Below are positions 1 to 64,000 of a stretch of DNA of 64,000 nt, piece by piece. Under the pieces are notes generated by a model. That model had not been told where the DNA came from and did not search any database. It was given only the letters and a program-made list of their open reading frames with translations. Positions within the stretch are counted from its first letter, which is position 1, and each line of letters starts with the position of its first letter. This DNA comes from a virus: IMG/VR virus record IMGVR_UViG_3300020578_000011. One strand, written 5' to 3'. The translations under genes were made by a program, and so were the position numbers.

Positions 1-737
1 ATTGGCATTCTGGTGTCACAGATCCAACCGCTAAACAAACATGGGAAGAAGTTTCAAAAGAAATGAAACCCAAAAGAATAATTCTTCATGATGCTTTTGA
101 TGGATTATCTATAAACCACCATGAAGAAAAAAACCACATATTAAGAGCTAAAAGATCAAAACTTGATCAACTTTCATTAGAAAATGAACTAAAAAAATTC
201 TCACAGGATTTACTATATCTTTCAGAAATGTGTGATGAGCTCGTGATTGTCAAATCTAATCACGATTTGTTTTTAGCAAGATATCTGTCTGAGGGCAAGT
301 ACGTAAAAGATCCCTTGAATCATAGAATATCTCTAGTTTTAGCATTAAAAATGCTAGATGGAGAAGACCCCCTAAAGGCAGCCGTTGAAATGAATATAGA
401 TAACGATACTAAAAAATTATCCAAAATTAAATTTCTAAAAACAGAAGAAGATTATAAAATAGAAGGCATACAATGCGGAGCACATGGTCACCAGGGGCCA
501 AATGGATCTAGAGGAAATGTTGCAAACATGGAAATAGCATATGGAAATTCCGTAACTGGACATTCCCATTCTCCAGAAATATTGAGAGGAGCGTGGCAAG
601 TTGGTACTTCTTCTTACTTAAAACTAGAATATAACTCAGGTGGAGCTTCATCCTGGCTTCATTCTTCCTGTTTGATATGGCCAGGAGGTACAAGACAATT
701 GATAAATTCAATTAATGGAAAATGGCGCATTAAATAA
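1..737 (+). CDS. Metallophosphoesterase-fold protein, T5 A1-like (5' truncated)
   Basis: Frame is open from the window edge (WHSG...). Motifs LHD, SNHD, HGHQGPNGSRG, GHSHSP and VGTSS. Confidence 0.65.
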   Translation, partial: WHSGVTDPTAKQTWEEVSKEMKPKRIILHDAFDGLSINHHEEKNHILRAKRSKLDQLSLENELKKFSQDLLYLSEMCDELVIVKSNHDLFLARYLSEGKYVKDPLNHRISLVLALKMLDGEDPLKAAVEMNIDNDTKKLSKIKFLKTEEDYKIEGIQCGAHGHQGPNGSRGNVANMEIAYGNSVTGHSHSPEILRGAWQVGTSSYLKLEYNSGGASSWLHSSCLIWPGGTRQLINSINGKWRIK

Positions 738-750
738 AAAAGGAAGATTT

Positions 751-3700
751 ATGCGAAATCTTCTGTTTCTAGATACAGAAACAACAGGTCTCGACTCCAG
801 ACGTCACGATATAATTCAATTAGCATGTATTCCAATAATAAACGGCTCTAGGCAGCCTTATTTTAATGAATATGCAAAACCTAATGATTTTTCTGTGATT
901 GAACAGGAAGCAATTTCTGTTCATGGAATAGATATTGAAAGAATGAAGACCTTTCAAGATCAGAGAAAGATGCTAGATAAGTTTATATCTTATATTAAGT
1001 CGTTTAATATTAAATTTACAATAGCGGGATATAATGTTGGTTTTGATAAGGGTTTTATTAGTGCTCTTTTTGCAAAACACAATATGTCATCTTTGTATCA
1101 CGAGCTGTTTACGCCGGATACTCACGATGTGTATCGTAGAATAAAAGCAATCAAAGAAAAAAACAACATAGGATCACTTAAACTTTCTAAAGCGTGTGAG
1201 ATGTTTGGAATAGAAATCAATGCCCATGATGCTCTTTCGGATATATCTGCAACAATAGATTTAGATATTATAGTTTCAAATTTATTACAAGACAATATTG
1301 AACATAAAGAACACATAGACATAGTTGATCATGTTTTTGAAGACTGTGCACATATTCATCTACATTCTGAATATAGTAATATAGATTCTATAATCTCAAT
1401 AGAAGACTGGGCAAGATGGGCTTTAAAAAATAAAGTAAAATACATTTCTTTTCCAGATCACGGATGGGCAGTTTCTTTATTTAAATCATTAAATACTACT
1501 TCTATAGTGGAAAAAATAAATAAAGAAGATAGTTCTAATTACGATGTACAATTATTGACAATAGTTCCTGCAATCAGCATAAATGCTAAATTTGAAAATT
1601 CAGATTTCTTTTTTAGACTAAATGCATGGGCAGTTTCTGATAAGGGTTACAAAAATCTTATCAAACTATCATCGCTTGGGTGGGATAACAAAACAATAGA
1701 TGGCGATAATTATATTCCAGTTGTAAAAATTGAACAAATTAAAAAATATTTAGAAGGAGTTTTAATTGGGACAGCTTGCGAAAAAGGAGCACTTTCTAGC
1801 GTTATACATGGCAGTAGTACTGATGAAGTTGAGAGTACTTTATTGAAATTATATGAAATTTTTGGCAAATCACTAATAATAGAATTTTTACCAATTGACA
1901 TATATAAAACATATGATCCTAAAATTGGTTTTAGAAGTAATAAAAACACAGATCTGATTCCAGATGGCAACCATGGAAAATTCATCAATAATGTTTTATT
2001 TAATTTTGTAAACAAATATAATGTAAATTATATAGTTTCAACTGCTGCTCACTTTATAGACAAAGAAGACAAAATACTGCAAGACATTGTGTCGCGATCT
2101 TCGTTTAAAGATGGTCGTTATTTCTACGAATCTAGACATCAAAAAAACTATTCTGAATGTTTTTCTATTTTAAATAGACATATTGGCGATAACTTTACTG
2201 TTGATTTTATGAAAAAAGCTATACAAAATGCAGAAAAAATAGGTGAACTTTCTAGTTCTATAAATATAAAACATGAATACCATCTGCCCAAAATCGACAT
2301 TTCTGATTCTATAAAGAAAAAAACAAATGACTACAATCAGCAACTTTATTATTTATTAATGGCAAAAATAAAAGAACATAATAGATGGATAGACGATCCC
2401 GTTTATATTGCCAGATTTAAAAAAGAATTAGATGTAATATGGAAAAATGAAAAATTAAATTTTATACCATATTTCTTATTATATGAAGACATTGGAAGCT
2501 ATGCAAGGTCCAACGGGATAATTCAAAACATAGGAAGAGGATCTGCTGGTGGTTGTTTGATTTCTTATTATCTAAAAATAATTCATGTAGACCCGATAAA
2601 GGAAGATATTCCATTTGAACGTTTCTTAAGCCATGCAAGAATAAGGGCAGGAAGTTTTCCTGATATAGATGCAGATTTTGGAGCAAGAGCGCCTATTTTG
2701 AAATATTTAAAAGAAAAATATAAACTTGGTTTTGCTCAAATAGGAACTATTCAAAAATTTAAAACAAAATATGCAATAAAAGAAACAATGTTTGCCATAT
2801 ATGGTAGAAATCGCAATGATTTTGAAATTTTAGATATATGTAAATCCATACCAGACTCCCCGCAAGGGATAGATGAGTCTGATTTTTTATATGGCTACAC
2901 CGATTCAGAGGGCGAATATCACACAGGCCACTTGCAGCAAAACAATCAACTTCAGGCGTTTTTTAAACAATATCCAGAAGCAGAAAAAACAGTAAGTAGA
3001 TTAATTGGCTTGCCAAAAGAAATAGGACGACACGCTTCTGCCTTTGTTATTTCGACATTGGATCTTTCTCATGAAAGAGTCCCTACTTTACAAATGGAAG
3101 ACGATGAACTAGGTCAAGTAACTGTTACTCAATTTGATGCTCTTATGATAGAAAAATTAGGTTTGGTTAAAGCAGATATATTACGAGTAACTACTATTAA
3201 TACAATTAAAGAATGTGTGGATTTAATTAAAGAAAGAACAAATAAAGATTTACTTGAAGAAGACGACAAAGGCGTGCAAGAAATATATAGATTACCAGAA
3301 GATCGAACAGTGTTTAAGGATTTCTATGATAGAAAAACAGATTCATCGTTTCAATTTAACACAGATCTTATTAAAGGATATGTAAAAGAATTTGCACCAG
3401 AATCTATAAAAGACCTAAGCAATCTAACCGCTCTTTGCCGTCCTGGTGCATTAGATGCTGCTTTTTTAGACACAACTGCAACTCAATATTATATTGATGT
3501 TAGAAATGGAAGAAGATCGTTAGAATATGTTCATCCAGATTTAGAATTAATTTTAAAAAAAACAAATGGTGTTTTCGTATATCAAGAAGATGTTATGCGC
3601 TTTCTAGTTGAATTTGTAGGTTATTCTTTAGAAAAATCTGATCAAATTCGTTCTGCTATTGCAAAGAAAAAACGCGACGTTATAATGAAAACATTTGAAG

Positions 3701-4734
3701 ATGTTAGATCAGCATTAAAACCTAAAAACTGGACAGATCAACAAATTGAAACAATAAATCAACAAATTTTAGCTTTTAGCTCATATTCTTTTAACCTATC
3801 TCATAGTTTTTGTTATGGCAAATTAGGCTATATTAGTATGTATTTAAAACATTACTACCCATTAGAATGGTGGTCCAGTGAGTTAAATAATTCAGGAGAG
3901 CAAAAAATTAGACACTATGTAACTGTTTTAGGAAATATGATAACAGCTCCAACCCTCGCTGTTCCTTCTGATAGGTTTATAATAATGGAAGATAAAATAG
4001 CAGCCCCCTTATCTGTAGTCAAGGGAGTCGGAGCATCTGCCATTAAAGAATTAACTGCAAAAGGACCATTTAAAAACATAGATGATTATATTGAAAGAGT
4101 GGATCATTCAAAAGCAAATGCTGGTGTTTTTTTAGCATTAATTGCCGCTCGAGCTGTTGATTGTTTTATGGATAAGGATTTAGATTATATTTTGGCAAGA
4201 AAAAAAATAGTTGAATATTATTTTAAAAAAAGAAAAACAAAAAAAGTAATAGAAAATCCAAAAACAATGCTAGAGGTGTTTTTAGAAGAAAGAGAAATAA
4301 ATAAATGTTTTAATAAAACAATTTTATCAATTCCAGAAATTCAATCAATCGCATATAAAAACTGGCCCGCATTATCTTCAACTAATAGCAAGGCAATTCC
4401 AATGAGAATGGGTGATGTTATTGTTCTTGGTAATGTAAAAATTGCAAAGGGATTGTTGCAAAAACAAGATATTTCAGAAATAGGTTTTATTGGTTTGTAT
4501 GAAGGATCTGAATCTAAATCTGGTATTTCTAAAAAATCAGGAAGACCGTGGTCAAATGTTGTTGTAAAAATATCTGACGGCCTTTCTTCAATAGATTGCG
4601 TTTGGTGGGATAAGAATAAACCATTAAAATATAAAATAAATTCAATTGTATATATAAGAGGCAGACTTAAAACAGATTGGAAAGGAAACCCATCAATTGA
4701 AATAATGGATATAGAAAAGGTTGCAGAAATGTGA
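751..4734 (+). CDS. dnaE: DNA polymerase III alpha subunit with N-terminal DEDDh 3'-5' exonuclease fusion
   Basis: Exo motifs DTETTG, GYNVGFD, HDALSD. PHP motifs HLHSEYS and PDHG. Polymerase motifs GRGSAGG, FERFL, PDIDADF, GRHAS, KADIL, YQED, FNLSH. C-terminal OB fold. SD AAGGA precedes ATG 751. Confidence 0.95.
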   Translation: MRNLLFLDTETTGLDSRRHDIIQLACIPIINGSRQPYFNEYAKPNDFSVIEQEAISVHGIDIERMKTFQDQRKMLDKFISYIKSFNIKFTIAGYNVGFDKGFISALFAKHNMSSLYHELFTPDTHDVYRRIKAIKEKNNIGSLKLSKACEMFGIEINAHDALSDISATIDLDIIVSNLLQDNIEHKEHIDIVDHVFEDCAHIHLHSEYSNIDSIISIEDWARWALKNKVKYISFPDHGWAVSLFKSLNTTSIVEKINKEDSSNYDVQLLTIVPAISINAKFENSDFFFRLNAWAVSDKGYKNLIKLSSLGWDNKTIDGDNYIPVVKIEQIKKYLEGVLIGTACEKGALSSVIHGSSTDEVESTLLKLYEIFGKSLIIEFLPIDIYKTYDPKIGFRSNKNTDLIPDGNHGKFINNVLFNFVNKYNVNYIVSTAAHFIDKEDKILQDIVSRSSFKDGRYFYESRHQKNYSECFSILNRHIGDNFTVDFMKKAIQNAEKIGELSSSINIKHEYHLPKIDISDSIKKKTNDYNQQLYYLLMAKIKEHNRWIDDPVYIARFKKELDVIWKNEKLNFIPYFLLYEDIGSYARSNGIIQNIGRGSAGGCLISYYLKIIHVDPIKEDIPFERFLSHARIRAGSFPDIDADFGARAPILKYLKEKYKLGFAQIGTIQKFKTKYAIKETMFAIYGRNRNDFEILDICKSIPDSPQGIDESDFLYGYTDSEGEYHTGHLQQNNQLQAFFKQYPEAEKTVSRLIGLPKEIGRHASAFVISTLDLSHERVPTLQMEDDELGQVTVTQFDALMIEKLGLVKADILRVTTINTIKECVDLIKERTNKDLLEEDDKGVQEIYRLPEDRTVFKDFYDRKTDSSFQFNTDLIKGYVKEFAPESIKDLSNLTALCRPGALDAAFLDTTATQYYIDVRNGRRSLEYVHPDLELILKKTNGVFVYQEDVMRFLVEFVGYSLEKSDQIRSAIAKKKRDVIMKTFEDVRSALKPKNWTDQQIETINQQILAFSSYSFNLSHSFCYGKLGYISMYLKHYYPLEWWSSELNNSGEQKIRHYVTVLGNMITAPTLAVPSDRFIIMEDKIAAPLSVVKGVGASAIKELTAKGPFKNIDDYIERVDHSKANAGVFLALIAARAVDCFMDKDLDYILARKKIVEYYFKKRKTKKVIENPKTMLEVFLEEREINKCFNKTILSIPEIQSIAYKNWPALSSTNSKAIPMRMGDVIVLGNVKIAKGLLQKQDISEIGFIGLYEGSESKSGISKKSGRPWSNVVVKISDGLSSIDCVWWDKNKPLKYKINSIVYIRGRLKTDWKGNPSIEIMDIEKVAEM

Positions 4735-4841
4735 AGAATAAAAAATTTTACTATGCATTTTTTAAACTTTTGTATAAGATTAATATGATAAATTCAAAGA
4801 TCCTGTCAAGGATATATTCTAATTATTTGGAGGATGGTTTA

Positions 4842-5408
4842 ATGGATAGTGTTTTTATTAAAGTTGAAAAAAAGCCAGATTTTGTTTCTGATAAAGAATT
4901 AGTTATTACAAATCTAAATTTTCTAGATGAAGTAAAAAAATGCAAAACCCCTAAGCCTGCTACTGATATTTTAGGTATTAATTATATTAGAAATGTAGCA
5001 GAAGAAATAGCTAAAAAATACGATAATACATTCAATGCATATCGTAATATAGTTCCTTCTGAACATGTCGGGGTTCGATGTGAAACAGAAGAACAACTTG
5101 CTGTTGTAATTCAAAAAATGTTTCTTTCAACATATCCACAAATTTTAGATAAATATGTAGAACATCAATTAAGAAAAAGACCTATTTCTACAAGAGTTGT
5201 GTATGCAGTTGGCCATTTTAATAATTATGATGTTTTTCTTAAATTAGGTATTTCAGAAATATCTGAAAAAGAATTAGATGCGTATATAGGGGATGCAAGG
5301 GCAGAAGCCGTGGAGACTATTGTTGAAAATGTAGAATTAAAAGAAACTGAATTAGAAAAAGAAGATAAATCAAATACATTTTCAAATTTTTTTAAACTTA
5401 AAAAATAA
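4842..5408 (+). CDS. Hypothetical protein
   Basis: ORF from 4731; GGAGG SD favours ATG 4842. Confidence 0.75.
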   Translation: MDSVFIKVEKKPDFVSDKELVITNLNFLDEVKKCKTPKPATDILGINYIRNVAEEIAKKYDNTFNAYRNIVPSEHVGVRCETEEQLAVVIQKMFLSTYPQILDKYVEHQLRKRPISTRVVYAVGHFNNYDVFLKLGISEISEKELDAYIGDARAEAVETIVENVELKETELEKEDKSNTFSNFFKLKK

Positions 5409-5447
5409 TTTATATAACAATCGCTTAAATAGGCACAGGAGGAAAAT

Positions 5448-6632
5448 ATGGCTAAGATTAGTTTAAATATGAATTCTCTTAAAGAGAAGAAAGAATGGAA
5501 ACGACACGCTGTCAATAGTGGAGATAATGTTTATAGAATACTTCCACCATTTGGCAATTCAGCAGATGGGTATCCATATCGTCGGTGGGTGCTTGTGTGG
5601 CTGACCGATCCTCAAACAGGTAGATTAAGACCATTTTCTTCTCCCTTTTCTTTTAATCAAAAACAATGTCCAGTTTATGATTATGTTAATCAATTAGAAA
5701 ATTTATTTAAAAAAGAAGAAGCCAGAATGGTGTCTTCTGGTGAATATTCTAAAGAAGAAATTAGAGAGTATCTTAAACCTATTTCTGAAATTCTTTGGAA
5801 AATAAAACCAAAAACAACATATCTTTACAATGCATGTAACAAATCTGGAGAGGTTGGTCTTTTAGAGCTAAAGAAAACAGCACACGATGCGATTAAAAAA
5901 CAAATGATGCAATATGTAACCGATTATGGCCAAGATCCGACATCGCTCAACTCAGATGCAGACGATTCTGGTGTTTGGTTTAAAATTACTAGAACAGGAG
6001 AAAAAACAGATACAGAATACTCTGTTACCAAGAATCAAATAAAGTATAGAGATCCTAATACAGGTAAGATTTCCTGGGCAGATGATCAAGAACCATTATC
6101 GGATAATGTTGTTGATAATTATGAAGACTTAGGATATGATCTTTCTACAGTCTATCGTCAAATATCATATGATGAACTAAAAGAAGTATTGTTAGCAAAC
6201 GTAGAGCCATTGATCAATGAATATCCAATTCTTAGAATAGAGGGTTTTGATGTTGTAAATAAAAATACTCGGAGTACGGCCAATGTGGTGGTTGATAAAG
6301 AACAAAAGGACGAAAGTCCGATACACAAGGGCTCTCTATATACGAGTGTACGGTCCGTTCGCGGGCAAGCACATGATGATGGAAATCACTCTGGAAAGAT
6401 TGAAAATCAAACCCAAAAACATGTACAGATTCACGGACCTGGAAATCCTCAACGACAGGCTTTACATACTAACGTATCATCCAAAAAACCTATGGTTAAG
6501 ATTCAAGAAGAAGATGAATCTGCTGATGAGGATGTTTATCTAAAGCCTTTAAAGACTACTCAAAAAAATAATACAAAATTATCTACTCAAGATGATGTAT
6601 TTGACTATGCAGACGCAATTTTAAACAGTTGA
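5448..6632 (+). CDS. Single-stranded DNA-binding protein (gp32-like)
   Basis: GDNVYRILPP, CPV, ITRTG..TEYSV, acidic/aromatic C-tail; lies upstream of UvsY/RecA-like genes. Confidence 0.75.
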   Translation: MAKISLNMNSLKEKKEWKRHAVNSGDNVYRILPPFGNSADGYPYRRWVLVWLTDPQTGRLRPFSSPFSFNQKQCPVYDYVNQLENLFKKEEARMVSSGEYSKEEIREYLKPISEILWKIKPKTTYLYNACNKSGEVGLLELKKTAHDAIKKQMMQYVTDYGQDPTSLNSDADDSGVWFKITRTGEKTDTEYSVTKNQIKYRDPNTGKISWADDQEPLSDNVVDNYEDLGYDLSTVYRQISYDELKEVLLANVEPLINEYPILRIEGFDVVNKNTRSTANVVVDKEQKDESPIHKGSLYTSVRSVRGQAHDDGNHSGKIENQTQKHVQIHGPGNPQRQALHTNVSSKKPMVKIQEEDESADEDVYLKPLKTTQKNNTKLSTQDDVFDYADAILNS

Positions 6633-6639
6633 GGATAAG

Positions 6640-7110
6640 ATGTCCATAGACATCGTTTCTATCGAGGGAGGCTTGGACTCCCTCGATTTGCAAAAAATAG
6701 CTTCTTATACTAGAAAATTAACAGATATTGGGTCTAGTTTTAATAAAATGCTAGCTCCAAATTATCTTCGTGATTTTATAATTGGATATGATATATCATC
6801 TGTAATGTTGGCAAAGGCAATAGAATACGAAATGAAAGCAAAAACCGCAGTTGAAACAGCAGAAGCTATTGCTTATTTAGATAGAGCTCCAGATTATTTT
6901 AAAACTAAAAATGAAAAACCAACCGTAGAATCCCGAAAAGCATACGTTTCATTAGATCCCGATGTTCAAAAAGCAAAAGAAATACACGCCAGAGCTGTTG
7001 CGATGTGTTCTTTATTAAAGAATAAAGTTCAAGAATTTAGACATGCAATAGACATAACAAGAGATATGTCAAAAGACGGCTACTCAACTCCATATGAGGG
7101 GATGCGATAA
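6640..7110 (+). CDS. UvsY-like recombination mediator
   Basis: Helical protein with 'KAYVSLDPDV'; lies between SSB and RecA. Confidence 0.5.
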   Translation: MSIDIVSIEGGLDSLDLQKIASYTRKLTDIGSSFNKMLAPNYLRDFIIGYDISSVMLAKAIEYEMKAKTAVETAEAIAYLDRAPDYFKTKNEKPTVESRKAYVSLDPDVQKAKEIHARAVAMCSLLKNKVQEFRHAIDITRDMSKDGYSTPYEGMR

Positions 7111-8216
7111 TGATAAATAAATGGATGAGCAAACTTACTAAAGATTTTGGAAAAATAGCATCTGATTTAAAAAAGAAAGAACCTCAAACAATCCCATCAT
7201 GGTCGCCTTCTCTTAATTGGGCAACAGGTATTGGAGGCTTTAGACCTGGTAAGATCAATATTTTATATGGACCAGAGAGTAGCGGTAAATCAATGTTGTC
7301 AATGATGGCACTGATTGAGTTGCAAAAAAGAGATCCAGAGGCAATTGCAATATGGTTTGATTCTGAATTTTCTTTTAATACTGATTTTTTTATAAGATTA
7401 GGCGGAGATGCAGATCGTTTAGTTGTTAGAAAAAGCAATGATCCATTAAATATATTTGACTATATTGGAGGAGAGCTCTTAGAACTTCTTCAAGATGGAG
7501 CTCCAGTAAAAGCAATTGTTATAGATTCCATTAGATCAATTAGATATCCAAAAGATATTAAAAAACAATCAACAGATATGATAATGGGAGGCACCGGAGC
7601 AAACTATCTACCATCTGCATTTAAAATGATTCTTCCTGTTATTAATGAACATGAGTTATTAACTTTTTGTATACAACAAGTTTCTATTCAAATAGATCCA
7701 ATGAAAGCATTGAGAAATCCATATGTGCTTCCAGATGGTCAGTCGCTTAAACATGCAGCAGATTTGATGTTGGAAGTTACAAAATTAGATACAAAAAATG
7801 GAGTAATAGAACAAGGTGAGACAATAGCAGGAGGAGCTGCACAACTTGGTCACAAGGTACGTGTGAAAGTTAGAAAAAACCGCATGGGTATGCCTGCTAG
7901 AGTTGCACAGTTTACTTTTCATTATCAAAAAGGAATAATGGACACGGGTGGTGAGATTTTTGATTTGGGAAAATCATTAGGAATAATTAAGCATCCTGTA
8001 AATCCAGAAACAGGAAAAGAAAATATGCAAATGTGGGTTTTTGAAAACGACCCACCTGTTAGAGGTGAACAAAATATCAGAAATCTTGTTATTAATAATA
8101 AATCTTTACAAGATAGAGTAATGAATTCATGTTATTCTTTAAAAGATTCAAAAGTTGAATTAGATGAATTTGGCTTTGCAAATGATGTTGATGAGGATTT
8201 AGAAAGCATAGAGTAA
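7110..8216 (+). CDS. recA: RecA/UvsX recombinase
   Basis: Walker A GPESSGKS, FDSE, Walker B IVIDSI, GQSLKH, KVRKNR. Confidence 0.92.
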   Translation: MINKWMSKLTKDFGKIASDLKKKEPQTIPSWSPSLNWATGIGGFRPGKINILYGPESSGKSMLSMMALIELQKRDPEAIAIWFDSEFSFNTDFFIRLGGDADRLVVRKSNDPLNIFDYIGGELLELLQDGAPVKAIVIDSIRSIRYPKDIKKQSTDMIMGGTGANYLPSAFKMILPVINEHELLTFCIQQVSIQIDPMKALRNPYVLPDGQSLKHAADLMLEVTKLDTKNGVIEQGETIAGGAAQLGHKVRVKVRKNRMGMPARVAQFTFHYQKGIMDTGGEIFDLGKSLGIIKHPVNPETGKENMQMWVFENDPPVRGEQNIRNLVINNKSLQDRVMNSCYSLKDSKVELDEFGFANDVDEDLESIE

Positions 8217-8217
8217 A

Positions 8218-8578
8218 ATGCAAAGTGATATTCCTATTAATGTAAAGTTAATGTATTTTTCATATCTATTATATAGAATGCATATTAATAGAGAAAGTTA
8301 TTTTAAATATTTTCAATCATACCAAGATGGGTTTTCTGGATGACGAAAAACTCTAAAGAAAACATAAGATCTTATATTCTCTGCATAAGGATGGTTAAAA
8401 TATTTATTAAATTAAAAATATATCAAAAAGAAACGGATTTATACAAATGGGCTCAACTTGTATACGATATGCCAAAAAAAATAACGCATATATAAATAAT
8501 AAAATAACTACTTATAATAATGAAACAACAGCTTTTTTACAATTTTTAGTTCTTCTTAATAGGATTAGAATTAGATGA
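8218..8578 (+). pseudogene. Probable frameshifted/decayed small gene
   Basis: ATG directly follows recA and a final TGA overlaps the next ATG, but the coding-like sequence is split over three frames. Confidence 0.4.
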
Positions 8579-9549
8579 CTAAAATACTTTTTATTGGAGA
8601 CATGCACTTAAGACATACTCATTTACAACTTAGTAAAAGTTTATTAAAATGGATAGAAAATATCTATATTGAAAAAAAACCAGATATTATTGTAAATTTA
8701 GGCGATACCTTTGATACTCATTCTATAATTCGTTCTGAGATTCTTTGTATTTTTGATGAGCATTTAAAAAAAATATCAAATCTAATGAAATCAAATGGAT
8801 CATATATTTGTCTGTTAGGAAATCATGATCAATATAAACCAAATTCATCTGAATTTCATGCTTTTAAACCTTTTTCATCAATAAAAAATATTTTAATAGC
8901 AGATTCTATTAAGGTTATAGAAAATATAACATATGTTCCCTATGTTCATTCTAGGGAACTGTGGCCACAAACAGATACGTCTATAGTTGTAACTCATAAT
9001 ACTTTTATAGGAGCTGACTATGGCTATAAAAAAGCAGATCATGGCATAGAGACAAAAGATATAAATGCCGACATCGTCATATCTGGACACGTTCATAAAA
9101 AACAAATACTAGATTCTATTATAAACTATGTAGGAACTCCATATGCCATGTCGGCATCGGATGCGGATCAATCAAAGGGATTGTCATTATTTAACACTGA
9201 AACTTTTGAATTTGAATTTATAAAATCACCATTTCCAATGTATAAAACAATAGAAATAAATACAGATGAAGAGATTCCAGATTTGGATGTTTTTAATCAT
9301 TGGATAATGACAATTAAAGGACCAAGGGCTGAGATTAAAAATATATTAGAATCTAAACATGTAAATGACCTTAGAAAAAAGTGTAGTTTAACTATAAAAA
9401 CAGAATCTATAGATAAAATAAAATCTGATAAAGTTTCTATTTTGTCAAAAGACATATCATCAATGTTAGATGAGTATCTTAATAAAGTTTATAAAGGATC
9501 TCAAAATAAAGATGAAATAAAAAAAATAATATTACAAAACACAAGGTGA
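8575..9549 (+). CDS. SbcD/Mre11 (gp47-like) recombination nuclease
   Basis: GDMH, LGDTFD, GNHD, THN, SGHVH, YVGTP. Confidence 0.88.
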   Translation: MTKILFIGDMHLRHTHLQLSKSLLKWIENIYIEKKPDIIVNLGDTFDTHSIIRSEILCIFDEHLKKISNLMKSNGSYICLLGNHDQYKPNSSEFHAFKPFSSIKNILIADSIKVIENITYVPYVHSRELWPQTDTSIVVTHNTFIGADYGYKKADHGIETKDINADIVISGHVHKKQILDSIINYVGTPYAMSASDADQSKGLSLFNTETFEFEFIKSPFPMYKTIEINTDEEIPDLDVFNHWIMTIKGPRAEIKNILESKHVNDLRKKCSLTIKTESIDKIKSDKVSILSKDISSMLDEYLNKVYKGSQNKDEIKKIILQNTR

Positions 9550-9552
9550 ATT

Positions 9553-9984
9553 ATGAATGAAGAAAAAATAACTGAAATAATGGATCATATTCGTTGGACT
9601 TTGAATAATGGAATAGTTACTGATATTGTTAAAAATAATTTATATATGTATGGATCTTTGGCACACAAGGATGTGAAGGCATTAGAAGTAGCTATTGATC
9701 CGTCTACTAAAATAGTAGACTATGTAATCTATGGACCCGAGTCAATGTTAGATACTGTAACTAGGTATTATAGTATGAGGGATAAAACAGGACTTTTTAA
9801 TCTATGGAGATTAAGAAGATTGTTAAAAAAACAAGGCAATTTAGATATAGATAGGATATTAAATGGATTCGTTAAAGATCTCTGTGGTCCTGGATGGAGG
9901 GCTACATACAAGCTAAAAAATATTAGCGAGTATGTAGAAAACACAGATGAAACAGAAACACATGGAGATCAGATTAAAAATTGA
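9553..9984 (+). CDS. Hypothetical protein
   Basis: ORF with SD in a coupled operon. Confidence 0.8.
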   Translation: MNEEKITEIMDHIRWTLNNGIVTDIVKNNLYMYGSLAHKDVKALEVAIDPSTKIVDYVIYGPESMLDTVTRYYSMRDKTGLFNLWRLRRLLKKQGNLDIDRILNGFVKDLCGPGWRATYKLKNISEYVENTDETETHGDQIKN

Positions 9985-10366
9985 AAACGTCACAGATGAT
10001 TTAGATATTAGACAAAGTATCTGGTTAGAGTATTTAGAAACAGACTCTGAAGATATTGATTCTATATGTAATAAATTGATAATTCAAAAAAAAATAGCTG
10101 AACAAATAGAAACTAATATAATAAAATTAACTAAATCAAAGTCTTCAGATGATTTTTTAAACATATTAAATAGTTTTACAGAATTTGAACAAGATATTAT
10201 ATCTTTAATAGTAGTGGGTATTCCAATAAACTCAATTGCGAAGTATAAAATGATAAAACCAATGAGGATAATACAGATTATTTCCTGTATTTCTTCAAAC
10301 CCTGTTTGGAGAGAATACTTTGCAGAAAAAGAACTTAACACCAAGAGAAAAATACGGTTTAAGTAA
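9947..10366 (+). CDS. Small ECF-sigma-like/HTH protein
   Basis: 'DIRQSIWLEYLE' resembles region 2.2; 'LNSFTEFEQDIISLIVVGIPINSIA' resembles region 4. The start may be TTG ~9981. Confidence 0.45.
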   Translation: MKQKHMEIRLKIENVTDDLDIRQSIWLEYLETDSEDIDSICNKLIIQKKIAEQIETNIIKLTKSKSSDDFLNILNSFTEFEQDIISLIVVGIPINSIAKYKMIKPMRIIQIISCISSNPVWREYFAEKELNTKRKIRFK

Positions 10367-10940
10367 TGATCAGGTTATTGAGGCCGAAAAGTATCTTAAA
10401 AAACACAAGACTGCTGGAATTCTCAGTAAACACGATGCAATGCCAATGTATGAGCTTTATATATTGGGATATACTTTTGAAGATATATCAAAAAGATACC
10501 CATCTATCCCATATGGGAAGATACTGTTAACCGCAGCTTTGAGTGGATGGTCTAAGGATAGGGAGGTTGTCGCAGCCTCTCTTTACGATCGTATTAAAAC
10601 TAGAATAGTAAGATCGACAGTTGAACAAGTTGAGTTCCTAACAGACATGATATCTGTTTCAAATGTAGAAACCTCTGAAGAAGTTAGAAAGTATCTTAAT
10701 GATCCGGTTGGAAATCCTCCACCCTCTTTTAGAATTAAAACTATAAAAGATTATCAACAAGTAATAGACATGTTGGCCCAGGTAGCTGAATCTGTTAGGG
10801 GAATGGCAAATCCATCAAACGTAAGCAACGATAACAAACAAATACCACAAAATGAAATAAAAAAAATAAGTAAGAAATCAAAATCTTCAAGTGAAGAAGC
10901 TGTAATATTAGCTGAGTTAGTAGGTGATACAAGTGAGTAA
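10320..10940 (+). CDS. Putative terminase small subunit
   Basis: N-terminal HTH (YILGYTFEDISKRY...GW), helical body, immediately upstream of TerL. Confidence 0.55.
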   Translation: MQKKNLTPREKYGLSNDQVIEAEKYLKKHKTAGILSKHDAMPMYELYILGYTFEDISKRYPSIPYGKILLTAALSGWSKDREVVAASLYDRIKTRIVRSTVEQVEFLTDMISVSNVETSEEVRKYLNDPVGNPPPSFRIKTIKDYQQVIDMLAQVAESVRGMANPSNVSNDNKQIPQNEIKKISKKSKSSSEEAVILAELVGDTSE

Positions 10941-13900
10941 ATGCAGTGTGCCCGGTTGTGAAAGAGTGGTTTTAGCAAAAAATTACTGCAAACAACATTA
11001 TAAAAAATTCATATCAAGACCTAAGGAAAGAGCTCAAAAAGCAGCCTTGGCAAAGGTTGTTAAAGAAAATAAAGAAATAGAAATAGAAATCAAACCTAAA
11101 GAAGCGATAGAGATAAAAGATCCTCAGATAAAGAGCAATATAAAGTTAACAGCCGAGCAATTAGAGAAGATATTTTTTTCTCCCTGTAGAACTGAGCAAG
11201 AATTAAAAAATTATATTAAATTCTTTTTCGGTCTTCATCTCCCCGATTTTAAGGTATCGAGATACGCGGATACGACGCCCTTCCATGCCATTTGGGAGGT
11301 GTATGACATAACAGTAAATAAAAACAACCCTAAAAATATCCAAGAAATTCTATATGTTGCAGGACGTGGTAGCGGGAAGTGCGTTTTGCAAGACACTGAG
11401 ATTCTTACGCAAAATGGACTTAAACGTGTACAAGACGTCAAGATCGGCGATGTGGTCTGGACAGGCTGGTCCTGGAGATCAGTAGTCCAGACCTTCGACG
11501 AGGGAATCAAAGACGGAGTCACTTTAATCACCAAGTTTATGAGCAAGCACGGCGTGTGGTCGCTCACTGGTTCTTTAAAGCATCGCGTTCAGGCACTGCA
11601 TCCAGAGACCAACAAGATCGACTGGGTATACATGAAAGATCTAACTCCTGGTCAGCTAGTCTATAGATCTATAGAATCCTTGGGCCATCTGGTGGACGTT
11701 TCTTCTAAGGACTACGATCTTGGCTGGGTTGCTGGCTGCATAGTCGGCGACGGTTGTGTGGGCAGAGGAACAAACACGAATATATCTATGTGTGCAAAAG
11801 ACCCAGACCAGCTTGTACACTATGTGAGTCTGATAGACAGGCACCTAGGTGTGACGATAAACGTAAATTCCAGCTCTAAGTCTTCTGCTATAAAGAATGC
11901 GTCGTCTTCTACTAAGGCGTTCAGAGACTTCTTTAGGACGTACGTCGAGGGTGAACTCTGCTACTTCAAGAAACTAAAGACATTAGACCACAGTCCAAGC
12001 TTCTTGGCTGGATTCATCTCCGGTCTGATGGAGACCGATGGGTCCAAGGACTCGATCACTCTAGCCAACCCAGAACTCATACAGCAGATAGCCAAGATCC
12101 TCAATGTCTTCGGCGTGCACTCTGTAATAAATAAGAAGCGGAGAAAAGCGTCGACCACAAAGTTCGTAAAAGATCACATTGTCGAGTATCACTCGGTTGA
12201 GTACAAAACCCCGCTTCCAGAGTATGTAATGCCGCTTTTCTCTAAGCGCGATGCCTTTAAGGCGCACGCCGTCAAGATGAACGAACAGTTCCGATATCCT
12301 TCTAAGCTCATAAAGTCTTTTGCGGACCACATAAAGCAAAAATACGAGATCGCAAACGGGTACTGGCGTTTAGAGGCCGGCAAGAAAACTCATTCCGAGA
12401 TCAAGTACTCTAAGGATCTCTGGGGATCCGGCGAGAAGTCTAAAGAGTCTTATGTCTATGGCCACAAGATCGACTACTTTATAAGTCTGGCCAACCGCTT
12501 AGAAGAGCACGAGTGGGCAGAGTATCTGTCTTTCATCAGAAAGGGTTGCTACGAGACCGTAGATACCATAACGTTCGGCAAGCACTATTTCTACGATCTA
12601 GAGGTAGACGTCGATCACGCGTACTGGTCGAACGGCTTCATCAGCCATAACACTCTCGGCATGGCTATTGCAGAATTGATGGTTCTACTGCATGATCAAA
12701 GAGACGTGGTACATGTTGGCGCAATTCTTTCTCAGGCAAAAAGATGCTATGAATATCAGCAGAAGTTTTTATTAAACGATAGAATTAAACCAATCGTTAT
12801 GCCTCCTAAGACGCCAGAGGCATCTAGAATTCTTGAAAGAACAACAATGGAAAGATCTACGTTTAATGTATCTGGCGAAAAGATAACATTAGAAGTTCTT
12901 CCGTGTACATTGAAAGCATTAAACGGCCCACACGTTCCACTTGTTGTAGTTGATGAGATCGATACAGTATCTGGCGAGTCTGTCAAGGCATATAAGGAAA
13001 TATCTGGAATGCTTGACTCAAAAAGAGGAAAAAGACCTCTTCGTGTTGGTATTTCGACTAGAAAAACTAGATACGGTCTGATGAATCAAGCTATTGAAAA
13101 TGCAGAAAAACAAGGAAGAAATGTAAGAAGATGGACTGCATTTGAGTTTACAGAAAGATGTCCAGATTCAAGATCTGGAACTTCTAAAATAGAATTATTT
13201 ATTGATCAAAATTCTTTTGATGTCAGAACAAGAAATGATTATGAAAGATTAGCAACTCAAAAACAAAAAGACTATGAAAGACATGAGATGTTTGAAGGGT
13301 GCTTGAAATGTCCACTTGCACCAATATGCTTAGGTGATGCTAAAAAACAATCTTCTAAATCATCAATGTTAAAATCGATTGATGAACTTGCTCAAAAAGT
13401 CTTATCAGAAGGACCAGATTGGGCAATGGCTCAGCTTATGAATTTAAAACCAAGTGTAGAAGGAATTATATATAAAGAATTTGATGAAAGAACCCATGTC
13501 AAAACATGGAATCAAATGTGGCTTATTTTAACTGGTAAAGAGTTCCCTGGCGAGTGTGATCATGATATTTTTATAAAAAAATGTCACTCAATGGGACTTC
13601 AAGCATATGCAGGAATCGACTGGGGTTGGTCTAATCCACATACTTTGGTTGTATTTTTTGTAGACAGTAGAGAAAATATATATGTAGTTAGATGCGATGG
13701 TCAAACATACATATCAAGACCGGCATGGATGCATATAGTAAAACATAAATGGCATAATAACTATAGAATTCAATTATATTTTCCTGATATGGCAGACCCA
13801 GGTGATGCTCAGGAAATGAGAAAAATGGGTCTTCCGACTACAACTAACTCAGAAAAATCAAATATCAATGCAGGTGTTCAAGTTATTAAAAAATGGTTAA

Positions 13901-14313
13901 GAACACCAGGATCCAATGAGGCCAAGATATTTTTTGCAGCTGAAACATGTAAGCCAATAATACAGGAATTTCAATTATATCATTTTAAAGCAGATGCAGC
14001 TGGAAACATGACAGATGACCCAGACACAGAACATGATCACTGGCTCGACGCATTAAGATACTCTTTAATTAATTTATTTGGTAAAAATACTATAGTATTA
14101 GGATCTGCTGGCGTTGATATGGATGTTTCTAAAATAGTTGACTCTAGAGGTCATTTTATAAAACCACCTACTCCAGAGGAGTACGCAAAAGTTAATAATA
14201 TACCTTTTAATTCAGAGTATTCTACTGATAATATAGGTAAAATAGGAAGGCTATCTGAATTAGATGAAGACAGCGAACAATCTTCTGAAGGTGGCTTTCT
14301 TTGGACTATGTAA
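10933..14313 (+). CDS. terL: Terminase large subunit (intein-containing)
   Basis: Walker A GRGSGK|T split by the intein, Walker B VVVDE, nuclease GIDWG and DHWLDALRY; adjacent to the portal. Confidence 0.93.
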   Translation: MSKCSVPGCERVVLAKNYCKQHYKKFISRPKERAQKAALAKVVKENKEIEIEIKPKEAIEIKDPQIKSNIKLTAEQLEKIFFSPCRTEQELKNYIKFFFGLHLPDFKVSRYADTTPFHAIWEVYDITVNKNNPKNIQEILYVAGRGSGKCVLQDTEILTQNGLKRVQDVKIGDVVWTGWSWRSVVQTFDEGIKDGVTLITKFMSKHGVWSLTGSLKHRVQALHPETNKIDWVYMKDLTPGQLVYRSIESLGHLVDVSSKDYDLGWVAGCIVGDGCVGRGTNTNISMCAKDPDQLVHYVSLIDRHLGVTINVNSSSKSSAIKNASSSTKAFRDFFRTYVEGELCYFKKLKTLDHSPSFLAGFISGLMETDGSKDSITLANPELIQQIAKILNVFGVHSVINKKRRKASTTKFVKDHIVEYHSVEYKTPLPEYVMPLFSKRDAFKAHAVKMNEQFRYPSKLIKSFADHIKQKYEIANGYWRLEAGKKTHSEIKYSKDLWGSGEKSKESYVYGHKIDYFISLANRLEEHEWAEYLSFIRKGCYETVDTITFGKHYFYDLEVDVDHAYWSNGFISHNTLGMAIAELMVLLHDQRDVVHVGAILSQAKRCYEYQQKFLLNDRIKPIVMPPKTPEASRILERTTMERSTFNVSGEKITLEVLPCTLKALNGPHVPLVVVDEIDTVSGESVKAYKEISGMLDSKRGKRPLRVGISTRKTRYGLMNQAIENAEKQGRNVRRWTAFEFTERCPDSRSGTSKIELFIDQNSFDVRTRNDYERLATQKQKDYERHEMFEGCLKCPLAPICLGDAKKQSSKSSMLKSIDELAQKVLSEGPDWAMAQLMNLKPSVEGIIYKEFDERTHVKTWNQMWLILTGKEFPGECDHDIFIKKCHSMGLQAYAGIDWGWSNPHTLVVFFVDSRENIYVVRCDGQTYISRPAWMHIVKHKWHNNYRIQLYFPDMADPGDAQEMRKMGLPTTTNSEKSNINAGVQVIKKWLRTPGSNEAKIFFAAETCKPIIQEFQLYHFKADAAGNMTDDPDTEHDHWLDALRYSLINLFGKNTIVLGSAGVDMDVSKIVDSRGHFIKPPTPEEYAKVNNIPFNSEYSTDNIGKIGRLSELDEDSEQSSEGGFLWTM
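11380..12651 (+). mobile_element. Intein (424 aa) with LAGLIDADG homing endonuclease
   Basis: Begins with C (CVLQDT), block B 'LTGSLKHRV', ends 'YDLEV..HAYWSNGFISHN' followed by T. LAGLIDADG motifs GCIVGDG and SGLMETDG. Visibly higher GC. Confidence 0.95.
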
Positions 14314-14343
14314 TCCGGTATGATATATAAGGGGATTTTGTAA

Positions 14344-16287
14344 ATGTCATGGTTTGAAGATTTAAAAAAATCAATACAAGACCGTCTTGTAGAAGATATC
14401 GAGCAAATGACCAAAGCAGACGCAGATAAACTTCCAGAGAAGCCACAATCAGAAAATCAAGAATCAGGTCTTGTAAGAGGTAAGGCGATATTAACAGACC
14501 CTTATTTTGAACAAGCAAGTAATAATTATTTTCTTTCAAAAAATAAAATAAGCAGAATATCAAATAGAACTCTTAGAGACATGTCTCAAAGAGATTGGCT
14601 TGTTAGCACAATCTTACAAATAAGAGCAGATACTGTTTTAAGATTTTCAAGACGTCCAGAGCGCAGATACGATATGGGTTTTCGTGTCGTCAAAAGAGAT
14701 CACAGCGAGTCATTGTCTGAACAAGATATTGATAATATAAATATGTTGGAAAGTTATATATATAATTGTGGCAGAACTGAAAATGTCCCCAAAGGACAAG
14801 AAATGCTTTTAGGTGAATTTTTAAAATTAATAGTTAGAGATGGTCTTACTTTTGGATATGTGGCAGTTGAAAAAGTCTTAACAAGAACCGGGGCTCTTCA
14901 TCGCTTCAGACCTCTTCCTGCTGAAACAATGTACTTAATAAATCAAGCAATCAATAAAACAGTTGTAGAAGATCAAGTTAAAACTGCAATCAATATGTAT
15001 CATACTAAAAAAAGCGACAATGATCCAAGGGCGGATGGGTATCTTGCGCCTAGAGAAATAGATTATTATAAGTATGTTCAATTATCAACAGACAATAGAG
15101 TTTTAAATGCCTTTGGTGATGAAGACATGGTGTTTAAATTATTTAATCCACAAAACTATGCTGACTCTAATGGATATTGCATATCTGTAGTTGAGCAGGC
15201 AATCATAATGATAACAAATCATCTAAATATAGAGGCATATAATGCTAATTTTTTTACACATGGATATGCTGCAAGGGGTATTCTTCATTTAAAAGGTGCT
15301 GTTACTCAAAATACTCTTGCTTCTTTTAGAAGACAATTTTACAACACAATATCCGGATCCGCAAATGCTTGGAGAACTCCAATTGTTGCAGGCCTTGATG
15401 ATGTTCAATGGGTTCCAATGTCGGGTTCTGCACGTGAGATGGAGTATATAAATTTTAATTCTCATATAATGAGAGCTATTTGCGCACAATTTCAAATAGA
15501 TCCAATAGAAGTTGGATTAGATTATCTTACAACGGCAAACGGCAGAGCAAGTGCACAAGCTAAAGAATCTGGTCAATTTAAAATAACATACTCTCGTGAA
15601 CGAGGTCTAATTCCCATATTAATGCTTGTTGAAGACTTATTTAATCAAGATATCCTACCTGCTTTAGACAAAGATCTTGCAGATAAATATAAATTTAAAT
15701 TTGTTGGATACACAGATGACACGGCAATGACTGATATAAGTCTTCGTCAGGCACAGATGACAGTTTTTTCTTCAATGAATGATCTTCTTCACAATGAAGA
15801 AAAAACACAAATAAACCACCCCGCTGCAAATCTTCCATTGAATCAATCTTTTTGGAATCTTGTTGAAAAAAACATGACCCGTGGAGAGATTCGTGAATTT
15901 TTCTTTGGAGATAAGGGAGCATCTAAAAGACCAGAGTTGCAATATCTTCCATCGGATCCGGCATTTTTATCTTGGAATCAGTTAATGATGACAATTAATG
16001 TTCAACAACAACAAAAAGAAATACAAAAACAACAACAGCAACAACAGCAACAAATGCAACAACAACAAATAAAACTTCAAGAAAGTCAAGAACAAAGAGA
16101 ACAAGAAGCGCATGATCATCAGATATCTGAGTCTAAACAAGAGCAAGCAAACTCTGTTGTAAGATCTCAAGATCTTTCTAGTCTACAAGATTTGGCTAGA
16201 CAATACGGTGCCACAAAAGCAACAAACATAGGCGGAAAAGAATTAAAAAATCCAATAAATACCCTTGAAGAAATAGAAAAAAAATAA
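14344..16287 (+). CDS. Portal protein
   Basis: Follows TerL. YNANFFTHG..RGIL, SGSANAWRTP, REMEY, ICAQFQIDPIEVG, GLIPIL. Gln-rich tail. Confidence 0.9.
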   Translation: MSWFEDLKKSIQDRLVEDIEQMTKADADKLPEKPQSENQESGLVRGKAILTDPYFEQASNNYFLSKNKISRISNRTLRDMSQRDWLVSTILQIRADTVLRFSRRPERRYDMGFRVVKRDHSESLSEQDIDNINMLESYIYNCGRTENVPKGQEMLLGEFLKLIVRDGLTFGYVAVEKVLTRTGALHRFRPLPAETMYLINQAINKTVVEDQVKTAINMYHTKKSDNDPRADGYLAPREIDYYKYVQLSTDNRVLNAFGDEDMVFKLFNPQNYADSNGYCISVVEQAIIMITNHLNIEAYNANFFTHGYAARGILHLKGAVTQNTLASFRRQFYNTISGSANAWRTPIVAGLDDVQWVPMSGSAREMEYINFNSHIMRAICAQFQIDPIEVGLDYLTTANGRASAQAKESGQFKITYSRERGLIPILMLVEDLFNQDILPALDKDLADKYKFKFVGYTDDTAMTDISLRQAQMTVFSSMNDLLHNEEKTQINHPAANLPLNQSFWNLVEKNMTRGEIREFFFGDKGASKRPELQYLPSDPAFLSWNQLMMTINVQQQQKEIQKQQQQQQQQMQQQQIKLQESQEQREQEAHDHQISESKQEQANSVVRSQDLSSLQDLARQYGATKATNIGGKELKNPINTLEEIEKK

Positions 16288-16342
16288 ACTAAAATAATAA
16301 TACATAAAAGTATAATATTTATATCTGCAGGAGATTATAAAT

Positions 16343-17182
16343 ATGACTTTTGTAATAATTGAAGGTCTCGATCGAACTGCAAAGACAACGCTTGCTGGTC
16401 TTTATAATAAAAAAGGCTATAAAACAGTTCATTTTTCCGCCCCGGATAAGAAATATTTTCAAACCGGATACTCAGGTCCTTCTTATTTAGAAGATCTTGT
16501 GGAAATGTTTGTTTCTTTATCTGGACAGGATGTTGTCTTTGATAGATCTCATTACGGTGAATTAATATGGCCTTATGTCTACAACAGAAGACCATTGTTA
16601 AATCATTTTGACTTAGAGATCTTAAGAGAAATTGAATCTCAAAATAAAACAGAATATATATTAATGCATGATCCAAATATAGAATCTCATTGGAGAAGAT
16701 GTCTTCAGTATAAAGAGCCATTAACACGAACACAATTTGATTCAGCTAGATCTATGTTTAATGATATGGCTAATCAATATGATTTTGTACAATTAACAAT
16801 AGAAGATGTGGAAAATAAAATAGGAATGTCTTTACTTGAAAAAGAGAAAGAAAAAATACAAATCTCAGATGCAGAGATGGCGTCATCGAAGAGCGAAGAT
16901 ACGGATGTGGTTTCTATTAGAAAAAATAAAAGTGATATGTTACTTTCTCCCGAGCAATTAAAATTAGCAGAAGCAAATGCTATAAATCAAATTTTAATTG
17001 GAAGAATAGTAAAGAAAAAAGGTGATCATTTTGATTCAATAGAACAAAAAATAAGAGATTTCTTGAATAATGAATTATCAAATTTACTGGGAACTACAAT
17101 AAAAAACAATAATAATTTATTTTCTAATGAAGAAATAGATTTTTTAAAAGCAGTTGTTAAAAGAATGAAGGAGAAAAAATGA
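16343..17182 (+). CDS. dNMP/thymidylate kinase-like protein with C-terminal extension
   Basis: IIEGLDRTAKTT P-loop and FDRSHYGE. Confidence 0.8.
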   Translation: MTFVIIEGLDRTAKTTLAGLYNKKGYKTVHFSAPDKKYFQTGYSGPSYLEDLVEMFVSLSGQDVVFDRSHYGELIWPYVYNRRPLLNHFDLEILREIESQNKTEYILMHDPNIESHWRRCLQYKEPLTRTQFDSARSMFNDMANQYDFVQLTIEDVENKIGMSLLEKEKEKIQISDAEMASSKSEDTDVVSIRKNKSDMLLSPEQLKLAEANAINQILIGRIVKKKGDHFDSIEQKIRDFLNNELSNLLGTTIKNNNNLFSNEEIDFLKAVVKRMKEKK

Positions 17183-17724
17183 AGATGGTAAATCAACAAA
17201 AAACAAATCAAATACAAAGAATTGAAACTTTAGAAAAACATATTGAAAATTTATCAATGGCACTTAGAGTAAACCAAATACTATTAAAGCAAACAATAGA
17301 CCAATTGCAGCCAATGCAATCAGAGCTAAAGACAAACACTAGTATACTTAGTGATTTTCAATATAGGGTTCTTGGATTGCAAAAATATCTTCCAATAAAT
17401 AACGAGGAGCTAACTTCTATTGTCAATGAATTAAAATCAACAGACTGGGATCGAGCATCTGACAAAGATGATTTAGATAAAAAACTTGAAAAAAAAGAAT
17501 TTGTTTCATCAAAAAATGACATAGTTATAATATCTTCTGTTGTATTGGAAGGAGAAAATGTTAAAGGCGGTATATTTAGATCAAAGATAAAATTAGAAGA
17601 AGCAGGCCAAGGTCTTGTTGATGTTCTTTTAAATAAAAAAGTAGGAGAAACAGTAGAGGCTGTGTTAAACGATGAGAAACATTTAGTAAGTTTATTAGGT
17701 GTTAGGACTACGAATTTAGAATGA
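17179..17724 (+). CDS. Coiled-coil protein with GreA/FKBP-like C-terminal domain
   Basis: N-terminal coiled coil; C-terminal 'LVDVLLNKKVGETVEA' resembles the Gre C-domain LxGKKVGD. Confidence 0.4.
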   Translation: MKMVNQQKTNQIQRIETLEKHIENLSMALRVNQILLKQTIDQLQPMQSELKTNTSILSDFQYRVLGLQKYLPINNEELTSIVNELKSTDWDRASDKDDLDKKLEKKEFVSSKNDIVIISSVVLEGENVKGGIFRSKIKLEEAGQGLVDVLLNKKVGETVEAVLNDEKHLVSLLGVRTTNLE

Positions 17725-18137
17725 ATGATACTAAAGAAAGATTTGATAAAAAATGCCCACGTCAGTTGAAAGACTATCCTAAGGGATATTGTCCATTAGC
17801 TGTTATTCGCCTAAAATGGCTTAGATCTCTTGGTAGAGAGCCAACTGAAGAAGAAGAACTCAATGCTCCTGGGTGCAATTGGGCAATTAATCATCAAATG
17901 TCTAGTTATTGTTGGTTTGTTTATGAAACAAAATTTATGCCAGATTCTCCTGTATCCGATGTTGAAATAGCTGCTGCTTTAAACATTTCTATAGAAACAG
18001 TAAAACAAGTTGCAGATTCTGCAATGTCAAAAGTGCAATCTTCTGAACTCGTGGTAGAACTAAAGAAGACTTTAGACGGGGAGTCTATCGTTGATGAAGT
18101 TCTCGGAGTTGAAGATGAAGCAATCTATTGCGAATAA
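17721..18137 (+). CDS. Cys-rich protein with sigma70 region 4-like HTH
   Basis: Four Cys, then 'SDVEIAAALNISIETVKQVADSAMSKV'. Confidence 0.6.
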   Translation: MNDTKERFDKKCPRQLKDYPKGYCPLAVIRLKWLRSLGREPTEEEELNAPGCNWAINHQMSSYCWFVYETKFMPDSPVSDVEIAAALNISIETVKQVADSAMSKVQSSELVVELKKTLDGESIVDEVLGVEDEAIYCE

Positions 18138-18381
18138 AGATTTAAAATCTAAAAATCTTCCAGAGATTCAATTAAAAAATCAAGAATTAGAAGAAGATGA
18201 AGAATTAGAAGAAAGTCAAGAATTAGAAGAAGATGAAGAATTAGAAGATTTAGAAGATTTAGATTTAATGAACCCTTCTGATTTTATTGAATTAATAAGC
18301 AATAATTATATATGTAGAAAAAACACTGGAAGATCTAGATTAAAACTCCACCCTAGTAAAATAAATATAAAAAATTACTAG
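18091..18381 (+). CDS. Small acidic repeat protein
   Basis: ORF with a duplicated QELEEDEELEE; start uncertain. Confidence 0.45.
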   Translation: MMKFSELKMKQSIANKDLKSKNLPEIQLKNQELEEDEELEESQELEEDEELEDLEDLDLMNPSDFIELISNNYICRKNTGRSRLKLHPSKINIKNY

Positions 18382-18389
18382 TAATTAAA

Positions 18390-18417
18390 CTAATAAGATC
18401 TGATACAATCTTATTAG
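18390..18417 (+). promoter_or_regulatory. Extended -10 promoter TGATACAAT within a 10-bp inverted repeat
   Basis: CTAATAAGAT-ctgataca-ATCTTATTAG, upstream of the protease SD. Confidence 0.55.
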
Positions 18418-18429
18418 AAAGGGAGTTTT

Positions 18430-19311
18430 ATGGCTACTAAATTTGATGCGGTTGCAGGATCTGAGTTAAGAGACATTCAAGGAGAAATTCTAGATGTCAA
18501 AGGCGCAGATATTTCAGAATTAGAAGCTGGTCAAGGAATTGTTAACGACAACCATAGCAATAAGCTACCCGATGTCATCGGTAGAGTAACTGGTGCAAAA
18601 AAAATATTTAAAGTAGAAGATTGCGAAAGTGATCGTCAAAAATATTTTTGGAATAAAATAAAAGCTCCATATATATATGTTACAGGTGAACTTTTTGACG
18701 ATGAAGACCATAGATCAGCAAGGGCAGCGGCGGCTATATTAAGACATCAGCACAAAACAGATTCTCCACTTAAGCTAAAGTGCTCCGTAGAAGGAGGTAT
18801 AGTAGAAAGAGGCGAGAAAGACGATAGAATTTTAAAAAGAACAAAAATTAAAGGTTTAGCATTGACCTTTACTCCAGCCAATAATGCAACTCTTGTTGAG
18901 GGAGTTGATTTAAATAAAAGCAATAATCCACAAGAATTTGAATTAATAAAATCAATATCTCATCTAGCGAGAAAAGATGTTCCCTCTTTTATAGAAATGG
19001 CTGATACATTATCTGAAATTAAAATATTATCAAATGTAGAAAAAATAAAAGAAACAATATTAACTTTAAAAAAAAATAACATAAATAAAGCATTAGTCGC
19101 TGGATATGGCTCAGCAGGATCTCCGACAAGCCTAACTGGCGGCGGCGTTTTTCAAACTGAATCTATTGATACAAAATCAAATAAAAATCAGTATATAGAA
19201 TGTCCATCATGTGGTAAAGAGCAACCATATGTTGTATATCAAGTTAAATGTCGATCTTGTAATAAGCATTTTCCATTTGACACATTAGCTAAGTTCTTTA
19301 TAAATAAATAG
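18430..19311 (+). CDS. Prohead protease with C-terminal Zn ribbon
   Basis: RDIQGEIL, NDNH, CSVEG (catalytic Ser), LALTFTPAN; C-terminal CPSC...CRSC; lies before scaffold and MCP. Confidence 0.8.
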   Translation: MATKFDAVAGSELRDIQGEILDVKGADISELEAGQGIVNDNHSNKLPDVIGRVTGAKKIFKVEDCESDRQKYFWNKIKAPYIYVTGELFDDEDHRSARAAAAILRHQHKTDSPLKLKCSVEGGIVERGEKDDRILKRTKIKGLALTFTPANNATLVEGVDLNKSNNPQEFELIKSISHLARKDVPSFIEMADTLSEIKILSNVEKIKETILTLKKNNINKALVAGYGSAGSPTSLTGGGVFQTESIDTKSNKNQYIECPSCGKEQPYVVYQVKCRSCNKHFPFDTLAKFFINK

Positions 19312-19411
19312 TTGTAATTAATTGATATTATTAAAGTCACGTTTAACTATAATAATATGGTATATTTAAGTATTGTCGTGGATGGTTTGCATTTGATAAA
19401 AGGAGCAAAAC

Positions 19412-19795
19412 ATGGCTAATTCTGTCCAGGTTCTTGATAAAGTGGCACGAAACCTCAATCAGCTAGGCGTTCCTGCTGTTCGTGGGGCTTCTTCAGTATC
19501 GGCTGCAGGACTTACTATATCTTATGTAAGCGCCTCGGTCCAATCTCCAATGGGTGGCGTTGACAAAGATGCTTCTCCATTTCTTGGTATTGGCGTTGCT
19601 GCGCCAGGTAAATTAAAAATCAAAGGTGCTGCTGGTGAAAATTCACTTGCTGCAATTTTGGACACTGCAGCGGCGGTAAATGTTCTTGCTGTTTGTTCTC
19701 GTTTTGCTAACAATCTCCAGATCGAAGCTGGTGATTCGGCATCAGTTCTTGTAGAACTCGCTGGTCATACAGATCTTTTGATGGTTGGTGAATAA
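19412..19795 (+). CDS. Virion structural protein (possible head decoration)
   Basis: Ala/Gly-rich, strong SD, head operon. Confidence 0.55.
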   Translation: MANSVQVLDKVARNLNQLGVPAVRGASSVSAAGLTISYVSASVQSPMGGVDKDASPFLGIGVAAPGKLKIKGAAGENSLAAILDTAAAVNVLAVCSRFANNLQIEAGDSASVLVELAGHTDLLMVGE

Positions 19796-19813
19796 TATAA
19801 AAGGAGTTTTGCT

Positions 19814-20596
19814 ATGACTACAAAATTAAGCAAAAGTCTCGCCGATCTCATTGATGAAACTCTAGCTGAAATCGAAGAACTAAAAAAGTCTGATCGTTTT
19901 TCTGCTGAAGAAATCGAACTTGGAGAAAAGTCAGCACAAGGCGGAATGGCTAAGGGCGACGAAGAGGACGATGAGAAAGACGAAGACGAAGACGAAGACG
20001 AAGAAGCTAAGAAAGCAGAAGACGACGAAGACGAAGACGACGAAGAGCATGAAGAAGAAGATGAAGCCAAAAAAGCTGAAGAAGAATGCGAAAAAGCAGA
20101 AGCTGAAATGGCCAAGGCTGAAGATGAGTGCGAGAAAGCAGAGCATGCTTATTCAAAAGCGCTTAAAAAGCGTGAGATGTGTAAAGCAGAACTTGAGCAT
20201 AAACTCAAGAAAAAAGAGATGAAAAAACCTCACTGGGCTAAGAAATCAGAAGGTGTCAATCTCATGGTCAAAGAAGAAAAAGAGATGAAGAAGTCACTTG
20301 CAAAATCAATTGACGAAAGAATCTCACCTCTTGAGACCAAACTTTCTCAAGTTTTAGATGTTGTTAAACAACTTGCAGATACCCCATTCCCACAGCGTGG
20401 ACACACGTATCGTCAAATCCAGCCTCTTGCAAAAAGCACTGGAGATGTAGAACCTCTTAATAAGACAGCTGTTCTTAATAAACTTCTTGATCTTAAGAAG
20501 ACTGGAACAGATGTCGATGCTGCAGATGTGATTCGTGTAGAAGTTGGTGGAAATGGTGATCTTAACGAAGTTGCTAACAAATATGGAATTAAATAA
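19814..20596 (+). CDS. Capsid scaffold protein
   Basis: Highly charged E/D/K coiled coil with many xK-S/A sites, directly before the MCP. Confidence 0.7.
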   Translation: MTTKLSKSLADLIDETLAEIEELKKSDRFSAEEIELGEKSAQGGMAKGDEEDDEKDEDEDEDEEAKKAEDDEDEDDEEHEEEDEAKKAEEECEKAEAEMAKAEDECEKAEHAYSKALKKREMCKAELEHKLKKKEMKKPHWAKKSEGVNLMVKEEKEMKKSLAKSIDERISPLETKLSQVLDVVKQLADTPFPQRGHTYRQIQPLAKSTGDVEPLNKTAVLNKLLDLKKTGTDVDAADVIRVEVGGNGDLNEVANKYGIK

Positions 20597-20607
20597 GGAG
20601 AAAAATA

Positions 20608-22062
20608 ATGTACGCTGACGCTTTTAATCAGATTATGCAGGGAATTGAACAAGGAGTGGTCTCTCAAGAAGAGATTGAAAACCTTAATAAGGCACTAGTA
20701 GCGGGATACGGTGGTGCTGGTCGTCCTACTGATCTAACCTATGGCGGTGTTATTCAGACTGAGTCACTTGAATCAACTCTTAAAGTTGTTACATTTGACA
20801 TGAAGAATCTTAAACTCTGGCCAGCAATCACAATCGACAAGGCTTATAACCTATTCGAACAATATAACCGTCTTGTTGGATATGGTTCAGATACTTCGCC
20901 CTATATTGCTGAAGGCGGAGCTGGACAAGAATCAGATTCAACATATGTACGTGACGGACAGCGCATCGTGTTCTTCAGCAAGCGTCGTAAGGTTTCGCAT
21001 CAGATGACTCTTGTTCGCACAACCGTTGGAGACGTTGTAGCTCAACAGGCTAAAGAAGGAACAATGGACCTTCTTAAAGATGTTGAACGTGAACTATACT
21101 GGGGACATGCTCACTTTGCAGATGCATCTGGTGCTCAATCAGGTGCAACAGCTGATCTTCCAGTTAATTCACTTGCCATGAATGGCCTTCTACAACAAAT
21201 CCTTAAGGGTGATCGTGATAGCCAATTTACTTCAAAAGATTTTGAAGGTTGGGGCGCTGAGTCATCATCTGTTGTGAAGGATCTTGCTGGTCTTTCTTTT
21301 GCACAAGACGATGTTGAAGAACTTGCAGTTCGTGCTCTTGAAAATTTCGGAGCTCCAGATCAGCTTCACGCTGAGCCCGCTGCTGTTTCTACATTCGTTC
21401 GTCAATTTTATCCACAGTTCCGTTCTGAACCAGGTCTTGCTGGTCAAACTGTTGGTTATGACGTAGCAAATGTCACCACTACTGCAGGAAAAATTGCACT
21501 TAAACCAAGTCTTTTCCTACGTCCGCGCCAACAAGTTCGTCCAGCAGCTGCTTCAGCTTCTGCTCCTTCTGTTGCGGGTCTAAGTGTTTCTGGAGCTGCT
21601 GCAGGATCAGGATCAGCTCTTTCAGCTGGTAGTTATCATTATGCAGTAACTTTTGTTAATGACTTTGGCGAATCAGCTCCAATTTTAACTTCAGCACCAG
21701 TTTCAGTTACAGCTGGACAAGTTGTTGAATTGACTCTAGCTGGTTCTGTTCCATCTTCTGTCAAGCACATGAAGGTATATCGTGCCGCAAGTGGAGCTGC
21801 AGCTTCAACGGCGCAGTTTATCTCAAATCATCGCGTGGGACTCTCCGCTATTAAAGATGCTGGTGCCAAGCGCCCTGGTCTTGGTGAAGCATTCCTTCTT
21901 GATATGCGTGCTGAAACAATGAAGTTTAAGCAACTTGCTCCTCTTGCTAAGATGAATCTTGCTGTGGTCACAACTGCACTTGAGTTTCTCTTGCTCATGT
22001 ACGGAGCACTATTTGTTTACGCACCGCGATTCAATTGCGTAATGCGAAATGTTGGTAAGTAA
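20608..22062 (+). CDS. Major capsid protein (Herelleviridae-like) with inserted Ig-like domain
   Basis: LNK-ALVAGYG...ESLESTL N-arm (compare VxK-SFTTGYG), EQYNR, ELYWG, QLAPLAKMNLA, LMYGAL..YAP. Insert 'YHYAVTFVNDFGESAP...KVYR'. Confidence 0.9.
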   Translation: MYADAFNQIMQGIEQGVVSQEEIENLNKALVAGYGGAGRPTDLTYGGVIQTESLESTLKVVTFDMKNLKLWPAITIDKAYNLFEQYNRLVGYGSDTSPYIAEGGAGQESDSTYVRDGQRIVFFSKRRKVSHQMTLVRTTVGDVVAQQAKEGTMDLLKDVERELYWGHAHFADASGAQSGATADLPVNSLAMNGLLQQILKGDRDSQFTSKDFEGWGAESSSVVKDLAGLSFAQDDVEELAVRALENFGAPDQLHAEPAAVSTFVRQFYPQFRSEPGLAGQTVGYDVANVTTTAGKIALKPSLFLRPRQQVRPAAASASAPSVAGLSVSGAAAGSGSALSAGSYHYAVTFVNDFGESAPILTSAPVSVTAGQVVELTLAGSVPSSVKHMKVYRAASGAAASTAQFISNHRVGLSAIKDAGAKRPGLGEAFLLDMRAETMKFKQLAPLAKMNLAVVTTALEFLLLMYGALFVYAPRFNCVMRNVGK

Positions 22063-22087
22063 CAAATAGTTAATTTGATTGAATAAT

Positions 22088-22125
22088 ATTAAAACGATCA
22101 GTTAGAAATAGCTGATCGTTTTAAT
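22088..22125 (+). terminator. Intrinsic terminator after the MCP
   Basis: ATTAAAACGATCAGTTA-GAAA-TAGCTGATCGTTTTAAT: a 17-bp stem with a GAAA loop. Confidence 0.85.
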
Positions 22126-22197
22126 TTAATCACAACTAAGATCTGATTGCTAATATAGATGATAAAAAAAACCGAAATATTACTTATCGGTGACATG

Positions 22198-22206
22198 TGG
22201 TACAAT
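22198..22206 (+). promoter_or_regulatory. Extended -10 promoter TGGTACAAT
   Basis: Intergenic, after the terminator and before the SD of the next gene. Confidence 0.55.
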
Positions 22207-22242
22207 AATATTACCCAAGCAAGTGCCTAGGAGATTTAAAGT

Positions 22243-22557
22243 ATGTCACGTCCCATAAACTTACCTGCCGGCTCTTCTAGAACCTCAGACGTTGGTTTGG
22301 TTTGGCGAGAAATAAAAAATGAAACAATTTCTCTTCTCCAGTTTGAGGTTCCAAAATACTGTGCTATAAGAATACATCCAGAAATAGCTGGTTTAAAAGT
22401 ATACTTTGATGGCGAACTAGCTGCAACATTAAAAGTTTCTGAACTCATGTTATTTAACTCCGGCAGAGGATTACCAGATGGCAAAGACACCGTTACACTT
22501 GCGGTAACGGGTGCTTGTCAAATTCAGATTGGTATTGAAATAGATCGCGAAAGGTAA
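22243..22557 (+). CDS. Hypothetical structural protein
   Basis: ORF with AGGAG SD. Confidence 0.7.
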   Translation: MSRPINLPAGSSRTSDVGLVWREIKNETISLLQFEVPKYCAIRIHPEIAGLKVYFDGELAATLKVSELMLFNSGRGLPDGKDTVTLAVTGACQIQIGIEIDRER

Positions 22558-22561
22558 TATT

Positions 22562-23611
22562 ATGTTTTTAGAATCTTTTCGTGATTTATTAAATAAAAAA
22601 ATAGTAAATCAAGAATTAAAAAAAACATTATTAAATACAACAGACTCTATCTTAATTGATCATGTCATAGAGACATTGGAAAAGATGGCTAGACATGCTC
22701 GTCAGTCAGCAAAAGAAAATATTAGTTTATCTAATTTTGTTTCTCAAATGGATCCAGATACAGACCATGCAGAGGCTCATTTTATAAGAGATGCAATGGG
22801 TCATCATGCCTCTCATTATAAGGCAGCTCTACAAGCAGGCAATCAAGATCTTGCAAACACACATGCAAAAGAATTCATTAAACTAGGACATCTTGCTCAT
22901 AAAATAGAGAGAATAGATCCCAGTAAAATGAAATTTGATACAATAGACTTACAACCATGGCAAGCTACCAGATCAGATCTTTTTAGCGATCCCCATAAGA
23001 CAAGTGGAGTAGATTTGACCGGCTGGAGATGTCATAAAAAAATGAAAGGCGGAAAAGACTTTTCCTGGCTTCAGAATCCTCCTCATGCATCTAGATCTAA
23101 TGAGATTTTTTCTAAACCTCATGAGACAATGACAAATCCAGACGGAACCGTTGAGCATCGTTTTCATAATGATGCATTTCCAATGGAGCATGTTAAGATA
23201 AATGGAAAACACATACCTATTGATGACGACATAGATGTTTCTCATGGTCATTTTACACCCCATTCATTTGACATGCATCCAATAATGAGTGTTTTTGACG
23301 AATCTGCCTCTACACATACTCCCGAAAAAGCTTCATCATATCAAGACAGATTATCAAAATTTCATGATTCAGTTTGGGGAAAAAATCTTTTAGCAAAATT
23401 AGGGGAATTTATATCCCCTGAGCATGGAGCAGTCAGAGGCTCGACTGTGCATAAACCAGTTGAAAATCCATTACAAAAACCACAAGACAGAAATACACCA
23501 GCTTCGCTTGATAGCATTGCATCATCAGAAGAACAGAAACACAATGAGAATGTGTCCGATCTTCTTGCTGGTCTAGGTCTTGATAATTCAAATCTAGATG
23601 AAGAAAAATAA
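22562..23611 (+). CDS. His-rich putative internal head protein
   Basis: Head-module ORF with an LEK-M site after a short leader. Confidence 0.55.
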   Translation: MFLESFRDLLNKKIVNQELKKTLLNTTDSILIDHVIETLEKMARHARQSAKENISLSNFVSQMDPDTDHAEAHFIRDAMGHHASHYKAALQAGNQDLANTHAKEFIKLGHLAHKIERIDPSKMKFDTIDLQPWQATRSDLFSDPHKTSGVDLTGWRCHKKMKGGKDFSWLQNPPHASRSNEIFSKPHETMTNPDGTVEHRFHNDAFPMEHVKINGKHIPIDDDIDVSHGHFTPHSFDMHPIMSVFDESASTHTPEKASSYQDRLSKFHDSVWGKNLLAKLGEFISPEHGAVRGSTVHKPVENPLQKPQDRNTPASLDSIASSEEQKHNENVSDLLAGLGLDNSNLDEEK

Positions 23612-23622
23612 CGGAGACAAAC

Positions 23623-24738
23623 ATGCCTGTTGGAGTTATAAAAACAAAAGCAGATCATAAAAAATGGAAAAAAGCAAAAAAGATTGTCGAAGAACAACAC
23701 GGCGAAATACGCTGGCCTTTGGTCATGCACATATATCAACAAATGGCTAAAGATGACGAACCAAAAGATAAAAATGTTTTAATTGAAAGAGCATTAGATA
23801 AACAAGGCAGAAAAGTCGTAATTCCACAAGAGGTTCATGATGTGTTAAAACCAATGTGGGAGAGAGATAAAGATAAATTATTAACACCAGAACAAAAACA
23901 AAAATTAGAATCAATAAAACAAGCAAAACAAAGACGTTCTGAATTTAAAATAGTAAAATCAGCAGAAGAATTAAATTATGTAGAAAGTTCTTTAAAAAAA
24001 ATAAAGCAAGAACTAGATGTTTTTTTTATTTTAGAAAAAGATGAAAAATCTGGATCAGGAGGATGGAAACCACCATCTGGTTTTGACCCCAAGACCCACC
24101 CAGACACAAGCGCATTAATGCTTATTCATGGATTAAATCCACGTGAAGCTTCTTTTATGTCTGGTGCTCATACTTCTAATGAGTATTCTAGAGGTAGGTA
24201 CTTCAGACCAACCCCTCTATCTGAAGGAATGCTTGAACATGCTAAAAGAGTAGCTAAACAAAAATTTGAAGAACATGAGCAAAAAAGAAGAGAAACTGCA
24301 GATCCGGCTCAAAATCCAGATTTATTTTTACAACACAATGCTCAAAGTGTTCACAAGGGATTTAATGGTAATTTTCAAGATGATTTAAAGAATTTTAAAG
24401 AATCTGATGAATTTAAAAATTTATCACAATCTGATAGACCTGGCAGAATCATGCAATGGAAAGCTGATTGGCAAAAACAAAACTTAGAAAATCAAAAACA
24501 ATCAGCCGCAAAAGCAGCTGGACTGCATAGTGAATTGGCAGATCATGCAAACACAGAACGAGCTAAAAAATTAATTGAGCAACGTGAAAACATATTAAGA
24601 GGCGGAGAAGGAGTTTCTGATTCTTCTTTTTCTGATAAGGTTAAAAGAGACACGCCAGATCATAGTGTAGATGAAGATTTAAGCGACGAAGACATGGAAG
24701 ATATAAAAAATCTCGAGGAAGATGATTATGGACGATAA
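23623..24738 (+). CDS. Putative internal head protein
   Basis: N-terminal 'KW.KAK...WPLVMHIYQQM' phage motif; MAK-D, IVK-S and LEK-D sites. Confidence 0.55.
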   Translation: MPVGVIKTKADHKKWKKAKKIVEEQHGEIRWPLVMHIYQQMAKDDEPKDKNVLIERALDKQGRKVVIPQEVHDVLKPMWERDKDKLLTPEQKQKLESIKQAKQRRSEFKIVKSAEELNYVESSLKKIKQELDVFFILEKDEKSGSGGWKPPSGFDPKTHPDTSALMLIHGLNPREASFMSGAHTSNEYSRGRYFRPTPLSEGMLEHAKRVAKQKFEEHEQKRRETADPAQNPDLFLQHNAQSVHKGFNGNFQDDLKNFKESDEFKNLSQSDRPGRIMQWKADWQKQNLENQKQSAAKAAGLHSELADHANTERAKKLIEQRENILRGGEGVSDSSFSDKVKRDTPDHSVDEDLSDEDMEDIKNLEEDDYGR

Positions 24739-25456
24739 TACTATACATAAATATTTAGTAAGTAATTATATGCCATTAATGATTGGTGTTATAAGAAAAA
24801 TGAAAAATAAGGGACTGATACCGCAAGATATGTCTCATTTGAGTCCAGATGAGTTATTTCTTGATCTTTATGAACCAGCTGTTCATGGTTTGATGAAGTC
24901 AATTCATACTTATGATCCTAATAAACTATCTTTAAAAACCGGTAATAAAAAAAGTTTTATAGCACATGCTTGGAGCACGATAAGTGGAATAGTATCCGAT
25001 CATCTTAAAAATAAAAACATAGCATCTGCAGATGTGAATTTAGCTAGAATTAATCAAGCTAAAAAAGAAAACGCATCAACTCAAACTATTGGTATTAAAG
25101 GACAAGGCATAGGTAGAGAGGTAGCAGAACATCTAGGCGGAACTGTTGGAGAAGAAGGAGAGGGGGTCGGTGGAGTTTCAGTTATTAGAAATCCAGAGCA
25201 AGAATTTGCAACAAGACTATCTCCAGAAGCTAAAAATATCCTCCAAGCAAAAATAGATAAAGCAAAAGCTAAACTTGGAGAAAAAACACAAACATCGTCA
25301 GATCAACCACCCGCCTTACCTTCACAGGTAAAGGAACCTTCTTCAACAGAGCCTCAAAAACCAAAGTTAATAATAAGACGCATGGCAAAACCAGATCAAG
25401 TTGATCGCATGGAAAGAATAGATGCTGCAAAAGCAGCATCTAAGAAGCCGGAGTAA
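24728..25456 (+). CDS. Sigma70 region 2-only protein
   Basis: 'LVSNYMPLM...DLYEPAVHGLMKSIHTYDP...SFIAHAWSTISGIVSDHLK' follows the FliA-type region 2 pattern; no region 4. Confidence 0.65.
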   Translation: MDDNTIHKYLVSNYMPLMIGVIRKMKNKGLIPQDMSHLSPDELFLDLYEPAVHGLMKSIHTYDPNKLSLKTGNKKSFIAHAWSTISGIVSDHLKNKNIASADVNLARINQAKKENASTQTIGIKGQGIGREVAEHLGGTVGEEGEGVGGVSVIRNPEQEFATRLSPEAKNILQAKIDKAKAKLGEKTQTSSDQPPALPSQVKEPSSTEPQKPKLIIRRMAKPDQVDRMERIDAAKAASKKPE

Positions 25457-25459
25457 TAA

Positions 25460-26293
25460 ATGTCAATTACAGATTCTCAATACAATCCGCCGTTTCCTCA
25501 TGCTGAGCTGAATCAAGAAACACCTCATCCAGGGCGATATCTATCGCTTCCAACTGCTCAGACTTTAAGAAACACTAGTCTATTTGGAATACCGTTAAGA
25601 TCTTCTTTGACAAATCAAGAAATGAGTGATGCTACTTTAGAAGATTATATTTTAAAATCAATATCTCAATTAGAGCACGAGTTAAACATATTCATAACAC
25701 CTGTTCAATTTGAAGAGCGACATGATTATATTCGTAAGTTGTTTCAAAATTCTTATGCTTTTTTAAAATTAAATAATGCTCCAATTTTAAATGTTCAACA
25801 AGTTAGACTTAGTTTTAGCAACCAACAAGATCCACAACCAGCTTTTATAGAATTTCCATTAGAACATGTTTATGTGGATGCTCAAGAAGGTGGAATAAGA
25901 CTTGTTCCAGCGTATGGGACATCTGTTTCTGGTTTTTTATTATCTGCCTTTGCTGGTGCGCAGATGCATGCTTTAATAGCAGCTGGATTAGATGTTTTTC
26001 CAGGAGCCGTTAGAGTTAGATACAGAGCAGGCTTTGATAAAGATAAGGTGCCTGCTGTTATAGTTGGAATAGTAGAAAAACAAGCAGCATTGTTTGCACT
26101 TACGACAATTGCACCACTCATATTTCCGTATAATTCAGTAAGCATAGGCATAGACGGCGTTAGCCAAGGCGTCGGTACACTTGGGCCTAATTTCTTACAA
26201 GCAAGAATACAGGAACTTCGTCAACAAATACAAGAAGAAAAAGAAGCAGCTAAGACATATTATTTAAAACGTACTTTGATTGATTTTATTTAA
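25460..26293 (+). CDS. Head-tail adaptor/neck protein
   Basis: LEHELNI, ERHDY, VRYRAGF..DKVP, SIGIDGVSQ. Confidence 0.7.
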   Translation: MSITDSQYNPPFPHAELNQETPHPGRYLSLPTAQTLRNTSLFGIPLRSSLTNQEMSDATLEDYILKSISQLEHELNIFITPVQFEERHDYIRKLFQNSYAFLKLNNAPILNVQQVRLSFSNQQDPQPAFIEFPLEHVYVDAQEGGIRLVPAYGTSVSGFLLSAFAGAQMHALIAAGLDVFPGAVRVRYRAGFDKDKVPAVIVGIVEKQAALFALTTIAPLIFPYNSVSIGIDGVSQGVGTLGPNFLQARIQELRQQIQEEKEAAKTYYLKRTLIDFI

Positions 26294-26302
26294 AGGTGTA
26301 AA

Positions 26303-26992
26303 ATGACTGTTAAAAAAAAGTCTAAGAAAATAAATAAAGTTGAGATAAAAAATCCAGATGGTTCTATTTCTAGATACCCAGGTAAAGAACCGCTGATCAA
26401 ACCTAAAAAAGATCTTTCTAAAACAATTTTAGAAAGATGGGAACTTATAAAAGCTGCATTAAATCACGAAGACTCGTTTTTGCCAATGATAAGTCGACAA
26501 GCGGTTGTTGATATGAATAAGACGCCCGAGCAAGATGCCAAAGAGCAAGTGCCAGCGCAGCAAGAACAAGAATCTCAAGAAGACAAGCCTCAAGAAGACA
26601 AACCTCAAGAAGAGCAGCCTCAAGAAGAGCAAGGATCAGACAGCCAAGATCCTGAATACGATGAACAAAAATTAATTGAAATGCTTCAGCAGGAAGGATA
26701 TTCCGATCAGGAAATAGCTCATATAGTTCATGGCCATGTTCCATCTCAACCTTCGCCAGAGGAACTTAAAAATATAGAACAGCATCAAAAACTTAGTCAT
26801 AAAGATGATCTTCATGATGTTACAATTGATCATCAAAAAGCAAACCACGATATAGAGTTGGATCATAAAAAAAGAATGCTAGATCTAGAGCGCGAGCATG
26901 CTAAAAAAGAAAAAGAAATGAGATTAAAGCATTTGGAAGAAGAATTAAAAACAAAATTAGAGCACCTAAAAAATAAACAATCACAACTATGA
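26303..26992 (+). CDS. Putative internal head protein
   Basis: Low-complexity Q/E segment; LSK-T, LIK-A and MNK-T sites. Confidence 0.55.
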   Translation: MTVKKKSKKINKVEIKNPDGSISRYPGKEPLIKPKKDLSKTILERWELIKAALNHEDSFLPMISRQAVVDMNKTPEQDAKEQVPAQQEQESQEDKPQEDKPQEEQPQEEQGSDSQDPEYDEQKLIEMLQQEGYSDQEIAHIVHGHVPSQPSPEELKNIEQHQKLSHKDDLHDVTIDHQKANHDIELDHKKRMLDLEREHAKKEKEMRLKHLEEELKTKLEHLKNKQSQL

Positions 26993-27029
26993 TATTGCTG
27001 TATAATCATATAGTATAAAAAGGTGTCTT

Positions 27030-27983
27030 GTGGAGAGGTTAATTAAATCAAAAAATGGTCAATGGTCATTGATAAAGGTGGCCGATGAAGTTAAAAATAG
27101 AATAGCTGAAAAGGTGTCTAGAATGGCCGAACAAGGTCAGGGAGATGTCAAAGCAAACACCTCAGAAAGCATTTACAACATCCCTAAAGAAGCAAAGGAT
27201 TTCAATCCTCATATTCATTTATTTCATCCCAACGCATCAGATCCTCTTCATAGATTAAATCAAGATGAGTGGCATAGTCATTTTCAAAACATGATGCAAA
27301 ATGATAAATTAAACACTGATCAAATAGATACTCTGGAGGCAGAAAATAAGCGTCGTGACAATGTTATCCACATGGCGAATCAAAAAAAATCAAAAAAACC
27401 AGTCTTTGATCCAAGAGCTATAAAAAGAGGCGAGTCTGATGTAAGATTTGACAATGTAGATTATAAAGTGCGTATAGAAAGAGATTTTGGAGACATAGAT
27501 AGAATGTCTCCCGAAGATAGAGAAAAAATTAAACAACAACACAACCTATCTACAGAAAACATAATGCAAAGAAAAGAACAACAAGAAAAGCAGCAAGCAA
27601 AAAATAAAGAACTTGCAGATAGCCACGCTGCTGAAGTTGAAAGAGTCAAGCATGAAAAGTTTAAAGAAGCTCAAAAATCAATAATGAAAAATTTACCACT
27701 TAACGATAAAAAACAAATGGATGACCTTTATAAAAGAATATCCGGCAGTAAGGATCTTGCAGACAAAATATCAAGATACCTTCACATTGTACATGAAGTC
27801 AAACCAGATGGATCTGTTGCAAATATTTCTTACCATCTTAAAAATCATGCTAGTGAACAGTTAAACGACTTCGTCACATCAATGCGCGGCGACAATGCTC
27901 CGTACACTGAAAATAGATTTGTAGGATTAGACGATGTAAATCCACATGACACACCTAACTTGATTGATAAAAAGGGAGCTTGA
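27030..27983 (+). CDS. Putative head cargo protein with N-terminal KNGQWSL peptide
   Basis: Starts MERLIKSKNGQWSLIK. Confidence 0.6.
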   Translation: MERLIKSKNGQWSLIKVADEVKNRIAEKVSRMAEQGQGDVKANTSESIYNIPKEAKDFNPHIHLFHPNASDPLHRLNQDEWHSHFQNMMQNDKLNTDQIDTLEAENKRRDNVIHMANQKKSKKPVFDPRAIKRGESDVRFDNVDYKVRIERDFGDIDRMSPEDREKIKQQHNLSTENIMQRKEQQEKQQAKNKELADSHAAEVERVKHEKFKEAQKSIMKNLPLNDKKQMDDLYKRISGSKDLADKISRYLHIVHEVKPDGSVANISYHLKNHASEQLNDFVTSMRGDNAPYTENRFVGLDDVNPHDTPNLIDKKGA

Positions 27984-27985
27984 TA

Positions 27986-28534
27986 ATGGAAAAGTTGATA
28001 AAATCAAAAAATGGTCAATGGTCTTTAACAAAAGCAAAAGACTCCTCTGGAGACAACGACAACAACGAGATGCTAATGTCTCAACTTAAGCAGATTGTTC
28101 ACCATGTTAAAGAATTGAATTCAAACATAGATAGATCGGGCAATGAGCCTGATTGGGTAAATGCTAAAATCACAGAGGCAGCAAAAGCATTGTCAGATGT
28201 TGCTCATTATATCGACGGTCTTAAAGATGTTAAAAAGACCGAAGAAATGAAAAAAAATATGAATGATGATATGGAAAAAGAAATAAGAAGATTGCAAGCC
28301 AATAAAGATGCTGCTGGTAACTTTATAAGACCTAGAGTCAAACCCGGTAAAGCAAATAGATTTATGCATGGTGGAGTTCAAGGTTGGAATCTATTTGATG
28401 AAAGAGTAGATGAAAAAATGCAAGGTAAGAAACCTAAAAAAGAGTCAACTGATAAAGCAAAAAGCATTCAACAACCAAATACTAAACCAAAAATAGTAAT
28501 CAGAAGAAAAAAACCTAGCACAACTGAGGAGTGA
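27986..28534 (+). CDS. Putative head cargo protein with N-terminal KNGQWSL peptide
   Basis: Starts MEKLIKSKNGQWSLTK; contains the 'PDWVNAKITEA...VAHY' phage motif. Confidence 0.6.
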   Translation: MEKLIKSKNGQWSLTKAKDSSGDNDNNEMLMSQLKQIVHHVKELNSNIDRSGNEPDWVNAKITEAAKALSDVAHYIDGLKDVKKTEEMKKNMNDDMEKEIRRLQANKDAAGNFIRPRVKPGKANRFMHGGVQGWNLFDERVDEKMQGKKPKKESTDKAKSIQQPNTKPKIVIRRKKPSTTEE

Positions 28535-28537
28535 TTT

Positions 28538-31243
28538 GTGTTTCAGAAGGATGAGGAGACAATCGACGTATTATCGACCCGTCATCTTGGTCTTATTCCA
28601 GAAGGCCATCCTGATCGTAAAAAAATAGCTCAGCATATTAATAATCTAAGAACATCAAATCCAAATGAAGCAAGACGTTTGTATGATCGTTTCATAAGTG
28701 GTGGCGGTAGCTACATCAAAGATAAATCTGAAATTAATATTAAAGTAAATAAATCAGAAAATAATATTAATTTAACTTTAAAAAATCATTTTGAAGGTTC
28801 TTCTACTTCTCCAACTGAGTACCACTATTCGGTTCACAAAAATGGTGATGAAATTGGTCGTGCAATTGTCTTTGATAAAGACCCAAGATCAATACACTCT
28901 CAAGGCAAAGAAGGTGCTTCTTTAAAAGATATAAGAATAAAACCAGAACATCATGGCAAAGGATACTCTGAGCACATAATCAATTCACTTGTTGAAAAAC
29001 ATGGTCCACTTGCGTCCGATAGTAGAGGAAATATATCCGAAGCCGGACATAAGATGTTTAGTAAATATGGTTCTTCAATAAAATCAAAAGAAAATAAAGA
29101 TTTATATATGTTTGGAGGATCTGTGAAAAAATATTTATCTACTGAAAAATTACCTTTGTATTCTGAGTACATAGAACCGCTACAAAAGGGCGAGAAGTTT
29201 CCTCATTTTTTGAATTTCATGGGTAACCACCCTAAAGCTCGAGAAACAGCTCAATGGGTTGATGAAAATATAAAACACAGAAATTTGGCTGAGTTAGCTA
29301 TGCGTCATGCAAAAACTAAGCCAGAGGGTCTTAACGACGAAGAAAAAACTCACATTAAGCACTTTAATGATTCACTGCATATGCCAGAAGTTCAAAAGGC
29401 TGCCGGTTCGATAACAAGTCAGCATGATTTTTCTAGTGGAATTGAGCTATTGAAAGAAGCGGAATCTGCTTATCAAAAAAGACATGCAAAAGAAGCTCCT
29501 ACGTTAGTTTCGACGGAAGGAGAAAAGTTATTAGATTTTGGCGATGGAGTTGGTGTTTATAGACTTCCGTTAAATGCAGACCGTAAAAATAAAAACGAAG
29601 CCACAGCTATGGGCCATTGTGCTACTCCACATAAAGGCGGGGAGTTGTGGTCTATTAGACGTGACCACGGTAATGGAATGGTTGAACCTTTAATATCCAT
29701 ATCGCACGAAGGCGGCTATCTTGGTGAAATGAAAGGAAAACATAATTGGAAGCCATCAGCAAAACATCACGGACATATTGCTAAGTTGTTGGCGTCCGAT
29801 AAAATTAAAGGGTTTGTTGGAGGAGGGTATGCTCCAGAAAGCAACTTTGAAATTTCTGATTTAAGTGAAGGATTTAAGAATAAATTATTAGAATATAAGC
29901 CATCTTTAATTCAAAAAGTTTATAAAGAAAATTTGCCAGAAGGGTTTCAAGGAGACTATAATCATACTCCTGAAATTAAAAGTATTTTTAGTACAAGTGA
30001 TTTAGCTGCTCAACAAAAATATTTAGCAAAAATTAGTGAAAATACGGACCAGCGTAGACGTGTTCTCTGGAGCGCAGCAACAAACCCACACACACACCCA
30101 GACATTCTTCACAAACTAGCAGAAGACTCTGACCAAGATGTTGTCTGGAGCGTATCACATAACCCAAATACACATCCAGATACTCTCCACAAACTAGCAG
30201 AAGACTCTGACTACGGTGTTCTCTGGAGCGTATCAACAAACCCAAATACACATCCAGATACTCTTCACAAACTAGCAGAAGACCCTGGATACGAGTTACG
30301 CGAAAACGTAGCACTACACCCAAATACACATCCAGATACTCTCCACAAACTAGCAGAAGACCCTTATGTTCGCAAAAGCGTAGCAACAAACCCACAATTC
30401 AAAAATTTACCGCTAGAAATACAACAAAAAGTAAGACCACTTGTAAATACACCTATTCAAAAAATTATTGCTATGATTAATGATGGAGAAAATAACCCAG
30501 ACCCTGCTCATGAAGCAACAGAAGAGCTAAAATTACGCCGTCAAGAAAAATACGACAAAATTCTTTCTCCAGAAGGAAACTTAAGTGATATTCAGCATTT
30601 ATCTGAATCACACAATAATAATATTGCAAGACGAGCTAGAAATGAATTAAAACGCAGAGGATTACAAAAATCAGATCTTGAGCATAGTTTAGAATTTGCT
30701 AAAAAATACAAATCTTTAGCCAAGCATGCAGTAGATCAAGGAGACAAAGAAGGTGCTACTAAATATATGAAATCTTTATTAATTCATTTACAAAAAAGTT
30801 ATCAATTTTTAAACAATGAAAGATTTGAAAAATCTCAAAAAAATCACCCTAAAGGTGGTCTTTCTAGAAAAGAAGCTAAAAAACACGGAATACATGCCGG
30901 CATAGAAACACACGATGAAGTTAAGAGAAAAGGTGGAGTAAGCAAACTATCTAACAAAACATCTGCTCGACGTAGAAGTTTTTGTGCTCGCCACTGTGGG
31001 ATGAAGCGCAAGTTTCCTAAAGCATACAAAGATAGGCAGTCAAAAGGAAACAAAGCACTCCGCGTATGGCATTGTGGATCTTGTTCTAATTGGCTTAAGA
31101 AATCAATTGGAGCAGATGATACAATAAAATTCTATGAAGATCAAGACAATTTAATAATAGAATTTGACAATGATGTTCCACATGAAATAGAAACACTTGT
31201 CGTCGCATCTATTCTAGCTAAAGGATTTAAAGAAAATGAATAA
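28538..31243 (+). CDS. Multidomain polyprotein: GNAT-like, PcfJ-like, LRV/HEAT-like repeats, 'RRRSFCAR' (DUF6321-like) domain
   Basis: IKPEHHGKGYS (GNAT motif A); EATAMGHC...WSIR...EMKGKHN; NPNTHPDTLHKLAED repeats; GGL...RRRSFCARHCGMK...NKALRVWHC. Confidence 0.65.
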   Translation: MFQKDEETIDVLSTRHLGLIPEGHPDRKKIAQHINNLRTSNPNEARRLYDRFISGGGSYIKDKSEINIKVNKSENNINLTLKNHFEGSSTSPTEYHYSVHKNGDEIGRAIVFDKDPRSIHSQGKEGASLKDIRIKPEHHGKGYSEHIINSLVEKHGPLASDSRGNISEAGHKMFSKYGSSIKSKENKDLYMFGGSVKKYLSTEKLPLYSEYIEPLQKGEKFPHFLNFMGNHPKARETAQWVDENIKHRNLAELAMRHAKTKPEGLNDEEKTHIKHFNDSLHMPEVQKAAGSITSQHDFSSGIELLKEAESAYQKRHAKEAPTLVSTEGEKLLDFGDGVGVYRLPLNADRKNKNEATAMGHCATPHKGGELWSIRRDHGNGMVEPLISISHEGGYLGEMKGKHNWKPSAKHHGHIAKLLASDKIKGFVGGGYAPESNFEISDLSEGFKNKLLEYKPSLIQKVYKENLPEGFQGDYNHTPEIKSIFSTSDLAAQQKYLAKISENTDQRRRVLWSAATNPHTHPDILHKLAEDSDQDVVWSVSHNPNTHPDTLHKLAEDSDYGVLWSVSTNPNTHPDTLHKLAEDPGYELRENVALHPNTHPDTLHKLAEDPYVRKSVATNPQFKNLPLEIQQKVRPLVNTPIQKIIAMINDGENNPDPAHEATEELKLRRQEKYDKILSPEGNLSDIQHLSESHNNNIARRARNELKRRGLQKSDLEHSLEFAKKYKSLAKHAVDQGDKEGATKYMKSLLIHLQKSYQFLNNERFEKSQKNHPKGGLSRKEAKKHGIHAGIETHDEVKRKGGVSKLSNKTSARRRSFCARHCGMKRKFPKAYKDRQSKGNKALRVWHCGSCSNWLKKSIGADDTIKFYEDQDNLIIEFDNDVPHEIETLVVASILAKGFKENE
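30062..30398 (+). repeat. About 4.5 coding tandem repeats of 78 nt (26-aa LRV-like)
   Basis: Units start at 30062, 30140, 30218, 30296 and 30368. Confidence 0.9.
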
Positions 31244-32180
31244 AGAATTAATAGAACTTTATAAATCAAAACCAGAACTAATAGACGAGCACAAGAAACT
31301 TGTTCAAGTTCTTCGCCACGGCACCGATACTGAACAAAAAAAAGAAGCAGAACGTCAGCTAAAAGAACTTAAAGAAATGTTAAATAAAGAAGAGAAAAAC
31401 TCTGATGATAAAAAAACACACTTGTCTACAGATGGAAAAACCTTTATCAATGGTTCTAGCATTAAAAAAATCTTAGATAGAGGGGTGAAGAATGGAGTGC
31501 AAACAAGAACATATGAAATGCATGATGGATCTGTAAAAGAAGCATACTTTCCCCACTATGAAGAATTAAAAAATTCTCCTAATCATTATCAATTAAGTAA
31601 ACTAACTAAAGAAGAATTAGAAAAAAGATGCTGGGAAGGATACAGACCCGTTGCCGGTAAAAAGCCGTATGAAAAGGGCTCTTGCGAACCTGTGTCAAAG
31701 CAAGAAGTGTTAAAAATAGAAAAAAATGGCCAATGGTCTCTTGATAAGAGCAATAATATAAAACCTTTTGGTGAAAATATATTTGATACTACAGCAAATA
31801 TTCAAAGAAAAGCTAAAAGACTTGGTGAGGTTCAAGAAGGAGTGGGTGCTAATCAAGCTGTTCATCCGTTCACAGGCCTTTGAGGAACTGCTAATGAACA
31901 AGCAAAAAGAAAATCTCAAGAAGACATTGAACAAAGCAAGAAAAAAGTAACTTCATACGATTTTTCTGGCGTCAAGCCAGAGCACCATGCTCAGGTTGTG
32001 GAAAGAATCAAAGCAGGAGAGGGTATCGAGACTTTATCTGAACTTGGTTTGAAACAAATTATAAGCGATTCTGCTAGTGTTAAAAGAAAAGAAAAAGCTA
32101 GTAGAAAAAGAAAAAATAAATCAATTGATTTAGGTGTTCTAAAACTTAAAAAAAAGAAAAAACCTAAAAATAATATATGA
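31236..32180 (+). CDS. Putative head cargo protein (CWxGY and KNGQWSL motifs), interrupted by an in-frame TGA at 31881-31883
   Basis: CWEGYRPVAGKKPYEKGSC and EVLKIEKNGQWSLDKS. The frame stays open for a further 98 sense codons after the TGA. Confidence 0.65.
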
Positions 32181-32215
32181 TATTATAATTAATAATATTA
32201 ATAAAGGTTTGTTTT

Positions 32216-32638
32216 ATGAACGATGACAAAATAGATGATCTTAAAAAAGAAATGTCAGACGTAAGATATACCACGTCTCAAATAAATGAAAAAGTTAATG
32301 ATATTAAATTAGATATTGCTTCTCATGTTGCTGATTTTCGTGAACAAGTTGTAACACAAAAACACATGCAAGAAAATCTAAGCATGATTGCCAAGGCTCT
32401 TCAACAGAACACAGATAGTTTAATAGAACATATGGCAAGAACAAAGACAAATGAAGTTGCCATAGAAGAATTAAAAAACATATCCATCAATATTGATAAA
32501 AGATTAAGTCCATTAGAGATAAGTCAGATAGAAAAAAATACAATAAATAAAATATGGAAAAAAATAGGCTGGGCAATAGGAACAATTGCCACTCTAGTGT
32601 CTTTCGTGTATACAATATTTAATATTTTATCAAAATGA
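32216..32638 (+). CDS. Coiled-coil protein with C-terminal TM helix (holin/XhlA-like)
   Basis: C-terminal IGWAIGTIATLVSFVYTIF. Confidence 0.5.
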   Translation: MNDDKIDDLKKEMSDVRYTTSQINEKVNDIKLDIASHVADFREQVVTQKHMQENLSMIAKALQQNTDSLIEHMARTKTNEVAIEELKNISINIDKRLSPLEISQIEKNTINKIWKKIGWAIGTIATLVSFVYTIFNILSK

Positions 32639-32672
32639 GTATAATTATGTTGATCATTGGAGATGTTTTTAA

Positions 32673-33392
32673 ATGGGAAAGATTTTAATAGGCAAAGATG
32701 ATTCTTCTCTTAAAGAATCAAGTTTTAAAAAAGAAAATCAATTTGAAACATTATTTAATAAAATTAAAGATATAGAAACCCTTCTCTTTTCTTCAGAGAA
32801 AACCGATTATTCTTATGATGTTGATTTTAAATCATTATTAAAATCTCAAGATTTAAATAGTTTACAAGAAAATTTAAACAACATTGATAAAAAAACAAAC
32901 GTTCTAGAAAAAACAGATTTTAAAATAAAATCAATTCTAGAATCATTGGAGCTTTTTGCCTTAAATAATAACGAATTAAAAGAACTTATAAAACAAACAT
33001 TGCAACATGTAAACGAACTCGAACTAAACTATATAAATCTTAACAATGCAGCAAAACAAGAATATATTAATTATTTTAAATTTTTGGAAATAAATTTAGT
33101 AAAAACACTAAATGAAATAAGCATTATAAATTCAAAGATTGATGAGCAAAATAAAAACAATAAAAATAATTTTTTATTAGATAGTCTTGAAAAAATAAAA
33201 GAAGAAAATAACAACAACAATACTCAATTAGCCATTTTATTAAATCATCTTATTGTTGAATTTAAAAATTTTAAAACAAATCAAGGTAGAAAAGAAGAAG
33301 AGGAGAATGTTAGACAAAAAAGATTAAAATTTATATTAAAAATTTGTATTACCTTAAATATTGTATCGGTTTTATTTGCATATTTTTTATAA
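32673..33392 (+). CDS. Coiled-coil membrane-anchored protein
   Basis: C-terminal hydrophobic helix. Confidence 0.6.
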   Translation: MGKILIGKDDSSLKESSFKKENQFETLFNKIKDIETLLFSSEKTDYSYDVDFKSLLKSQDLNSLQENLNNIDKKTNVLEKTDFKIKSILESLELFALNNNELKELIKQTLQHVNELELNYINLNNAAKQEYINYFKFLEINLVKTLNEISIINSKIDEQNKNNKNNFLLDSLEKIKEENNNNNTQLAILLNHLIVEFKNFKTNQGRKEEEENVRQKRLKFILKICITLNIVSVLFAYFL

Positions 33393-33440
33393 AACTTTAA
33401 CATAAATGCGAGAGTTTTCATCTTTTAAGGAGGCTAAAAG

Positions 33441-34235
33441 ATGGCCGGAAATGCTACAAAATCTAGTTCTTTAACACATATAAGTCAAGCTACGCTTGAT
33501 GAAATTAGTCAATCTGTTAAAACAACCGTTTTAATTGATGGTGAACCAGTTAGTCATTCCAATCCCTTACCTATAGACGCAAACATAACAGTTCAATCTA
33601 TTCAAACAACTTCTAATGTTAGAATAGAAGCCAACAACCAATCAGTAAGTGATTCAAATCCTCTTCCTGTATACGGTTCTGTTGATGTTGATGGATTAAA
33701 AGTAAATGGTTTTTATGTAAGTCAATCAAATCCTCTACCTGTGGATCTAACAGATGTAGAAATTGCTGTTTCTTTAAATAAAAATTCAGATTCAGTTCAG
33801 TCTTTTCAGGGTGAGTCTTCTCCAGGGGTAGTTGTCCCATGGAAAGTCGAATCTGAGAATTTAGATATAAGAAACATAAACCATACAATAGATAGTATAA
33901 AAATAGGAAATGGATCGACTTTTCTTCATATCGACCAAGATGGAAGCATTAACACAGTCTCTGTATTAGAGCAAACTTATTTAAGTGCAAATATAATAGT
34001 AGGAACTTCTCAAATTGAAATTAAAACAGGAATATCTAGATTAAGCAGTCGCAAGATGGTCAGTGTTCATAATTATGGTCCTAATATTATATACATAGGC
34101 CCCAGTGGAGTAACTTCGACAACGGGAAGACCTCTTTTTGTGGACCAGTGCATGGATATGCCAATAGGTAACATGGCTGTGTACGCTATTTCAGAAGAAC
34201 CAGGAAATTCTATAATAGTTCAGGAGATTGGTTGA
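33441..34235 (+). CDS. Virion structural protein (SNPLPV repeats)
   Basis: Three VS.SNPLP repeats; C-terminal 'RK.VSVHN...IYIG' beta domain. Confidence 0.65.
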   Translation: MAGNATKSSSLTHISQATLDEISQSVKTTVLIDGEPVSHSNPLPIDANITVQSIQTTSNVRIEANNQSVSDSNPLPVYGSVDVDGLKVNGFYVSQSNPLPVDLTDVEIAVSLNKNSDSVQSFQGESSPGVVVPWKVESENLDIRNINHTIDSIKIGNGSTFLHIDQDGSINTVSVLEQTYLSANIIVGTSQIEIKTGISRLSSRKMVSVHNYGPNIIYIGPSGVTSTTGRPLFVDQCMDMPIGNMAVYAISEEPGNSIIVQEIG

Positions 34236-34654
34236 TGATTAGAGTATCGCCAACAGCAAGATCAATTCCTTTCGATAAAATAAACTCTAATGTAAATTTT
34301 AATAATTTACAAGAAGCAGTTGAATCTTTAAATAGTGAAATAATAATTGTTCAAAATGAAACAGCAGCTGTATATGATTCTATAAAAGCATACAGAGATG
34401 AGTTCATTGTCACTCAAAGTGTGATTCAAAACGGAATTGAATTATCAGCGTCAAAGGTATCCGACATAATTCCTAATTCTGTAATTGCTTTTGTAGATAG
34501 AGTAGGTTTGTTTGAGAATTTTGATTTTCAATTAATAAATGGACCGAATGATAAGGTTAAATTTAACTTTCTTCAACAAGCAACAGATATTCAAAATGGC
34601 TTTGTAGAAGGCGGTGAGTATTTAAGAATTCATTATTTAACTAGATTAAAATAA
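34235..34654 (+). CDS. Virion structural protein
   Basis: ARSIPFD...NLQEAVESL motif; C-terminal LRIHY domain. Confidence 0.6.
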   Translation: MIRVSPTARSIPFDKINSNVNFNNLQEAVESLNSEIIIVQNETAAVYDSIKAYRDEFIVTQSVIQNGIELSASKVSDIIPNSVIAFVDRVGLFENFDFQLINGPNDKVKFNFLQQATDIQNGFVEGGEYLRIHYLTRLK

Positions 34655-34670
34655 TCTAAGCCTGAAGTCA

Positions 34671-34713
34671 TGATACAATTATCGTATCTTGATCCAAAAG
34701 GAGAGATACGATG
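34671..34713 (+). promoter_or_regulatory. TGATACAAT promoter plus an RBS-sequestering hairpin
   Basis: ATCGTATCT (34681-89) pairs with AGATACGAT (34704-12); the extended stem covers the SD and the start codon. Confidence 0.6.
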
Positions 34714-35754
34714 GCTTTGCAAATTAAAAGTAAATTTATTCAAGATGAAGCAATTGATGGTGATAAACTTAAATTAAAATCAGGTCAAGCTGTCCGCTTG
34801 CGAAAAGCAGACAATACTGAAGTTCGTTTAATTGAACTTGATGAGGCTTCTGGAAAAGTAGAAGTACTTGGTCAACCTATTGCTTTAGAGGCAGCTCTTC
34901 TTCAAGAAGTACAAGATCGCATAGCTGGCGATGATGCACTAGACACAAGATTAGATATTATAGAAGGACCAGATACTCAAGCTGGATCTATTTTAAAAGC
35001 TTTAAAAGATGCAAAAGCATATGTAGATGATGTTGTTGGTGTTTCTTCTACCGTTGTATCTACCTTTGCAAATCTTTCTACCTACATGTCAGATGGAGAT
35101 GCAGCAACTGGCCTTATCAATAGTGTCGGTGCTGTTCGCGATGAGTTAGATGCAACTCAATCTGGTGCTGGATTAAATTCAAACGGTTCCTATTATGCAA
35201 ATGGTTCAGCAAATTATATTGCAGCAGCTGTTTCATTAAAAGATGCTGATAATAAATTAGATGCTGCAATAAAAGCAGAAGAAGCTAGAGCACTAGCGGC
35301 CGAAGCAGCCGAAGCATCTGCTCGCCAAGCTGCAGATTCAGCTCTCCAATCTGATATAGATGCAGAAGAAGCTAGAGCACTAGCAGCCGAAGCAGCTCTC
35401 CAATCTGACATAGATGCAGAAGAAGCTAGAGCGTCAGGCGCAGAGACAGCATTAGATGGCCGCTTGGATGTTTTAGAAGCTCGTCTTTTTCGTAAACAAA
35501 AATTTACATTAGTAGCTCAAGATATCACAAATGGATACGTTGAGCTTTCATTAGAAGCTATGGAAAATTCAATCGTGGCATCTGTTGGTCGTCTAATGAT
35601 ACATGAAGGAGTGGGAGAAGATTTTACTGTTTCTGTTGTTGGTCCAGTTGGAGCTAAAAAAACTCGTATTACATTTGTGGGAAATTTAATTGAACCTAGT
35701 GAAGAAAAATTAGAAGCTGGTGATGTTTTATACGTTCGTTATATGAATGTTTAA
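34711..35754 (+). CDS. Coiled-coil fibre protein
   Basis: [21 protein letters not shown] repeats and a C-terminal beta domain. Confidence 0.7.
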   Translation: MALQIKSKFIQDEAIDGDKLKLKSGQAVRLRKADNTEVRLIELDEASGKVEVLGQPIALEAALLQEVQDRIAGDDALDTRLDIIEGPDTQAGSILKALKDAKAYVDDVVGVSSTVVSTFANLSTYMSDGDAATGLINSVGAVRDELDATQSGAGLNSNGSYYANGSANYIAAAVSLKDADNKLDAAIKAEEARALAAEAAEASARQAADSALQSDIDAEEARALAAEAALQSDIDAEEARASGAETALDGRLDVLEARLFRKQKFTLVAQDITNGYVELSLEAMENSIVASVGRLMIHEGVGEDFTVSVVGPVGAKKTRITFVGNLIEPSEEKLEAGDVLYVRYMNV

Positions 35755-35774
35755 TAAATACTAATATTTCTATA

Positions 35775-35824
35775 TGATATAATATACACAAGTCATTTTT
35801 ATAGATAACTTGTGTATATTTTTT
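35775..35824 (+). terminator. 13-bp inverted repeat plus T-run, overlapping a TGATATAAT promoter
   Basis: AATATACACAAGT (35781-93) and ACTTGTGTATATT (35808-20), followed by TTTT. Confidence 0.6.
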
Positions 35825-35854
35825 ATAAAATACTTGTTTTTTAAAGGAGATAGT

Positions 35855-36208
35855 GTGAGTTTTGCTAAAAAATATGCAACAAGTCAATTAGGTGTCCTTG
35901 AATACAAAGGAACATGGAACGCAAACTCAAATTATCCTTCTTTGACTAGTTCCGTTGGCGACAAAGGTGATTATTATATTGTATCTGTTGCTGGTGCAGC
36001 ACCATTAAATGGAATAACCGATTGGCAACCCGGAGATTGGGTTATTTTTTCCGGAACTGAATGGCAAAAACTTGATAATAGTGAAAGTGTTACAAGTGTA
36101 AATGGACAAACCGGAAATGTGGTTATAGACCAAATCGGCGAACTAGATGGCGGCGAAGCACATACCCTTTATGGTGGAAATGGCGTTTTTAGCGGAGGAG
36201 GTGCATAA
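35855..36208 (+). CDS. Tail fibre-associated protein
   Basis: YKGTWNA...GDYYIV...GDWVIF..W.K and VTSVNGQTG; SD AGGAG before GTG 35855. Confidence 0.7.
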   Translation: MSFAKKYATSQLGVLEYKGTWNANSNYPSLTSSVGDKGDYYIVSVAGAAPLNGITDWQPGDWVIFSGTEWQKLDNSESVTSVNGQTGNVVIDQIGELDGGEAHTLYGGNGVFSGGGA

Positions 36209-36450
36209 TGGCAGTTAAAATTCAACTTCGACGAGATACTGCGGCAAATTGGCAAAGTGTCAACCCAGTATTATCTATTGGCGAACCTGCGATTGAAATT
36301 GATACAGGTCAAGTCAAAATCGGAAATGGTGTTGACGCTTGGAACTCTTTACAATATACCCTAAATATTGAACGGCTTGAGAATATCGATGGCGGAACGC
36401 CAAGTAGTAATTATGTTTCAGCACAAAGCATATCAGGAGGAACACCCTAA
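36208..36450 (+). CDS. Stand-alone Mtd N-terminal domain protein
   Basis: IQLRRDTAANW..NPVL..GE...DT..KIGNG...W..L.Y. Confidence 0.8.
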   Translation: MAVKIQLRRDTAANWQSVNPVLSIGEPAIEIDTGQVKIGNGVDAWNSLQYTLNIERLENIDGGTPSSNYVSAQSISGGTP

Positions 36451-37676
36451 TGGCTATTCAAATTCAACTTCGACGCGGAACCGCTGCACAATGGACTGCA
36501 GCAAATCCCGTTTTGGCTCAAGGTGAAATGGGCGTAGAAACAGATACACAACAGTTTAAGATTGGTAATGGGACAACCGCATGGAGTTCGCTTAGTTACG
36601 GTGGGTTGCAAGGCGCCACCGTTTCGTCAGTAAATGGTCTGGTCGGAGCGGTTAGCTTAGGTTCTGACCAAGTTTCTGAAGGTTCGCAAAATCTTTACTT
36701 TACTGAAACGCGAGCAAAAAGCGCCGCAGTTATTAATAATATGTCTGGTTTGCAATCAGATGCAGCTCCGTCTGTATCTGCCGTTAAAGATTACGCTGCG
36801 CAATATATGAAAAAAGGCTCTGCAATTTGGTGCCTAGCCGGAGGCGAATACCCAACCTTGCAAGCAGCTATTGACGCGGCATCTCCGGGACAAGTTATCT
36901 TACTTGGCGAAGGCGTTTGGGGAGACGCAACGCTCAAGGGGCGCGTTGATATTATTGGATTGGGTGTGCCAAGAAACATCGGTATTGTTGTTGGCAAGCT
37001 TAGCTTTGCTCCAACAAGTGGCTCAGCTGTAGACAACCAAGTGTTTATTTCAAATATACTCATTAGTGCCAGTTCTGCAGCCAGCGGCATTTCACTTGGC
37101 GGTACAGCTCCAGTGCGCCTTAATTTAAGTGGTTGCTACGTGTACAGAGGATCTGGGACATCGAGCTTGGTAAGTCTAACAAATACAGATACATCTGCCA
37201 CAAGTGTCAGAATGGACGGATGTACTATTAATTCCGGCGGAGCAGACGGAACGTTGGTTACAACGAATGTAAGATTCTTAAGAATTACTAATTCTGACCT
37301 TTATGGAGCATCAAAAGCATTGGTTGTAAACGGTGGCCTTGCGCAAGTTGCATTTTCGGGTATTGAAACCAATTCTGCTACTGAAATCATTCAGGTTGCG
37401 GCGGGAGCGACATGTGCAATTAGTTCATCCCTTGTTCGTAACCTAACCGCAAACGGAAGCGGAGTTTCTGTTGCTACAAATGGTGCGTTTGTCGCTTCTA
37501 CTCTTACTATGTTTGATGTGGCAAGTGGCACAGGATACTGCGTAAGAGGTACCGGAACAATGATTTATGATGTTATTTCTTTTAATCATATTAATGGTTT
37601 GCAGCCAAGAAATATAAAATTGCAAAATACTCTTGGGATTGTTCAATTGCCTTCTACTCCTACCTTGGTGCCATAA
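36450..37676 (+). CDS. Tailspike-like receptor-binding protein (Mtd-N plus beta-helix)
   Basis: Mtd-N motif, NLYFTETRA, YPTLQAAIDAA..G..I.L..G (start of a pectin-lyase-like helix). Confidence 0.75.
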   Translation: MAIQIQLRRGTAAQWTAANPVLAQGEMGVETDTQQFKIGNGTTAWSSLSYGGLQGATVSSVNGLVGAVSLGSDQVSEGSQNLYFTETRAKSAAVINNMSGLQSDAAPSVSAVKDYAAQYMKKGSAIWCLAGGEYPTLQAAIDAASPGQVILLGEGVWGDATLKGRVDIIGLGVPRNIGIVVGKLSFAPTSGSAVDNQVFISNILISASSAASGISLGGTAPVRLNLSGCYVYRGSGTSSLVSLTNTDTSATSVRMDGCTINSGGADGTLVTTNVRFLRITNSDLYGASKALVVNGGLAQVAFSGIETNSATEIIQVAAGATCAISSSLVRNLTANGSGVSVATNGAFVASTLTMFDVASGTGYCVRGTGTMIYDVISFNHINGLQPRNIKLQNTLGIVQLPSTPTLVP

Positions 37677-37996
37677 TGATTGTTGGCCACTTAAAAGATG
37701 AACTTCTGGATCATGTTGAAAAAGATGAATTAACAGAACAAGATCGTAATATGTATAAAGAAACTAGTCAATGTTCACAGGGGCATGAAGGTTCTGTTGT
37801 TCTTGTTGAAGAAAAGAAAGACTAGTATATTAAATTTATAATTTTTAAAATTAATCAAAATGAATTCAAATCTCCAGTGTTTGAAACAAAATCATTAAAT
37901 AAATGTTTAAATTTTATATATACACAAATTTCTGAATATTTATTTTCTATTGAAAAGAATGATGATTTTAAAAATGAGTTAGGTTATTTAACCTAA
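37676..37996 (+). pseudogene. 106-codon ORF interrupted by an in-frame TAG at 37823-37825
   Basis: TAATG-coupled start, 49 codons, TAG, 56 further sense codons, then TAA. Confidence 0.55.
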
Positions 37997-38059
37997 CAAT
38001 TGTGATATATTTTATGTGTAATACTTACACGTTTAAACGTGAACAGAAAGGTAACAATA

Positions 38060-38716
38060 ATGGCTCTTTCTAGTAAAGCTCGTAAAGTACTTGAAGTAGG
38101 TTTGGCAAATAGATCAGTCGCTCGTGAAATTGCAGATGCAATCGACTCGGGCGGAGGCGGAGGCGTTGCTGGTCCACAAGGTCCTGCTGGTGCCGTTGGT
38201 CCACAAGGTCCTGCTGGTGCTGCTGGTCCACAAGGTCCTGCTGGTGCTGCTGGTCCACAAGGTCCTGCTGGTGCTGCTGGTGCTGCTGGTCCACAAGGTC
38301 CTGCTGGTGCCGCTGGTGGAGCTCCGGTATCTAAATTTATAGAATTATCATCCGGCGCAAGAGTTAGAATCTCTGCTTTTGGATCTCAATCAGATGTAAA
38401 TAGCGTATCAATGGTTTTATCAGGTGGCAATACGCTTACAATAAGCAACGTTGCAAGTTCTCTTGTGTTGCATGATGTAACTATCTCATACGACGCAGGC
38501 ATTAATGCATCTGCTAGTTTTAGTTTAGTTTATCCAGAGCCACATGCTCAAACCGACCTTCTTCTTACAAAGTTTCCTATAATGCAGCATTTTAATGCAG
38601 TTGGTGTTATACAGCTATCTAATAGCATAGCCGTAGCAAACAATGCTGGTGTTGTTACTGTAAGTAAGAGTAGTTTGGCTTCTGGTTCAGGCGCATTTTT
38701 TAAAGTACATTTTTAA
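38060..38716 (+). CDS. Collagen-repeat virion protein
   Basis: GPQGPAGAA repeats; SD before ATG 38060. Confidence 0.8.
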
Positions 38717-38732
38717 TTAAGGAAAAAACACA

Positions 38733-41700
38733 ATGTCACAACCTATTTTAAACGCCAAGATAACATTAAATTCAGTTGCTCCTGTCGGTGTTGGTAATAT
38801 TTCTTGGAATGTTAGTTTTTCTGTTTTAGATTTAGAAGGTGTTTTTAGTGGGTTGGATGTTGCTGTTAATGATATTCTTTTACTAGATACATCAGGCGAC
38901 ACACTTGGAACTGTTACTCAATATAAAATTACTAATATTTCTAGCAAAACTTTTGCACAAGTTTCTTGTACTGTTTCGTTAGATGATGACAACGTATCTG
39001 CTCCAGATTTAAATGCAGCATTAGGTTTAGACGGAGCTGTTATTAGACAGACAGCTAACAAACGATTAAACATCGTTCCCGCACCAGGTGTTCAAGGTCT
39101 TCCTGATAAATTTGCTATTTATCCACTCAACTCTAATTCAAAATCAAAAATAGATGTATTAGTTGGAGCTCAAGGAGAAGCTGGTCCACAGGGTCCACAA
39201 GGCGAAATGGGCCCACAAGGCCCACAGGGTCCACAAGGTCCGCAGGGTGAAATAGGTCTGCAAGGTCCTGCCGGAGTAAATGGCTCCAACGGCCAAGATG
39301 GAGCCCAAGGTGAAATGGGCCCACAGGGTCCACAAGGTCCGCAGGGTGAAATAGGTCTGCAAGGTCCTGCCGGAGTAAATGGCTCCAACGGCCAAGATGG
39401 AGCCCAAGGTGAAATGGGCCCACAGGGTCCACAAGGTCCGCAGGGTGAAATAGGTCTGCAAGGTCCTGCCGGAGTAAATGGCTCCAACGGCCAAGATGGA
39501 GCCCAAGGTGAAATGGGCCCACAAGGTCCGCAAGGCGTACAAGGCGAAATGGGTCCACAAGGTCCGCAAGGCGTACAAGGTGCTCAGGGTCTTAAGGGCG
39601 ACAAAGGCGATCAAGGTGAAATTGGTCCACAAGGTCCAGCTGGAGTAGACGGTTTGCCAGGGGCAACTGGTGCAGTTGGTGAAATTGGTCCACAAGGTCC
39701 ACAAGGCGAAATGGGTCCACAAGGTCCACAAGGCGAAATGGGTCCACAGGGTCCACAGGGTTCGCAAGGTCCGGTTGGGTCTGCTGGAGATAGATACCAT
39801 ACTACATCAGTTTCTGAATTTACAATACAAGCAAGTGGTCAGTTTTCTGTAATGACCGATGATTTAGGTTTAGATTATTCCATAGCTCAAACTGTAATTT
39901 TAGCCTATGATCTAAATAATCATCAACATGCAAAAGTAGTTAGTTATAATAAAATAACTGGAGAATTAGTTTTAGAAAGAACAGATTCGTCTGGAAGCGG
40001 TACATATTCTAGTTGGAGTATCAACTTAGATGGAGCAGTGGGAATCGAAGGTCCACAGGGTCCAATGGGCCCACAAGGTCTTCAAGGCGTTCCAGGAATC
40101 CAAGGTCCACAAGGTATTCAAGGTGCCCAGGGCGCAGCAGGAAGCAATGCTGTAATAACAGGTGCGGCTTCTTCTGTTGTTGATAGTGATTTAGATTCAT
40201 TAAAGGTTGTTGTTTCTGATATTTCTGGAAAAATAGATTCTTCATTAGTGTCTGTTGATGAATTGAATCATTTATCTGGTGTTGTTTCACCGCTACAAGC
40301 TCAATTAAATGCTGAAGCATCTGCTCGCCAAGCAGCAGATTCAGCTCTCCAATCTGACATAGATGCAGAAGAAGCTAGAGCACTAGCGGCCGAAGCAGCC
40401 GAAGCATCTGCTCGCCAAGCTGCAGATTCAGCTCTCCAATCTGACATAGATGCAGAAGAAGCTAGAGCACTAGCGGCCGAAGCAGCCGAAGCATCTGCTC
40501 GCCAAGCAGCAGATTCAGCTCTCCAATCTGACATAGATGCAGAAGAAATTAGAGCATTAGCAGCCGAAGCAGCAGAAGCATCTGCTCGCCAAGCAGCAGA
40601 TTCAGCAGAAGCATCTGCTCGCCAAGCAGCAGTTTCTGCTCTTCAGTCTGATATAAATGATGAAGCATCTGCTCGCCAAGCTGCAGATTCAGCAGAAGCA
40701 TCTGCTCGCCAAGCAGCAGATTCAGCTCTCCAATCTGATATAGATGCAGAAGAAGCTAGAGCACTAGCGGCCGAAGCAGCCGAAGCATCTGCACGTCAAG
40801 CAGCAGATTCAGCTCTCCAATCTGATATAGATGCAGAAGAAGCTAGAGCACTAGCAGCCGAAGCAGCTCTTCAATCTGATATAGATGCAGAAGAAATTAG
40901 AGCATTAGCAGCCGAAGCAGCCGAAGCATCTGCTCGCCAAGCTGCAGATTCAGCTCTCCAATCTGACATAGATGCAGAAGAAGCTAGAGCACTAGCAGCT
41001 GAAGCAGCAGAAGCATCAGCTCGTCAAGCAGCAGATTCAGCCGAAGCATCTGCTCGCCAAGCAGCAGATTCAGCTCTCCAATCTGATATAGATGCAGAAG
41101 AAGCTAGAGCACTAGCAGCCGAAGCAGCAGAAGCATCTGCTCGCCAAGCAGCTGATGCAGCAGAAGCATCAGCTCGTCAAGCTGCAGATTCAGCAGAAGC
41201 ATCTGCACGTCAAGCAGCAGATTCAGCTCTCCAATCTGACATAGATGCAGAAGAAATTAGAGCATTAGCAGCCGAAGCAGCTCTTCAGTCTGACATAGAT
41301 GCAGAAATTTTAGCTCGTCAAGCAGCTATATCTCAAGAGGTGTTAGATAGAAATGCAGCAATACAAACTGCAGTGACTGAATCGATAATTCCAAGAACTG
41401 ATGTTACTTATGACTTAGGTAGTCCTACTAAAAGATTTAAGGATCTTTATTTAAGTGGAAATAGTATTATCTTAGGCGATACAATAATTTCCTCAGACGC
41501 TGGTGCATTGGATCTTTCTGCGGGTGCAAAAGTTGGCGGTGTTTTAATAGCATCAACAGATTTTGTAAATGGTGCAATAACTAACTTAGTTGGCGGTGCT
41601 CCTGAGTTATTGAACACATTAAATGAACTTGCTGCTGCAATTAACGATGATGAGAGTTTTGCGACAACCGTTGCAAATAGTATAGCATCTGTTCAATCGG

Positions 41701-43919
41701 GGTTAGATGCAGAAGAAGCTAGAGCACTAGCAGCTGAAGCAGCAGAAGCATCTGCACGTCAAGCAGCAGATACTACTTTGCAAAATGATATAAATGATGA
41801 AGTATCTGCTCGCCAAGCAGCAGATTCAGCAGAAGCATCTGCTCGCCAAGCAGCAGATACTACTTTGCAAAATGATATAAATGATGAAGTATCTGCTCGT
41901 CAAGCGGCAGATACTACTTTGCAAAATGATATAGATGCAGAAGTATCTGCTCGTCAAGCGGCAGATACTACTTTGCAAAACAATATCAACAACAAACAAG
42001 ACACTGTTACAGGTGCTGCAACTTCAGTTGTTTCTTCTGATTTGACAGCTTCTAGAGCAATGGTTTCAGATGCATCTGGTAAAATAGCTGCTTCTTCAGT
42101 AACTTCTACTGAACTTGGGCATTTATCTGGTGTTACTTCTGGAATACAGTCACAGTTAAATGGTAAACAAGCTACTATTACGGGTGCTGCAACTTCAGTT
42201 GTTTCTTCTGATTTGACAGCTTCTAGAGCAATGGTTTCAGATGCATCTGGTAAAATAGCTGCTTCTTCAGTAACTTCTACTGAACTTGGGCATTTATCTG
42301 GTGTAACTTCTGGAATACAGTCACAGTTTAGTTCAGTAAACACATCACTAGGTGGTAAACAAGCTACTATTACGGGTGCTGCAACTTCAGTTGTTTCTTC
42401 TGATTTGACAGCTTCTAGAGCAATGGTTTCAGATGCGCTTGGTAAAATAGCTGCTTCTTCAGTAACTTCTACTGAACTTAGTTATGTTTCTGGTGTAACT
42501 TCTGGAATACAGTCACAGTTAAATGGTAAAGAACCAGCAATTACTGGTGCTGCAACCTCGATTGTTTCTAGTGACTTGTTAGCTTCTAGAGTGGTTGTTT
42601 CAAGTGCCTCTGGCAAGATAACTACTGCTACCTGTACAGCTACTGAACTTAACTATGTTTCTGGTGTTACTTCTGGAATACAGTCGCAGTTTGGTTCAGT
42701 AAACACATCACTAGGTGGTAAACAAGCTACTATTACGGGTGCTGCAACTTCAGTTACAAATAGCGATTTAGTAGCCTCTAGAGCAGTGGTTTCAGATGCA
42801 TCTGGTAAAATAGCTGCTTCTTCAGTAACTTCTACTGAACTTGGCTATGTTTCTGGTGTAACTTCTGGAATACAATCACAGTTAAATGGTAAACAAGCTA
42901 CTATTACGGGTGCTGCAACTTCAGTTGCTTCTAGTGACCTATCTGCATCTTTAGCGCTTGTTTCAAATGCATCTGGTAAAATAGCTGTTTCTTCAGTAAC
43001 TTCTACTGAACTTGGCTATGTTTCTGGTGTAACTTCTGGAATACAATCACAGTTAAATGGTAAACAAGCTACTATTACGGGTGCTGCAACTTCAGTTGCT
43101 TCTAGTGACCTATCTGCATCTTTAGCGCTTGTTTCAAATGCATCTGGTAAAATAGCTGTTTCTTCAGTAACTTCTACTGAACTTGGCTATGTTTCTGGTG
43201 TAACTTCTGGAATACAATCACAGTTAAATGGTAAACAAGCTACTATTACGGGTGCTGCAACTTCAGTTGCTTCTAGTGACCTATCTGCATCTTTAGCGCT
43301 TGTTTCAAATGCATCTGGTAAAATAGCTGTTTCTTCAGTAACTTCTACTGAACTTGGCTATGTTTCTGGTGTAACTTCTGGAATACAATCACAGTTAAAT
43401 GGTAAACAAGCTACTATTACGGGTGCTGCAACTTCAGTTGCTTCTTCTAATTTGACAGCTTCTAGAGCAATGGTTTCAGATTCATCTGGTAAAATAGCTG
43501 CTTCTTCAGTAACTTCTACTGAACTTGGGCATTTATCTGGTGTAACTTCGGCTATTCAAACTCAATTAGATGCAAAAGCTAGCAAAGATGCAAATGGATC
43601 ACTGCAGGCAACTGGTTTTATATATGGAGCAAACTCTATAAATGTTAAAACCGGAGCATATACACTAACTTCTGCTGATAATGGAAAAACAATTGTTGTT
43701 AATAGTGCATCTGCAGTAAATATTACAGTTCCTTCTGGTCTTCCTGCATTTTTCAACTGTATGGTTATTCAAGTAGGAGCAGGTCAAGTTACTATGGTTG
43801 CAAGCAGTACAACATTAAATTCAGCAAATGGTCTTAAGACATCTGCTCAATTTGCAGCGTTGTCATTACTTGCATATGATACTAATATTTTCTGTGTATC
43901 TGGCTCTACTTCTGTTTAA
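38733..43919 (+). CDS. Long tail fibre/appendage (collagen, coiled-coil and 57-aa repeats)
   Basis: Gly-X-Y tracts, EASARQAAD heptads, [21 protein letters not shown], nine 57-aa units, C-terminal [10 protein letters not shown] domain. Confidence 0.85.
39166..39790 (+). repeat. Collagen-coding repeats including a triplicated 99-nt unit
   Basis: ggtgaaataggtctg at ~39246, 39345 and 39444. Confidence 0.9.
40310..41990 (+). repeat. Coiled-coil-coding repeats ([26 protein letters not shown])
   Basis: Many near-identical shuffled DNA blocks; also present at ~35275-35430. Confidence 0.9.
41994..43570 (+). repeat. Nine ~171-nt (57-aa) tandem repeats
   Basis: [12 protein letters not shown]...GIQSQLNG; the units at 42891-43403 are essentially identical. 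Confidence 0.9.
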
Positions 43920-43955
43920 TTTTAATTTAATAACTATTAACGAGGAGAACATAGT

Positions 43956-46900
43956 ATGTTCACCGTACCAAGTATGCGCGGTTTTTCTAGCAAACCTGGC
44001 TTTATTTTACAGACAATACCAAATATCTCATTTAATGGAACAGTAAACGATGCAGTTGAAAGTGCTGATTCTATTTATATAGGCGGTAATTTCACAGCTG
44101 CTTCTAATAATGTAACAAAAGCAGCTGTTGTGTTTGATAAGTCAACAGCTACTTCTTTATATAGTACAAAATTCAACTCAAGTGTTATTACTTTTACTGT
44201 CGATACTAGTTTTACATATTATGTAGGTTATTTTACAGAATATAATGGGACAACAGTTAATAAAATAGTTAGAATTAGCAACACAACTGGAGTTATTGAT
44301 ACTAGTTTTAATTATTTCCCAGCATCTAACTCCTGGGGGGCCTCAAATTTCGACACCCCTCAATGTGTAGCAATAGATGGAGACAATTTGTATATTGGTG
44401 GCTCTTTCTCCTCTTTTAAAAGCAATCCTAGTAATAAATATTTAATAAAAATGAGTAAATCAACCGGGGTTGTTGATAATAGTTTTTTACCAAATCTTAA
44501 TGGTTCTGTTTCTAAAATTGTTGTAGATGGTACTGATTTATATATTTCAGGTAATTTTACGACTGTAAATGGAACAACTAGACAATATTTAGCTAAAATA
44601 GACAAAGCAACTGGAGCTCTGAATACGACATTTGACACAAGTAACGCTGGTGGATCTGAACCATATAGTTTTTCAGTAGATTCTACAAGTATATACATAT
44701 GGGGTGGTTTTACTAGTTATAAAGGTCTAACTAGACAAAATTTAGTAAAAATAGATAAAAATACCGCCGCTGTAGATACTGCATTCGATACTTCTAGTGG
44801 TTTTGGTTCTATCGTTCGTGCTGTTGCAATTGATGGAAATGATATGTATGTTGGTGGTAATTTTACTAACTATAAAGGAAATACTAGATATTATTTTGCT
44901 AAAATTAATAAAGATACAGCTGCAGAAGTAGATGCATCTGGTACCGGATGGAGTACTACTAATTATATTTTTGGTAATACTGTTTGGGATATAGTTGTAG
45001 ATGGCACCAGTTTATATGTAGGTGGTGATTTTACCCATTATAAAGGACGCAATAACGTAGGAAGAATAATAAAAATAGATAAAATAACTGGAAATGAAAT
45101 CGATGCTGCCGGAACAAATTGGTCAGCACCCACCCTATCAGATTCATACATATCACAAATATTTATTCAATCTAGTAGAATTTTTGCAATAGGTGCAAGT
45201 ATAACTATTGCAGGTGGATTTCCTGTAAATAGATTAGTTAAAGTAAATAAGTCAACAAATTTAATAGACACTGCATTTAATTCTAATTTAGGAAGTGGGT
45301 TTAATGGAGAGGTTTTTTGTTTATGCTTAGATTCCAGTGATTTATATGTTGGTGGTTCTTTTGATTCTTATAAAGGAAACACTAGACAACGTATTGTTAA
45401 AATAGATAAAACAACAGCAGCAGAAGTAGATGCAAATGGTACTGGTTTTGCAATAACCACTGGTTTTACAGGAAATGGAACTGTAAATACTTTTCTTATT
45501 GACGGAACTAGTTTATATGTAGGTGGTGATTTTAGTGGCTATAAAGGAGCATCTAATAATATGTCTTCTTTAGTAAGATTAGACAAGACTTCTGGAAATC
45601 CTATTGCTGGCTTTTCTACCCATAACGTTGTTAGAAAATTTGTAAATGAACTTAGCTATGGAAATGGTCAAGTTTTAACACTCGCATTAGATGGAAATAA
45701 TCTTTACGTAGGTGGTAGATTTGTTACATTTAACAACAAATGTAGATATAATATATTAAAATTAGATAAAACGACTGGCAATGAAGTCGACGCAAACGGG
45801 TCGGGTTTTAGTAAACCAAATGCTGGCTTTGACGGTTATATTAATAAAATTGTATTAAATGGAAATGATTTGTATATAGGTGGAGCATTTAAAGGACAAA
45901 AATTAAATTCACTATGTTCAGGTACTAGTTTAATTTCTAAAACAACTGGTGGAATAAATTCTTCGATAACAGTTGGATATGACGCAACAATGGGTCGAAG
46001 TGTCAGATGCGCCGTAGTAAGCGGAGATTATGCATATCTAGGCGGTGAATTTATCAGTTGGAATGGTGAAGATGCTTATGGTATTGTAAAAATATACATA
46101 CCAACTGGAGAAAGAGTTGCTGCTTTTGATACGACAACTGGAGTTGATATATTACCAGGAAGTACTGGTAACAGTGGATCTGTAGAGTGTATTGTTTTAG
46201 ATGGTAGTAATTTATATATAGGTGGAACCTTTACCTCCTATAAGGGAACATCTGCACGAGCTATTGCAAAAATCGACGCAACAACAGGCGCATTGATTAC
46301 TGCTTTTGATACGACAACAGGTTTTCTCAATCAAAATTCCTGGAACCCCACGGAAACTAATCCTGGTATTGTTTCTACGCTTGCTTTATCTGCAGATGGT
46401 TTGAGTTTATATGTGGGAGGTTCCTTTGGTCTTTACAAAGGCACAACTAGACAAAATTTAGCTAAAATAAGTACAACAAATGCTGCATTAGATACGACAT
46501 TTAACACAGCCGTAGGCACCAATAATCAAGTTTTAACACTTGCTCTTGATAATACACTCAACGTCCTATATGCAGGTGGATGGTTTAGTACATATAAAGG
46601 CAACAATAGAAATCATATAATTAAAATAAACACATCTACAGCGGCAGAAATAGACAACAATGGCTCTGGTCTTAGTGTTGCTAATATTTTTAACGGCAGT
46701 GTAAATAAAATAAAAATAGATGCAAGTAGCAATGTATATTGCGCAGGTTCGTTTTTAATGTTCAACAACACAACAACAAGACAACGTCTTGCAAAATTTA
46801 GCGCAGGAACAAACTCTGTAACATTAGATTCTACGTTCGATACATCTAGTGGATTTAATAATGTTGCTGAAGATTTTTTTATAGATGGAAATGACCTATA

Positions 46901-48830
46901 TGTTTGTGGTGGATTTTCTAATTATAAAGGAATTGATAGATATAATATTGTTAAAATAAATAAAGACACAGCTGTTGAAGTTTCAACTAATAATCCATTT
47001 GTAAATAAATACGATGCAACGGATTATGGTCCAAATAATTATAATTCTACTAGAATTAGAACAATAGTGAATTCACCTTATGGTATAATAATTGGTCCTG
47101 AAAATAGTTTTCCACTTATTTCTTACAAATACAAAGGAAATAGATCTACTGATTCTGCTTGCTTGGCTAAAATAAACAAAACAACAGCTATATCTTCTGC
47201 CATTTCTAATTCTTCTTTAGAAAAAGGTATTGGTTTTGACCTGGCCTCTCATAGAGTAACAATGTTTAGCTGGCGTCCAAATGGTGTAGGCACTGAAGTT
47301 CGTGCTATAAAAGATTTAACAATAGATGGCAATAACATTTTTGCAAGCGGAAACTTTTCAGTATTTTTTAATTTTAAAAATGGATCTGCAAGCAGTATTA
47401 GTGTTTTAGATAAAACAAATGGCTCTATTACAAATGTTGTTTTAAGTAAAATGATTTTTGATCAACAACCAAGTTGTTGCGTTGTTGATGGTGATTATTT
47501 ATATCTTGCTGGTAAATTTCAATCTTATAAAAACAGTATTTTTTCTCATAATATAATAAAAATACATATTCCAACTTCAGAAATTGATTTGTCTTTTTCA
47601 ACACTCAGAGGATTTTTACAACAAAAAGGTAAAAGTCAAATGCAATCAAGTCCAGACAGCAGTGGAACAATAAATAAAATGATAATAAATGGAGACAATC
47701 TATATGTATGTGGTAGTTTTAATTATTATCAAGGAGAAACTAGACAAAATATATTAAAACTTAATAAAATAACTGGAAATGAAGCAGATCCCATGAATAC
47801 TGGTTTTAGTACTACTAGTGGCTTTAATGGTTCAGTGAATGATATGGAAATTGACGCGTCTGGAGATTTGTATGCAGTTGGTTCCTTTACCTCCTATAAA
47901 GGAACAACAAGACAATATGTTGCTAAAATAAATGGTCAAACTGCTGCTTTAGACACGACTTTTGATACAGCAAGTGGATTTAATAGTACATTAAATTGTA
48001 TAACTTTAGACAGCACTAGTTTATATGTGGGAGGTTCCTTTGGTCTTTACAAAGGCACAACTAGACAAAATTTAGCTAAAATAAATAAAACAAATGCTGC
48101 GTTAGATACGACATTTAACACAGCTACTGCGGTTAATAGTCAAACAAATTGTATAACTTTAGATGGAAATAATTTATATATTGGTGGTTATTTTACTAGC
48201 TATAAAGGACAAAGTAGAGGTTATATAGTTAAAATAGATAAAACAACCGCAGCAGAAGTAGATGCATCTGGTACTGGCTTTAGTACAAATAGTGGGTTTA
48301 ATACTACAGTTATGTCTATTTTATCAGATGGACTTGGGTCGTTGTATGTAAATGGTCAATTTAATAGTTATAAAGGAACAACGAGGCCGCATCTTGCAAA
48401 AATAAATACTTCAGATGCGACATTGGATACGGGTTTTAATGCATCTATTCCACACTCGGGTTCTGTTGTATTTCCTGGTAGAATGCTTTTATTATCAAAC
48501 GATATTATTTGTCCATTTTTACCAACCTCTCAAGCCTCAAATCGTTATAATGTTGCGAGAGTATTTAAATTTTCATTAGAAAATTATGATATTAGTTTTA
48601 ATACTAAAATGGGTCTTGGTCAAACAGGTTTTACTTCAAATCAATATTGGGCAAATAAAATATTAAAAATACCTGAGCAAGTAGCCGGACAAGGTGCTAG
48701 ATATTACGTATTTGGTTCGTTTTTGTCATATGAAACTACTTATCCAGCAAATGGTTTTTCTAGTGATGGAAAAACAATTGCTAGAGCTGTTGTTTTTAAT
48801 GACAGTGGAAAAAATATTTTTCAACTTTAA
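43956..48830 (+). CDS. Large beta-propeller repeat protein (delta-60/DUF5122-like), probable receptor-binding protein
   Basis: Many repeats of 'DG.LYVGG.FTSYKG.TRQ.IAKI...D..F'. Confidence 0.75.
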   Translation: MFTVPSMRGFSSKPGFILQTIPNISFNGTVNDAVESADSIYIGGNFTAASNNVTKAAVVFDKSTATSLYSTKFNSSVITFTVDTSFTYYVGYFTEYNGTTVNKIVRISNTTGVIDTSFNYFPASNSWGASNFDTPQCVAIDGDNLYIGGSFSSFKSNPSNKYLIKMSKSTGVVDNSFLPNLNGSVSKIVVDGTDLYISGNFTTVNGTTRQYLAKIDKATGALNTTFDTSNAGGSEPYSFSVDSTSIYIWGGFTSYKGLTRQNLVKIDKNTAAVDTAFDTSSGFGSIVRAVAIDGNDMYVGGNFTNYKGNTRYYFAKINKDTAAEVDASGTGWSTTNYIFGNTVWDIVVDGTSLYVGGDFTHYKGRNNVGRIIKIDKITGNEIDAAGTNWSAPTLSDSYISQIFIQSSRIFAIGASITIAGGFPVNRLVKVNKSTNLIDTAFNSNLGSGFNGEVFCLCLDSSDLYVGGSFDSYKGNTRQRIVKIDKTTAAEVDANGTGFAITTGFTGNGTVNTFLIDGTSLYVGGDFSGYKGASNNMSSLVRLDKTSGNPIAGFSTHNVVRKFVNELSYGNGQVLTLALDGNNLYVGGRFVTFNNKCRYNILKLDKTTGNEVDANGSGFSKPNAGFDGYINKIVLNGNDLYIGGAFKGQKLNSLCSGTSLISKTTGGINSSITVGYDATMGRSVRCAVVSGDYAYLGGEFISWNGEDAYGIVKIYIPTGERVAAFDTTTGVDILPGSTGNSGSVECIVLDGSNLYIGGTFTSYKGTSARAIAKIDATTGALITAFDTTTGFLNQNSWNPTETNPGIVSTLALSADGLSLYVGGSFGLYKGTTRQNLAKISTTNAALDTTFNTAVGTNNQVLTLALDNTLNVLYAGGWFSTYKGNNRNHIIKINTSTAAEIDNNGSGLSVANIFNGSVNKIKIDASSNVYCAGSFLMFNNTTTRQRLAKFSAGTNSVTLDSTFDTSSGFNNVAEDFFIDGNDLYVCGGFSNYKGIDRYNIVKINKDTAVEVSTNNPFVNKYDATDYGPNNYNSTRIRTIVNSPYGIIIGPENSFPLISYKYKGNRSTDSACLAKINKTTAISSAISNSSLEKGIGFDLASHRVTMFSWRPNGVGTEVRAIKDLTIDGNNIFASGNFSVFFNFKNGSASSISVLDKTNGSITNVVLSKMIFDQQPSCCVVDGDYLYLAGKFQSYKNSIFSHNIIKIHIPTSEIDLSFSTLRGFLQQKGKSQMQSSPDSSGTINKMIINGDNLYVCGSFNYYQGETRQNILKLNKITGNEADPMNTGFSTTSGFNGSVNDMEIDASGDLYAVGSFTSYKGTTRQYVAKINGQTAALDTTFDTASGFNSTLNCITLDSTSLYVGGSFGLYKGTTRQNLAKINKTNAALDTTFNTATAVNSQTNCITLDGNNLYIGGYFTSYKGQSRGYIVKIDKTTAAEVDASGTGFSTNSGFNTTVMSILSDGLGSLYVNGQFNSYKGTTRPHLAKINTSDATLDTGFNASIPHSGSVVFPGRMLLLSNDIICPFLPTSQASNRYNVARVFKFSLENYDISFNTKMGLGQTGFTSNQYWANKILKIPEQVAGQGARYYVFGSFLSYETTYPANGFSSDGKTIARAVVFNDSGKNIFQL

Positions 48831-48890
48831 TTTATTAAAATTAAAAAATATTTTTGCTATTTAAAATAAATCAAGTAGGATGGAATAAAA

Positions 48891-51326
48891 ATGTTTTCTG
48901 TTTCCTCATTAAGAGGATTGCATAGTAAAAGTAGCACTAATTCAATTATTAGTGTTCCAGGTTTTTACACTGATGGAATAGTGTATTCACAAATAAACTC
49001 TGGAGATTATTTATACATAGGTGGTGAATTTTCAAAAGTTGGTTCTTTATCTGATCTAAAGGTAAGTAGAGCTGCTTTTATAAACACATCTAATGCGAAT
49101 CTACATTCGACATTGAATTTATCTTTATTCGATGGAGATGTTAATTGTTCAGTTATAAGTGGTAACTTTATATATGTTGGTGGAAAATTTACAGCTTATA
49201 ATGGAACAAGGTCTTATAATTTAGCAAAAATATCATTATTAACTGGTCAAATAGATACAACCTTTAACACTGGTTACGGATTTAACACTGGCTATCAAGA
49301 GCCAGCAAAAATCGGAGAGGTTCTTGCAATAGAAATAGACGGTACAGATCTCTATGTGTGTGGTGATTTTTCTTATTACAATGGAACAAACAGTGCATCA
49401 AAACTTGCTAAATTAAATGCAAATACTGGAGTTTTTGATTCTACGTTTAATACAGTTAATGCTTTTGCCTATGGCCATCCCTATCACCTTGCTGTTGATT
49501 CTAGTGGCTTGTATGTTTCTGGTTCTTTTACTTCTTACAAGGGGACAACTAGACAATATTTAGTTAAATTAAATAAAACAAATGCTACTTTAGATACTAA
49601 TTTTGATAATTTAACTGGATTTAATAGTAATGTAAGTTCTATTGTAATCGACAGTACTCATTTATATGTGGGTGGAAGTTTCACTTCTTATAAAGGAACA
49701 ACGAGACAACGTGTAGCCAAAATAGACAAAACAACAGGGGCGTTGGATACTGGTTTCGATACTGCAAATGGATTTGATTCCTCTGTTAATTCATTATTAT
49801 TAGATGGAAACAATCTATATGTTGGTGGTAGTTTTACTACTTATAAAGGAAACACTAGACAACGTATTGTTAAAATAGATAAAACAACAGCAGCAGAAGT
49901 AGATGCATCTGGTACTGGCTTTAGTACAACTAGTGGATTTGATTCGGGTGTTACTAGTATTAAGTTGGATGCATCTGGGTTTTTGTATGCAGGTGGTTTT
50001 TTTACTTCTTATAAAGGAAACACTAGACAACTTATTGCAAAAATAGATAAAACAACCGCAATATTAGATGTTTCTTTTGATAGTTCTAACGGTTTTTCTG
50101 GAACATCGACAAACTACGGCGTGAGTGCCGCAAGTGTAAGAACAATATCTATAGCATCTGGAGTTTTGTTTGCTGGAGGTTATAATTGTCTTGATTATCG
50201 ATCTGTTAACAATGCTTTTAGCAGACGGGGTTTGGCAAAGATACATATCCCAACTGGAACAGTTGATACTATTTTTAATACCAGTAGTGGAATTTCTTCA
50301 TATGGTGTGATTTTTTCGATGATATTAGACGGCAACAATCTATATGCAGGTGGTGAATTTACTACTTATAAAGGAAACACTAGACAACGAATTGTTAAAA
50401 TAGATAAAACAACAGCAGCAGAAGTGGATCCAAATGGTACTGGTTTTAGTACTACTAGTGGATTTCCTAGTGGAAAAATTAATTCATTATTATTAGACGG
50501 CAATAATCTATATGTTGGTGGTAATTTTGGTTCTTATAAAGGAAACACTAGACAACGTATTGTTAAAATAGATAAAACAACAGCAGCAGAAGTAGATGCA
50601 AATGGTACTGGTTTTAGTACTACTAGTGGATTTGATAATACAGTTTATTCAATGGCATTATATGGAAACAATCTATATGTTGGTGGAAGTTTCACTTCCT
50701 ACAAAGGAAACACTAGACAACGAATTGTTAAAATAGATAAAACAACAGCAGCAGAAGTGGATCCAAATGGTACTGGTTTTAGCACAACTAGTGGGTTTAA
50801 TAATTGGGTAGAGTCAATAGTTCCAGATGGTTTAGGAGAATTGTATGTAGGAGGCATGTTTTCCTCTTATAAAGGAACAACGAGATTATGTATAGCTAAA
50901 ATAAATGCAACAACAGCTTCTCTTACGACTGCATTTAATGGTTCAGCTTCCTGGTTACCAGGTGGTTTTTATGCAGAAGTTAAATGCATATTATACACAA
51001 ATGGACAATTATTTATAGGTGGCTTTTTCAATAATTATAATTCAACTTTTAGGGTTAAAATAGCTAAAATAAATCCAACAACAGGTGATCTTGATACTCT
51101 TTTTGTGCCAGATCAGTTACTTGAAAGCGGAACAAGATGGTATCCAGGATTGCATGGAAATGCAACAACATATCAAACACCAGGCTATCAATCTACAGAT
51201 GCTGTATTTTCACTTGTAGACATAGGCGGGAGTAGGATAGTAGTCTCAGGAAGACATAACTCATATAGAGGATTGATTCAACCTGGAATAAGTATATTAA
51301 AAACTACAACAGCAGACCCTGTCTAA
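48891..51326 (+). CDS. Second beta-propeller repeat protein (paralog)
   Basis: Same repeat; similar N-terminus MFSVSSLRG. Confidence 0.75.
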   Translation: MFSVSSLRGLHSKSSTNSIISVPGFYTDGIVYSQINSGDYLYIGGEFSKVGSLSDLKVSRAAFINTSNANLHSTLNLSLFDGDVNCSVISGNFIYVGGKFTAYNGTRSYNLAKISLLTGQIDTTFNTGYGFNTGYQEPAKIGEVLAIEIDGTDLYVCGDFSYYNGTNSASKLAKLNANTGVFDSTFNTVNAFAYGHPYHLAVDSSGLYVSGSFTSYKGTTRQYLVKLNKTNATLDTNFDNLTGFNSNVSSIVIDSTHLYVGGSFTSYKGTTRQRVAKIDKTTGALDTGFDTANGFDSSVNSLLLDGNNLYVGGSFTTYKGNTRQRIVKIDKTTAAEVDASGTGFSTTSGFDSGVTSIKLDASGFLYAGGFFTSYKGNTRQLIAKIDKTTAILDVSFDSSNGFSGTSTNYGVSAASVRTISIASGVLFAGGYNCLDYRSVNNAFSRRGLAKIHIPTGTVDTIFNTSSGISSYGVIFSMILDGNNLYAGGEFTTYKGNTRQRIVKIDKTTAAEVDPNGTGFSTTSGFPSGKINSLLLDGNNLYVGGNFGSYKGNTRQRIVKIDKTTAAEVDANGTGFSTTSGFDNTVYSMALYGNNLYVGGSFTSYKGNTRQRIVKIDKTTAAEVDPNGTGFSTTSGFNNWVESIVPDGLGELYVGGMFSSYKGTTRLCIAKINATTASLTTAFNGSASWLPGGFYAEVKCILYTNGQLFIGGFFNNYNSTFRVKIAKINPTTGDLDTLFVPDQLLESGTRWYPGLHGNATTYQTPGYQSTDAVFSLVDIGGSRIVVSGRHNSYRGLIQPGISILKTTTADPV

Positions 51327-51499
51327 TTGTTAGACAAAGAATTTAATTCTGTTATACCGCCAACTATTTTAGTTAATTCTATATTAATTTCTTCAATTCT
51401 CTTAGATAGAGAATCTCTTTCTTCAACTAAAAGTTGTATTTTTTCTTTTAATTCTTCTATTCTATTTTGAATTTTTTCATATAACATATCTTCATTCAT
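51323..51499 (-). CDS. Small coiled-coil protein
   Basis: MNEDMLYEK..., with TAATG coupling at 51499. Confidence 0.65.
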   Translation of the reverse strand: MNEDMLYEKIQNRIEELKEKIQLLVEERDSLSKRIEEINIELTKIVGGITELNSLSNN

Positions 51500-51645
51500 T
51501 AGCAAAAACCTTCTCCATTGCAAGTTGGACAATAGCCATGATACCAAACGTAATTGCCATCTAAGTTTTTATTTAGAGTTTGAATTGCTTCCCAACCAGA
51601 TCCACTGCAACTTTTACATTTATATATTGATGCTTTATTTATTAT
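51499..51645 (-). CDS. Small DnaJ-type Zn-finger protein (start unclear)
   Basis: CKSCSGSG and CPTCNGEG. Confidence 0.5.
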   Translation of the reverse strand: MINKASIYKCKSCSGSGWEAIQTLNKNLDGNYVWYHGYCPTCNGEGFC

Positions 51646-52153
51646 CTTTAATATCTTCAGTAGATAAATAAGCTTTCGCAAGATTGAAAAACCATTCCGG
51701 CTTTTCTCTTTTTGTCCATTTTGGTTTGATTTTATCTTTAGACCATTTGATGAGAAAGCCAAATCTGTAAGCTTCGATGACATTTTCAATGTCCTTTCTC
51801 AAAGAACAATTGGGAAAAGGGGTAAGATCTCCCTTTTCAACTAGATGTCTTTGATTATACAAAGAATCAAATGTCACTGTATAAGTTTTATGAATTTTTC
51901 CGTATCGATGTGTGTACTCATTGCTCATTGCAAGTAATAGTTCAAGATGCCATTCGTAATTAGAATTAGTATCACCGGTCCAGATAGTGCAAGGATGCTT
52001 TTTCCACGCCACTCGATACGGAGCAATTCCACCATGTCTATCGATTGCAGTTGACAACATTTGAGCAGATTCGATTATCATCTTGTTTAATCTTTTGTCA
52101 TCTAGATGCTGTGCACATTCTATAGGATCATCGGACGTAAAGAAGATATTCAT
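51635..52153 (-). CDS. Pyrimidine-dimer glycosylase (DenV-like) family protein
   Basis: MNIF...DKRLNKMIIESAQMLST...HPCTIW...EYTHRYGKIH. Confidence 0.75.
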   Translation of the reverse strand: MNIFFTSDDPIECAQHLDDKRLNKMIIESAQMLSTAIDRHGGIAPYRVAWKKHPCTIWTGDTNSNYEWHLELLLAMSNEYTHRYGKIHKTYTVTFDSLYNQRHLVEKGDLTPFPNCSLRKDIENVIEAYRFGFLIKWSKDKIKPKWTKREKPEWFFNLAKAYLSTEDIKDNK

Positions 52154-52170
52154 CGAATCTGCCCCGTGTT

Positions 52171-52482
52171 TTATTCAGTTACCTTACGAACACTTGTAAC
52201 TAGAAAAGAAACAGGTGAACCAACAGATGGTGAGCGAAAACCACTCGGCCATTCTGATGCCGTAAGAGTACTAAGAGCACGACGATTTACACGAAACAAA
52301 ACCGTGCTGCTTTTTCCAGAATATTTACTCTTAATAGTTACACGATACTGTTGTCCATATTTAAGCTTAGAACGATCAAGACCAAGTTGACCTGGCGTTG
52401 TTCCAACCGTGCTACCTCCTGCTTCGTTAAGATGAAAAGTACCAAGATTTCCACTGCTTAGATTGCTAGATACGTTACCCAT
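52171..52482 (-). CDS. Hypothetical protein
   Basis: Strong SD GAGGAG and its own upstream intergenic region. Confidence 0.75.
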   Translation of the reverse strand: MGNVSSNLSSGNLGTFHLNEAGGSTVGTTPGQLGLDRSKLKYGQQYRVTIKSKYSGKSSTVLFRVNRRALSTLTASEWPSGFRSPSVGSPVSFLVTSVRKVTE

Positions 52483-52582
52483 ATATATATCTCCTCTTGT
52501 TTGGGTTTTTTAAATCTCTAAGATATTTTTACCTCAAAAATATTAACACTAGCTAATTAAATCATTAAATCCTCCCATTAAA

Positions 52583-53047
52583 TTATCTAACTTTATAAAT
52601 TAGTTCTATATAACCTTCTTCTGTTAAAGAAGATTCTATTTTTAAATCTGCCATTGTCATTATTTCATTAAAGTCTTTATATATATCTTTTGCTATTATT
52701 TTTCTAACTCCACATTGCCAAAGCATCCTCATACACCTGCAACAGGGTGTCATTGTACAAACAACAAAAGTATTTTCCATTGATATCCCATGTTGAGCTG
52801 CGTTGCATATTAAATTTTCTTCTGAATGAATCATGTATTTATATTTATCAGGTCTCGTTGACGGCAGTATGCTATCGTTTGTACCTCTAACAAAACCATT
52901 ACATCCGGTTGCAATAATTGCACCAGAAGATTCTTTTACCAAGACAGAGCCAACCTTTGTTTCCATATCATGACTTCTCAATGAAGCCACTTGTGCAAAA
53001 TTCATGTAAAAAGAATTTTTAGACAATCGAGAAATCATCAAGTCCAA
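52583..53047 (-). CDS. dCMP deaminase
   Basis: KVGSVLV, GCNG, HSEEN, TMTPCCRC. Confidence 0.9.
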   Translation of the reverse strand: MDLMISRLSKNSFYMNFAQVASLRSHDMETKVGSVLVKESSGAIIATGCNGFVRGTNDSILPSTRPDKYKYMIHSEENLICNAAQHGISMENTFVVCTMTPCCRCMRMLWQCGVRKIIAKDIYKDFNEIMTMADLKIESSLTEEGYIELIYKVR

Positions 53048-53714
53048 TTGGAACCTCTCTTGAGAAAAAATGCTTTCGATTATATCTATTTTCTAATATT
53101 CTTTCTATATCTATAACTCTATGAATATTTAAGATATTATAGCCTAATAAAACAACACCGGATTTTAAATCCATATTTAAAATTGTATATTTTTTATTTT
53201 TCAATGTTAACAAAGAATCAGATACATAAATAGTATCTCCAGCTTTTAACTGATTAAAAAATATCACAAATTTTTCTTTAGTCCAATTTTGAGAATTTTG
53301 TGATATTTTTTTATTATATCTATTTATTTTTGCAATAGTTTTTCTTCTTTCTTTATGTTTTTCTTGTTGCTCTTTCATGTAGTTATGATTTTGATCTATT
53401 AAAGTAGAAACCAATTGATTTTCATCTGTTTTTAAATTTAAATATTCATTTAAACATCTAGGTTTTCCATAATTCTTTCCATCTTGCAACAACTGTCTGC
53501 CTATTACAAGACCTGGTTCTACTACTTCATCGACTATAAAAAGTGTATTATCTATTCTTTGACCTCTAGAATCAACACGATAAACATGATCCCCATTTTT
53601 TGGTAAAATTTGATTTTTTAAAAAATTATAAAGATCAATAAATCTATATAATTTTTTATCTTTAAGCATAGCTTCTTTAAAAGAGGCATGTTTATCTTTA
53701 AACAAGATCGTCAT
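53019..53714 (-). CDS. Hypothetical protein
   Basis: Long ORF; probable ATG at 53714. Confidence 0.7.
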   Translation of the reverse strand: MTILFKDKHASFKEAMLKDKKLYRFIDLYNFLKNQILPKNGDHVYRVDSRGQRIDNTLFIVDEVVEPGLVIGRQLLQDGKNYGKPRCLNEYLNLKTDENQLVSTLIDQNHNYMKEQQEKHKERRKTIAKINRYNKKISQNSQNWTKEKFVIFFNQLKAGDTIYVSDSLLTLKNKKYTILNMDLKSGVVLLGYNILNIHRVIDIERILENRYNRKHFFSREVPIGLDDFSIV

Positions 53715-53919
53715 TAAGTTCCTCTTTGTCTTTAAGAAAGTCATATTCATAGTTTATTTGTTTATCTGGTATTTTTTGAGACTTGTATCTAAGTCCTTTT
53801 ACCTTTTGAGTAATCTTACCTCTAATAGGACAATTGTATGTTATTTCAACCCATATTTCAGATTCTATTAATTGATTTTCTGGTTGTGTTATTTTTTCTT
53901 TTTGTTTTTTTTTGCTCAT
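53698..53919 (-). CDS. Hypothetical protein
   Basis: Coupled ORF. Confidence 0.7.
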   Translation of the reverse strand: MSKKKQKEKITQPENQLIESEIWVEITYNCPIRGKITQKVKGLRYKSQKIPDKQINYEYDFLKDKEELNDDLV

Positions 53920-54476
53920 CTAATACAACCTCTTCCTAATTCATAAATGTTTCCGTATTCTGCTATTAATATGTTTTTTATTGCACCTTGATAAATAGAA
54001 ACAATTTTTGGAGCAGATTTTGATTCTACAAACTCAACCCAAGTGCACAAGTCTCCATACGCAAGACCTTCCCAATATGCTGCAATTGGAGTTGTTAATG
54101 TTGCAACAAATCTATCGCAATTATCTTCAGCATATGCTTTTTGATTAAGCATCAATGCTTCATTAGTGTTTTTAATAGACTCAGATATATCTTTATCATT
54201 TTCCATTTTTCCAGATTTTATATGCTCAATAGAAGGATTAAAGGCCGAATTTCTCGGCGCAGACAAATCTACAACAAGATGAAATCTTGTCATGGTCAAC
54301 AAGACGGCTATTGGGCATTTTATAGATACGACAACACGTGGTATCGAAAGTATTGATGGTTTAAAGACATTAGAATAATATTGATTAAGTATGTGTTTGG
54401 TTTTTTCCCCATCTGGAGAAGAAGAAAATAAATAAACATATCCACTATCTAACACGGGCAATAGATAAGGCTTCAT
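53916..54476 (-). CDS. Degenerate ThyX-fold protein
   Basis: VLDSGYVYL, IKCPIAV, DRFVATLTTP, IYQGAIK follow the ThyX layout; the RHR..S..SxR motif is absent. Confidence 0.55.
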   Translation of the reverse strand: MKPYLLPVLDSGYVYLFSSSPDGEKTKHILNQYYSNVFKPSILSIPRVVVSIKCPIAVLLTMTRFHLVVDLSAPRNSAFNPSIEHIKSGKMENDKDISESIKNTNEALMLNQKAYAEDNCDRFVATLTTPIAAYWEGLAYGDLCTWVEFVESKSAPKIVSIYQGAIKNILIAEYGNIYELGRGCIR

Positions 54477-54874
54477 TTATCTTCCTCTGATGAGTTTTCT
54501 ATTATTTTAGCCTTACTAGTATACTCTGTGCTATCGAATGTCTGCAGCATACGCTCGAGTAAGATATCGGCAGCTCTAAATTGAACATATTCAGTTGTGT
54601 CTATATCTAACCATCTGCAGGCTTTTTTATAATCTTTATTTAAGATATAAACTTTTGCATTATTTTGATCTTCTGTCCACATTCTAGATACTTCTTGTAC
54701 CATTTCATCAAATGAATAAGGACCGTGTATTGTTGTACAAATAAATCTACCCTTATCTCTTGGGCCCGATGACACTGCTACGGTGAACACTTCACTATGT
54801 AGGTTTGACAAATCCATATGTTCTGTTAGAGGATTAAATACTGTTTCTAATTCTAGAGATTCTTCTGTATTCAT
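54473..54874 (-). CDS. Hypothetical protein
   Basis: ORF; GGGGAG SD before ATG 54874. Confidence 0.7.
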   Translation of the reverse strand: MNTEESLELETVFNPLTEHMDLSNLHSEVFTVAVSSGPRDKGRFICTTIHGPYSFDEMVQEVSRMWTEDQNNAKVYILNKDYKKACRWLDIDTTEYVQFRAADILLERMLQTFDSTEYTSKAKIIENSSEEDK

Positions 54875-54913
54875 TTTTCTCCCCCACAACATTTTTATAT
54901 AAAAGAATCGGAT

Positions 54914-55684
54914 CTAACCTATCATTTTTAAAATAACTGAAAGATCTTTTTCATACATATGCATCGAATGAGCTATATGAGTATATGAGCCTGTTTTTAA
55001 ATTTGGATATTTATCTAATAATTCTAGAGTCATTTTATTTTGTAAATAAACAAAAAATGGAACATCATAAACTGTTCCTCTTAATACATCATTGCTGCGC
55101 ATTACCGCGGTCATGTTTAAATTTTCATTTCTTATACTAAAAGAAACATGCATCGTACATGGAAAATCTTTATTACCAATCCACGCATGATAAGGTTTGT
55201 TTATTCTCATTACTGCTTGTCTTGAATCTTTGTCATTCAATAAGCTCTGTTTAGCCCATTCCCATGGGGTTCTTTTAAACGAAGACATATCACATGCAAG
55301 AGTATTTGGATATGATTCATACGAGCCGTCGCCTTCGCTGTGATCTTTCATTGTTAAAAAACCATAGTTAGAATTTACAGTACCATCTGGATTTGCTATT
55401 TTATTCCAAAACTTACTTATCTTAGTGGCCGACTCCACTGATCTAAAACCAGACAGATACCATTCCATTTCTTTTATAGTATAGTCTTTTATTATTGTAT
55501 TTCTTTCTAAATCATTTGTAATAATAGATTCTGAAGTAGGTTTTTTTACTTCAAAAATATAATTAGATATTTCTCTAATCAATTGCCCACGTGGAGACGA
55601 CAGATTTTCATAATTTTCAACTATATTTTTTAATAAATCTAAATACGCCTCACTAGTTGTCGTATATGTTAATTTGTTATTCAT
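54914..55684 (-). CDS. Thymidylate synthase-family enzyme, dCMP hydroxymethylase-like
   Basis: SPRG, EMEWY, NSNYG, DSRQA, DFPCT, MRSND....YD, HSMHMY. Confidence 0.8.
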   Translation of the reverse strand: MNNKLTYTTTSEAYLDLLKNIVENYENLSSPRGQLIREISNYIFEVKKPTSESIITNDLERNTIIKDYTIKEMEWYLSGFRSVESATKISKFWNKIANPDGTVNSNYGFLTMKDHSEGDGSYESYPNTLACDMSSFKRTPWEWAKQSLLNDKDSRQAVMRINKPYHAWIGNKDFPCTMHVSFSIRNENLNMTAVMRSNDVLRGTVYDVPFFVYLQNKMTLELLDKYPNLKTGSYTHIAHSMHMYEKDLSVILKMIG

Positions 55685-55686
55685 GA

Positions 55687-55878
55687 TTACTTCTTGATAT
55701 TAAGATTAGCCGTTGAAGAACAAAGATTATCGTATGCTTCGTTTAAAATATATGATGCTTTTGTTATTTCATAATTATACTCTTGAAGAACAGCTGCTCT
55801 TCCATATACATATCCACATGTGAAGATAAGAGACGTACATATAACAATAATCCAGTTTCTCTTATCTCTATTACTCAT
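55687..55878 (-). CDS. Small membrane protein
   Basis: N-terminal hydrophobic helix. Confidence 0.6.
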   Translation of the reverse strand: MSNRDKRNWIIVICTSLIFTCGYVYGRAAVLQEYNYEITKASYILNEAYDNLCSSTANLNIKK

Positions 55879-56245
55879 CTTGAGTTTCCTTCAGTATTTT
55901 TTCTATTTGATGATGCCAAACTCCATAACCATATCTTTTTTTTGTTATTCTTTTTAAGAGTTGACCGCCTCGATTAAAGATATGAGTAAAAATAAAAGTA
56001 GATTCTTTTACAGAGAGTCCACTTGGAGTTTTGTGATTTGGATTGTATTTTTGCAAAGCAACAAAAACCTCAGTCAGTAAATACTGACGAATATCTTTTA
56101 TTGTAAGACCAGAGTTTCCAAGAAAAACATCTTGTTTATCTTTGTTAAGAGATGCCTCTCTCCAATTTTTTATAACTGATTTTCTAATATATGAATCAAC
56201 CATTGATGTGTATTTTTTCACATCTTCATCGGTTATTTTTCTCAT
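55871..56245 (-). CDS. Sigma70 region 2-like small protein
   Basis: KYTSMV...DIRQYLLTEVFVALQKYNP...ESTFIFTHIFNR. Confidence 0.55.
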   Translation of the reverse strand: MRKITDEDVKKYTSMVDSYIRKSVIKNWREASLNKDKQDVFLGNSGLTIKDIRQYLLTEVFVALQKYNPNHKTPSGLSVKESTFIFTHIFNRGGQLLKRITKKRYGYGVWHHQIEKILKETQDE

Positions 56246-56246
56246 T

Positions 56247-56756
56247 TTAGCCGCCGTATTTTTTATTTAAATCTTTGCACAATTGTAAAAGAACTTTTTC
56301 ATTCATTTTTTCTTTTTGATTTGTTTCATATATGGCAATAATTAGATTAATTAATTCCTGATTGTTCGTTAAACAATGTTCCATTGAGCCGTATAAAGAT
56401 AGATGTGAAGCTTGTTTATTGATTAGATTAACAAAATAAACTCTTTTATCTAATCTAGAACCTTTTTGAGAAGCTTTCATGTCATCGAGCTGACTTGTCA
56501 ATGAGGTTAGGGCATGGATCATTGTTTTGATTTTGTTTACAGAATATTCATTGTTTTCTGTTTGTAATTGTATATTTTTACGTACTAAATTATAAAAATT
56601 TTCACTAATATCAAACTGATCTGGCATTGCGTTTATAAAAGCACTGTTTTTAGGATAAAAAACATTTTTAGTAGAAGACAAAACCATGACTCTGGATGGT
56701 GGTACTATTTTTTCTACAATTTTAAGTAATTTTTCTAAATAGACAAAATTGCTCAT
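56247..56756 (-). CDS. Hypothetical protein
   Basis: Coupled ORF. Confidence 0.7.
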   Translation of the reverse strand: MSNFVYLEKLLKIVEKIVPPSRVMVLSSTKNVFYPKNSAFINAMPDQFDISENFYNLVRKNIQLQTENNEYSVNKIKTMIHALTSLTSQLDDMKASQKGSRLDKRVYFVNLINKQASHLSLYGSMEHCLTNNQELINLIIAIYETNQKEKMNEKVLLQLCKDLNKKYGG

Positions 56757-57508
56757 AATACCTCCTGAATAGAATAAATCGCTTTACCTGAGTGCGTCAT
56801 TAATTTAAATCTAGTAAGATTAGTGTAGGCCGCAAGATCTCCTGTTTTTACATAACTATCACACCATTCTGCTATAGATTTCATTACTTCATATTTTCTT
56901 ATTCTAAATAAATTATTTTGTATATTTACATATATACCTTCGCGCAATTGAAATCCTAGTGATCTATTGTCTTTACTTCTTGTTGAAGAAGCAATTCCAA
57001 AAATATCACACAATTCTAATATTCTTTTTCTTTCATAATATTTATAGTCAAAATAATTCCATCTATAAAAATGTTGCAATCTATGCATTGCATACTCTAA
57101 TAGATCCTCGTTATCTATAGAGGTTTTTTTCTTTTTAAGAAAAATATCATGACTTGATTCTCCGGTAAAGATATCTATTTCTGTGTCTTTATGTAATTCT
57201 ATTTCAAACAATAATTTAAAACGAACTGGATCGACCACATAATCACTTAATTCTGTTAAAAATTTACTTGGATTAGATGCTTTCATAATTGCAATTGTTT
57301 CAGTAATTGCGCTATTGCAACTGTGTAGCATGTCTATAGAAGCGTATCTAGGATCGGTTGTTGCAGATTTTAAAATATGTTCTTTTGATAATTTTACAAT
57401 ATCTGGAAAATTAGAATATAAACTTTCTACATTGTCAACAAATGGCTCTGTTGCTTGGCTAATGAAATCAAGGTTTTCATAAAAATCATCTTTATAAATA
57501 GAATTCAT
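56753..57508 (-). CDS. Hypothetical protein
   Basis: ORF with GGAGG SD. Confidence 0.75.
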   Translation of the reverse strand: MNSIYKDDFYENLDFISQATEPFVDNVESLYSNFPDIVKLSKEHILKSATTDPRYASIDMLHSCNSAITETIAIMKASNPSKFLTELSDYVVDPVRFKLLFEIELHKDTEIDIFTGESSHDIFLKKKKTSIDNEDLLEYAMHRLQHFYRWNYFDYKYYERKRILELCDIFGIASSTRSKDNRSLGFQLREGIYVNIQNNLFRIRKYEVMKSIAEWCDSYVKTGDLAAYTNLTRFKLMTHSGKAIYSIQEVL

Positions 57509-57540
57509 ATGCCCTCCCTGGAAAAGAATAGAATCGGAAA

Positions 57541-57834
57541 TTACTCCGGCATTGAATATCCTAGTTCTTTAGCTTTCTTCATAGAAAGCGAACCTCGTTC
57601 TTCTCCAGGTCTTTTTGTTCTTTCAACGCCAAATTTATCAAAATTTACATAACGACCTTCTAATTCAACTAATTGATATACTGTTCCAAATTGATCTTGA
57701 AAATGATGATTAACACCTTGTTGTTTTACTAACTCTTTAATTATTGATTGATATTCTTCAAAAAATCTTTTTACTTCTTCTTTTTTTCTATCCAATTCAA
57801 TCAACCTTAAATGAAGCTCAGTCAAGTGATTCAT
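57541..57834 (-). CDS. Hypothetical protein
   Basis: Coupled ORF. Confidence 0.75.
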   Translation of the reverse strand: MNHLTELHLRLIELDRKKEEVKRFFEEYQSIIKELVKQQGVNHHFQDQFGTVYQLVELEGRYVNFDKFGVERTKRPGEERGSLSMKKAKELGYSMPE

Positions 57835-58052
57835 TAATCAAAATCTCCCATTATTAGTTGAACAATGTCTAATTCATGGTCTTGCTTTTTCTCAGCAGGG
57901 CCATATTGACCTGTGTCTAAAAACCAATACCCGCCTTGTTTTGGTTTACTAGGTTCAATAATTATTCCATATGCATATATAGAACTTTGATCAAATATTT
58001 CGACTTCTATTCCATTGCGACATTCATATATGCCGCCCTGATCAATTTTCAT
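57834..58052 (-). CDS. Small conserved phage protein
   Basis: G.YECRNG..V.I...DIV pattern. Confidence 0.7.
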   Translation of the reverse strand: MKIDQGGIYECRNGIEVEIFDQSSIYAYGIIIEPSKPKQGGYWFLDTGQYGPAEKKQDHELDIVQLIMGDFD

Positions 58053-58053
58053 T

Positions 58054-58293
58054 TTATGCTTCTTCTTTTCTTGCTTTTAAATATAAATTTGCAAGATTTA
58101 CTGCTTGTTCTAGTGAAAGAATACTAGTGTCATCGCGATCAACTGACCATTCTAAATCTGTACATAAAAACTCATCTGTTTCATTTTGAACAACATACAT
58201 ATATTTGTTTGGTCTAATTTTTCTGATCCAAATGCCATGTTTTGAATCAACAAGAAATTCTGTAGCAATTTTAATCATTAATTTCGTATCCAT
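58054..58293 (-). CDS. Hypothetical protein
   Basis: AGGAG SD before ATG 58293. Confidence 0.65.
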   Translation of the reverse strand: MDTKLMIKIATEFLVDSKHGIWIRKIRPNKYMYVVQNETDEFLCTDLEWSVDRDDTSILSLEQAVNLANLYLKARKEEA

Positions 58294-58301
58294 AGAATCT
58301 C

Positions 58302-58625
58302 CTATATAACAAACCAATCATTTTTCTTCTTATCAACTATTTCATATAGTTCTTCTTTTGATATGTCCATTATCTTGGAAGCAAAATCAATAGAGATCAT
58401 ATCTTTAGATACCATTCTAATTAAAATTTCATTTCCAGATGGGAATGGAATCGGATCTAACTGGTTTTGTTCTAAAAGCCAGTTGTGCATTGTCCATTTT
58501 ATTTCAAAATTCTTTTTATCATCAATATTGGCAGATGACCACAGTGCTATGGCATACCATTTTTTGCATTGCTCATATAAGATTTTATATGAACGTTTTT
58601 TATTCTTCTTTTTCTGAGTCGTCAT
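58302..58625 (-). CDS. Hypothetical protein with C-terminal HTH-like segment
   Basis: ISIDFASKIMDISKEEL. Confidence 0.6.
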   Translation of the reverse strand: MTTQKKKNKKRSYKILYEQCKKWYAIALWSSANIDDKKNFEIKWTMHNWLLEQNQLDPIPFPSGNEILIRMVSKDMISIDFASKIMDISKEELYEIVDKKKNDWFVI

Positions 58626-58935
58626 CAGATCTTACAACCCTTAATTTAGAATTGTTTAGAATCGGATCTAACTTTTCTCTATTTATTTTTTCTAATGGTT
58701 TTATTTTTTTTGAATTATTTTTCATCTCTGGAGATTTGCATAAATCATAAATAGCAGTTGGAGAATATCCTTTTGCCCTAAGTATCTCTGTGGTTGCAGT
58801 TGTATATAGTTTTTCGTATTTAATCTTCCAATCATCATCGCTTTTTATTTGACCATATAAAAAAGACACTCTGGCAACACATCCGATAATAATAAGTAAA
58901 CATGTCACACTGAAAATAAGAGATAATAAAACCAT
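58600..58935 (-). CDS. N-terminally anchored membrane protein
   Basis: Hydrophobic N-terminus; GGAGG SD. Confidence 0.7.
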   Translation of the reverse strand: MVLLSLIFSVTCLLIIIGCVARVSFLYGQIKSDDDWKIKYEKLYTTATTEILRAKGYSPTAIYDLCKSPEMKNNSKKIKPLEKINREKLDPILNNSKLRVVRSDDDSEKEE

Positions 58936-58985
58936 AAAACCTCCCTTATTTGAGATTATACTTTTTATATTTTATATAAGTTAAA

Positions 58986-59462
58986 TTATTTGTTTTTTAA
59001 TTTATTTTTCCAGTTTTTTAGTTTTTTCTCATCAACGTCGTGACGACCTCGATTTAAATTTTCTGGAACTGCTCTAACATTTGATGATTCATAGCCTTTT
59101 CCATTGTCTTTTCTATCTGGGCTAAGTTTTTGTCCAGTTTTACTTTCTGCATTTTTTATTTTATTAACTATTTCTTTTCTAGTTCCATTGCCCCTAGTCG
59201 TGCCCTTTGCAGTCGGATGGCCTCCAGCTTTGCCTTTTTGACGGCGTAGGGCATCATCTGCTTTTGTTTGCGCCCTTTGCCAATGTCCTGGCGTTTTCTT
59301 AGCCCTAGCTAACTTATCTAAACAAGCACGACATCTTCCAGATGGGTTTGAAGAATCCGCAGACTTGCCTCCACAACGAGGGCAGGATTTTGATAGAATT
59401 TGTAAAGCTAACAAATCTATTTTTGAAAAAGATTCTTCTTCAGATGTTTCTATATTGTTCAT
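58986..59462 (-). CDS. Zn-finger plus His-Me (HNH-like) nuclease-fold protein
   Basis: CPRC...CRAC; SPDRKDNGKGYESSNVRAV...N. Confidence 0.55.
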   Translation of the reverse strand: MNNIETSEEESFSKIDLLALQILSKSCPRCGGKSADSSNPSGRCRACLDKLARAKKTPGHWQRAQTKADDALRRQKGKAGGHPTAKGTTRGNGTRKEIVNKIKNAESKTGQKLSPDRKDNGKGYESSNVRAVPENLNRGRHDVDEKKLKNWKNKLKNK

Positions 59463-59502
59463 ATTGTGCCCCTATTAAATAATACCACACGCTATCGGTG
59501 TA

Positions 59503-60141
59503 TCATTTACTAGCAAGAACTATTTGGCATATATGCTCAAGTCTCTCTATATGCTCAAAAGCAGCCCACGGATTTGGGCCTACTGCAACAACGCCATGTC
59601 TATCTAGGCCGCATATATCAACAGTTGGGTTCTTGAACCAGTCAATGTCACCCCCGTCTGATTCGATTAATTGGCTCTGATTTGTCATGTAGGCATAAGT
59701 ATACTGAGCTAGTTCTTTTGATATGGCTGGTTTAAAAGGCACGTTCTCACCAACGATGGTGTATCTGTTTATTTCTGGGAATAAAGAAGCTATGTTTTTC
59801 AGGCTATAACCTGAATACATAGCTGCTATTATATAAGTGGGATGAAGATGCACAACAGCTCTGCATTCGTTAGAAGATCTCTGAAGAAGTTCGTGCATTT
59901 CTAATTCGCCACTTGGTTTGTCAGAGTCTGACACTGTTACGTGGTGTTTTTTTTGAGTTTCATCTATTTGCCATTTCATTTTAATAACAGATTCTGGCTG
60001 TATCGTCGGTTTTCTAACTCCAGACGGAGTTATATAAAGTACTTTTGAATTTTTACGATGCAAAGAAATATTACCATCTCTAGTTGAGATCCAACCTCGT
60101 TTATAAGCTTCTCTCATTACATCGCCAATTGCGGTTAGCAT
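59503..60141 (-). CDS. Class II aldolase/adducin family (FucA/AraD-like)
   Basis: DGNIS, ITPSG, PSGELEMH, HLHP, RHGVVAVG. Confidence 0.88.
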   Translation of the reverse strand: MLTAIGDVMREAYKRGWISTRDGNISLHRKNSKVLYITPSGVRKPTIQPESVIKMKWQIDETQKKHHVTVSDSDKPSGELEMHELLQRSSNECRAVVHLHPTYIIAAMYSGYSLKNIASLFPEINRYTIVGENVPFKPAISKELAQYTYAYMTNQSQLIESDGGDIDWFKNPTVDICGLDRHGVVAVGPNPWAAFEHIERLEHICQIVLASK

Positions 60142-60150
60142 AATCTTTCC

Positions 60151-61161
60151 TTATTTGCCGTGTGCATAATTTTCTTTTATAGAGCTATTGCTAATTAAAT
60201 TAAATATTGCTTTTTCTCTAAATTGTCTTAAATCAACAGCTCCGACATATGTCAGTGCGGATCTTATCCCACCATCGATATCTTTTATAATCTCTACAAC
60301 AGAGCCCTTATAGGGTGTTTTAAACAACTCTCCTTCTGCACAGCTCCAATCTTTGCCTTGATCAACATAAGATTCTTTAGAAGCAGATCCTCTGTATATT
60401 TTATATGCTTTTCCTTCGATGATGGAAATGTTTCCCGGTGTTTCTTTTGTTCCTGCGATCATTCCACCAAGCATCACCATGCGAGCGCCCGCAGCTAAGG
60501 CTTTTGCAACATCGCCAGAGGTTCTTATTCCACCATCTGCTATCATTGGTATATTTGTTTGATTACAACTAATTAATGCTGAAATTTGAGGGACACCGCA
60601 TCCAGTTTTAATTCTAGTTGTGCATGCAGAGCCAGGTCCAATTCCAACTTTTATAGCATCTGGTTTGTATCCAAGATGATTACAAAATTTCTCAACACTG
60701 TTTTTATTTCCAAAATTTCCAACAATTAAAAATACGTGTGGAAATTTTAATTTAACATATTTATAAAAATTAACAACCTGCATTTGAGCAGCGTGTGCAA
60801 CATCTATCGTTACTATTTCTGCTCCTACGTCTATTAAACTTTCTAATCTTTGTTTTTCTAAATCAGAAATACCAATAGATACCCATGGTGCTTTATTGGT
60901 ATGTTTTTTAACTTTTAAAAAGTTAATTACATTTTCTTCAATTGTACAAAAACGATGAAGACAACCCATGGCACCAGTGGATATAAGTGTCTCAGCCATC
61001 TCTGGTCCACATACTGTATCCATATTTGCTGCGACTATAGGTAATTGTAATTTTGTTTTTTCATCATTTAAACAAGATACTGTATTTACTTCTTTTCTAC
61101 TTGAAACAGTGGAAAAAGAAGGCTCGATCAACACGTCATCAAAGGTTATTAATTTATCCAT
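60151..61161 (-). CDS. GMP reductase/IMP dehydrogenase family (no CBS domain)
   Basis: [42 protein letters not shown]. Confidence 0.9.
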
Positions 61162-61173
61162 TTTGCCTTTCTA

Positions 61174-61443
61174 TTAATCGTATTCACCATATGAATATTG
61201 TGAATGTTTAAAGCCAATGTATTCGCTATCGCCCTTGTCTTTTGTACTTTTTCTATTTGGACAATTTTTTGGAAAATGCGTTTTCATGCATAATTTACAT
61301 CCCAGATCATTTGGGTTTTCTTTTTTTGAAAGCTTGGCATAGTGATCAACCATAAGCCAAGAAGTGTCTCCTATCTTATCTTGATCTTCTAAAAGTTTTC
61401 GAAGTTCATCTTTTTCTTTTTCTGTTAGTCTCGGTGTTGTCAT
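61174..61443 (-). CDS. Small Zn-knuckle protein
   Basis: CKLC...H....C. Confidence 0.6.
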   Translation of the reverse strand: MTTPRLTEKEKDELRKLLEDQDKIGDTSWLMVDHYAKLSKKENPNDLGCKLCMKTHFPKNCPNRKSTKDKGDSEYIGFKHSQYSYGEYD

Positions 61444-61643
61444 TGTGAGCATACCTGTTCTGATAATACTGGATATTCTTTCAATGTTTTAATACGATTT
61501 CCCTTTCTAGAAACAGCAGTAACTCCACACAAACCCTTACCGTCACATCCGCCAATAGAGTCGATATAATAAGTATCAGTACAACCATGCCTAAGCCCAA
61601 CGCATCCAGTTGTAAAAAAAAACAATATTAACAATGATCTCAT
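61440..61643 (-). CDS. Small Cys-rich lipoprotein
   Basis: Signal peptide MRSLLILFFFTTG-C. Confidence 0.6.
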   Translation of the reverse strand: MRSLLILFFFTTGCVGLRHGCTDTYYIDSIGGCDGKGLCGVTAVSRKGNRIKTLKEYPVLSEQVCSQ

Positions 61644-61652
61644 TTTAACCTC

Positions 61653-62666
61653 TTAAAAATCGTCATCTACGTAGTTAAAACCTAATCTACTATCGCTTTT
61701 ACGATGTGAAGATTCTTCTGCTTTTTTTCTTTGTTCTAATAATTCCTCTACTGCTTTTTCTAAAGGCATATCGTATAATTCATGACGAAGAACCGCTTCC
61801 TTTGAATATGCAGGAGTCATTTTTGTGCCTTTAAAGGCTTCTTTTTCTGAGTCGTTTAATTTTCTTTCTATGAATTTTTCAACAAGCCAAATAATCTCTT
61901 CGTCTTTCGGTCTTTCAACCTCTCTGACAATATCAAATCTACCTGGTCTGCTTGTTAGAGTCTTATTCAGACTGTCTAAGTAGTTTGTTGTGGCAACTAT
62001 CATTGTTGGAATCTTAAATAAATCAGAGTTGCCATCAAGAAAGTTTAACATAGAAGGATCGACTCTTTCTGCTCTTTGATCAAGTCCAGATCCTCCAATG
62101 TCTTCTATTACTAGTACAATAAAATCAACCTTTGAAGCATCTGAGGCCATAAACATATCTGTTATTGTCTCAAAACTAACTTCATCTGAGTCGATTCTTA
62201 ATATACATATTTTTTCAAGTTTGTTCATTTGTCTACAAAAAAAGTTTATCAAAGAGCTTTTTCCAACACCTGGCTCTGATCCAAAAAGAAAACCACGTTT
62301 TGGTGGAATATTTCTCTTACGATACGTATTTATATTTTTTCTAAAAACTTCAAAATGTTTCATTAATTCTTTTGAAGAATCAGTTTCGTAATAAGTAAAG
62401 TCTATTAAATCCATTTTAATTAGACCTTCTTGAGGAGTTATTCTCCATGCTCCAGGTGTTATTTCATACGATTGTTTTTTCTTTTTGCTTGAAATAACAT
62501 CCATGTCTAACAGATATGGTTCGCTTATCTGCGAAACTCTTCCACTTTCTTTTACTTCTTCAATTGTTTTATTTACAACTAATTGATAGTTGCCAAGTTC
62601 TATTTCAATGCCAGGTTTTAGACGAGTTATAGATCTAACTTTTGCTATTTTTTTATTTTCACTCAT
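61653..62666 (-). CDS. AAA+ ATPase
   Basis: GSEPGVGKS, IEDI, LNFLDG, ATTN, RPGRFD. Confidence 0.88.
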   Translation of the reverse strand: MSENKKIAKVRSITRLKPGIEIELGNYQLVVNKTIEEVKESGRVSQISEPYLLDMDVISSKKKKQSYEITPGAWRITPQEGLIKMDLIDFTYYETDSSKELMKHFEVFRKNINTYRKRNIPPKRGFLFGSEPGVGKSSLINFFCRQMNKLEKICILRIDSDEVSFETITDMFMASDASKVDFIVLVIEDIGGSGLDQRAERVDPSMLNFLDGNSDLFKIPTMIVATTNYLDSLNKTLTSRPGRFDIVREVERPKDEEIIWLVEKFIERKLNDSEKEAFKGTKMTPAYSKEAVLRHELYDMPLEKAVEELLEQRKKAEESSHRKSDSRLGFNYVDDDF

Positions 62667-62985
62667 TTTTTCTCCCTGTCTCTACTGTTGAATTCCTCAA
62701 CGGAGACTCCATGCAAGAAAATTCTTCCACAGAATCAGGATCACACATCGAGTTGTTGTAAAACAAGTAAGTGTATCTTTTAGAGTTTTTTATTAAACTA
62801 AGTTGATATGCTGCTGATATTTTTTCATTATCAAATTTAAACTCAAATATAGAAACTTTTTTAAGCGTAGATGCAATTGAGTTATCTACCATTTTTGAAT
62901 CGTTTTCTATTTGCTGCGCGGATCCGACAAAAAAAGTCAAAGACGAATCTCTCTCTAATTCGTCTTCTTCATTATTTAAGATCAT
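62659..62985 (-). CDS. Hypothetical protein
   Basis: Coupled ORF. Confidence 0.65.
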   Translation of the reverse strand: MILNNEEDELERDSSLTFFVGSAQQIENDSKMVDNSIASTLKKVSIFEFKFDNEKISAAYQLSLIKNSKRYTYLFYNNSMCDPDSVEEFSCMESPLRNSTVETGRKNE

Positions 62986-63361
62986 TTAACAACTCCGGAA
63001 AATCAGCGCAAGAAATTATGTTTTCTTTATAAAAAGGAAACTTGTCTATTGCTTTTTTATATGCTTTTTTGTAAAGCCAACAATGATATGGGATGATTAT
63101 TTTATTTAATAAAGATGCAATACGAACACCTATAAGAAAATCTATTTTTGTAAGCCATTTAGGATATCTATAATACATATAACCCGGATGAGTTATTGAA
63201 TGTATGTTGTAAAAACCCAAAGTACAGTAAACACGAACCGTTCCATATTTTTCTTTTGCTTGAAAAACATTAACTCGTCCGTATTTTTTTAAATATGTCG
63301 CTATCATATGTGCAGCTTCTTCTGCAATACGAGTATCTATATCTTCTTCTCTTAGGAACAT
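62972..63361 (-). CDS. Conserved phage protein (QxKEKFG family)
   Basis: QAKEKYGTVRVY. Confidence 0.7.
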   Translation of the reverse strand: MFLREEDIDTRIAEEAAHMIATYLKKYGRVNVFQAKEKYGTVRVYCTLGFYNIHSITHPGYMYYRYPKWLTKIDFLIGVRIASLLNKIIIPYHCWLYKKAYKKAIDKFPFYKENIISCADFPELLNDLK

Positions 63362-63362
63362 T

Positions 63363-64000
63363 TTATCCCCTGTTTTCTAATACTTTTACAAATCCCTTCC
63401 AAGTGTTTGTACTTACTGCTAAATTCAACCTAATTTGATTAGGAAATCCGCCGCATTTAGAACCGGGTGTTGATTTTATATTTAATTCGTTTAATTTGTA
63501 AAATATAGAATTGTCATCAGTCGACACCCAGGCAAACATACCTGGCGCTGCATCATATTGCCATTTATGTAATTTACACATTTCTAATAATTGTTTTTTT
63601 CTATATTTTAGAGTTTCTTCTATTTGTTTTAGAGCTTTTTCCCAATTTTTATTATCTAAAACATTAGACATTATTTCTTCTGTTTTTAATTGAGTATCAA
63701 AACCAAGTCCACCAGATTCATATTCCATATAATCGCATATTTCGTTATACAAATCTTCATCATCTACAAGTGCCCATCCAAAACGAACACCGCAATGTCC
63801 TGTCATTTTTGATAAACTAAAAATCATTGCTTTTTTAGGAGCTGTTGTTATTTGTTTTAATGCATTTTCATAAGTATCTTTTTCCATATACCATGGCCAT
63901 AAATATACAGCGTCATACCAATCGCTCGACCTTTCGCCCGTTTGAAGTTTTCCATCTGGATTATTAGGATATGTTATGAGTTTTGTGTAAAAATCGTTGT
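63363..64000 (-). CDS. PLP-dependent aminotransferase, alliinase/TAA1-like (5' truncated)
   Basis: Frame is open to the window edge: TYPNNPDG, DAVYLWPWY, FSLSKMTGHCGVRFGWALV, MFAW, RLNL. Confidence 0.85.
   Translation of the reverse strand, partial: NDFYTKLITYPNNPDGKLQTGERSSDWYDAVYLWPWYMEKDTYENALKQITTAPKKAMIFSLSKMTGHCGVRFGWALVDDEDLYNEICDYMEYESGGLGFDTQLKTEEIMSNVLDNKNWEKALKQIEETLKYRKKQLLEMCKLHKWQYDAAPGMFAWVSTDDNSIFYKLNELNIKSTPGSKCGGFPNQIRLNLAVSTNTWKGFVKVLENRG

Follow-up and report, generated by a model that had tools for sequence, protein, structure and literature searches.

The prohead protease of the phage analysed here carries near its C-terminal end a second, separately encoded version of a short region of the major capsid protein (MCP), namely its predicted maturation site and the start of its N-arm. 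This pairing of protease and MCP segments is a family-wide feature, and only the zinc ribbon that follows the segment in the present phage is specific to its clade. The segment is interpreted as a functional copy that co-evolves with the MCP and would serve as a self-cleavable, capsid-like tether by which the protease is loaded into the procapsid, a reading that we regard as about evenly poised between right and wrong.

The + strand of the window (the whole stretch of DNA that was analysed, 64,000 nucleotides in length) contains a phage head module, in which portal, protease, scaffold-like protein and MCP follow each other in this order:

10924-14313, + strand: large terminase, 1129 aa, with an intein-like insert
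14344-16287, + strand: portal
18430-19311, + strand: head-maturation (prohead) protease gene, 293 aa, between portal and MCP (phrog_1028)
19412-19795, + strand: ORF of 127 aa, rich in Ala, Gly and Val, between protease and scaffold, without Pfam or PHROG match
19814-20596, + strand: acidic scaffold-like protein, 260 aa, recognised by its position between protease and MCP
20608-22062, + strand: MCP gene, 484 aa, SPO1 type (phrog_752, PDB 9vel, tblastn)

The nearest cultured relatives of the protease and MCP are SPO1-type (Herelleviridae) phages and Myxococcus phage Mx1, with an identity of about 27-34%, while the closest relatives overall are uncultured phages represented by contigs of about 150-178 kb.

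Several other elements of the window are recorded here in their own right. Residues 360-412 of the terminase match a LAGLIDADG-type homing-endonuclease domain (PF14528, E=5.7e-6), and the terminase gene therefore probably contains an intein. Within the head module, a 138-aa ORF (17721-18137, + strand) resembles sigma-70 regions 3 and 4 only weakly, at E values of about 1e-3 that miss the threshold, and may encode a late-gene regulator. The short ORF found 5' of the protease (18091-18381, + strand) is composed mostly of Glu/Leu-rich repeats and, instead of being a gene, may represent intergenic DNA with repeats. The G+C content is 0.42-0.43 at positions 36001-44000 versus 0.31-0.39 in the rest of the window.

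By sequence comparison, the window MCP is an SPO1/Herelleviridae-type major capsid protein of the HK97 fold, with matches to phrog_752 (E=1.1e-58, residues 14-483), SPO1 gp6.1 (PDB 9vel; E=1.3e-54) and the phi812 MCP (5lii; E=3e-6), as well as tblastn matches in SPO1-like phages, Mx1 and Bacteroides phages. Its AF2 model, built on 30 sequences, was poor (mean pLDDT 56, with residues 23-163 below 50), so that nothing could be learned from it about the N-arm.

The 293-aa protein matches phrog_1028 (head maturation protease; E=1.2e-15) and has 391 metagenomic homologues. A Pfam search of the window proteins recognised neither its protease nor its zinc ribbon, and an NCBIfam search returned no protease family for it. 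From an AF2 model built on 28 homologues and the alignments described below, its parts are as follows:

18430-18909, + strand: catalytic core, aa 1-160, pLDDT mostly 75-95
18928-19074, + strand: helical linker, aa 167-215, with predicted helices at 167-180 and 187-215
19078-19173, + strand: MCP-like segment, aa 217-248, consisting of P4-P1 of the predicted cut site and a stretch that copies ~27 residues from the start of the mature MCP N-arm
19183-19302, + strand: C-terminal four-Cys zinc ribbon, aa 252-291, with Cys 258, 261, 274 and 277

The modelled core is of the gp21/assemblin-type fold. Its best structural match is T4 gp21 (5jbl; Z 8.4, rmsd 2.8 A over 123 residues), followed by about 30 herpesvirus assemblin entries (Z 5.2-8.1), which rank above unrelated MCE-domain rows (Z up to 5.3); the Foldseek probability for the assemblin fold is 0.8-0.96. 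These scores are modest. Residues H42 (18553-18555), H94 and S119 (18784-18786) are invariant in the 28 homologues and are candidate catalytic residues. The same is true of C258, C261, C274 and C277, which form two CxxC pairs in a small, compact, strand-rich unit with short strands (pLDDT 77-85). On this model, the C-terminal region is a four-Cys zinc ribbon with a predicted metal site; matches to zinc-ribbon families were sub-threshold only, including eS27 (E=0.45) and the NCBIfam CxxC family NF047912 (E=0.0057, 16.5 bits vs a cut-off of 37). A reading made from the sequence alone, hereafter the sequence-only reading, had identified this gene as a prohead protease fused to a zinc ribbon (CxxC...CxxC), and both assignments are borne out, the former by the PHROG match and the fold of the core, the latter by the invariant cysteines and the predicted folded unit. 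Between the folded parts, residues 218-251, which include most of the MCP-like segment, have a pLDDT below 50 and are predicted to be disordered, as would fit a linker or tether.

When the whole protease was compared with the whole MCP, BLASTP returned one significant alignment (residues 191-248 versus 3-56, 46% identity, E=9e-12). The local alignment score was 123, against 29.8 +/- 5.0 for 200 shuffles (z=18.8), and chance similarity is ruled out by these values. The core of the match joins residues 217-248 of the protease to the following part of the MCP:

20680-20775, + strand: the shared segment as it occurs in the MCP, aa 25-56, spanning the predicted cut site and the beginning of the N-arm (BLASTP, profile)

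An ungapped comparison of 33 positions gives 23 identical residues, only 8 of which are specified by the same codon, and a nucleotide identity of 65/99. Both the relationship of these two stretches and the divergence of their codons had been proposed in the sequence-only reading, and both were confirmed. The MCP counterpart is nearly invariant among 30 MCPs of the clade; the MCP-like segment is kept in 120 protease homologues, and its residues K220, L222, A224, G225, P232, G238 and Q242 are invariant in the 28 homologues used for modelling. A profile of the segment searched against all six-frame ORFs of the 64-kb window revealed no third copy beyond protease and MCP, and no description of such a protease/MCP copy was found in the full-text literature searched for this feature.

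The sequence-only reading had treated the segment as peculiar to one phage, a view that did not survive comparison with other genomes. Equivalent protease-to-MCP matches were obtained for Mx1 (E=3e-8), CP-51 (E=7e-12) and a Twort-like Staphylococcus phage (E=7e-11), and also for SPO1, a Sepunavirus, Listeria P100 and Enterococcus EF24C; across eight phages of distant lineages, the pairing gave z values of 14-20. Among IMG/VR loci from uncultured phages in which both genes are present, the shared block occurs in all 46 unique cognate pairs (46/46). The segment is thus found in every SPO1-type relative tested, in Mx1 and in these 46 pairs.

The two copies also vary together. Across 22 aligned copies, drawn from 11 phages and loci, the two belonging to a single phage share 44-68% identity (41% at one uncultured locus), whereas orthologous copies, protease to protease or MCP to MCP, are 18-50% identical between deep lineages; for four deep lineages, the cognate pairing is the best of 24 permutations. 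In the group comprising Staphylococcus, Listeria and Enterococcus phages, for instance, a Ser-Phe start and a Pro-Asp-Thr-Gln stretch appear in both copies at once. Since paralogous copies are closer to each other than orthologues from deep lineages, the two copies co-evolve, and the co-variation that the sequence-only reading had suggested looking for in homologous pairs is present. Within subfamilies, segments cluster by protein type, with orthologues (53-88% identical) nearly always closer than paralogues. Codons are identical at only 7-13 of 15-23 identical residues, and synonymous sites have diverged in all eight phages, indicating that the match is kept by selection at the protein level; recent gene conversion is ruled out by this divergence. 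Overall, the copies appear to co-evolve slowly under a common constraint rather than to be homogenised continually.

The position of the predicted cut is suggested by deposited structures of the phi812-type MCP. In PDB entries 9row, 9rox and 9roz, the chain corresponds to residues 25-463 of the 463-aa precursor (5lii) and begins at Ser25, after a Lys. This mature N-terminus was taken from the deposited PDB sequence, and a primary report of it was not found in the literature searched. The Lys aligns with K28 of the window MCP and K220 of the protease, and it alone is invariant throughout the 22 copies from the 11 phages and loci. Two features of the window follow from this alignment:

19087-19092, + strand: predicted self-cleavage point K220-A221 of the protease, aligned with K24-S25 of the phi812-type MCP
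20608-20691, + strand: predicted 28-aa MCP propeptide ending in K28, aligned with the phi812-type MCP

The sequence thus reads as a maturation site made of Lys followed by a small residue, with indirect experimental support from the start of the phi812-type chain. The sequence-only reading had placed the cut at the Lys-Ala just before the shared block, in agreement with Ser25 as the first residue of the deposited chain. A cut of the Glu type, close to where the shared block ends, was dropped as a candidate, the deposited chain having pointed to the Lys-Ser site.

On these grounds, a mechanism in three steps is proposed. First, the protease would cut the MCP after K28, removing its propeptide, and would cut itself after K220, at the same Lys-small site; this step is argued from the homologous phi812-type MCP and is backed indirectly by experiment in that relative, while the two later ones are our inference. 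Cleavage after K220 would yield a 220-aa enzyme and a 73-aa tail starting like the mature MCP. Second, this self-cut would separate the catalytic core, along with any inserted domain, from the tail composed of the arm copy and the zinc ribbon. Third, the copy would bind whatever partner the real N-arm binds, be it the scaffold or the inside of the shell; in this way the enzyme would be incorporated into the procapsid and then free itself. The third step draws on the length and behaviour of the copy, which is far longer than a cut site requires, follows the MCP of its own lineage in each case and hence most likely has the same partner as the N-arm.

Two observations bear on whether so long a copy is needed for cutting. 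The scaffold-like protein has Leu-x-Lys-(Ser/Ala/Thr) motifs at 20426-20437 and 20456-20467, located in conserved columns of 34 homologues. In the window, both are of the form Leu-x-Lys-(Ser/Thr) and lie about 45-55 aa from the C-terminal end, and no N-arm-like extension follows the Leu-x-Lys motifs in the 34 homologues. These motifs are of low information, six Leu-x-Lys-small occurrences being present in this Lys-rich protein, and are candidate protease sites whose cleavage would detach the scaffold C-terminal domain. The second observation comes from Bacteroides phage DAC19 (MT074139.1), which encodes a phrog_1028 protease (L085:4425-5270; E=7.6e-26). Its MCP keeps a Gln-Lys-Ala-type site, whereas the tail of its protease has only a short Gln-Lys-Ala look-alike, and no second copy of the MCP segment was detected anywhere in its genome, making this phage a natural "minus" control for the module. 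Taken together, these sequences suggest that cutting requires no more than a short motif and can do without the long copy. With such short putative sites in the scaffold and in the DAC19 protease, the ~27-residue copy on the P' side looks like an addition with a purpose of its own. The most economical purpose would be binding to the procapsid partner of the N-arm, which in other HK97-fold phages is the scaffold, and this is the step of the argument that we hold least firmly.

The same co-variation would also arise if the sole shared partner of the two copies were the substrate-binding surface of the protease itself. The segment would then be an extended substrate and nothing else, that is, a self-processing site with a long P' side because this enzyme family reads a long substrate, with no role in recruitment. 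This alternative is quite possible, if on the unlikely side. It accounts for the invariant P1 Lys and the small P1' residue in both proteins, and two substrates of one enzyme are expected to co-vary; there is also a precedent in another prohead protease, SPN3US gp245, which removes its own 64-aa C-terminal propeptide at the motif that it uses on head proteins (PMC10052503). It fits less well with the short scaffold motifs and the DAC19 look-alike, which are putative sites lacking any extension. Assemblin-fold proteases, moreover, are not known to read anything near 27 residues on the P' side, as established for the sites of herpesvirus proteases.

The distribution of the module among homologues offers a further view of the proposed tether. 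Searched against 1.84 billion representatives, the 77-aa tail retrieved 92 proteins. A protease domain could be recognised in 57 of them; in 50 of these the module forms the extreme C-terminal end, and in 7 the sequence continues beyond it. The 35 without a detected protease domain included 2 that did not match the module, 2 MCP-like N-terminal pieces and many short proteins. In all of the 20 protease-less carriers that were compared (20/20), the alignment starts at or close to the first residue and falls within internal regions of protease homologues, which identifies these 20 as 5'-truncated gene calls, and stand-alone or non-protease carriers of the module were accordingly rejected; a search for shorter carriers gave two short matches, both on contigs of 1-2 kb. 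Several homologues exist in a long form of 700-1200 aa (L021:5992-8865, L062:5932-8802, L082:5974-8784 and L081:5986-8094; proteins P0123, P0126 and P0138), with HEAT-repeat blocks or a GNAT acetyltransferase placed between the core and the segment/ribbon module. These inserts reach about 650 aa, and a few long forms run on for 57-585 aa after the ribbon, or for more than 1000 aa in one truncated gene call. The position of the module at the C-terminal end in 50/57, whatever is inserted upstream, was counted in favour of a tether. The 7/57 with sequence beyond the module, and the Mx1 protease with about 970 further residues after the segment, were counted against a tether that is universally C-terminal.

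The inserted or trailing domains of the long forms may be cargo delivered by the capsid. By extension, the arm copy could be viewed as a portable "pseudo-subunit" tag, which would present an MCP N-arm to the scaffold or shell and thereby load the protease and its fused parts (HEAT-repeat blocks, GNAT acetyltransferases, long Mx1-like tails) into the procapsid, where the Lys-Ala cut would release them, the zinc-ribbon piece staying behind as a virion component in this clade. We put this extension forward tentatively and consider it doubtful.

Two further explanations for the segment appear improbable. As an autoinhibitory pseudo-substrate, the copy would fill the active site, within its own chain or within a dimer, keeping the enzyme quiet until assembly, when it would be cut or displaced. 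An intact substrate-like site on a flexible linker near the core would suit this role, and T4 gp21 is restrained by autoproteolysis (PMC12991175), but inserts as long as those of the long forms are tolerated between core and segment, and in the AF2 model the segment is not placed against the core (pLDDT below 50 for residues 218-251), which counts as weak evidence. The other explanation, to which we likewise assign little probability and which is compatible with the tether, is that the 73-aa piece of arm and zinc ribbon stays in the head as a minor capsid or internal protein, either making arm-like contacts or lying on DNA. The zinc ribbon is strictly conserved in this clade, and purified virions of a P100-like Listeria phage were found to contain the prohead protease, but that virion study does not specify which part of the protease was present (PMC12282133). 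The ribbon is, however, absent from the proteases of Herelleviridae, in which a different, Cys-free tail follows the segment, and from that of Mx1. The arm sites of the lattice would in addition be filled by the arms that each MCP subunit brings with it, and docking of the tail into those sites is for this reason the weakest of the options listed in the sequence-only reading, a shared third partner being more plausible.

That the segment is a functionless relic of a duplication or of a protease-MCP fusion, or a stretch refreshed by recombination, is scarcely credible, for although the two genes lie 1.3 kb apart on the same strand and recombination is physically possible, it runs against the diverged synonymous sites, the clustering by protein type within subfamilies and the retention of the segment, with its invariant residues, from Firmicutes phages to a Myxococcus phage.

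How maturation proteases enter the procapsid, and how their action is timed, is understood for few models, namely HK97, T4, lambda and the herpesviruses. A co-evolving copy of the cut site and N-arm within the enzyme provides a concrete and testable answer for the whole SPO1 group, which includes Staphylococcus, Listeria and Enterococcus phages used for therapy or biocontrol and for which genetics and cryo-EM already exist. If the copy is a loading tag, chosen proteins could be packed into the capsids of this group, and if the broader view of a pseudo-subunit tag were true, it would amount to a natural, programmable system of capsid loading and release, distinct from the T4 leader. The novelty specific to this window is modest, consisting of a clade-specific zinc ribbon and variable inserts ahead of a family-wide module.

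Among known systems, the T4 capsid-targeting sequence is similar in that a short shared peptide combines prohead loading with a protease cut site, but it is an N-terminal leader, carried by many internal proteins and discarded. In the phage studied here, there are two copies in 64 kb, the one in the enzyme lying towards its C-terminus, and the likeness is on the retained (P') side. The segment is not a T4-type leader, being carried in the window only by the protease and the MCP, and not at the N-terminus of the protease. The gp21-type protease gp245 of Salmonella phage SPN3US resembles the present enzyme in removing its own C-terminal piece at a substrate motif; in that case, the motif is Ala-x-Glu, the short motif alone is shared and no copy of a capsid arm has been described. 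HK97 gp4 is also a prohead serine protease, in which packaging into the procapsid is credited to the C-terminal tail rather than to the catalytic core; Duda, Oh and Hendrix reportedly found in 2013 (in J Mol Biol) that its C-terminal region directs encapsidation. The HK97 tail has not been reported to be MCP-like, and its MCP has a 103-aa delta domain in place of the short propeptide and separate scaffold seen here; the CP-51 protease matches TIGR01543 weakly, below the cut-off (E=3.5e-5).

The closest parallel is with herpesvirus pUL26, a precursor with release (R) and maturation (M) sites, in which an assemblin-fold protease is likewise followed by a linker and by sequence common to another assembly protein. 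This shared part is believed to bring the protease into the procapsid, where self-cleavage would free it, and the third step proposed above would correspond to this release-site logic. In pUL26, the shared part is the C-terminus of the scaffold (pUL26.5), expressed from a nested in-frame gene and therefore identical in DNA, whereas here it is a copy of the cut site and N-arm of the MCP that resides in a gene of its own and has diverged in its codons, the scaffold being a third protein. The principle is thus known from pUL26, HK97 gp4 and SPN3US gp245, and what is new is a separately encoded copy of the capsid cut site and arm, in a protease that would work like a pUL26-type precursor without being a member of that family.

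Follow-up and report, generated by a model that had tools for sequence, protein, structure and literature searches.

A putative capsid-type lysine cleavage signal in candidate internal head proteins of an uncultured phage with an SPO1-type capsid protein

The window, a 64,000-nucleotide stretch of virus DNA (IMG/VR record IMGVR_UViG_3300020578_000011), corresponds to the head module of an uncultured phage of ~150 kb whose capsid protein is of the SPO1 type. The parts mapped below all lie on the + strand. The major capsid protein (MCP), a homolog of SPO1 gp6.1 (E 1.3e-54), starts with a 28-residue leader (20608–20691) ending in EIENLNK-ALVAGYG (K28); all 68 orthologs share its LxK-A without exception. 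The site aligns with DALNK-ALEAGH of SPO1 gp6.1 and DVVK-SFQTGYG of Staphylococcus phage phi812. The 439-residue phi812 capsid protein sequence of 9row begins at S25, after K24 of the 463-residue 5lii sequence, and K28-A29 of the window is in register with K24-S25. This alignment backs the first-pass annotation, which had invoked Herelleviridae-type maturation after lysine; by homology, the MCP is probably processed in the same way. As differences from SPO1-type (Herelleviridae-like) phages, the MCP is only ~31% identical to those of cultured phages, and a search of two complete relatives gave no confident tail sheath.

Similar signals occur in three further head proteins. We scored a broad motif, [LMIVF]xK[SAGD], taken from the first-pass annotation, and a tighter one, [LM]xK[SA], with composition-preserving shuffles as background. 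The portal leader (14344–14415) contains LKK-S (K9) and ends in IEQMTK-A; the latter site (K24) is retained in 46 of 53 orthologs with a variable P2 residue (LLKA, LMKA, LTKS). The prohead protease (18430–19311; phrog_1028, E 1.2e-15; no Pfam or PDB sequence match) is a minimal 293-residue form. Its domain of ~215 residues carries LNK-S (K163) and LIK-S (K174) and is followed by INK-ALVAGYG (K220), which reproduces the MCP site together with the N-arm, and a Zn ribbon; the three sites are retained in 51–55 of 60 orthologs. A scaffold-like acidic protein (19814–20596) has eight broad-motif sites where 2.25 are expected (P 0.003), LSK-S, LKK-S and LAK-S among them. K7, K25 and K207 are kept in 16–18 of 18 orthologs, and LxK[SA] is 11-fold over expectation family-wide. 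Most likely, the protease cuts after the lysine of Leu/Met-x-Lys-Ser/Ala/Gly. Homology and conservation suggest that it would strip the capsid protein and the portal of their short leaders, fragment the scaffold and trim its own C-terminus.

The genes at 22562–32180, downstream of the capsid gene, have the same orientation as the head genes and are tightly packed with them. The earlier proposal that all of them encode cargo cut by the protease is not supported for two. ORF 22562–23611, a conserved His-rich head-module protein with orthologs in 52 loci and no family or PDB match, has zero hxK[SAGD] sites. It may instead have a leader ending in IETLEK-MA (K41), in which L39 and K41 never vary among orthologs and M42 hardly does. 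ORF 25460–26293 is a head–tail adaptor or neck protein (phrog_772, E 3e-32; phrog_442 ‘head-tail adaptor’, E 3e-6) and is ruled out as cargo; its 31 orthologs are devoid of LxK[SA], where 4.1 would be expected. Conserved sites are present in two neighbors. In ORF 23623–24738, a candidate internal head protein, IVK-S (K112) is kept in four of five and LEK-D (K139) in all five orthologs at ~35% identity, against a background lysine conservation of 0.36. In ORF 26303–26992, an acidic low-complexity protein with WELIK-A, K50 is a lysine in 12 of 12 orthologs and the motif is intact in 6 of 12, relatives at 27% identity included.

A peptide tag occurs three times in the window. MERLIK-SKNGQWSLIK-V (27030–27077) forms the N-terminus of ORF 27030–27983, and MEKLIK-SKNGQWSLTK-A (27986–28033) that of ORF 27980–28534, where LIK-S is kept and most orthologs have LxK-A/G. 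The third copy, EVLKIEKNGQWSLDK-S (residues 157–171, nucleotides 31704–31748), is internal to ORF 31236–31883, a mosaic protein that also comprises LYK-S (K10), a CWEGY...GSCEP module and a degenerate SNYGPKG-type module. The KNGQWSLxK tag ends in LxK-S/A/V, and in relatives it forms the N-terminus of different proteins; in locus L048 it stands before the PcfJ-like domain described below. Of the 11 distinct, unrelated contexts of the SNYGPKG module, 10 have hxK in front of it.

The longest product, of 901 residues (28538–31243), lacks the NGQW tag. Its N-module (residues 1–72; 28538–28753) has three helices and the signature IPEGHPDR...EARRLY, ends in VNK-S and recurs in relatives, twice in P0008/P0009 and also within the protease polyprotein of L041. 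The following module (73–217; 28754–29188), ending in IEPLQK-G, had been called GNAT-like. The label finds some backing in its 47% identity to part of P0011, which also has a bona fide GNAT, but its match to Pfam Acetyltransf_1 (E 0.02) scores 15.5 bits, below the cut-off of 20.7. Next comes an alpha/beta domain with an invariant His-Cys (218–485; 29189–29992) and 1523 relatives among representative proteins. The name ‘PcfJ-like’ is a language-model lead (an Atlas link to PcfJ clusters at 0.94) with no Pfam match or HMM support; the AF2 model has a pLDDT of 89.9, and its likeness to the acetyltransferase fold is weak (Z 4–5.8). The LRV/HEAT-like repeats and helical tail (486–711; 29993–30670) end in RRGLQK-S, and the repeats match PF01816 (E 6.7e-15). 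A linker (712–765; 30671–30832) with LQK-S (K753) and FEK-S (K765) leads to a DUF6321-like Cys-rich module (766–855; 30833–31102; PF19846, E 2e-5, below cut-off; phrog_4689, E 2e-8) ending in WLKK-S. The small C-terminal module (856–901; 31103–31240) is conserved with P0008/P0009 to residue 899. Overall, the enzyme assignments of these modules are weak.

The sites quoted in the first-pass annotation for the MCP, portal, scaffold, protease and 901-residue protein are all present, in the last case VNK-S (K72), LQK-G (K217), LQK-S (K711, K753), FEK-S (K765) and LKK-S (K855). It had placed them at domain borders and had omitted six further broad-motif matches (K4, K114, K287, K613, K828 and K895). 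Six of the 12 sites fall within 5 residues of the ends of homology blocks, against 2.2 expected for random lysines (P ~0.01). K287 and K613 lie within confidently modeled folds, and K114 and K828 within homology-defined modules. K711 and K753 are in predicted helices of a low-confidence model (pLDDT 56.7).

Motif counts give a mixed picture. The broad motif is enriched in the portal, protease, scaffold and MCP taken together (20 versus 9.3 expected, P 0.0015) and in the 901-residue protein (12 versus 5.6, P 0.007), but not in the other nine ORFs of 22562–32180 (14 versus 14.8) or in that region as a whole (26 versus 20.4, P 0.12). The motif had been said to recur in these ORFs; among them, only the 901-residue protein has more copies than its composition predicts. 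Chance would account for about half of the broad-motif matches. The tighter motif is enriched 5.6-fold in the four head proteins and 2.2-fold in the region (P 0.019), but also 2.05-fold in the replication proteins used as control (P 0.017), and counts do not separate the region from this control. A position-specific scoring matrix built from eight conserved head sites did not rank the region’s sites above false positives. By contrast, IEx[LM]xK occurs six times against 0.89 expected, always within 14344–31243 and five times at residues 20–41, although the IETLEK match in ORF 17179 is not conserved.

These numbers bear on whether the proteins are ordinary, uncleaved late products, rich in lysine, in which a loose hxK[SAGD] pattern arises by chance and L-x-K-S/A is generally favored. 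The twofold excess in replication proteins, the region’s count once the 901-residue protein is removed, the matches inside folded or homology-defined modules and the unconserved site in ORF 17179 would all fit. We nevertheless consider this explanation quite unlikely. The positions of the motif stay conserved where its middle residue and flanks change, and the adaptor family and that of ORF 19412 (0 versus 5.2 expected) are devoid of LxK[SA]. Furthermore, junctions of shuffled modules coincide with sites, and relatives embed modules in their protease ORFs between two such sites. The case for cargo is partly supported and rests on comparison with relatives; motif counts alone decide nothing, because the replication proteins come so close to the region.

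Homologs of the 901-residue protein are mosaics, with blocks spanning residues 207–712 and 765–851, and LxK-S/A/G is retained at the borders of the swappable modules. At the N-border of the PcfJ-like domain the junctions read EPLQK-G, EELEK-S and ETMQK-S. Six mosaic homologs lose homology at 712/713, directly after a conserved LxK-S/A (RRGLQK-S, RRNLIK-A/S or GLRK-S). Homology blocks to P0008–P0016 begin at 750–768 (FEK-S or VLK-S), and P0008 has LKK-S and VLK-S at equivalent places; blocks to the DUF6321-like module stop at 851, near WLKK-S. The codons at the sites vary, and the constraint is therefore on the peptide rather than on a DNA junction.

The site at the N-border of the PcfJ-like domain is present in 37 of 57 distant representatives, including stand-alone proteins starting with MELLLK-S or MEILAK-A, and LxK-S/G is so widespread there that it may simply belong to the domain itself. 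More generally, LxK-S/A/G might be a module-boundary or linker signature unrelated to the prohead protease. It could cap the N-terminus of PcfJ-like and SNYGPKG modules, or be cut by a different protease, of host or phage, either in the cytoplasm or once injected; polyvalent proteins are said in PMC5512222 to be processed by peptidase domains that they themselves contain. A signature of this kind is very unlikely in our view, as the signal is that of MCP maturation, is common to different unrelated modules and flanks protease-ORF inserts that end in an MCP-mimic site. In addition, PHROG and Pfam family searches found no peptidase domain in the candidate cargo ORFs.

Protease ORFs at 80 loci vary in length between 284 and 1007 residues with both ends constant, and relatives carry inserts of 100–700 residues between the protease domain and the C-terminal MCP-mimic site. 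In L009, L017-19, L041 and L057 the ORF encodes 934–1007 residues in the order protease domain, LxK-S sites, LEK-A, PcfJ-like domain, HEAT/LRV repeats, LNK-ALTAGYGG and Zn ribbon. Other inserts include a GNAT domain above the Pfam cut-off (PF00583, 21.2 bits) and, as a lead only, an SLT-like domain. PcfJ-like/HEAT, GNAT-like and SLT-like modules thus all occur inside prohead-protease ORFs of related phages.

Taken as a whole, the data are somewhat better explained than not by a Lys-type prohead protease acting on internal head proteins, some of them polyproteins cut at the capsid-type signal; the mosaic multi-module proteins probably enter the head and are separated into their modules inside it. 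The polyprotein interpretation is carried by part of the region (mosaic borders, protease-ORF modules, SNYGPKG contexts) but not by ORFs 22562 and 25460 or the motif counts. Comparative anatomy suggests that the products of 23623, 26303, 27030, 27980, 28538–31243 and 31236 would be internal head proteins, drawn into the prohead by MEKLIKSxNGQWSLxK as N-terminal tag or by a helical module at the N-terminus, and would be cut at the same signal as the capsid protein. The 901-residue product would be a polyvalent protein, released as separate N-module, GNAT-like, PcfJ-like plus LRV/HEAT, DUF6321-like and C-module pieces. Speculatively, the pieces may exit together with the DNA; acyltransferase or cell-wall enzyme activity would be examples of what they could do in the host.

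Alternatively, the protease sites may be real and the proteins may serve as core or scaffold-like assembly factors that would organize the prohead and be degraded or inert rather than delivered to the host. Site density is indeed highest in the scaffold, several of the products (that of ORF 26303 for one) are acidic and of low complexity or form coiled coils, and HEAT/LRV repeats are binding, not catalytic, modules. In L082, an array of paralogous PcfJ-plus-repeat proteins follows a scaffold-like gene, reminiscent of phiKZ-type inner-body paralogs. Yet folded modules of 250–700 residues would be too large for peptide exit from the capsid, the GNAT and SLT-like inserts are typical of infection enzymes, and extensive mosaicism better fits conflict-driven effectors. 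We regard a pure assembly role as unlikely.

The proposed system would be a Lys-type variant of T4- and phiKZ-style processed head proteins and of polyvalent proteins; the literature searched yielded no description of processed cargo polyproteins for Herelleviridae. Polyvalent proteins of phages and conjugative elements (Iyer, Burroughs, Anand, de Souza and Aravind 2017; PMC5512222) likewise combine several unrelated domains per polypeptide, show extensive mosaicism, are encoded beside virion genes and are predicted to be packaged and delivered with DNA. Their release, however, was proposed to occur via embedded peptidase (MPTase) domains, whereas the junctions here carry the capsid maturation signal, and the domain set here (PcfJ-like, LRV/HEAT, DUF6321, small Cys-rich) is different, PcfJ and LRV being absent from that text. 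The protease of phiKZ, 201phi2-1 and SPN3US (gp175/gp245) cuts many head proteins, including the portal, MCP and abundant internal or ejection proteins. It also cleaves off the propeptide at its own C-terminus, and some propeptides undergo more than one cut (PMC10052503). In contrast to the signal here, its motif is A-x-E, and its cleavages strip N-terminal propeptides rather than separate polyvalent-protein modules; that work makes no mention of cargo modules within the protease gene. As with T4 IPI-III and Alt, processed by the gp21 prohead protease (the role of T4 propeptides is summarized in PMC10052503), a short N-terminal peptide ending in a cleavage signal heads otherwise unrelated proteins encoded alongside the head genes, and one cleavage rule is predicted to serve capsid protein, scaffold and cargo. 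The signal differs (Leu-x-Lys-Ser/Ala here, Leu/Ile-x-Glu in T4), as do the capsid protein (SPO1-type rather than gp23-type) and the candidate cargo, which is multi-module and mosaic here. Compared with the T4 capsid-targeting sequence, the tag here is longer and a different peptide (KNGQWSLxK).

The window reads as a phage. It encodes replication proteins (DNA polymerase, SSB, UvsX-like and SbcD-like), collagen-like and beta-propeller fibre proteins, and a head module on the plus strand in which a terminase-containing 1129-aa ORF is followed by the portal (14344-16287), a prohead protease (18430-19311), an acidic scaffold-like protein (19814-20596) and the major capsid protein (MCP; 20608-22062). 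The ten co-oriented, closely packed ORFs at 22562-32180, hereafter the region, are contiguous with the portal, protease, scaffold, MCP and adaptor genes on the same strand. In the 1129-aa ORF (10924-14313), matches to the terminase large-subunit nuclease are confined to residues ~890-1057, with an HNH-endonuclease-like N-terminus and helicase-like matches between, so that the gene is an unusually long or composite terminase gene. Our comparative material was a set of 80 related loci on IMG/VR contigs of up to 177 kb, whose MCPs are 62-83% identical to that of the window. A tail sheath (PF04984), sought in three relatives, gave a single sub-threshold match.

The MCP is of the SPO1 type. It matched Gp6.1 of SPO1 (PDB 9vel, E 1.3e-54), the phi812 MCP (5lii and 9row, E 3e-6 and 2.5e-5) and phrog_752 (E 1e-58), at an identity of only ~31% to SPO1-like Bacillus phages. 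The literature searched yielded no usable published cleavage rule for Herelleviridae, and PDB sequences were used for the MCP site in its place. HMMER aligned IENLNK↓ALVAGYG of the window (the arrow marks the presumed cut) to DALNK-ALEAGH of SPO1 gp6.1 (9vel) and to QEDVVK↓SFQTGYG of phi812, placing K28↓A29 in register with K24↓S25 of phi812. The 439-aa 9row sequence begins exactly at S25 of the 463-aa 5lii sequence, a start that we read as the mature N-terminus after K24. The MCP site L-[NQT]-K↓A is invariant in 68 orthologs. Portal K24↓A is kept in 46 of 53 orthologs with a variable middle residue, protease K163, K174 and K220 (K220↓ALVAGYG) each in 51-55 of 60, and scaffold K7, K25 and K207 in 16-18 of 18; for Lys in general, conservation in these alignments is 0.43-0.74. 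Across the family, where the sequences are related and hence not independent, LxK[SA] exceeds expectation 11-fold in scaffolds, 4.8-fold in proteases and 2.8-fold in portals, and is absent from 31 adaptor orthologs (25460-26293; 4.1 expected) and 63 orthologs of ORF 19412 (19412-19795; 5.2 expected). This absence may represent avoidance of the protease signal in proteins that need to stay intact in the head. Homology and conservation provide good support for the rule we infer, by which the protease would cut after the Lys of L/M-x-K↓S/A/G. The protease itself matched only phrog_1028; searches against Pfam and PDB sequences returned no match.

The first-pass annotation had read the region as packaged polyproteins cut at [LMIVF]xK[SAGD] sites, and all the sites it quoted are present. 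It proposed counting the motif as a check. Measured against composition-preserving shuffles, enrichment over the Lys-rich background held for portal, protease, scaffold and MCP taken together (20 versus 9.3 expected, P 0.0015) and for the 901-aa ORF at 28538-31243 (12 versus 5.6, P 0.007), but not for the whole region (26 versus 20.4, P 0.12), whose other nine ORFs hold 14 sites versus 14.8 expected. Nor did a comparison with replication proteins separate the region: the tighter motif [LM]xK[SA] is enriched 5.6x in the four head proteins, 2.2x in the region and 2.05x in the replication proteins. Because this control also reaches about 2x, counts from one genome cannot tell the region from it, and we dropped them as proof. 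The reverse-motif and Arg controls were flat. Chance, as the origin of the region's sites, draws its support from these counts; the positions of sites within the 901-aa ORF, described below, depart from those of random lysines. The hexapeptide IEx[LM]xK, which we picked post hoc once the head sites were known, occurs six times versus 0.89 expected, always within 14344-31243. Five copies lie at residues 20-41 (portal, ORF 17179, scaffold, MCP and ORF 22562) and the sixth at K217 of the 901-aa ORF. Two candidates were discarded here: the IETLEK↓H leader of ORF 17179, found in only 11 of 52 orthologs, and a PSSM (P6-P4') built from eight conserved head sites, which was overfitted and ranked replication-protein lysines among the region's sites.

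Homologs of the 901-aa ORF are mosaics. Those we labelled P0002-P0016 hold different subsets of its modules: six match only residues ~207-712, and others only 750/765-851/899, 9-53 or 28-198. With five or more modules, at least two unrelated domains and mosaic relatives, and encoded by the phage beside virion genes, the ORF has the makeup of a polyvalent protein. The junction peptides are kept as a pattern though the neighboring modules change. Upstream of the PcfJ-like module (aa 218-485) stands EPLQK↓G (window, P0003/4), EELEK↓S (P0002, P0005/6) or ETMQK↓S (P0007). The repeat/helical module (aa 486-711) is followed by RRGLQK↓S, RRNLIK↓A, RRNLIK↓S, GLRK↓S or NLQK↓S and then by unrelated sequence, and the DUF6321-like module (aa 766-855) is preceded by FEK↓S or VLK↓S and closed by WLKK↓S. 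The Leu, Lys and Ser codons vary between sites, and a fixed DNA junction such as a recombination signal was rejected for this reason. Half of the 12 lysines in broad-motif sites are no more than 5 residues away from where a homology block ends, compared with 2.2 for random lysines (P about 0.01); the other half match the chance level (5.6 expected). K287 and K613 fall inside confidently modelled folds, and K114 and K828 inside homology-defined modules. The full-length AF2 model (pLDDT 56.7) is too poor for placing all sites.

The 'GNAT-like' label of aa 73-217 of the 901-aa ORF has a PF00583 match behind it (15.5 bits, E 0.02) that stays below the Pfam gathering cut-off of 20.7. For the 'PcfJ-like' module the PF14284 HMM gave no backing, with no match at E up to 0.5 for aa 218-485 or at E up to 0.001 in 50 relatives, and the only papers retrieved for PcfJ concerned pCFJ plasmids of C. 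elegans; an Atlas language-model feature search offered viral PcfJ clusters, at 0.94, as a lead. This module has an invariant His-Cys, matches no Pfam model and counts 1523 representative relatives, in proteins of 300-3100 aa and usually with HEAT/LRV repeats after it. Its AF2 model (pLDDT 89.9) contains an alpha/beta core with a weak likeness to the acetyltransferase fold (Z 4-5.8, VIA-align), and Foldseek against the PDB found nothing at E <= 0.001. Its N-border carries [LMIV]xK[SAGT] in 37 of 57 distant representatives, among them stand-alone proteins that begin MELLLK↓S or MEILAK↓A. This recurrence fits a mini-leader cut off by the protease. The rival explanation is that the boundary motif is unrelated to the prohead protease, and the same recurrence in distant proteins speaks for it insofar as the signal could belong to the domain itself as a cap. 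In L082:8563-23015, from a distant 160-kb phage, a scaffold-like ORF has six LxK↓S sites versus 0.6 expected, and behind it lie at least four paralogous proteins of 833-1578 aa with a PcfJ-like domain plus repeats. Three of these open with VEKLAK↓A (the start codon is GTG, read as Met) and finish with APLTK↓S and a basic tail.

Three other ORFs of the region, with products otherwise unrelated, share a short peptide, the NGQW tag ME[RK]LIK↓SKNGQWSLxK↓, at 27030-27077 (ORF 27030), 27986-28033 (ORF 27980) and 31704-31748 (inside ORF 31236); the candidate targeting sequence is MEKLIKSKNGQWSLTK. In relatives the tag heads or precedes varied proteins and ends in L-x-K, with a mostly small residue next, and KNGQWSLxK is probably a capsid-targeting tag. 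A conserved module, SNYGPKG...LY..DN.KRK, has [LMIV]xK directly before it in 10 of 11 distinct contexts, among them NGQW tags, unrelated linkers and Cys-rich segments. In orthologs of 27-37% identity, two sites of ORF 23623 and one of ORF 26303 are retained. Two ORFs drop out of the proposed set: ORF 25460, a homolog of head-tail adaptors (phrog_772, E 3e-32), is not cargo, and ORF 22562 has no S/A/G/D site. The latter (22562-23611) encodes a conserved His-rich protein with orthologs in 52 loci. Six of its His are invariant and a seventh is nearly so, as is ESLEK↓MA at residues 37-43. It has no family match, and its family profile found nothing in the PDB either; the product may belong to the head, bind metal and carry a leader of 41 aa.

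ORF 27980 stops at a TGA and the 901-aa ORF resumes in the same frame 3 nt on (28532-28540), with its own GAGGAG Shine-Dalgarno and GTG start. Beyond the TGA of ORF 31236 (31881-31883) the frame stays open for 98 codons and includes a basic tail, and orthologs are uninterrupted. Readthrough at the two TGA codons would give tagged fusions; the alternative is coincidence. A C-terminal peptide, KPK[LIV][IV]IRR, closes ORF 24722 (25358-25456) and ORF 27980 (28484-28531), extended by AKPDQxDRMxRIDAAK in ORF 24722 only. In loci L006-L009 it closes a fused 23623+24722-like protein directly before the adaptor gene.

The strongest evidence for a cargo function, as far as sequence comparison can indicate one, comes from modules embedded in protease ORFs. 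In the 80 loci the length of the protease ORF varies between 284 and 1007 aa: both ends are constant and the middle is variable. The window has a minimal 293-aa form, and its modules lie in separate ORFs. In loci L009, L017-19, L041 and L057 the ORF reaches 934-1007 aa (L009:5015-8038, L017:5756-8560, L041:5772-8744, L057:5231-8071). A protease domain of ~215 aa, two LxK↓S sites and a linker ending (E)xLEK↓A precede a PcfJ-like domain and HEAT/LRV repeats, and the C-terminal end consists of LNK↓ALTAGYGG, which copies the site and N-arm of the MCP, and a Zn ribbon. The L041 ORF also holds the N-module of the 901-aa ORF (aa 1-72). Further inserts comprise a GNAT domain in L033 (PF00583, 21.2 bits, above the cut-off), a GNAT-like motif recognized by eye in L040, and TM segments. 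Sixteen distinct protease-ORF sequences carry an insert with an invariant ESSGG...GGMFGMMP and a hydrophobic segment (L049:7688-8272 and 15 other loci; alignment A3). To the eye, and in an Atlas lead to SLT clusters at 0.93, this insert resembles a lytic transglycosylase; Pfam, PHROGs and PDB sequence and profile searches for SLT were all negative. The same kinds of module thus occur in three settings: flanked by signals in a protease polyprotein, behind an NGQW tag (locus L048), and in a polyvalent ORF after the capsid gene. This would be hard to explain unless the modules are prohead passengers.

Taken with their conservation, the mosaic junctions and protease fusions we observe lend moderate support to the view that the prohead takes up the products of the 901-aa ORF and of the tagged ORFs, and that these are cut at LxK junctions. 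That the pieces are ejected along with the DNA and act as enzymes in the host is speculative, and internal proteins serving assembly only would be the rival to this last step. Prohead entry with Lys-type cutting resembles, in part, known systems. The NGQW tag would be like the capsid-targeting sequence of T4 with its gp21 processing, in that a short shared peptide ends in a putative protease site; T4, however, has gp21-type Leu/Ile-x-Glu signals and a gp23-type capsid, whereas here L-x-K↓S/A accompanies an SPO1-type MCP. In phiKZ and SPN3US, head and ejection proteins are AXE-processed, with cleavage after A/S/G-x-Glu (PMC10052503), whereas the conserved sites here end in Lys. The phiKZ/SPN3US protease trims its own C-terminal propeptide and has the portal and internal proteins as substrates; the conserved protease K220↓ALVAGYG and portal K24↓A would be candidate counterparts here. 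Because signal, capsid lineage and tag all differ, the region belongs to neither the T4 nor the phiKZ system. The polyvalent protein concept fits the region's proteins, but the embedded peptidases (MPTase) proposed for such proteins (Iyer et al. 2017, PMC5512222) are lacking: no region ORF has a Pfam or PHROG match to MPTase or to hallmark domains such as MuF. The window would represent a Lys-type, SPO1-capsid variant of processed head cargo in which the protease gene serves as a variable cargo slot.

A more far-reaching mechanism, which we regard as possible though rather doubtful, is a portable 'address-and-cut' grammar. The tag MEKLIKSxNGQWSLxK would bring whatever module is attached to it into the capsid; alternatively, a module would enter by way of a slot in the gene of the prohead protease, flanked by the protease domain on one side and a decoy MCP cleavage site and N-arm on the other. 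The Lys-specific protease would then release the inserted module, and a host-takeover kit of rapidly shuffled enzymes (acyltransferase-like, PcfJ-like/HEAT, lytic transglycosylase-like) would be injected. If so, the protease gene itself would be a site for cargo cassettes, and chosen proteins could be packaged by reuse of the grammar.

Head-carried phage proteins decide the first minutes of infection and, to our knowledge, are known from few model phages only (T4, P1, N4, phiKZ-like). If the cargo reading is right, a head-cargo strategy that rests on a different capsid lineage and a Lys-type protease operates in a large family of environmental phages (80 related contigs, genomes up to about 177 kb). 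Two features would be readable, signals at the borders of swappable modules and the protease gene as an insertion slot, and head cargo would become predictable from sequence in uncultured phages. The PcfJ-like domain, with its many relatives, would then be a virion-delivered family of unknown function. Gene orientation within the head module differs in one subgroup: in L033, L043, L044 and L068 (loci minus strand), the protease gene and the NGQW-tagged gene following it lie on the strand opposite the MCP, which suggests an inverted block inside the head module.

Follow-up and report, generated by a model that had tools for sequence, protein, structure and literature searches.

A portable predicted-hairpin peptide on unrelated proteins of uncultured freshwater phages, most likely a removable head-targeting tag

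To our knowledge, T4 is the only phage in which a short capsid targeting sequence (CTS) is well defined. The T4 CTS occurs only at the N-terminus, the T4 protease cuts after Glu in L/I-x-E, and the CTS has come into use as a means of packaging proteins in phage heads. The internal proteins that bear it are diverse and have nothing else conserved; it loads foreign proteins into the head (PMC3012670), a result that PMC10052503 credits to Mullaney & Black 1996. In giant phages, propeptides of head proteins are removed by the prohead protease (PMC10052503).

A peptide that resembles the CTS in form is found in the window analyzed here, the whole 64,000-nt stretch of DNA of the IMG/VR virus record IMGVR_UViG_3300020578_000011, along which all positions are counted. 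The original prediction had noticed three copies of this tag, and all three were recovered, with the consensus E-x-L-K-Φ-x-K-N-G-Q-W-S-L-x-K (15-16 residues). Copy A, MERLIKSKNGQWSLIK (27030..27077, + strand), makes up codons 1-16 of carrier A; copy B, MEKLIKSKNGQWSLTK (27986..28033, + strand), codons 1-16 of carrier B; and copy C, EVLKIEKNGQWSLDK (31704..31748, + strand), is internal, at residues 157-171 of carrier C. The window has three occurrences of KNGQWSL, two of them in a peptide at the exact N-terminus (27030 and 27986) and one internal (31704), and a six-frame scan of the window revealed no further copy of the tag. KNGQWSL was the sole 7-mer common to at least three of the 60 window proteins, and none of 200 within-protein shuffles yielded any 7-mer in at least three of them. 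The rest of each protein had been called unrelated, and A, B and C indeed showed no mutual BLASTP match once the motif was masked. The synonymous codon differences that had been pointed out are also real, the DNA of copies A and B differing at 9 of 48 bases, 6 of them synonymous (81% identity), which supports the proposed selection at the peptide level.

Beyond the window, the tag is conserved across a clade of uncultured large freshwater phages (~110-176 kb) with an SPO1-like capsid protein, and all 15 clade contigs searched carry it, in 1-6 copies each. At least 12 unrelated carrier families (motif masked) and 98 unique tag versions were counted. The 109 instances divide into 44 N-terminal, 53 internal and 12 C-terminal copies, so that ~60% are not N-terminal; in 36 of the 44 N-terminal copies the initiator Met is the first residue of the copy and the G falls at residue 9-11, and one ORF was found to bear two copies. 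The tag always lies in frame within long ORFs, and a reversed-pattern control gave almost no matches. Outside the clade it was detected on only one contig, of the same phage type and binned in a Flavobacteriaceae MAG, the full-context motif being confined, among the contigs searched, to those of one phage type. Lake Flavobacteriaceae are a reasonable first guess for a host of the clade. Raw pattern matches in bacterial genomes were mostly devoid of the context upstream of the motif; a family of LivJ-type binding proteins that end in ITVKNGQWTLLK was discarded as a coincidental pattern match, and pattern matches on complete contigs outside the clade were discarded as spurious. A tblastn search with a 20-aa tag query against 50,697 phage records gave no match at E up to 10, which argues that cultured phages hold no near-identical copy, and in full-text literature searches NGQWSL, KNGQW and similar strings led only to unrelated work on antimicrobial peptides.

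In 71 unique E-x6-NGQW peptides of the relatives, P3 is L, I or F in 71/71 (16% in background peptides) and P1 is K in 65/71 (9% in background peptides). The L-x-K ending claimed for each copy is thus true in the window and extends to the relatives. P15 is E in 87% of tags and P8 is N in 78%. P3 and P1 are near-invariant though not forced, while the flanks are unalignable and the codons vary. These data support a portable module selected at the protein level.

The proteins that carry the tag in the window have little else in common. Carrier A (317 aa; 27030..27983, + strand) begins with a GTG that is the first start codon after a stop, and yielded no family match and no relatives in IMG/VR. 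Carrier B (182 aa; 27986..28534, + strand), with an ATG start and an AAGGGAG ribosome-binding site, runs from the hairpin through an acidic linker into long helices; in its orthologues the tag is always N-terminal and Q11, W12, L14 and K16 never vary, and a search of its N-terminal region in a 5.8-billion-protein set returned only close B orthologues. The possibility that B is a ribbon-helix-helix DNA-binding protein was rejected because the hairpin is intramolecular, an acidic linker comes next, and the tag is also found at C-termini. Carrier C (215 aa; 31236..31883, + strand) has its copy between a CWEGY/DUF6321-type module and an SNxxxP...N.KRK tail module. Between B and C lies a 901-aa multi-module protein (28538..31243, + strand) with a weak GNAT-like domain, a middle domain, LRV repeats and DUF6321, modules that occur as separate tagged proteins in other phages of the clade. 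The DUF6321 (PF19846) module, CWxGY...GKKxxxKGSC, is present in gene C, in its homologues and in the 901-aa protein; as the tag lies outside it, on either side, the tag is not part of DUF6321. No similarity was found between the DNA of 26000-32000 and cultured phages.

AlphaFold2 modeled the tag as a beta-hairpin in both window carriers folded, with strands at residues 2-6 and 12-16 in copy B (pLDDT ~70-78) and at 159-161 and 167-169 in copy C (pLDDT ~55), within carrier models of low overall confidence (pTM 0.18 and 0.24).

The Φ-x-K that closes the tag also precedes the mature-looking N-arm of the capsid protein. In the major capsid protein (gene 20608-22062), L26-N27-K28 (20683..20691, + strand) would be the maturation site, between K28 and A29-LVAGYGG, with a putative propeptide of 28 residues, and in the prohead protease (gene 18430-19311), I218-N219-K220 (19081..19089, + strand), a putative self-cleavage site, precedes a copy of that N-arm. 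In ~80 relatives, both proteins have Φ-x-K followed by A-[LIM]-x-A-G-[YF]-G-G. The same junction was found in Bacillus phage SP-10, in comparison with which the capsid junction, L-x-K before A-x-x-A-G-Y, is mimicked in the protease. The gene order portal, protease, scaffold (19814-20596), capsid protein is that of a Herelleviridae-like (SPO1-type) head system, and the nearest cultured capsid protein is ~31% identical. For the protease, phrog_1028 was the only match, with no relatives in Pfam (U9, S78 and U35 included) or among PDB sequences, so that its specificity cannot be read from homology. The conserved side is P' in the capsid and protease sites and P in the tags, which thus share with those sites only Φ-x-K and a small P1' residue. 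The literature searched gave no Herelleviridae capsid protein whose mature N-terminus had been measured; the junction pattern suggests that Φ-x-K is the actual cut site, with cleavage after K.

Many copies, including those of the window, map between adaptor and tail genes, in a region 1-15 kb downstream of the capsid gene; one of the carriers adjoins the protease and another sits between the protease and the capsid gene. Strict linkage to the head module nevertheless fails, as in three related genomes (G001, G002 and G003) a carrier directly follows an SbcC-like gene, and another carrier stands beside thymidylate synthase. T4 internal-protein genes are likewise scattered, and gene position is thus no proof of absence from the virion, so that these loci leave the original prediction neither refuted nor upheld on that count. 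The analogy with the T4 CTS drawn in the original prediction consequently stands in form, because the tag is a portable, peptide-selected module that adjoins head genes and ends in the capsid/protease junction pattern, whereas strict linkage to the head module is not supported, and most copies are not N-terminal.

Because it is attached to many unrelated proteins and shares its terminal cut-site pattern with the capsid protein, the tag is most likely a removable one that would bring proteins to the assembling phage head. The best reading of the conservation, modularity, clade restriction, predicted hairpin shape and common Φ-x-K ending observed for it is a T4-CTS-like tag for prohead recruitment that the protease then removes, and we rate its chances as about even; the cut at Φ-x-K, the binding of the hairpin to a head component and the arrival of the carriers in the virion are what we infer. 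The tag would be a portable beta-hairpin whose second strand ends in the prohead protease site (Φ-x-K, cut after K) and which, fused to unrelated proteins, would draw them to the prohead as it assembles. Its docking partner would be either a head component or the protease, itself a part of the prohead. A cut after K would then release what follows: N-terminal tags would be removed, as is the T4 CTS, internal tags would part two modules of a polyprotein, and C-terminal tags would remain on the protein.

Hairpin and site have been separated in nature. Gene C homologues that lack the hairpin retain VEK, MEK, IEK, FEK or LKK before SNYGPKG. The 901-aa protein of the window has no hairpin and keeps V-N-K followed by S (residues 70-72, ~nt 28745-28753), and in its orthologue in G005 a tag end, RLNK followed by S, stands at that very position. 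The Φ-x-K site thus appears to be separable from the hairpin. In the closest relatives (G003, G004 and L048-L051) gene C, whose unsplit form is P0020, is split at the tag by an EndoVII/HNH-type gene (L128:1550-2128; phrog_1035, E = 1.7e-14). Both halves are tagged there, the downstream half opening with a new, different tag directly before SNYGPK. As a plain polyprotein cut site would be pointless in this place, the re-tagged half, a rare piece of comparative evidence, suggests that the hairpin is needed in cis.

These cases bear on the alternative that survives best, although we consider it unlikely: that the hairpin serves solely as an exosite by which the phage protease recognizes its substrates, and that the carriers need not be virion cargo, being instead proteins marked for timed processing (activation or inactivation) by a protease made late in infection, whether inside the prohead or elsewhere. 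The motif has Φ-x-K as an integral ending, carriers lie in DNA-metabolism neighborhoods, internal copies mark the junctions of modules and two copies share one ORF, all as an exosite would have it; moreover, phage proteases are reported in a preprint to trigger CBASS immunity (PMC12991175), which would imply protease activity on non-capsid targets. However, the capsid, protease and Φ-x-K-SNYGPKG junctions are all hairpin-less, which implies that the hairpin is not required for site recognition, and C-terminal copies would free just 1-7 residues. An exosite and a T4-CTS-like tag overlap if the protease is the docking partner inside the prohead.

It is improbable that the hairpin docks the carriers on another hub, for instance the clade's GroEL-like chaperonin, or a host protein, with the terminal K as an interface and not a cut site. 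The closest relative does encode a GroEL-like protein (L027:6213-7916; phrog_5725, E = 1.8e-95), position independence fits a simple docking peptide, and the N-terminus of T4 gp23 reportedly directs proteins to GroEL (cited in PMC10052503), but both the coincidence of the tag ending with the capsid/protease junction pattern and the Φ-x-K followed by S kept at the same place in hairpin-less orthologues would be left unexplained. A repeat kept at the DNA level with no shared protein function, whether as a regulatory element or as a site at which recombination or homing shuffles modules, would suit the endonuclease gene inserted exactly at a tag, the HNH genes that come after two SbcC-slot carriers and the tags at fusion and fission points, but it is highly improbable and appears already disfavored by a nucleotide sequence no more conserved than the peptide, by copies that differ mainly at synonymous positions with the residues kept, by the constant reading frame in long ORFs against a near-empty reversed-pattern control, and by N-terminal copies anchored at Met.

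Returning to the removable head-targeting tag, a bolder version of it, which we hold tentatively and at somewhat less than even chances, is a position-independent, protease-released cargo-loading hairpin by which interchangeable modules would enter the capsid, to be delivered together with the DNA. As part of that same tentative version, the modules would comprise the GNAT-like domain, the LRV/DUF6321 proteins, the post-SbcC-slot proteins and others, and would be fused, split and re-tagged freely over evolutionary time. If this is true, phages would have a second capsid targeting system of a different structure, and its 16 residues would serve as a handle for encapsidating proteins in HK97/SPO1-type heads, compact enough for engineering. 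A second, unrelated tag with another protease specificity would mean that tag-plus-cut-site cargo loading evolved more than once, and the injected proteins of uncultured phages could be listed from sequence alone.

Among described systems, the T4 CTS, present in IPI, IPII, IPIII and Alt, is similar in being a short peptide that is the sole part common to diverse proteins, here three in the window and at least 12 families in the relatives. There is no sequence likeness that would indicate homology to the T4 CTS or to a gp21-type (Peptidase_U9) protease. The T4 CTS ends at the prohead protease site, whereas the Φ-x-K ending here only matches the inferred capsid/protease junction; P1 is Glu in T4 and Lys here, and the placement is N-terminal in T4 against 60% internal or C-terminal here. 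Unlike the T4 CTS, the tag, known here from sequence alone, is a predicted beta-hairpin with an NG turn, and the head, unlike that of T4, is of the SPO1/HK97 type with a separate scaffold. Encapsulin cargo-loading peptides are also short and portable, stand at either end of unrelated cargo and bind the inside of an HK97-fold shell, but they are uncleaved, have other sequences and serve a bacterial compartment and not a virus. In phiKZ-like giant phages, head and ejection proteins (SPN3US gp245 substrates), many head proteins among them, likewise lose propeptides at a motif of three residues, and the protease also cleaves its own C-terminal end, comparable to the putative self-cleavage site described here (PMC10052503); those propeptides differ in their length of 20-254 residues, in sharing no portable peptide and in being cut after Glu. 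Finally, the C-terminal targeting tail of the HK97 protease and the N-terminal peptide shared by the scaffold and capsid protein of staphylococcal phage 80alpha belong to core head proteins only, whereas the tag described here is carried by a dozen unrelated accessory proteins.

Three copies of the peptide E-x-L-K-Φ-x-K-N-G-Q-W-S-L-x-K, hereafter the tag, were located in ORFs of the window at the positions named in the original prediction. Copies A (MERLIKSKNGQWSLIK) and B (MEKLIKSKNGQWSLTK) each make up the opening 16 codons of their ORFs. The ORF of A (27030-27983, 317 aa) starts at a GTG with no earlier start codon between it and the preceding stop, and that of B (27986-28534, 182 aa) at an ATG downstream of an AAGGGAG ribosome-binding site. 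Copy C (EVLKIEKNGQWSLDK) lies internally, at residues 157-171 of a 215-aa ORF (31236-31883). No further copy was found in any frame of the window. KNGQWSL is the sole 7-mer common to at least three of the 60 window proteins, and any such 7-mer appeared in 0 of 200 shuffles. After masking of the motif, carriers A, B and C showed no mutual match, in agreement with the claim that they are otherwise unrelated, and the claimed synonymous divergence was also found, copies A and B differing at 9 of 48 bases (6 synonymous). No relatives of carrier A were found in IMG/VR, although its tag DNA is 81% identical to that of its neighbor B, which suggests that the tag was gained through local duplication. 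A second short peptide, KPK-[LI]-[IV]-IRR, is common to the C-termini of carrier B (...KPKIVIRRKKP..., about 28484-28531) and of a mini-sigma-like protein (24722-25456; ...KPKLIIRRMAKP..., about 25358-25393), and may be another portable motif.

Pooling 98 unique versions gave the consensus [M/x]-E-x-L-K-Φ-x-K-N-G-Q-W-S-L-x-K, after which the next residue is usually S or A. No search constraint lay behind E at P15 (87%), L/I at P13 (79%) or N at P8 (78%), counted back from the terminal K (P1). The predicted L-x-K ending was confirmed on 71 peptides anchored solely on E-x6-NG-QW, with L/I/F at P3 in 71/71 and K at P1 in 65/71, against backgrounds of 16% and 9%. The 109 instances comprise 44 N-terminal, 53 internal and 12 located at most 10 residues from the C-terminus; the G falls at residue 9-11 in 36 of the 44 N-terminal ones, implying that the tag begins at the Met. 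The alternation of hydrophobic residues about the N-G turn suggests a beta-hairpin, and AlphaFold2 predicted hairpins, within whole models of low confidence, for carrier B (strands 2-6 and 12-16, pLDDT about 70-78) and carrier C (strands 159-161 and 167-169, pLDDT about 55).

The window comes from a large phage with AT-rich DNA (34% G+C), and the recorded contigs that encode one of its proteins reach 149,336 bases. Its head genes encode, in this order, a portal (14344-16287, phrog_12), a prohead protease (18430-19311, phrog_1028) with no match to any curated family, an acidic scaffold-like protein (19814-20596, weak PHROG match only), an SPO1-like major capsid protein (20608-22062, phrog_752) about 31% identical to that of Bacillus phage SP-10, and an adaptor-like protein (25460-26293, phrog_772). 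Directly past the latter lie carriers A, B and C plus a 901-aa multi-domain protein, whereas the matching region of SP-10 holds neck genes alone. Further downstream, neighboring large late proteins share long identical stretches (34711-35754 with 38733-43919, and 43956-48830 with 48891-51326, including repeated NTRQRIVKIDKTTAAEVDA blocks), which looks like fibre-like module exchange.

L/I-N-K followed by ALVAGYG.AG.PT.LT.GGV.QTES stands both at residues 26-55 of the window's capsid protein and at residues 218-246 of its protease. The capsid N-arm (20683-20775) has a near-copy in the C-terminal part of the protease (19081-19311), where it follows I-N-K and precedes a CxxC...CxxC zinc-ribbon-like tail. 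With the putative cut written as an arrow, Φ-x-K↓A-[LIM]-x-A-G-[YF]-G-G is kept in both proteins of about 80 relatives; SP-10 has the same junction arrangement, and the N-arm mimicry, kept in these relatives and SP-10 alike, may be a route for building the protease into the shell. Because no measured mature N-terminus of such a capsid protein was found in the literature, we rely on what is generally known of HK97-type heads in inferring that K↓A is where maturation cleaves off a 28-residue capsid propeptide and where the protease cuts itself. In many relatives (L056, L064, L088, L104 and others) the protease-type ...K↓ALTAGYGG ORF spans 430-1010 aa, compared with 293 aa in the window, so the protease is often fused to additional N-terminal domains. 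At its end the tag repeats the P3-P1 pattern of the capsid and protease junction, with a small residue at P1'.

Searches of IMG/VR with the capsid protein and with a degenerate DNA version of the motif each found contigs, many of them shared. Within the clade, uncultured large phages (~110-176 kb) with an SPO1-like capsid protein, a motif profile and relaxed patterns recovered 1-6 genuine copies on 15/15 contigs searched; a reversed-pattern control gave almost no matches. Motif-positive contigs without a capsid gene were judged from CheckV completeness to be fragments of ~170 kb phages, and complete contigs outside the clade yielded only context-free chance matches. Among 185,579 prokaryote species genomes there was one full-context match, on a 73-kb contig of a Flavobacteriaceae MAG (JALWTD010000010.1, L160), evidently a phage contig since it encodes the same capsid type (65% identity); this is a weak hint of Flavobacteriaceae as host. 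A single 314-aa carrier ORF of L160 (5296-6279) bears two tag copies. We found no near-identical copy in cultured phages and no paper mentioning the motif.

Linkage to the head module is not strict: in three related contigs (G001, G002 and G003) a tag-bearing gene comes directly after an SbcC-like gene and ahead of an HNH or RuvC-like gene, a further carrier adjoins thymidylate synthase, and in the less closely related members of the clade most copies lie tens of kilobases away from the capsid gene. Such positions do not place the products outside the virion, but linkage drops out as support for the unlinked carriers. HNH genes follow the tagged post-SbcC genes in L129 and L132. In the closest related phage, the gene for a GroEL-like chaperonin (L027:6213-7916; phrog_5725, E = 1.8e-95) has a methyltransferase-like gene on one side and SbcC-like genes on the other.

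The gene C family consists of a helix, a CWEGY/DUF6321 module, a linker and an SNYGPKG...N.KRK module, with the hairpin as linker in some homologues and an unrelated ~70-residue insert in the others, whose junction stays VEK, MEK, IEK, FEK or LKK↓SNYGPKG. Similarly, contig G005 encodes an orthologue of the 901-aa protein's N-terminal domain (58% identity, E = 5e-49) that begins with the tag, whose end RLNK↓S aligns to KVNK↓S in the hairpin-less window protein. As the site is kept without the hairpin in both orthologue comparisons, Φ-x-K↓S is the more fundamental of the two, the hairpin being an addition that ends in the same site. The 901-aa protein (28538-31243) is built of a weakly matched GNAT-like domain (Acetyltransf_1, below threshold at E = 0.025), a middle domain, LRV repeats (PF01816, E = 6.7e-15) and, at its C-terminus, a DUF6321 module. 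These modules occur elsewhere as separate tagged proteins, with the tag on either side of DUF6321 modules depending on the protein, and the whole may be a multi-module virion effector.

In the closest relatives (G003, G004 and L048-L051; capsid protein 83% identical) a gene for a 193-aa endonuclease splits gene C precisely where the tag lies (L128:1550-2128, minus strand; phrog_1035, endonuclease VII/HNH type, E = 1.7e-14; at about 21 kb in L048-L051). The upstream half retains the end ...VETNGQWSLGK plus six residues, and the downstream half opens with MSNEKIITSPNGQWSLVK, a tag that is new and differs from the other, immediately ahead of SNYGPK; P0020 is an unbroken form, otherwise the same in sequence. 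Since a separately translated half would not need a mere polyprotein cut site, its full hairpin points to a recruitment role.

The best-supported reading, to which we give roughly an even chance, is a recruitment tag resembling the T4 capsid targeting sequence (CTS) and removed by the protease. That the hairpin plays no part in packaging and is instead an exosite or a timing switch for the protease is rather unlikely. That it docks to a different hub, for instance the GroEL-like protein of the clade, seems improbable, and maintenance at the DNA level, disfavored by the synonymous variation among copies, highly so. The capsid-targeting claim is partly supported, as probable recruitment of the T4 CTS kind with head linkage that is not strict. 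The tag is not homologous to the T4 CTS, from which it differs in cut residue, predicted shape, positional freedom and head type.
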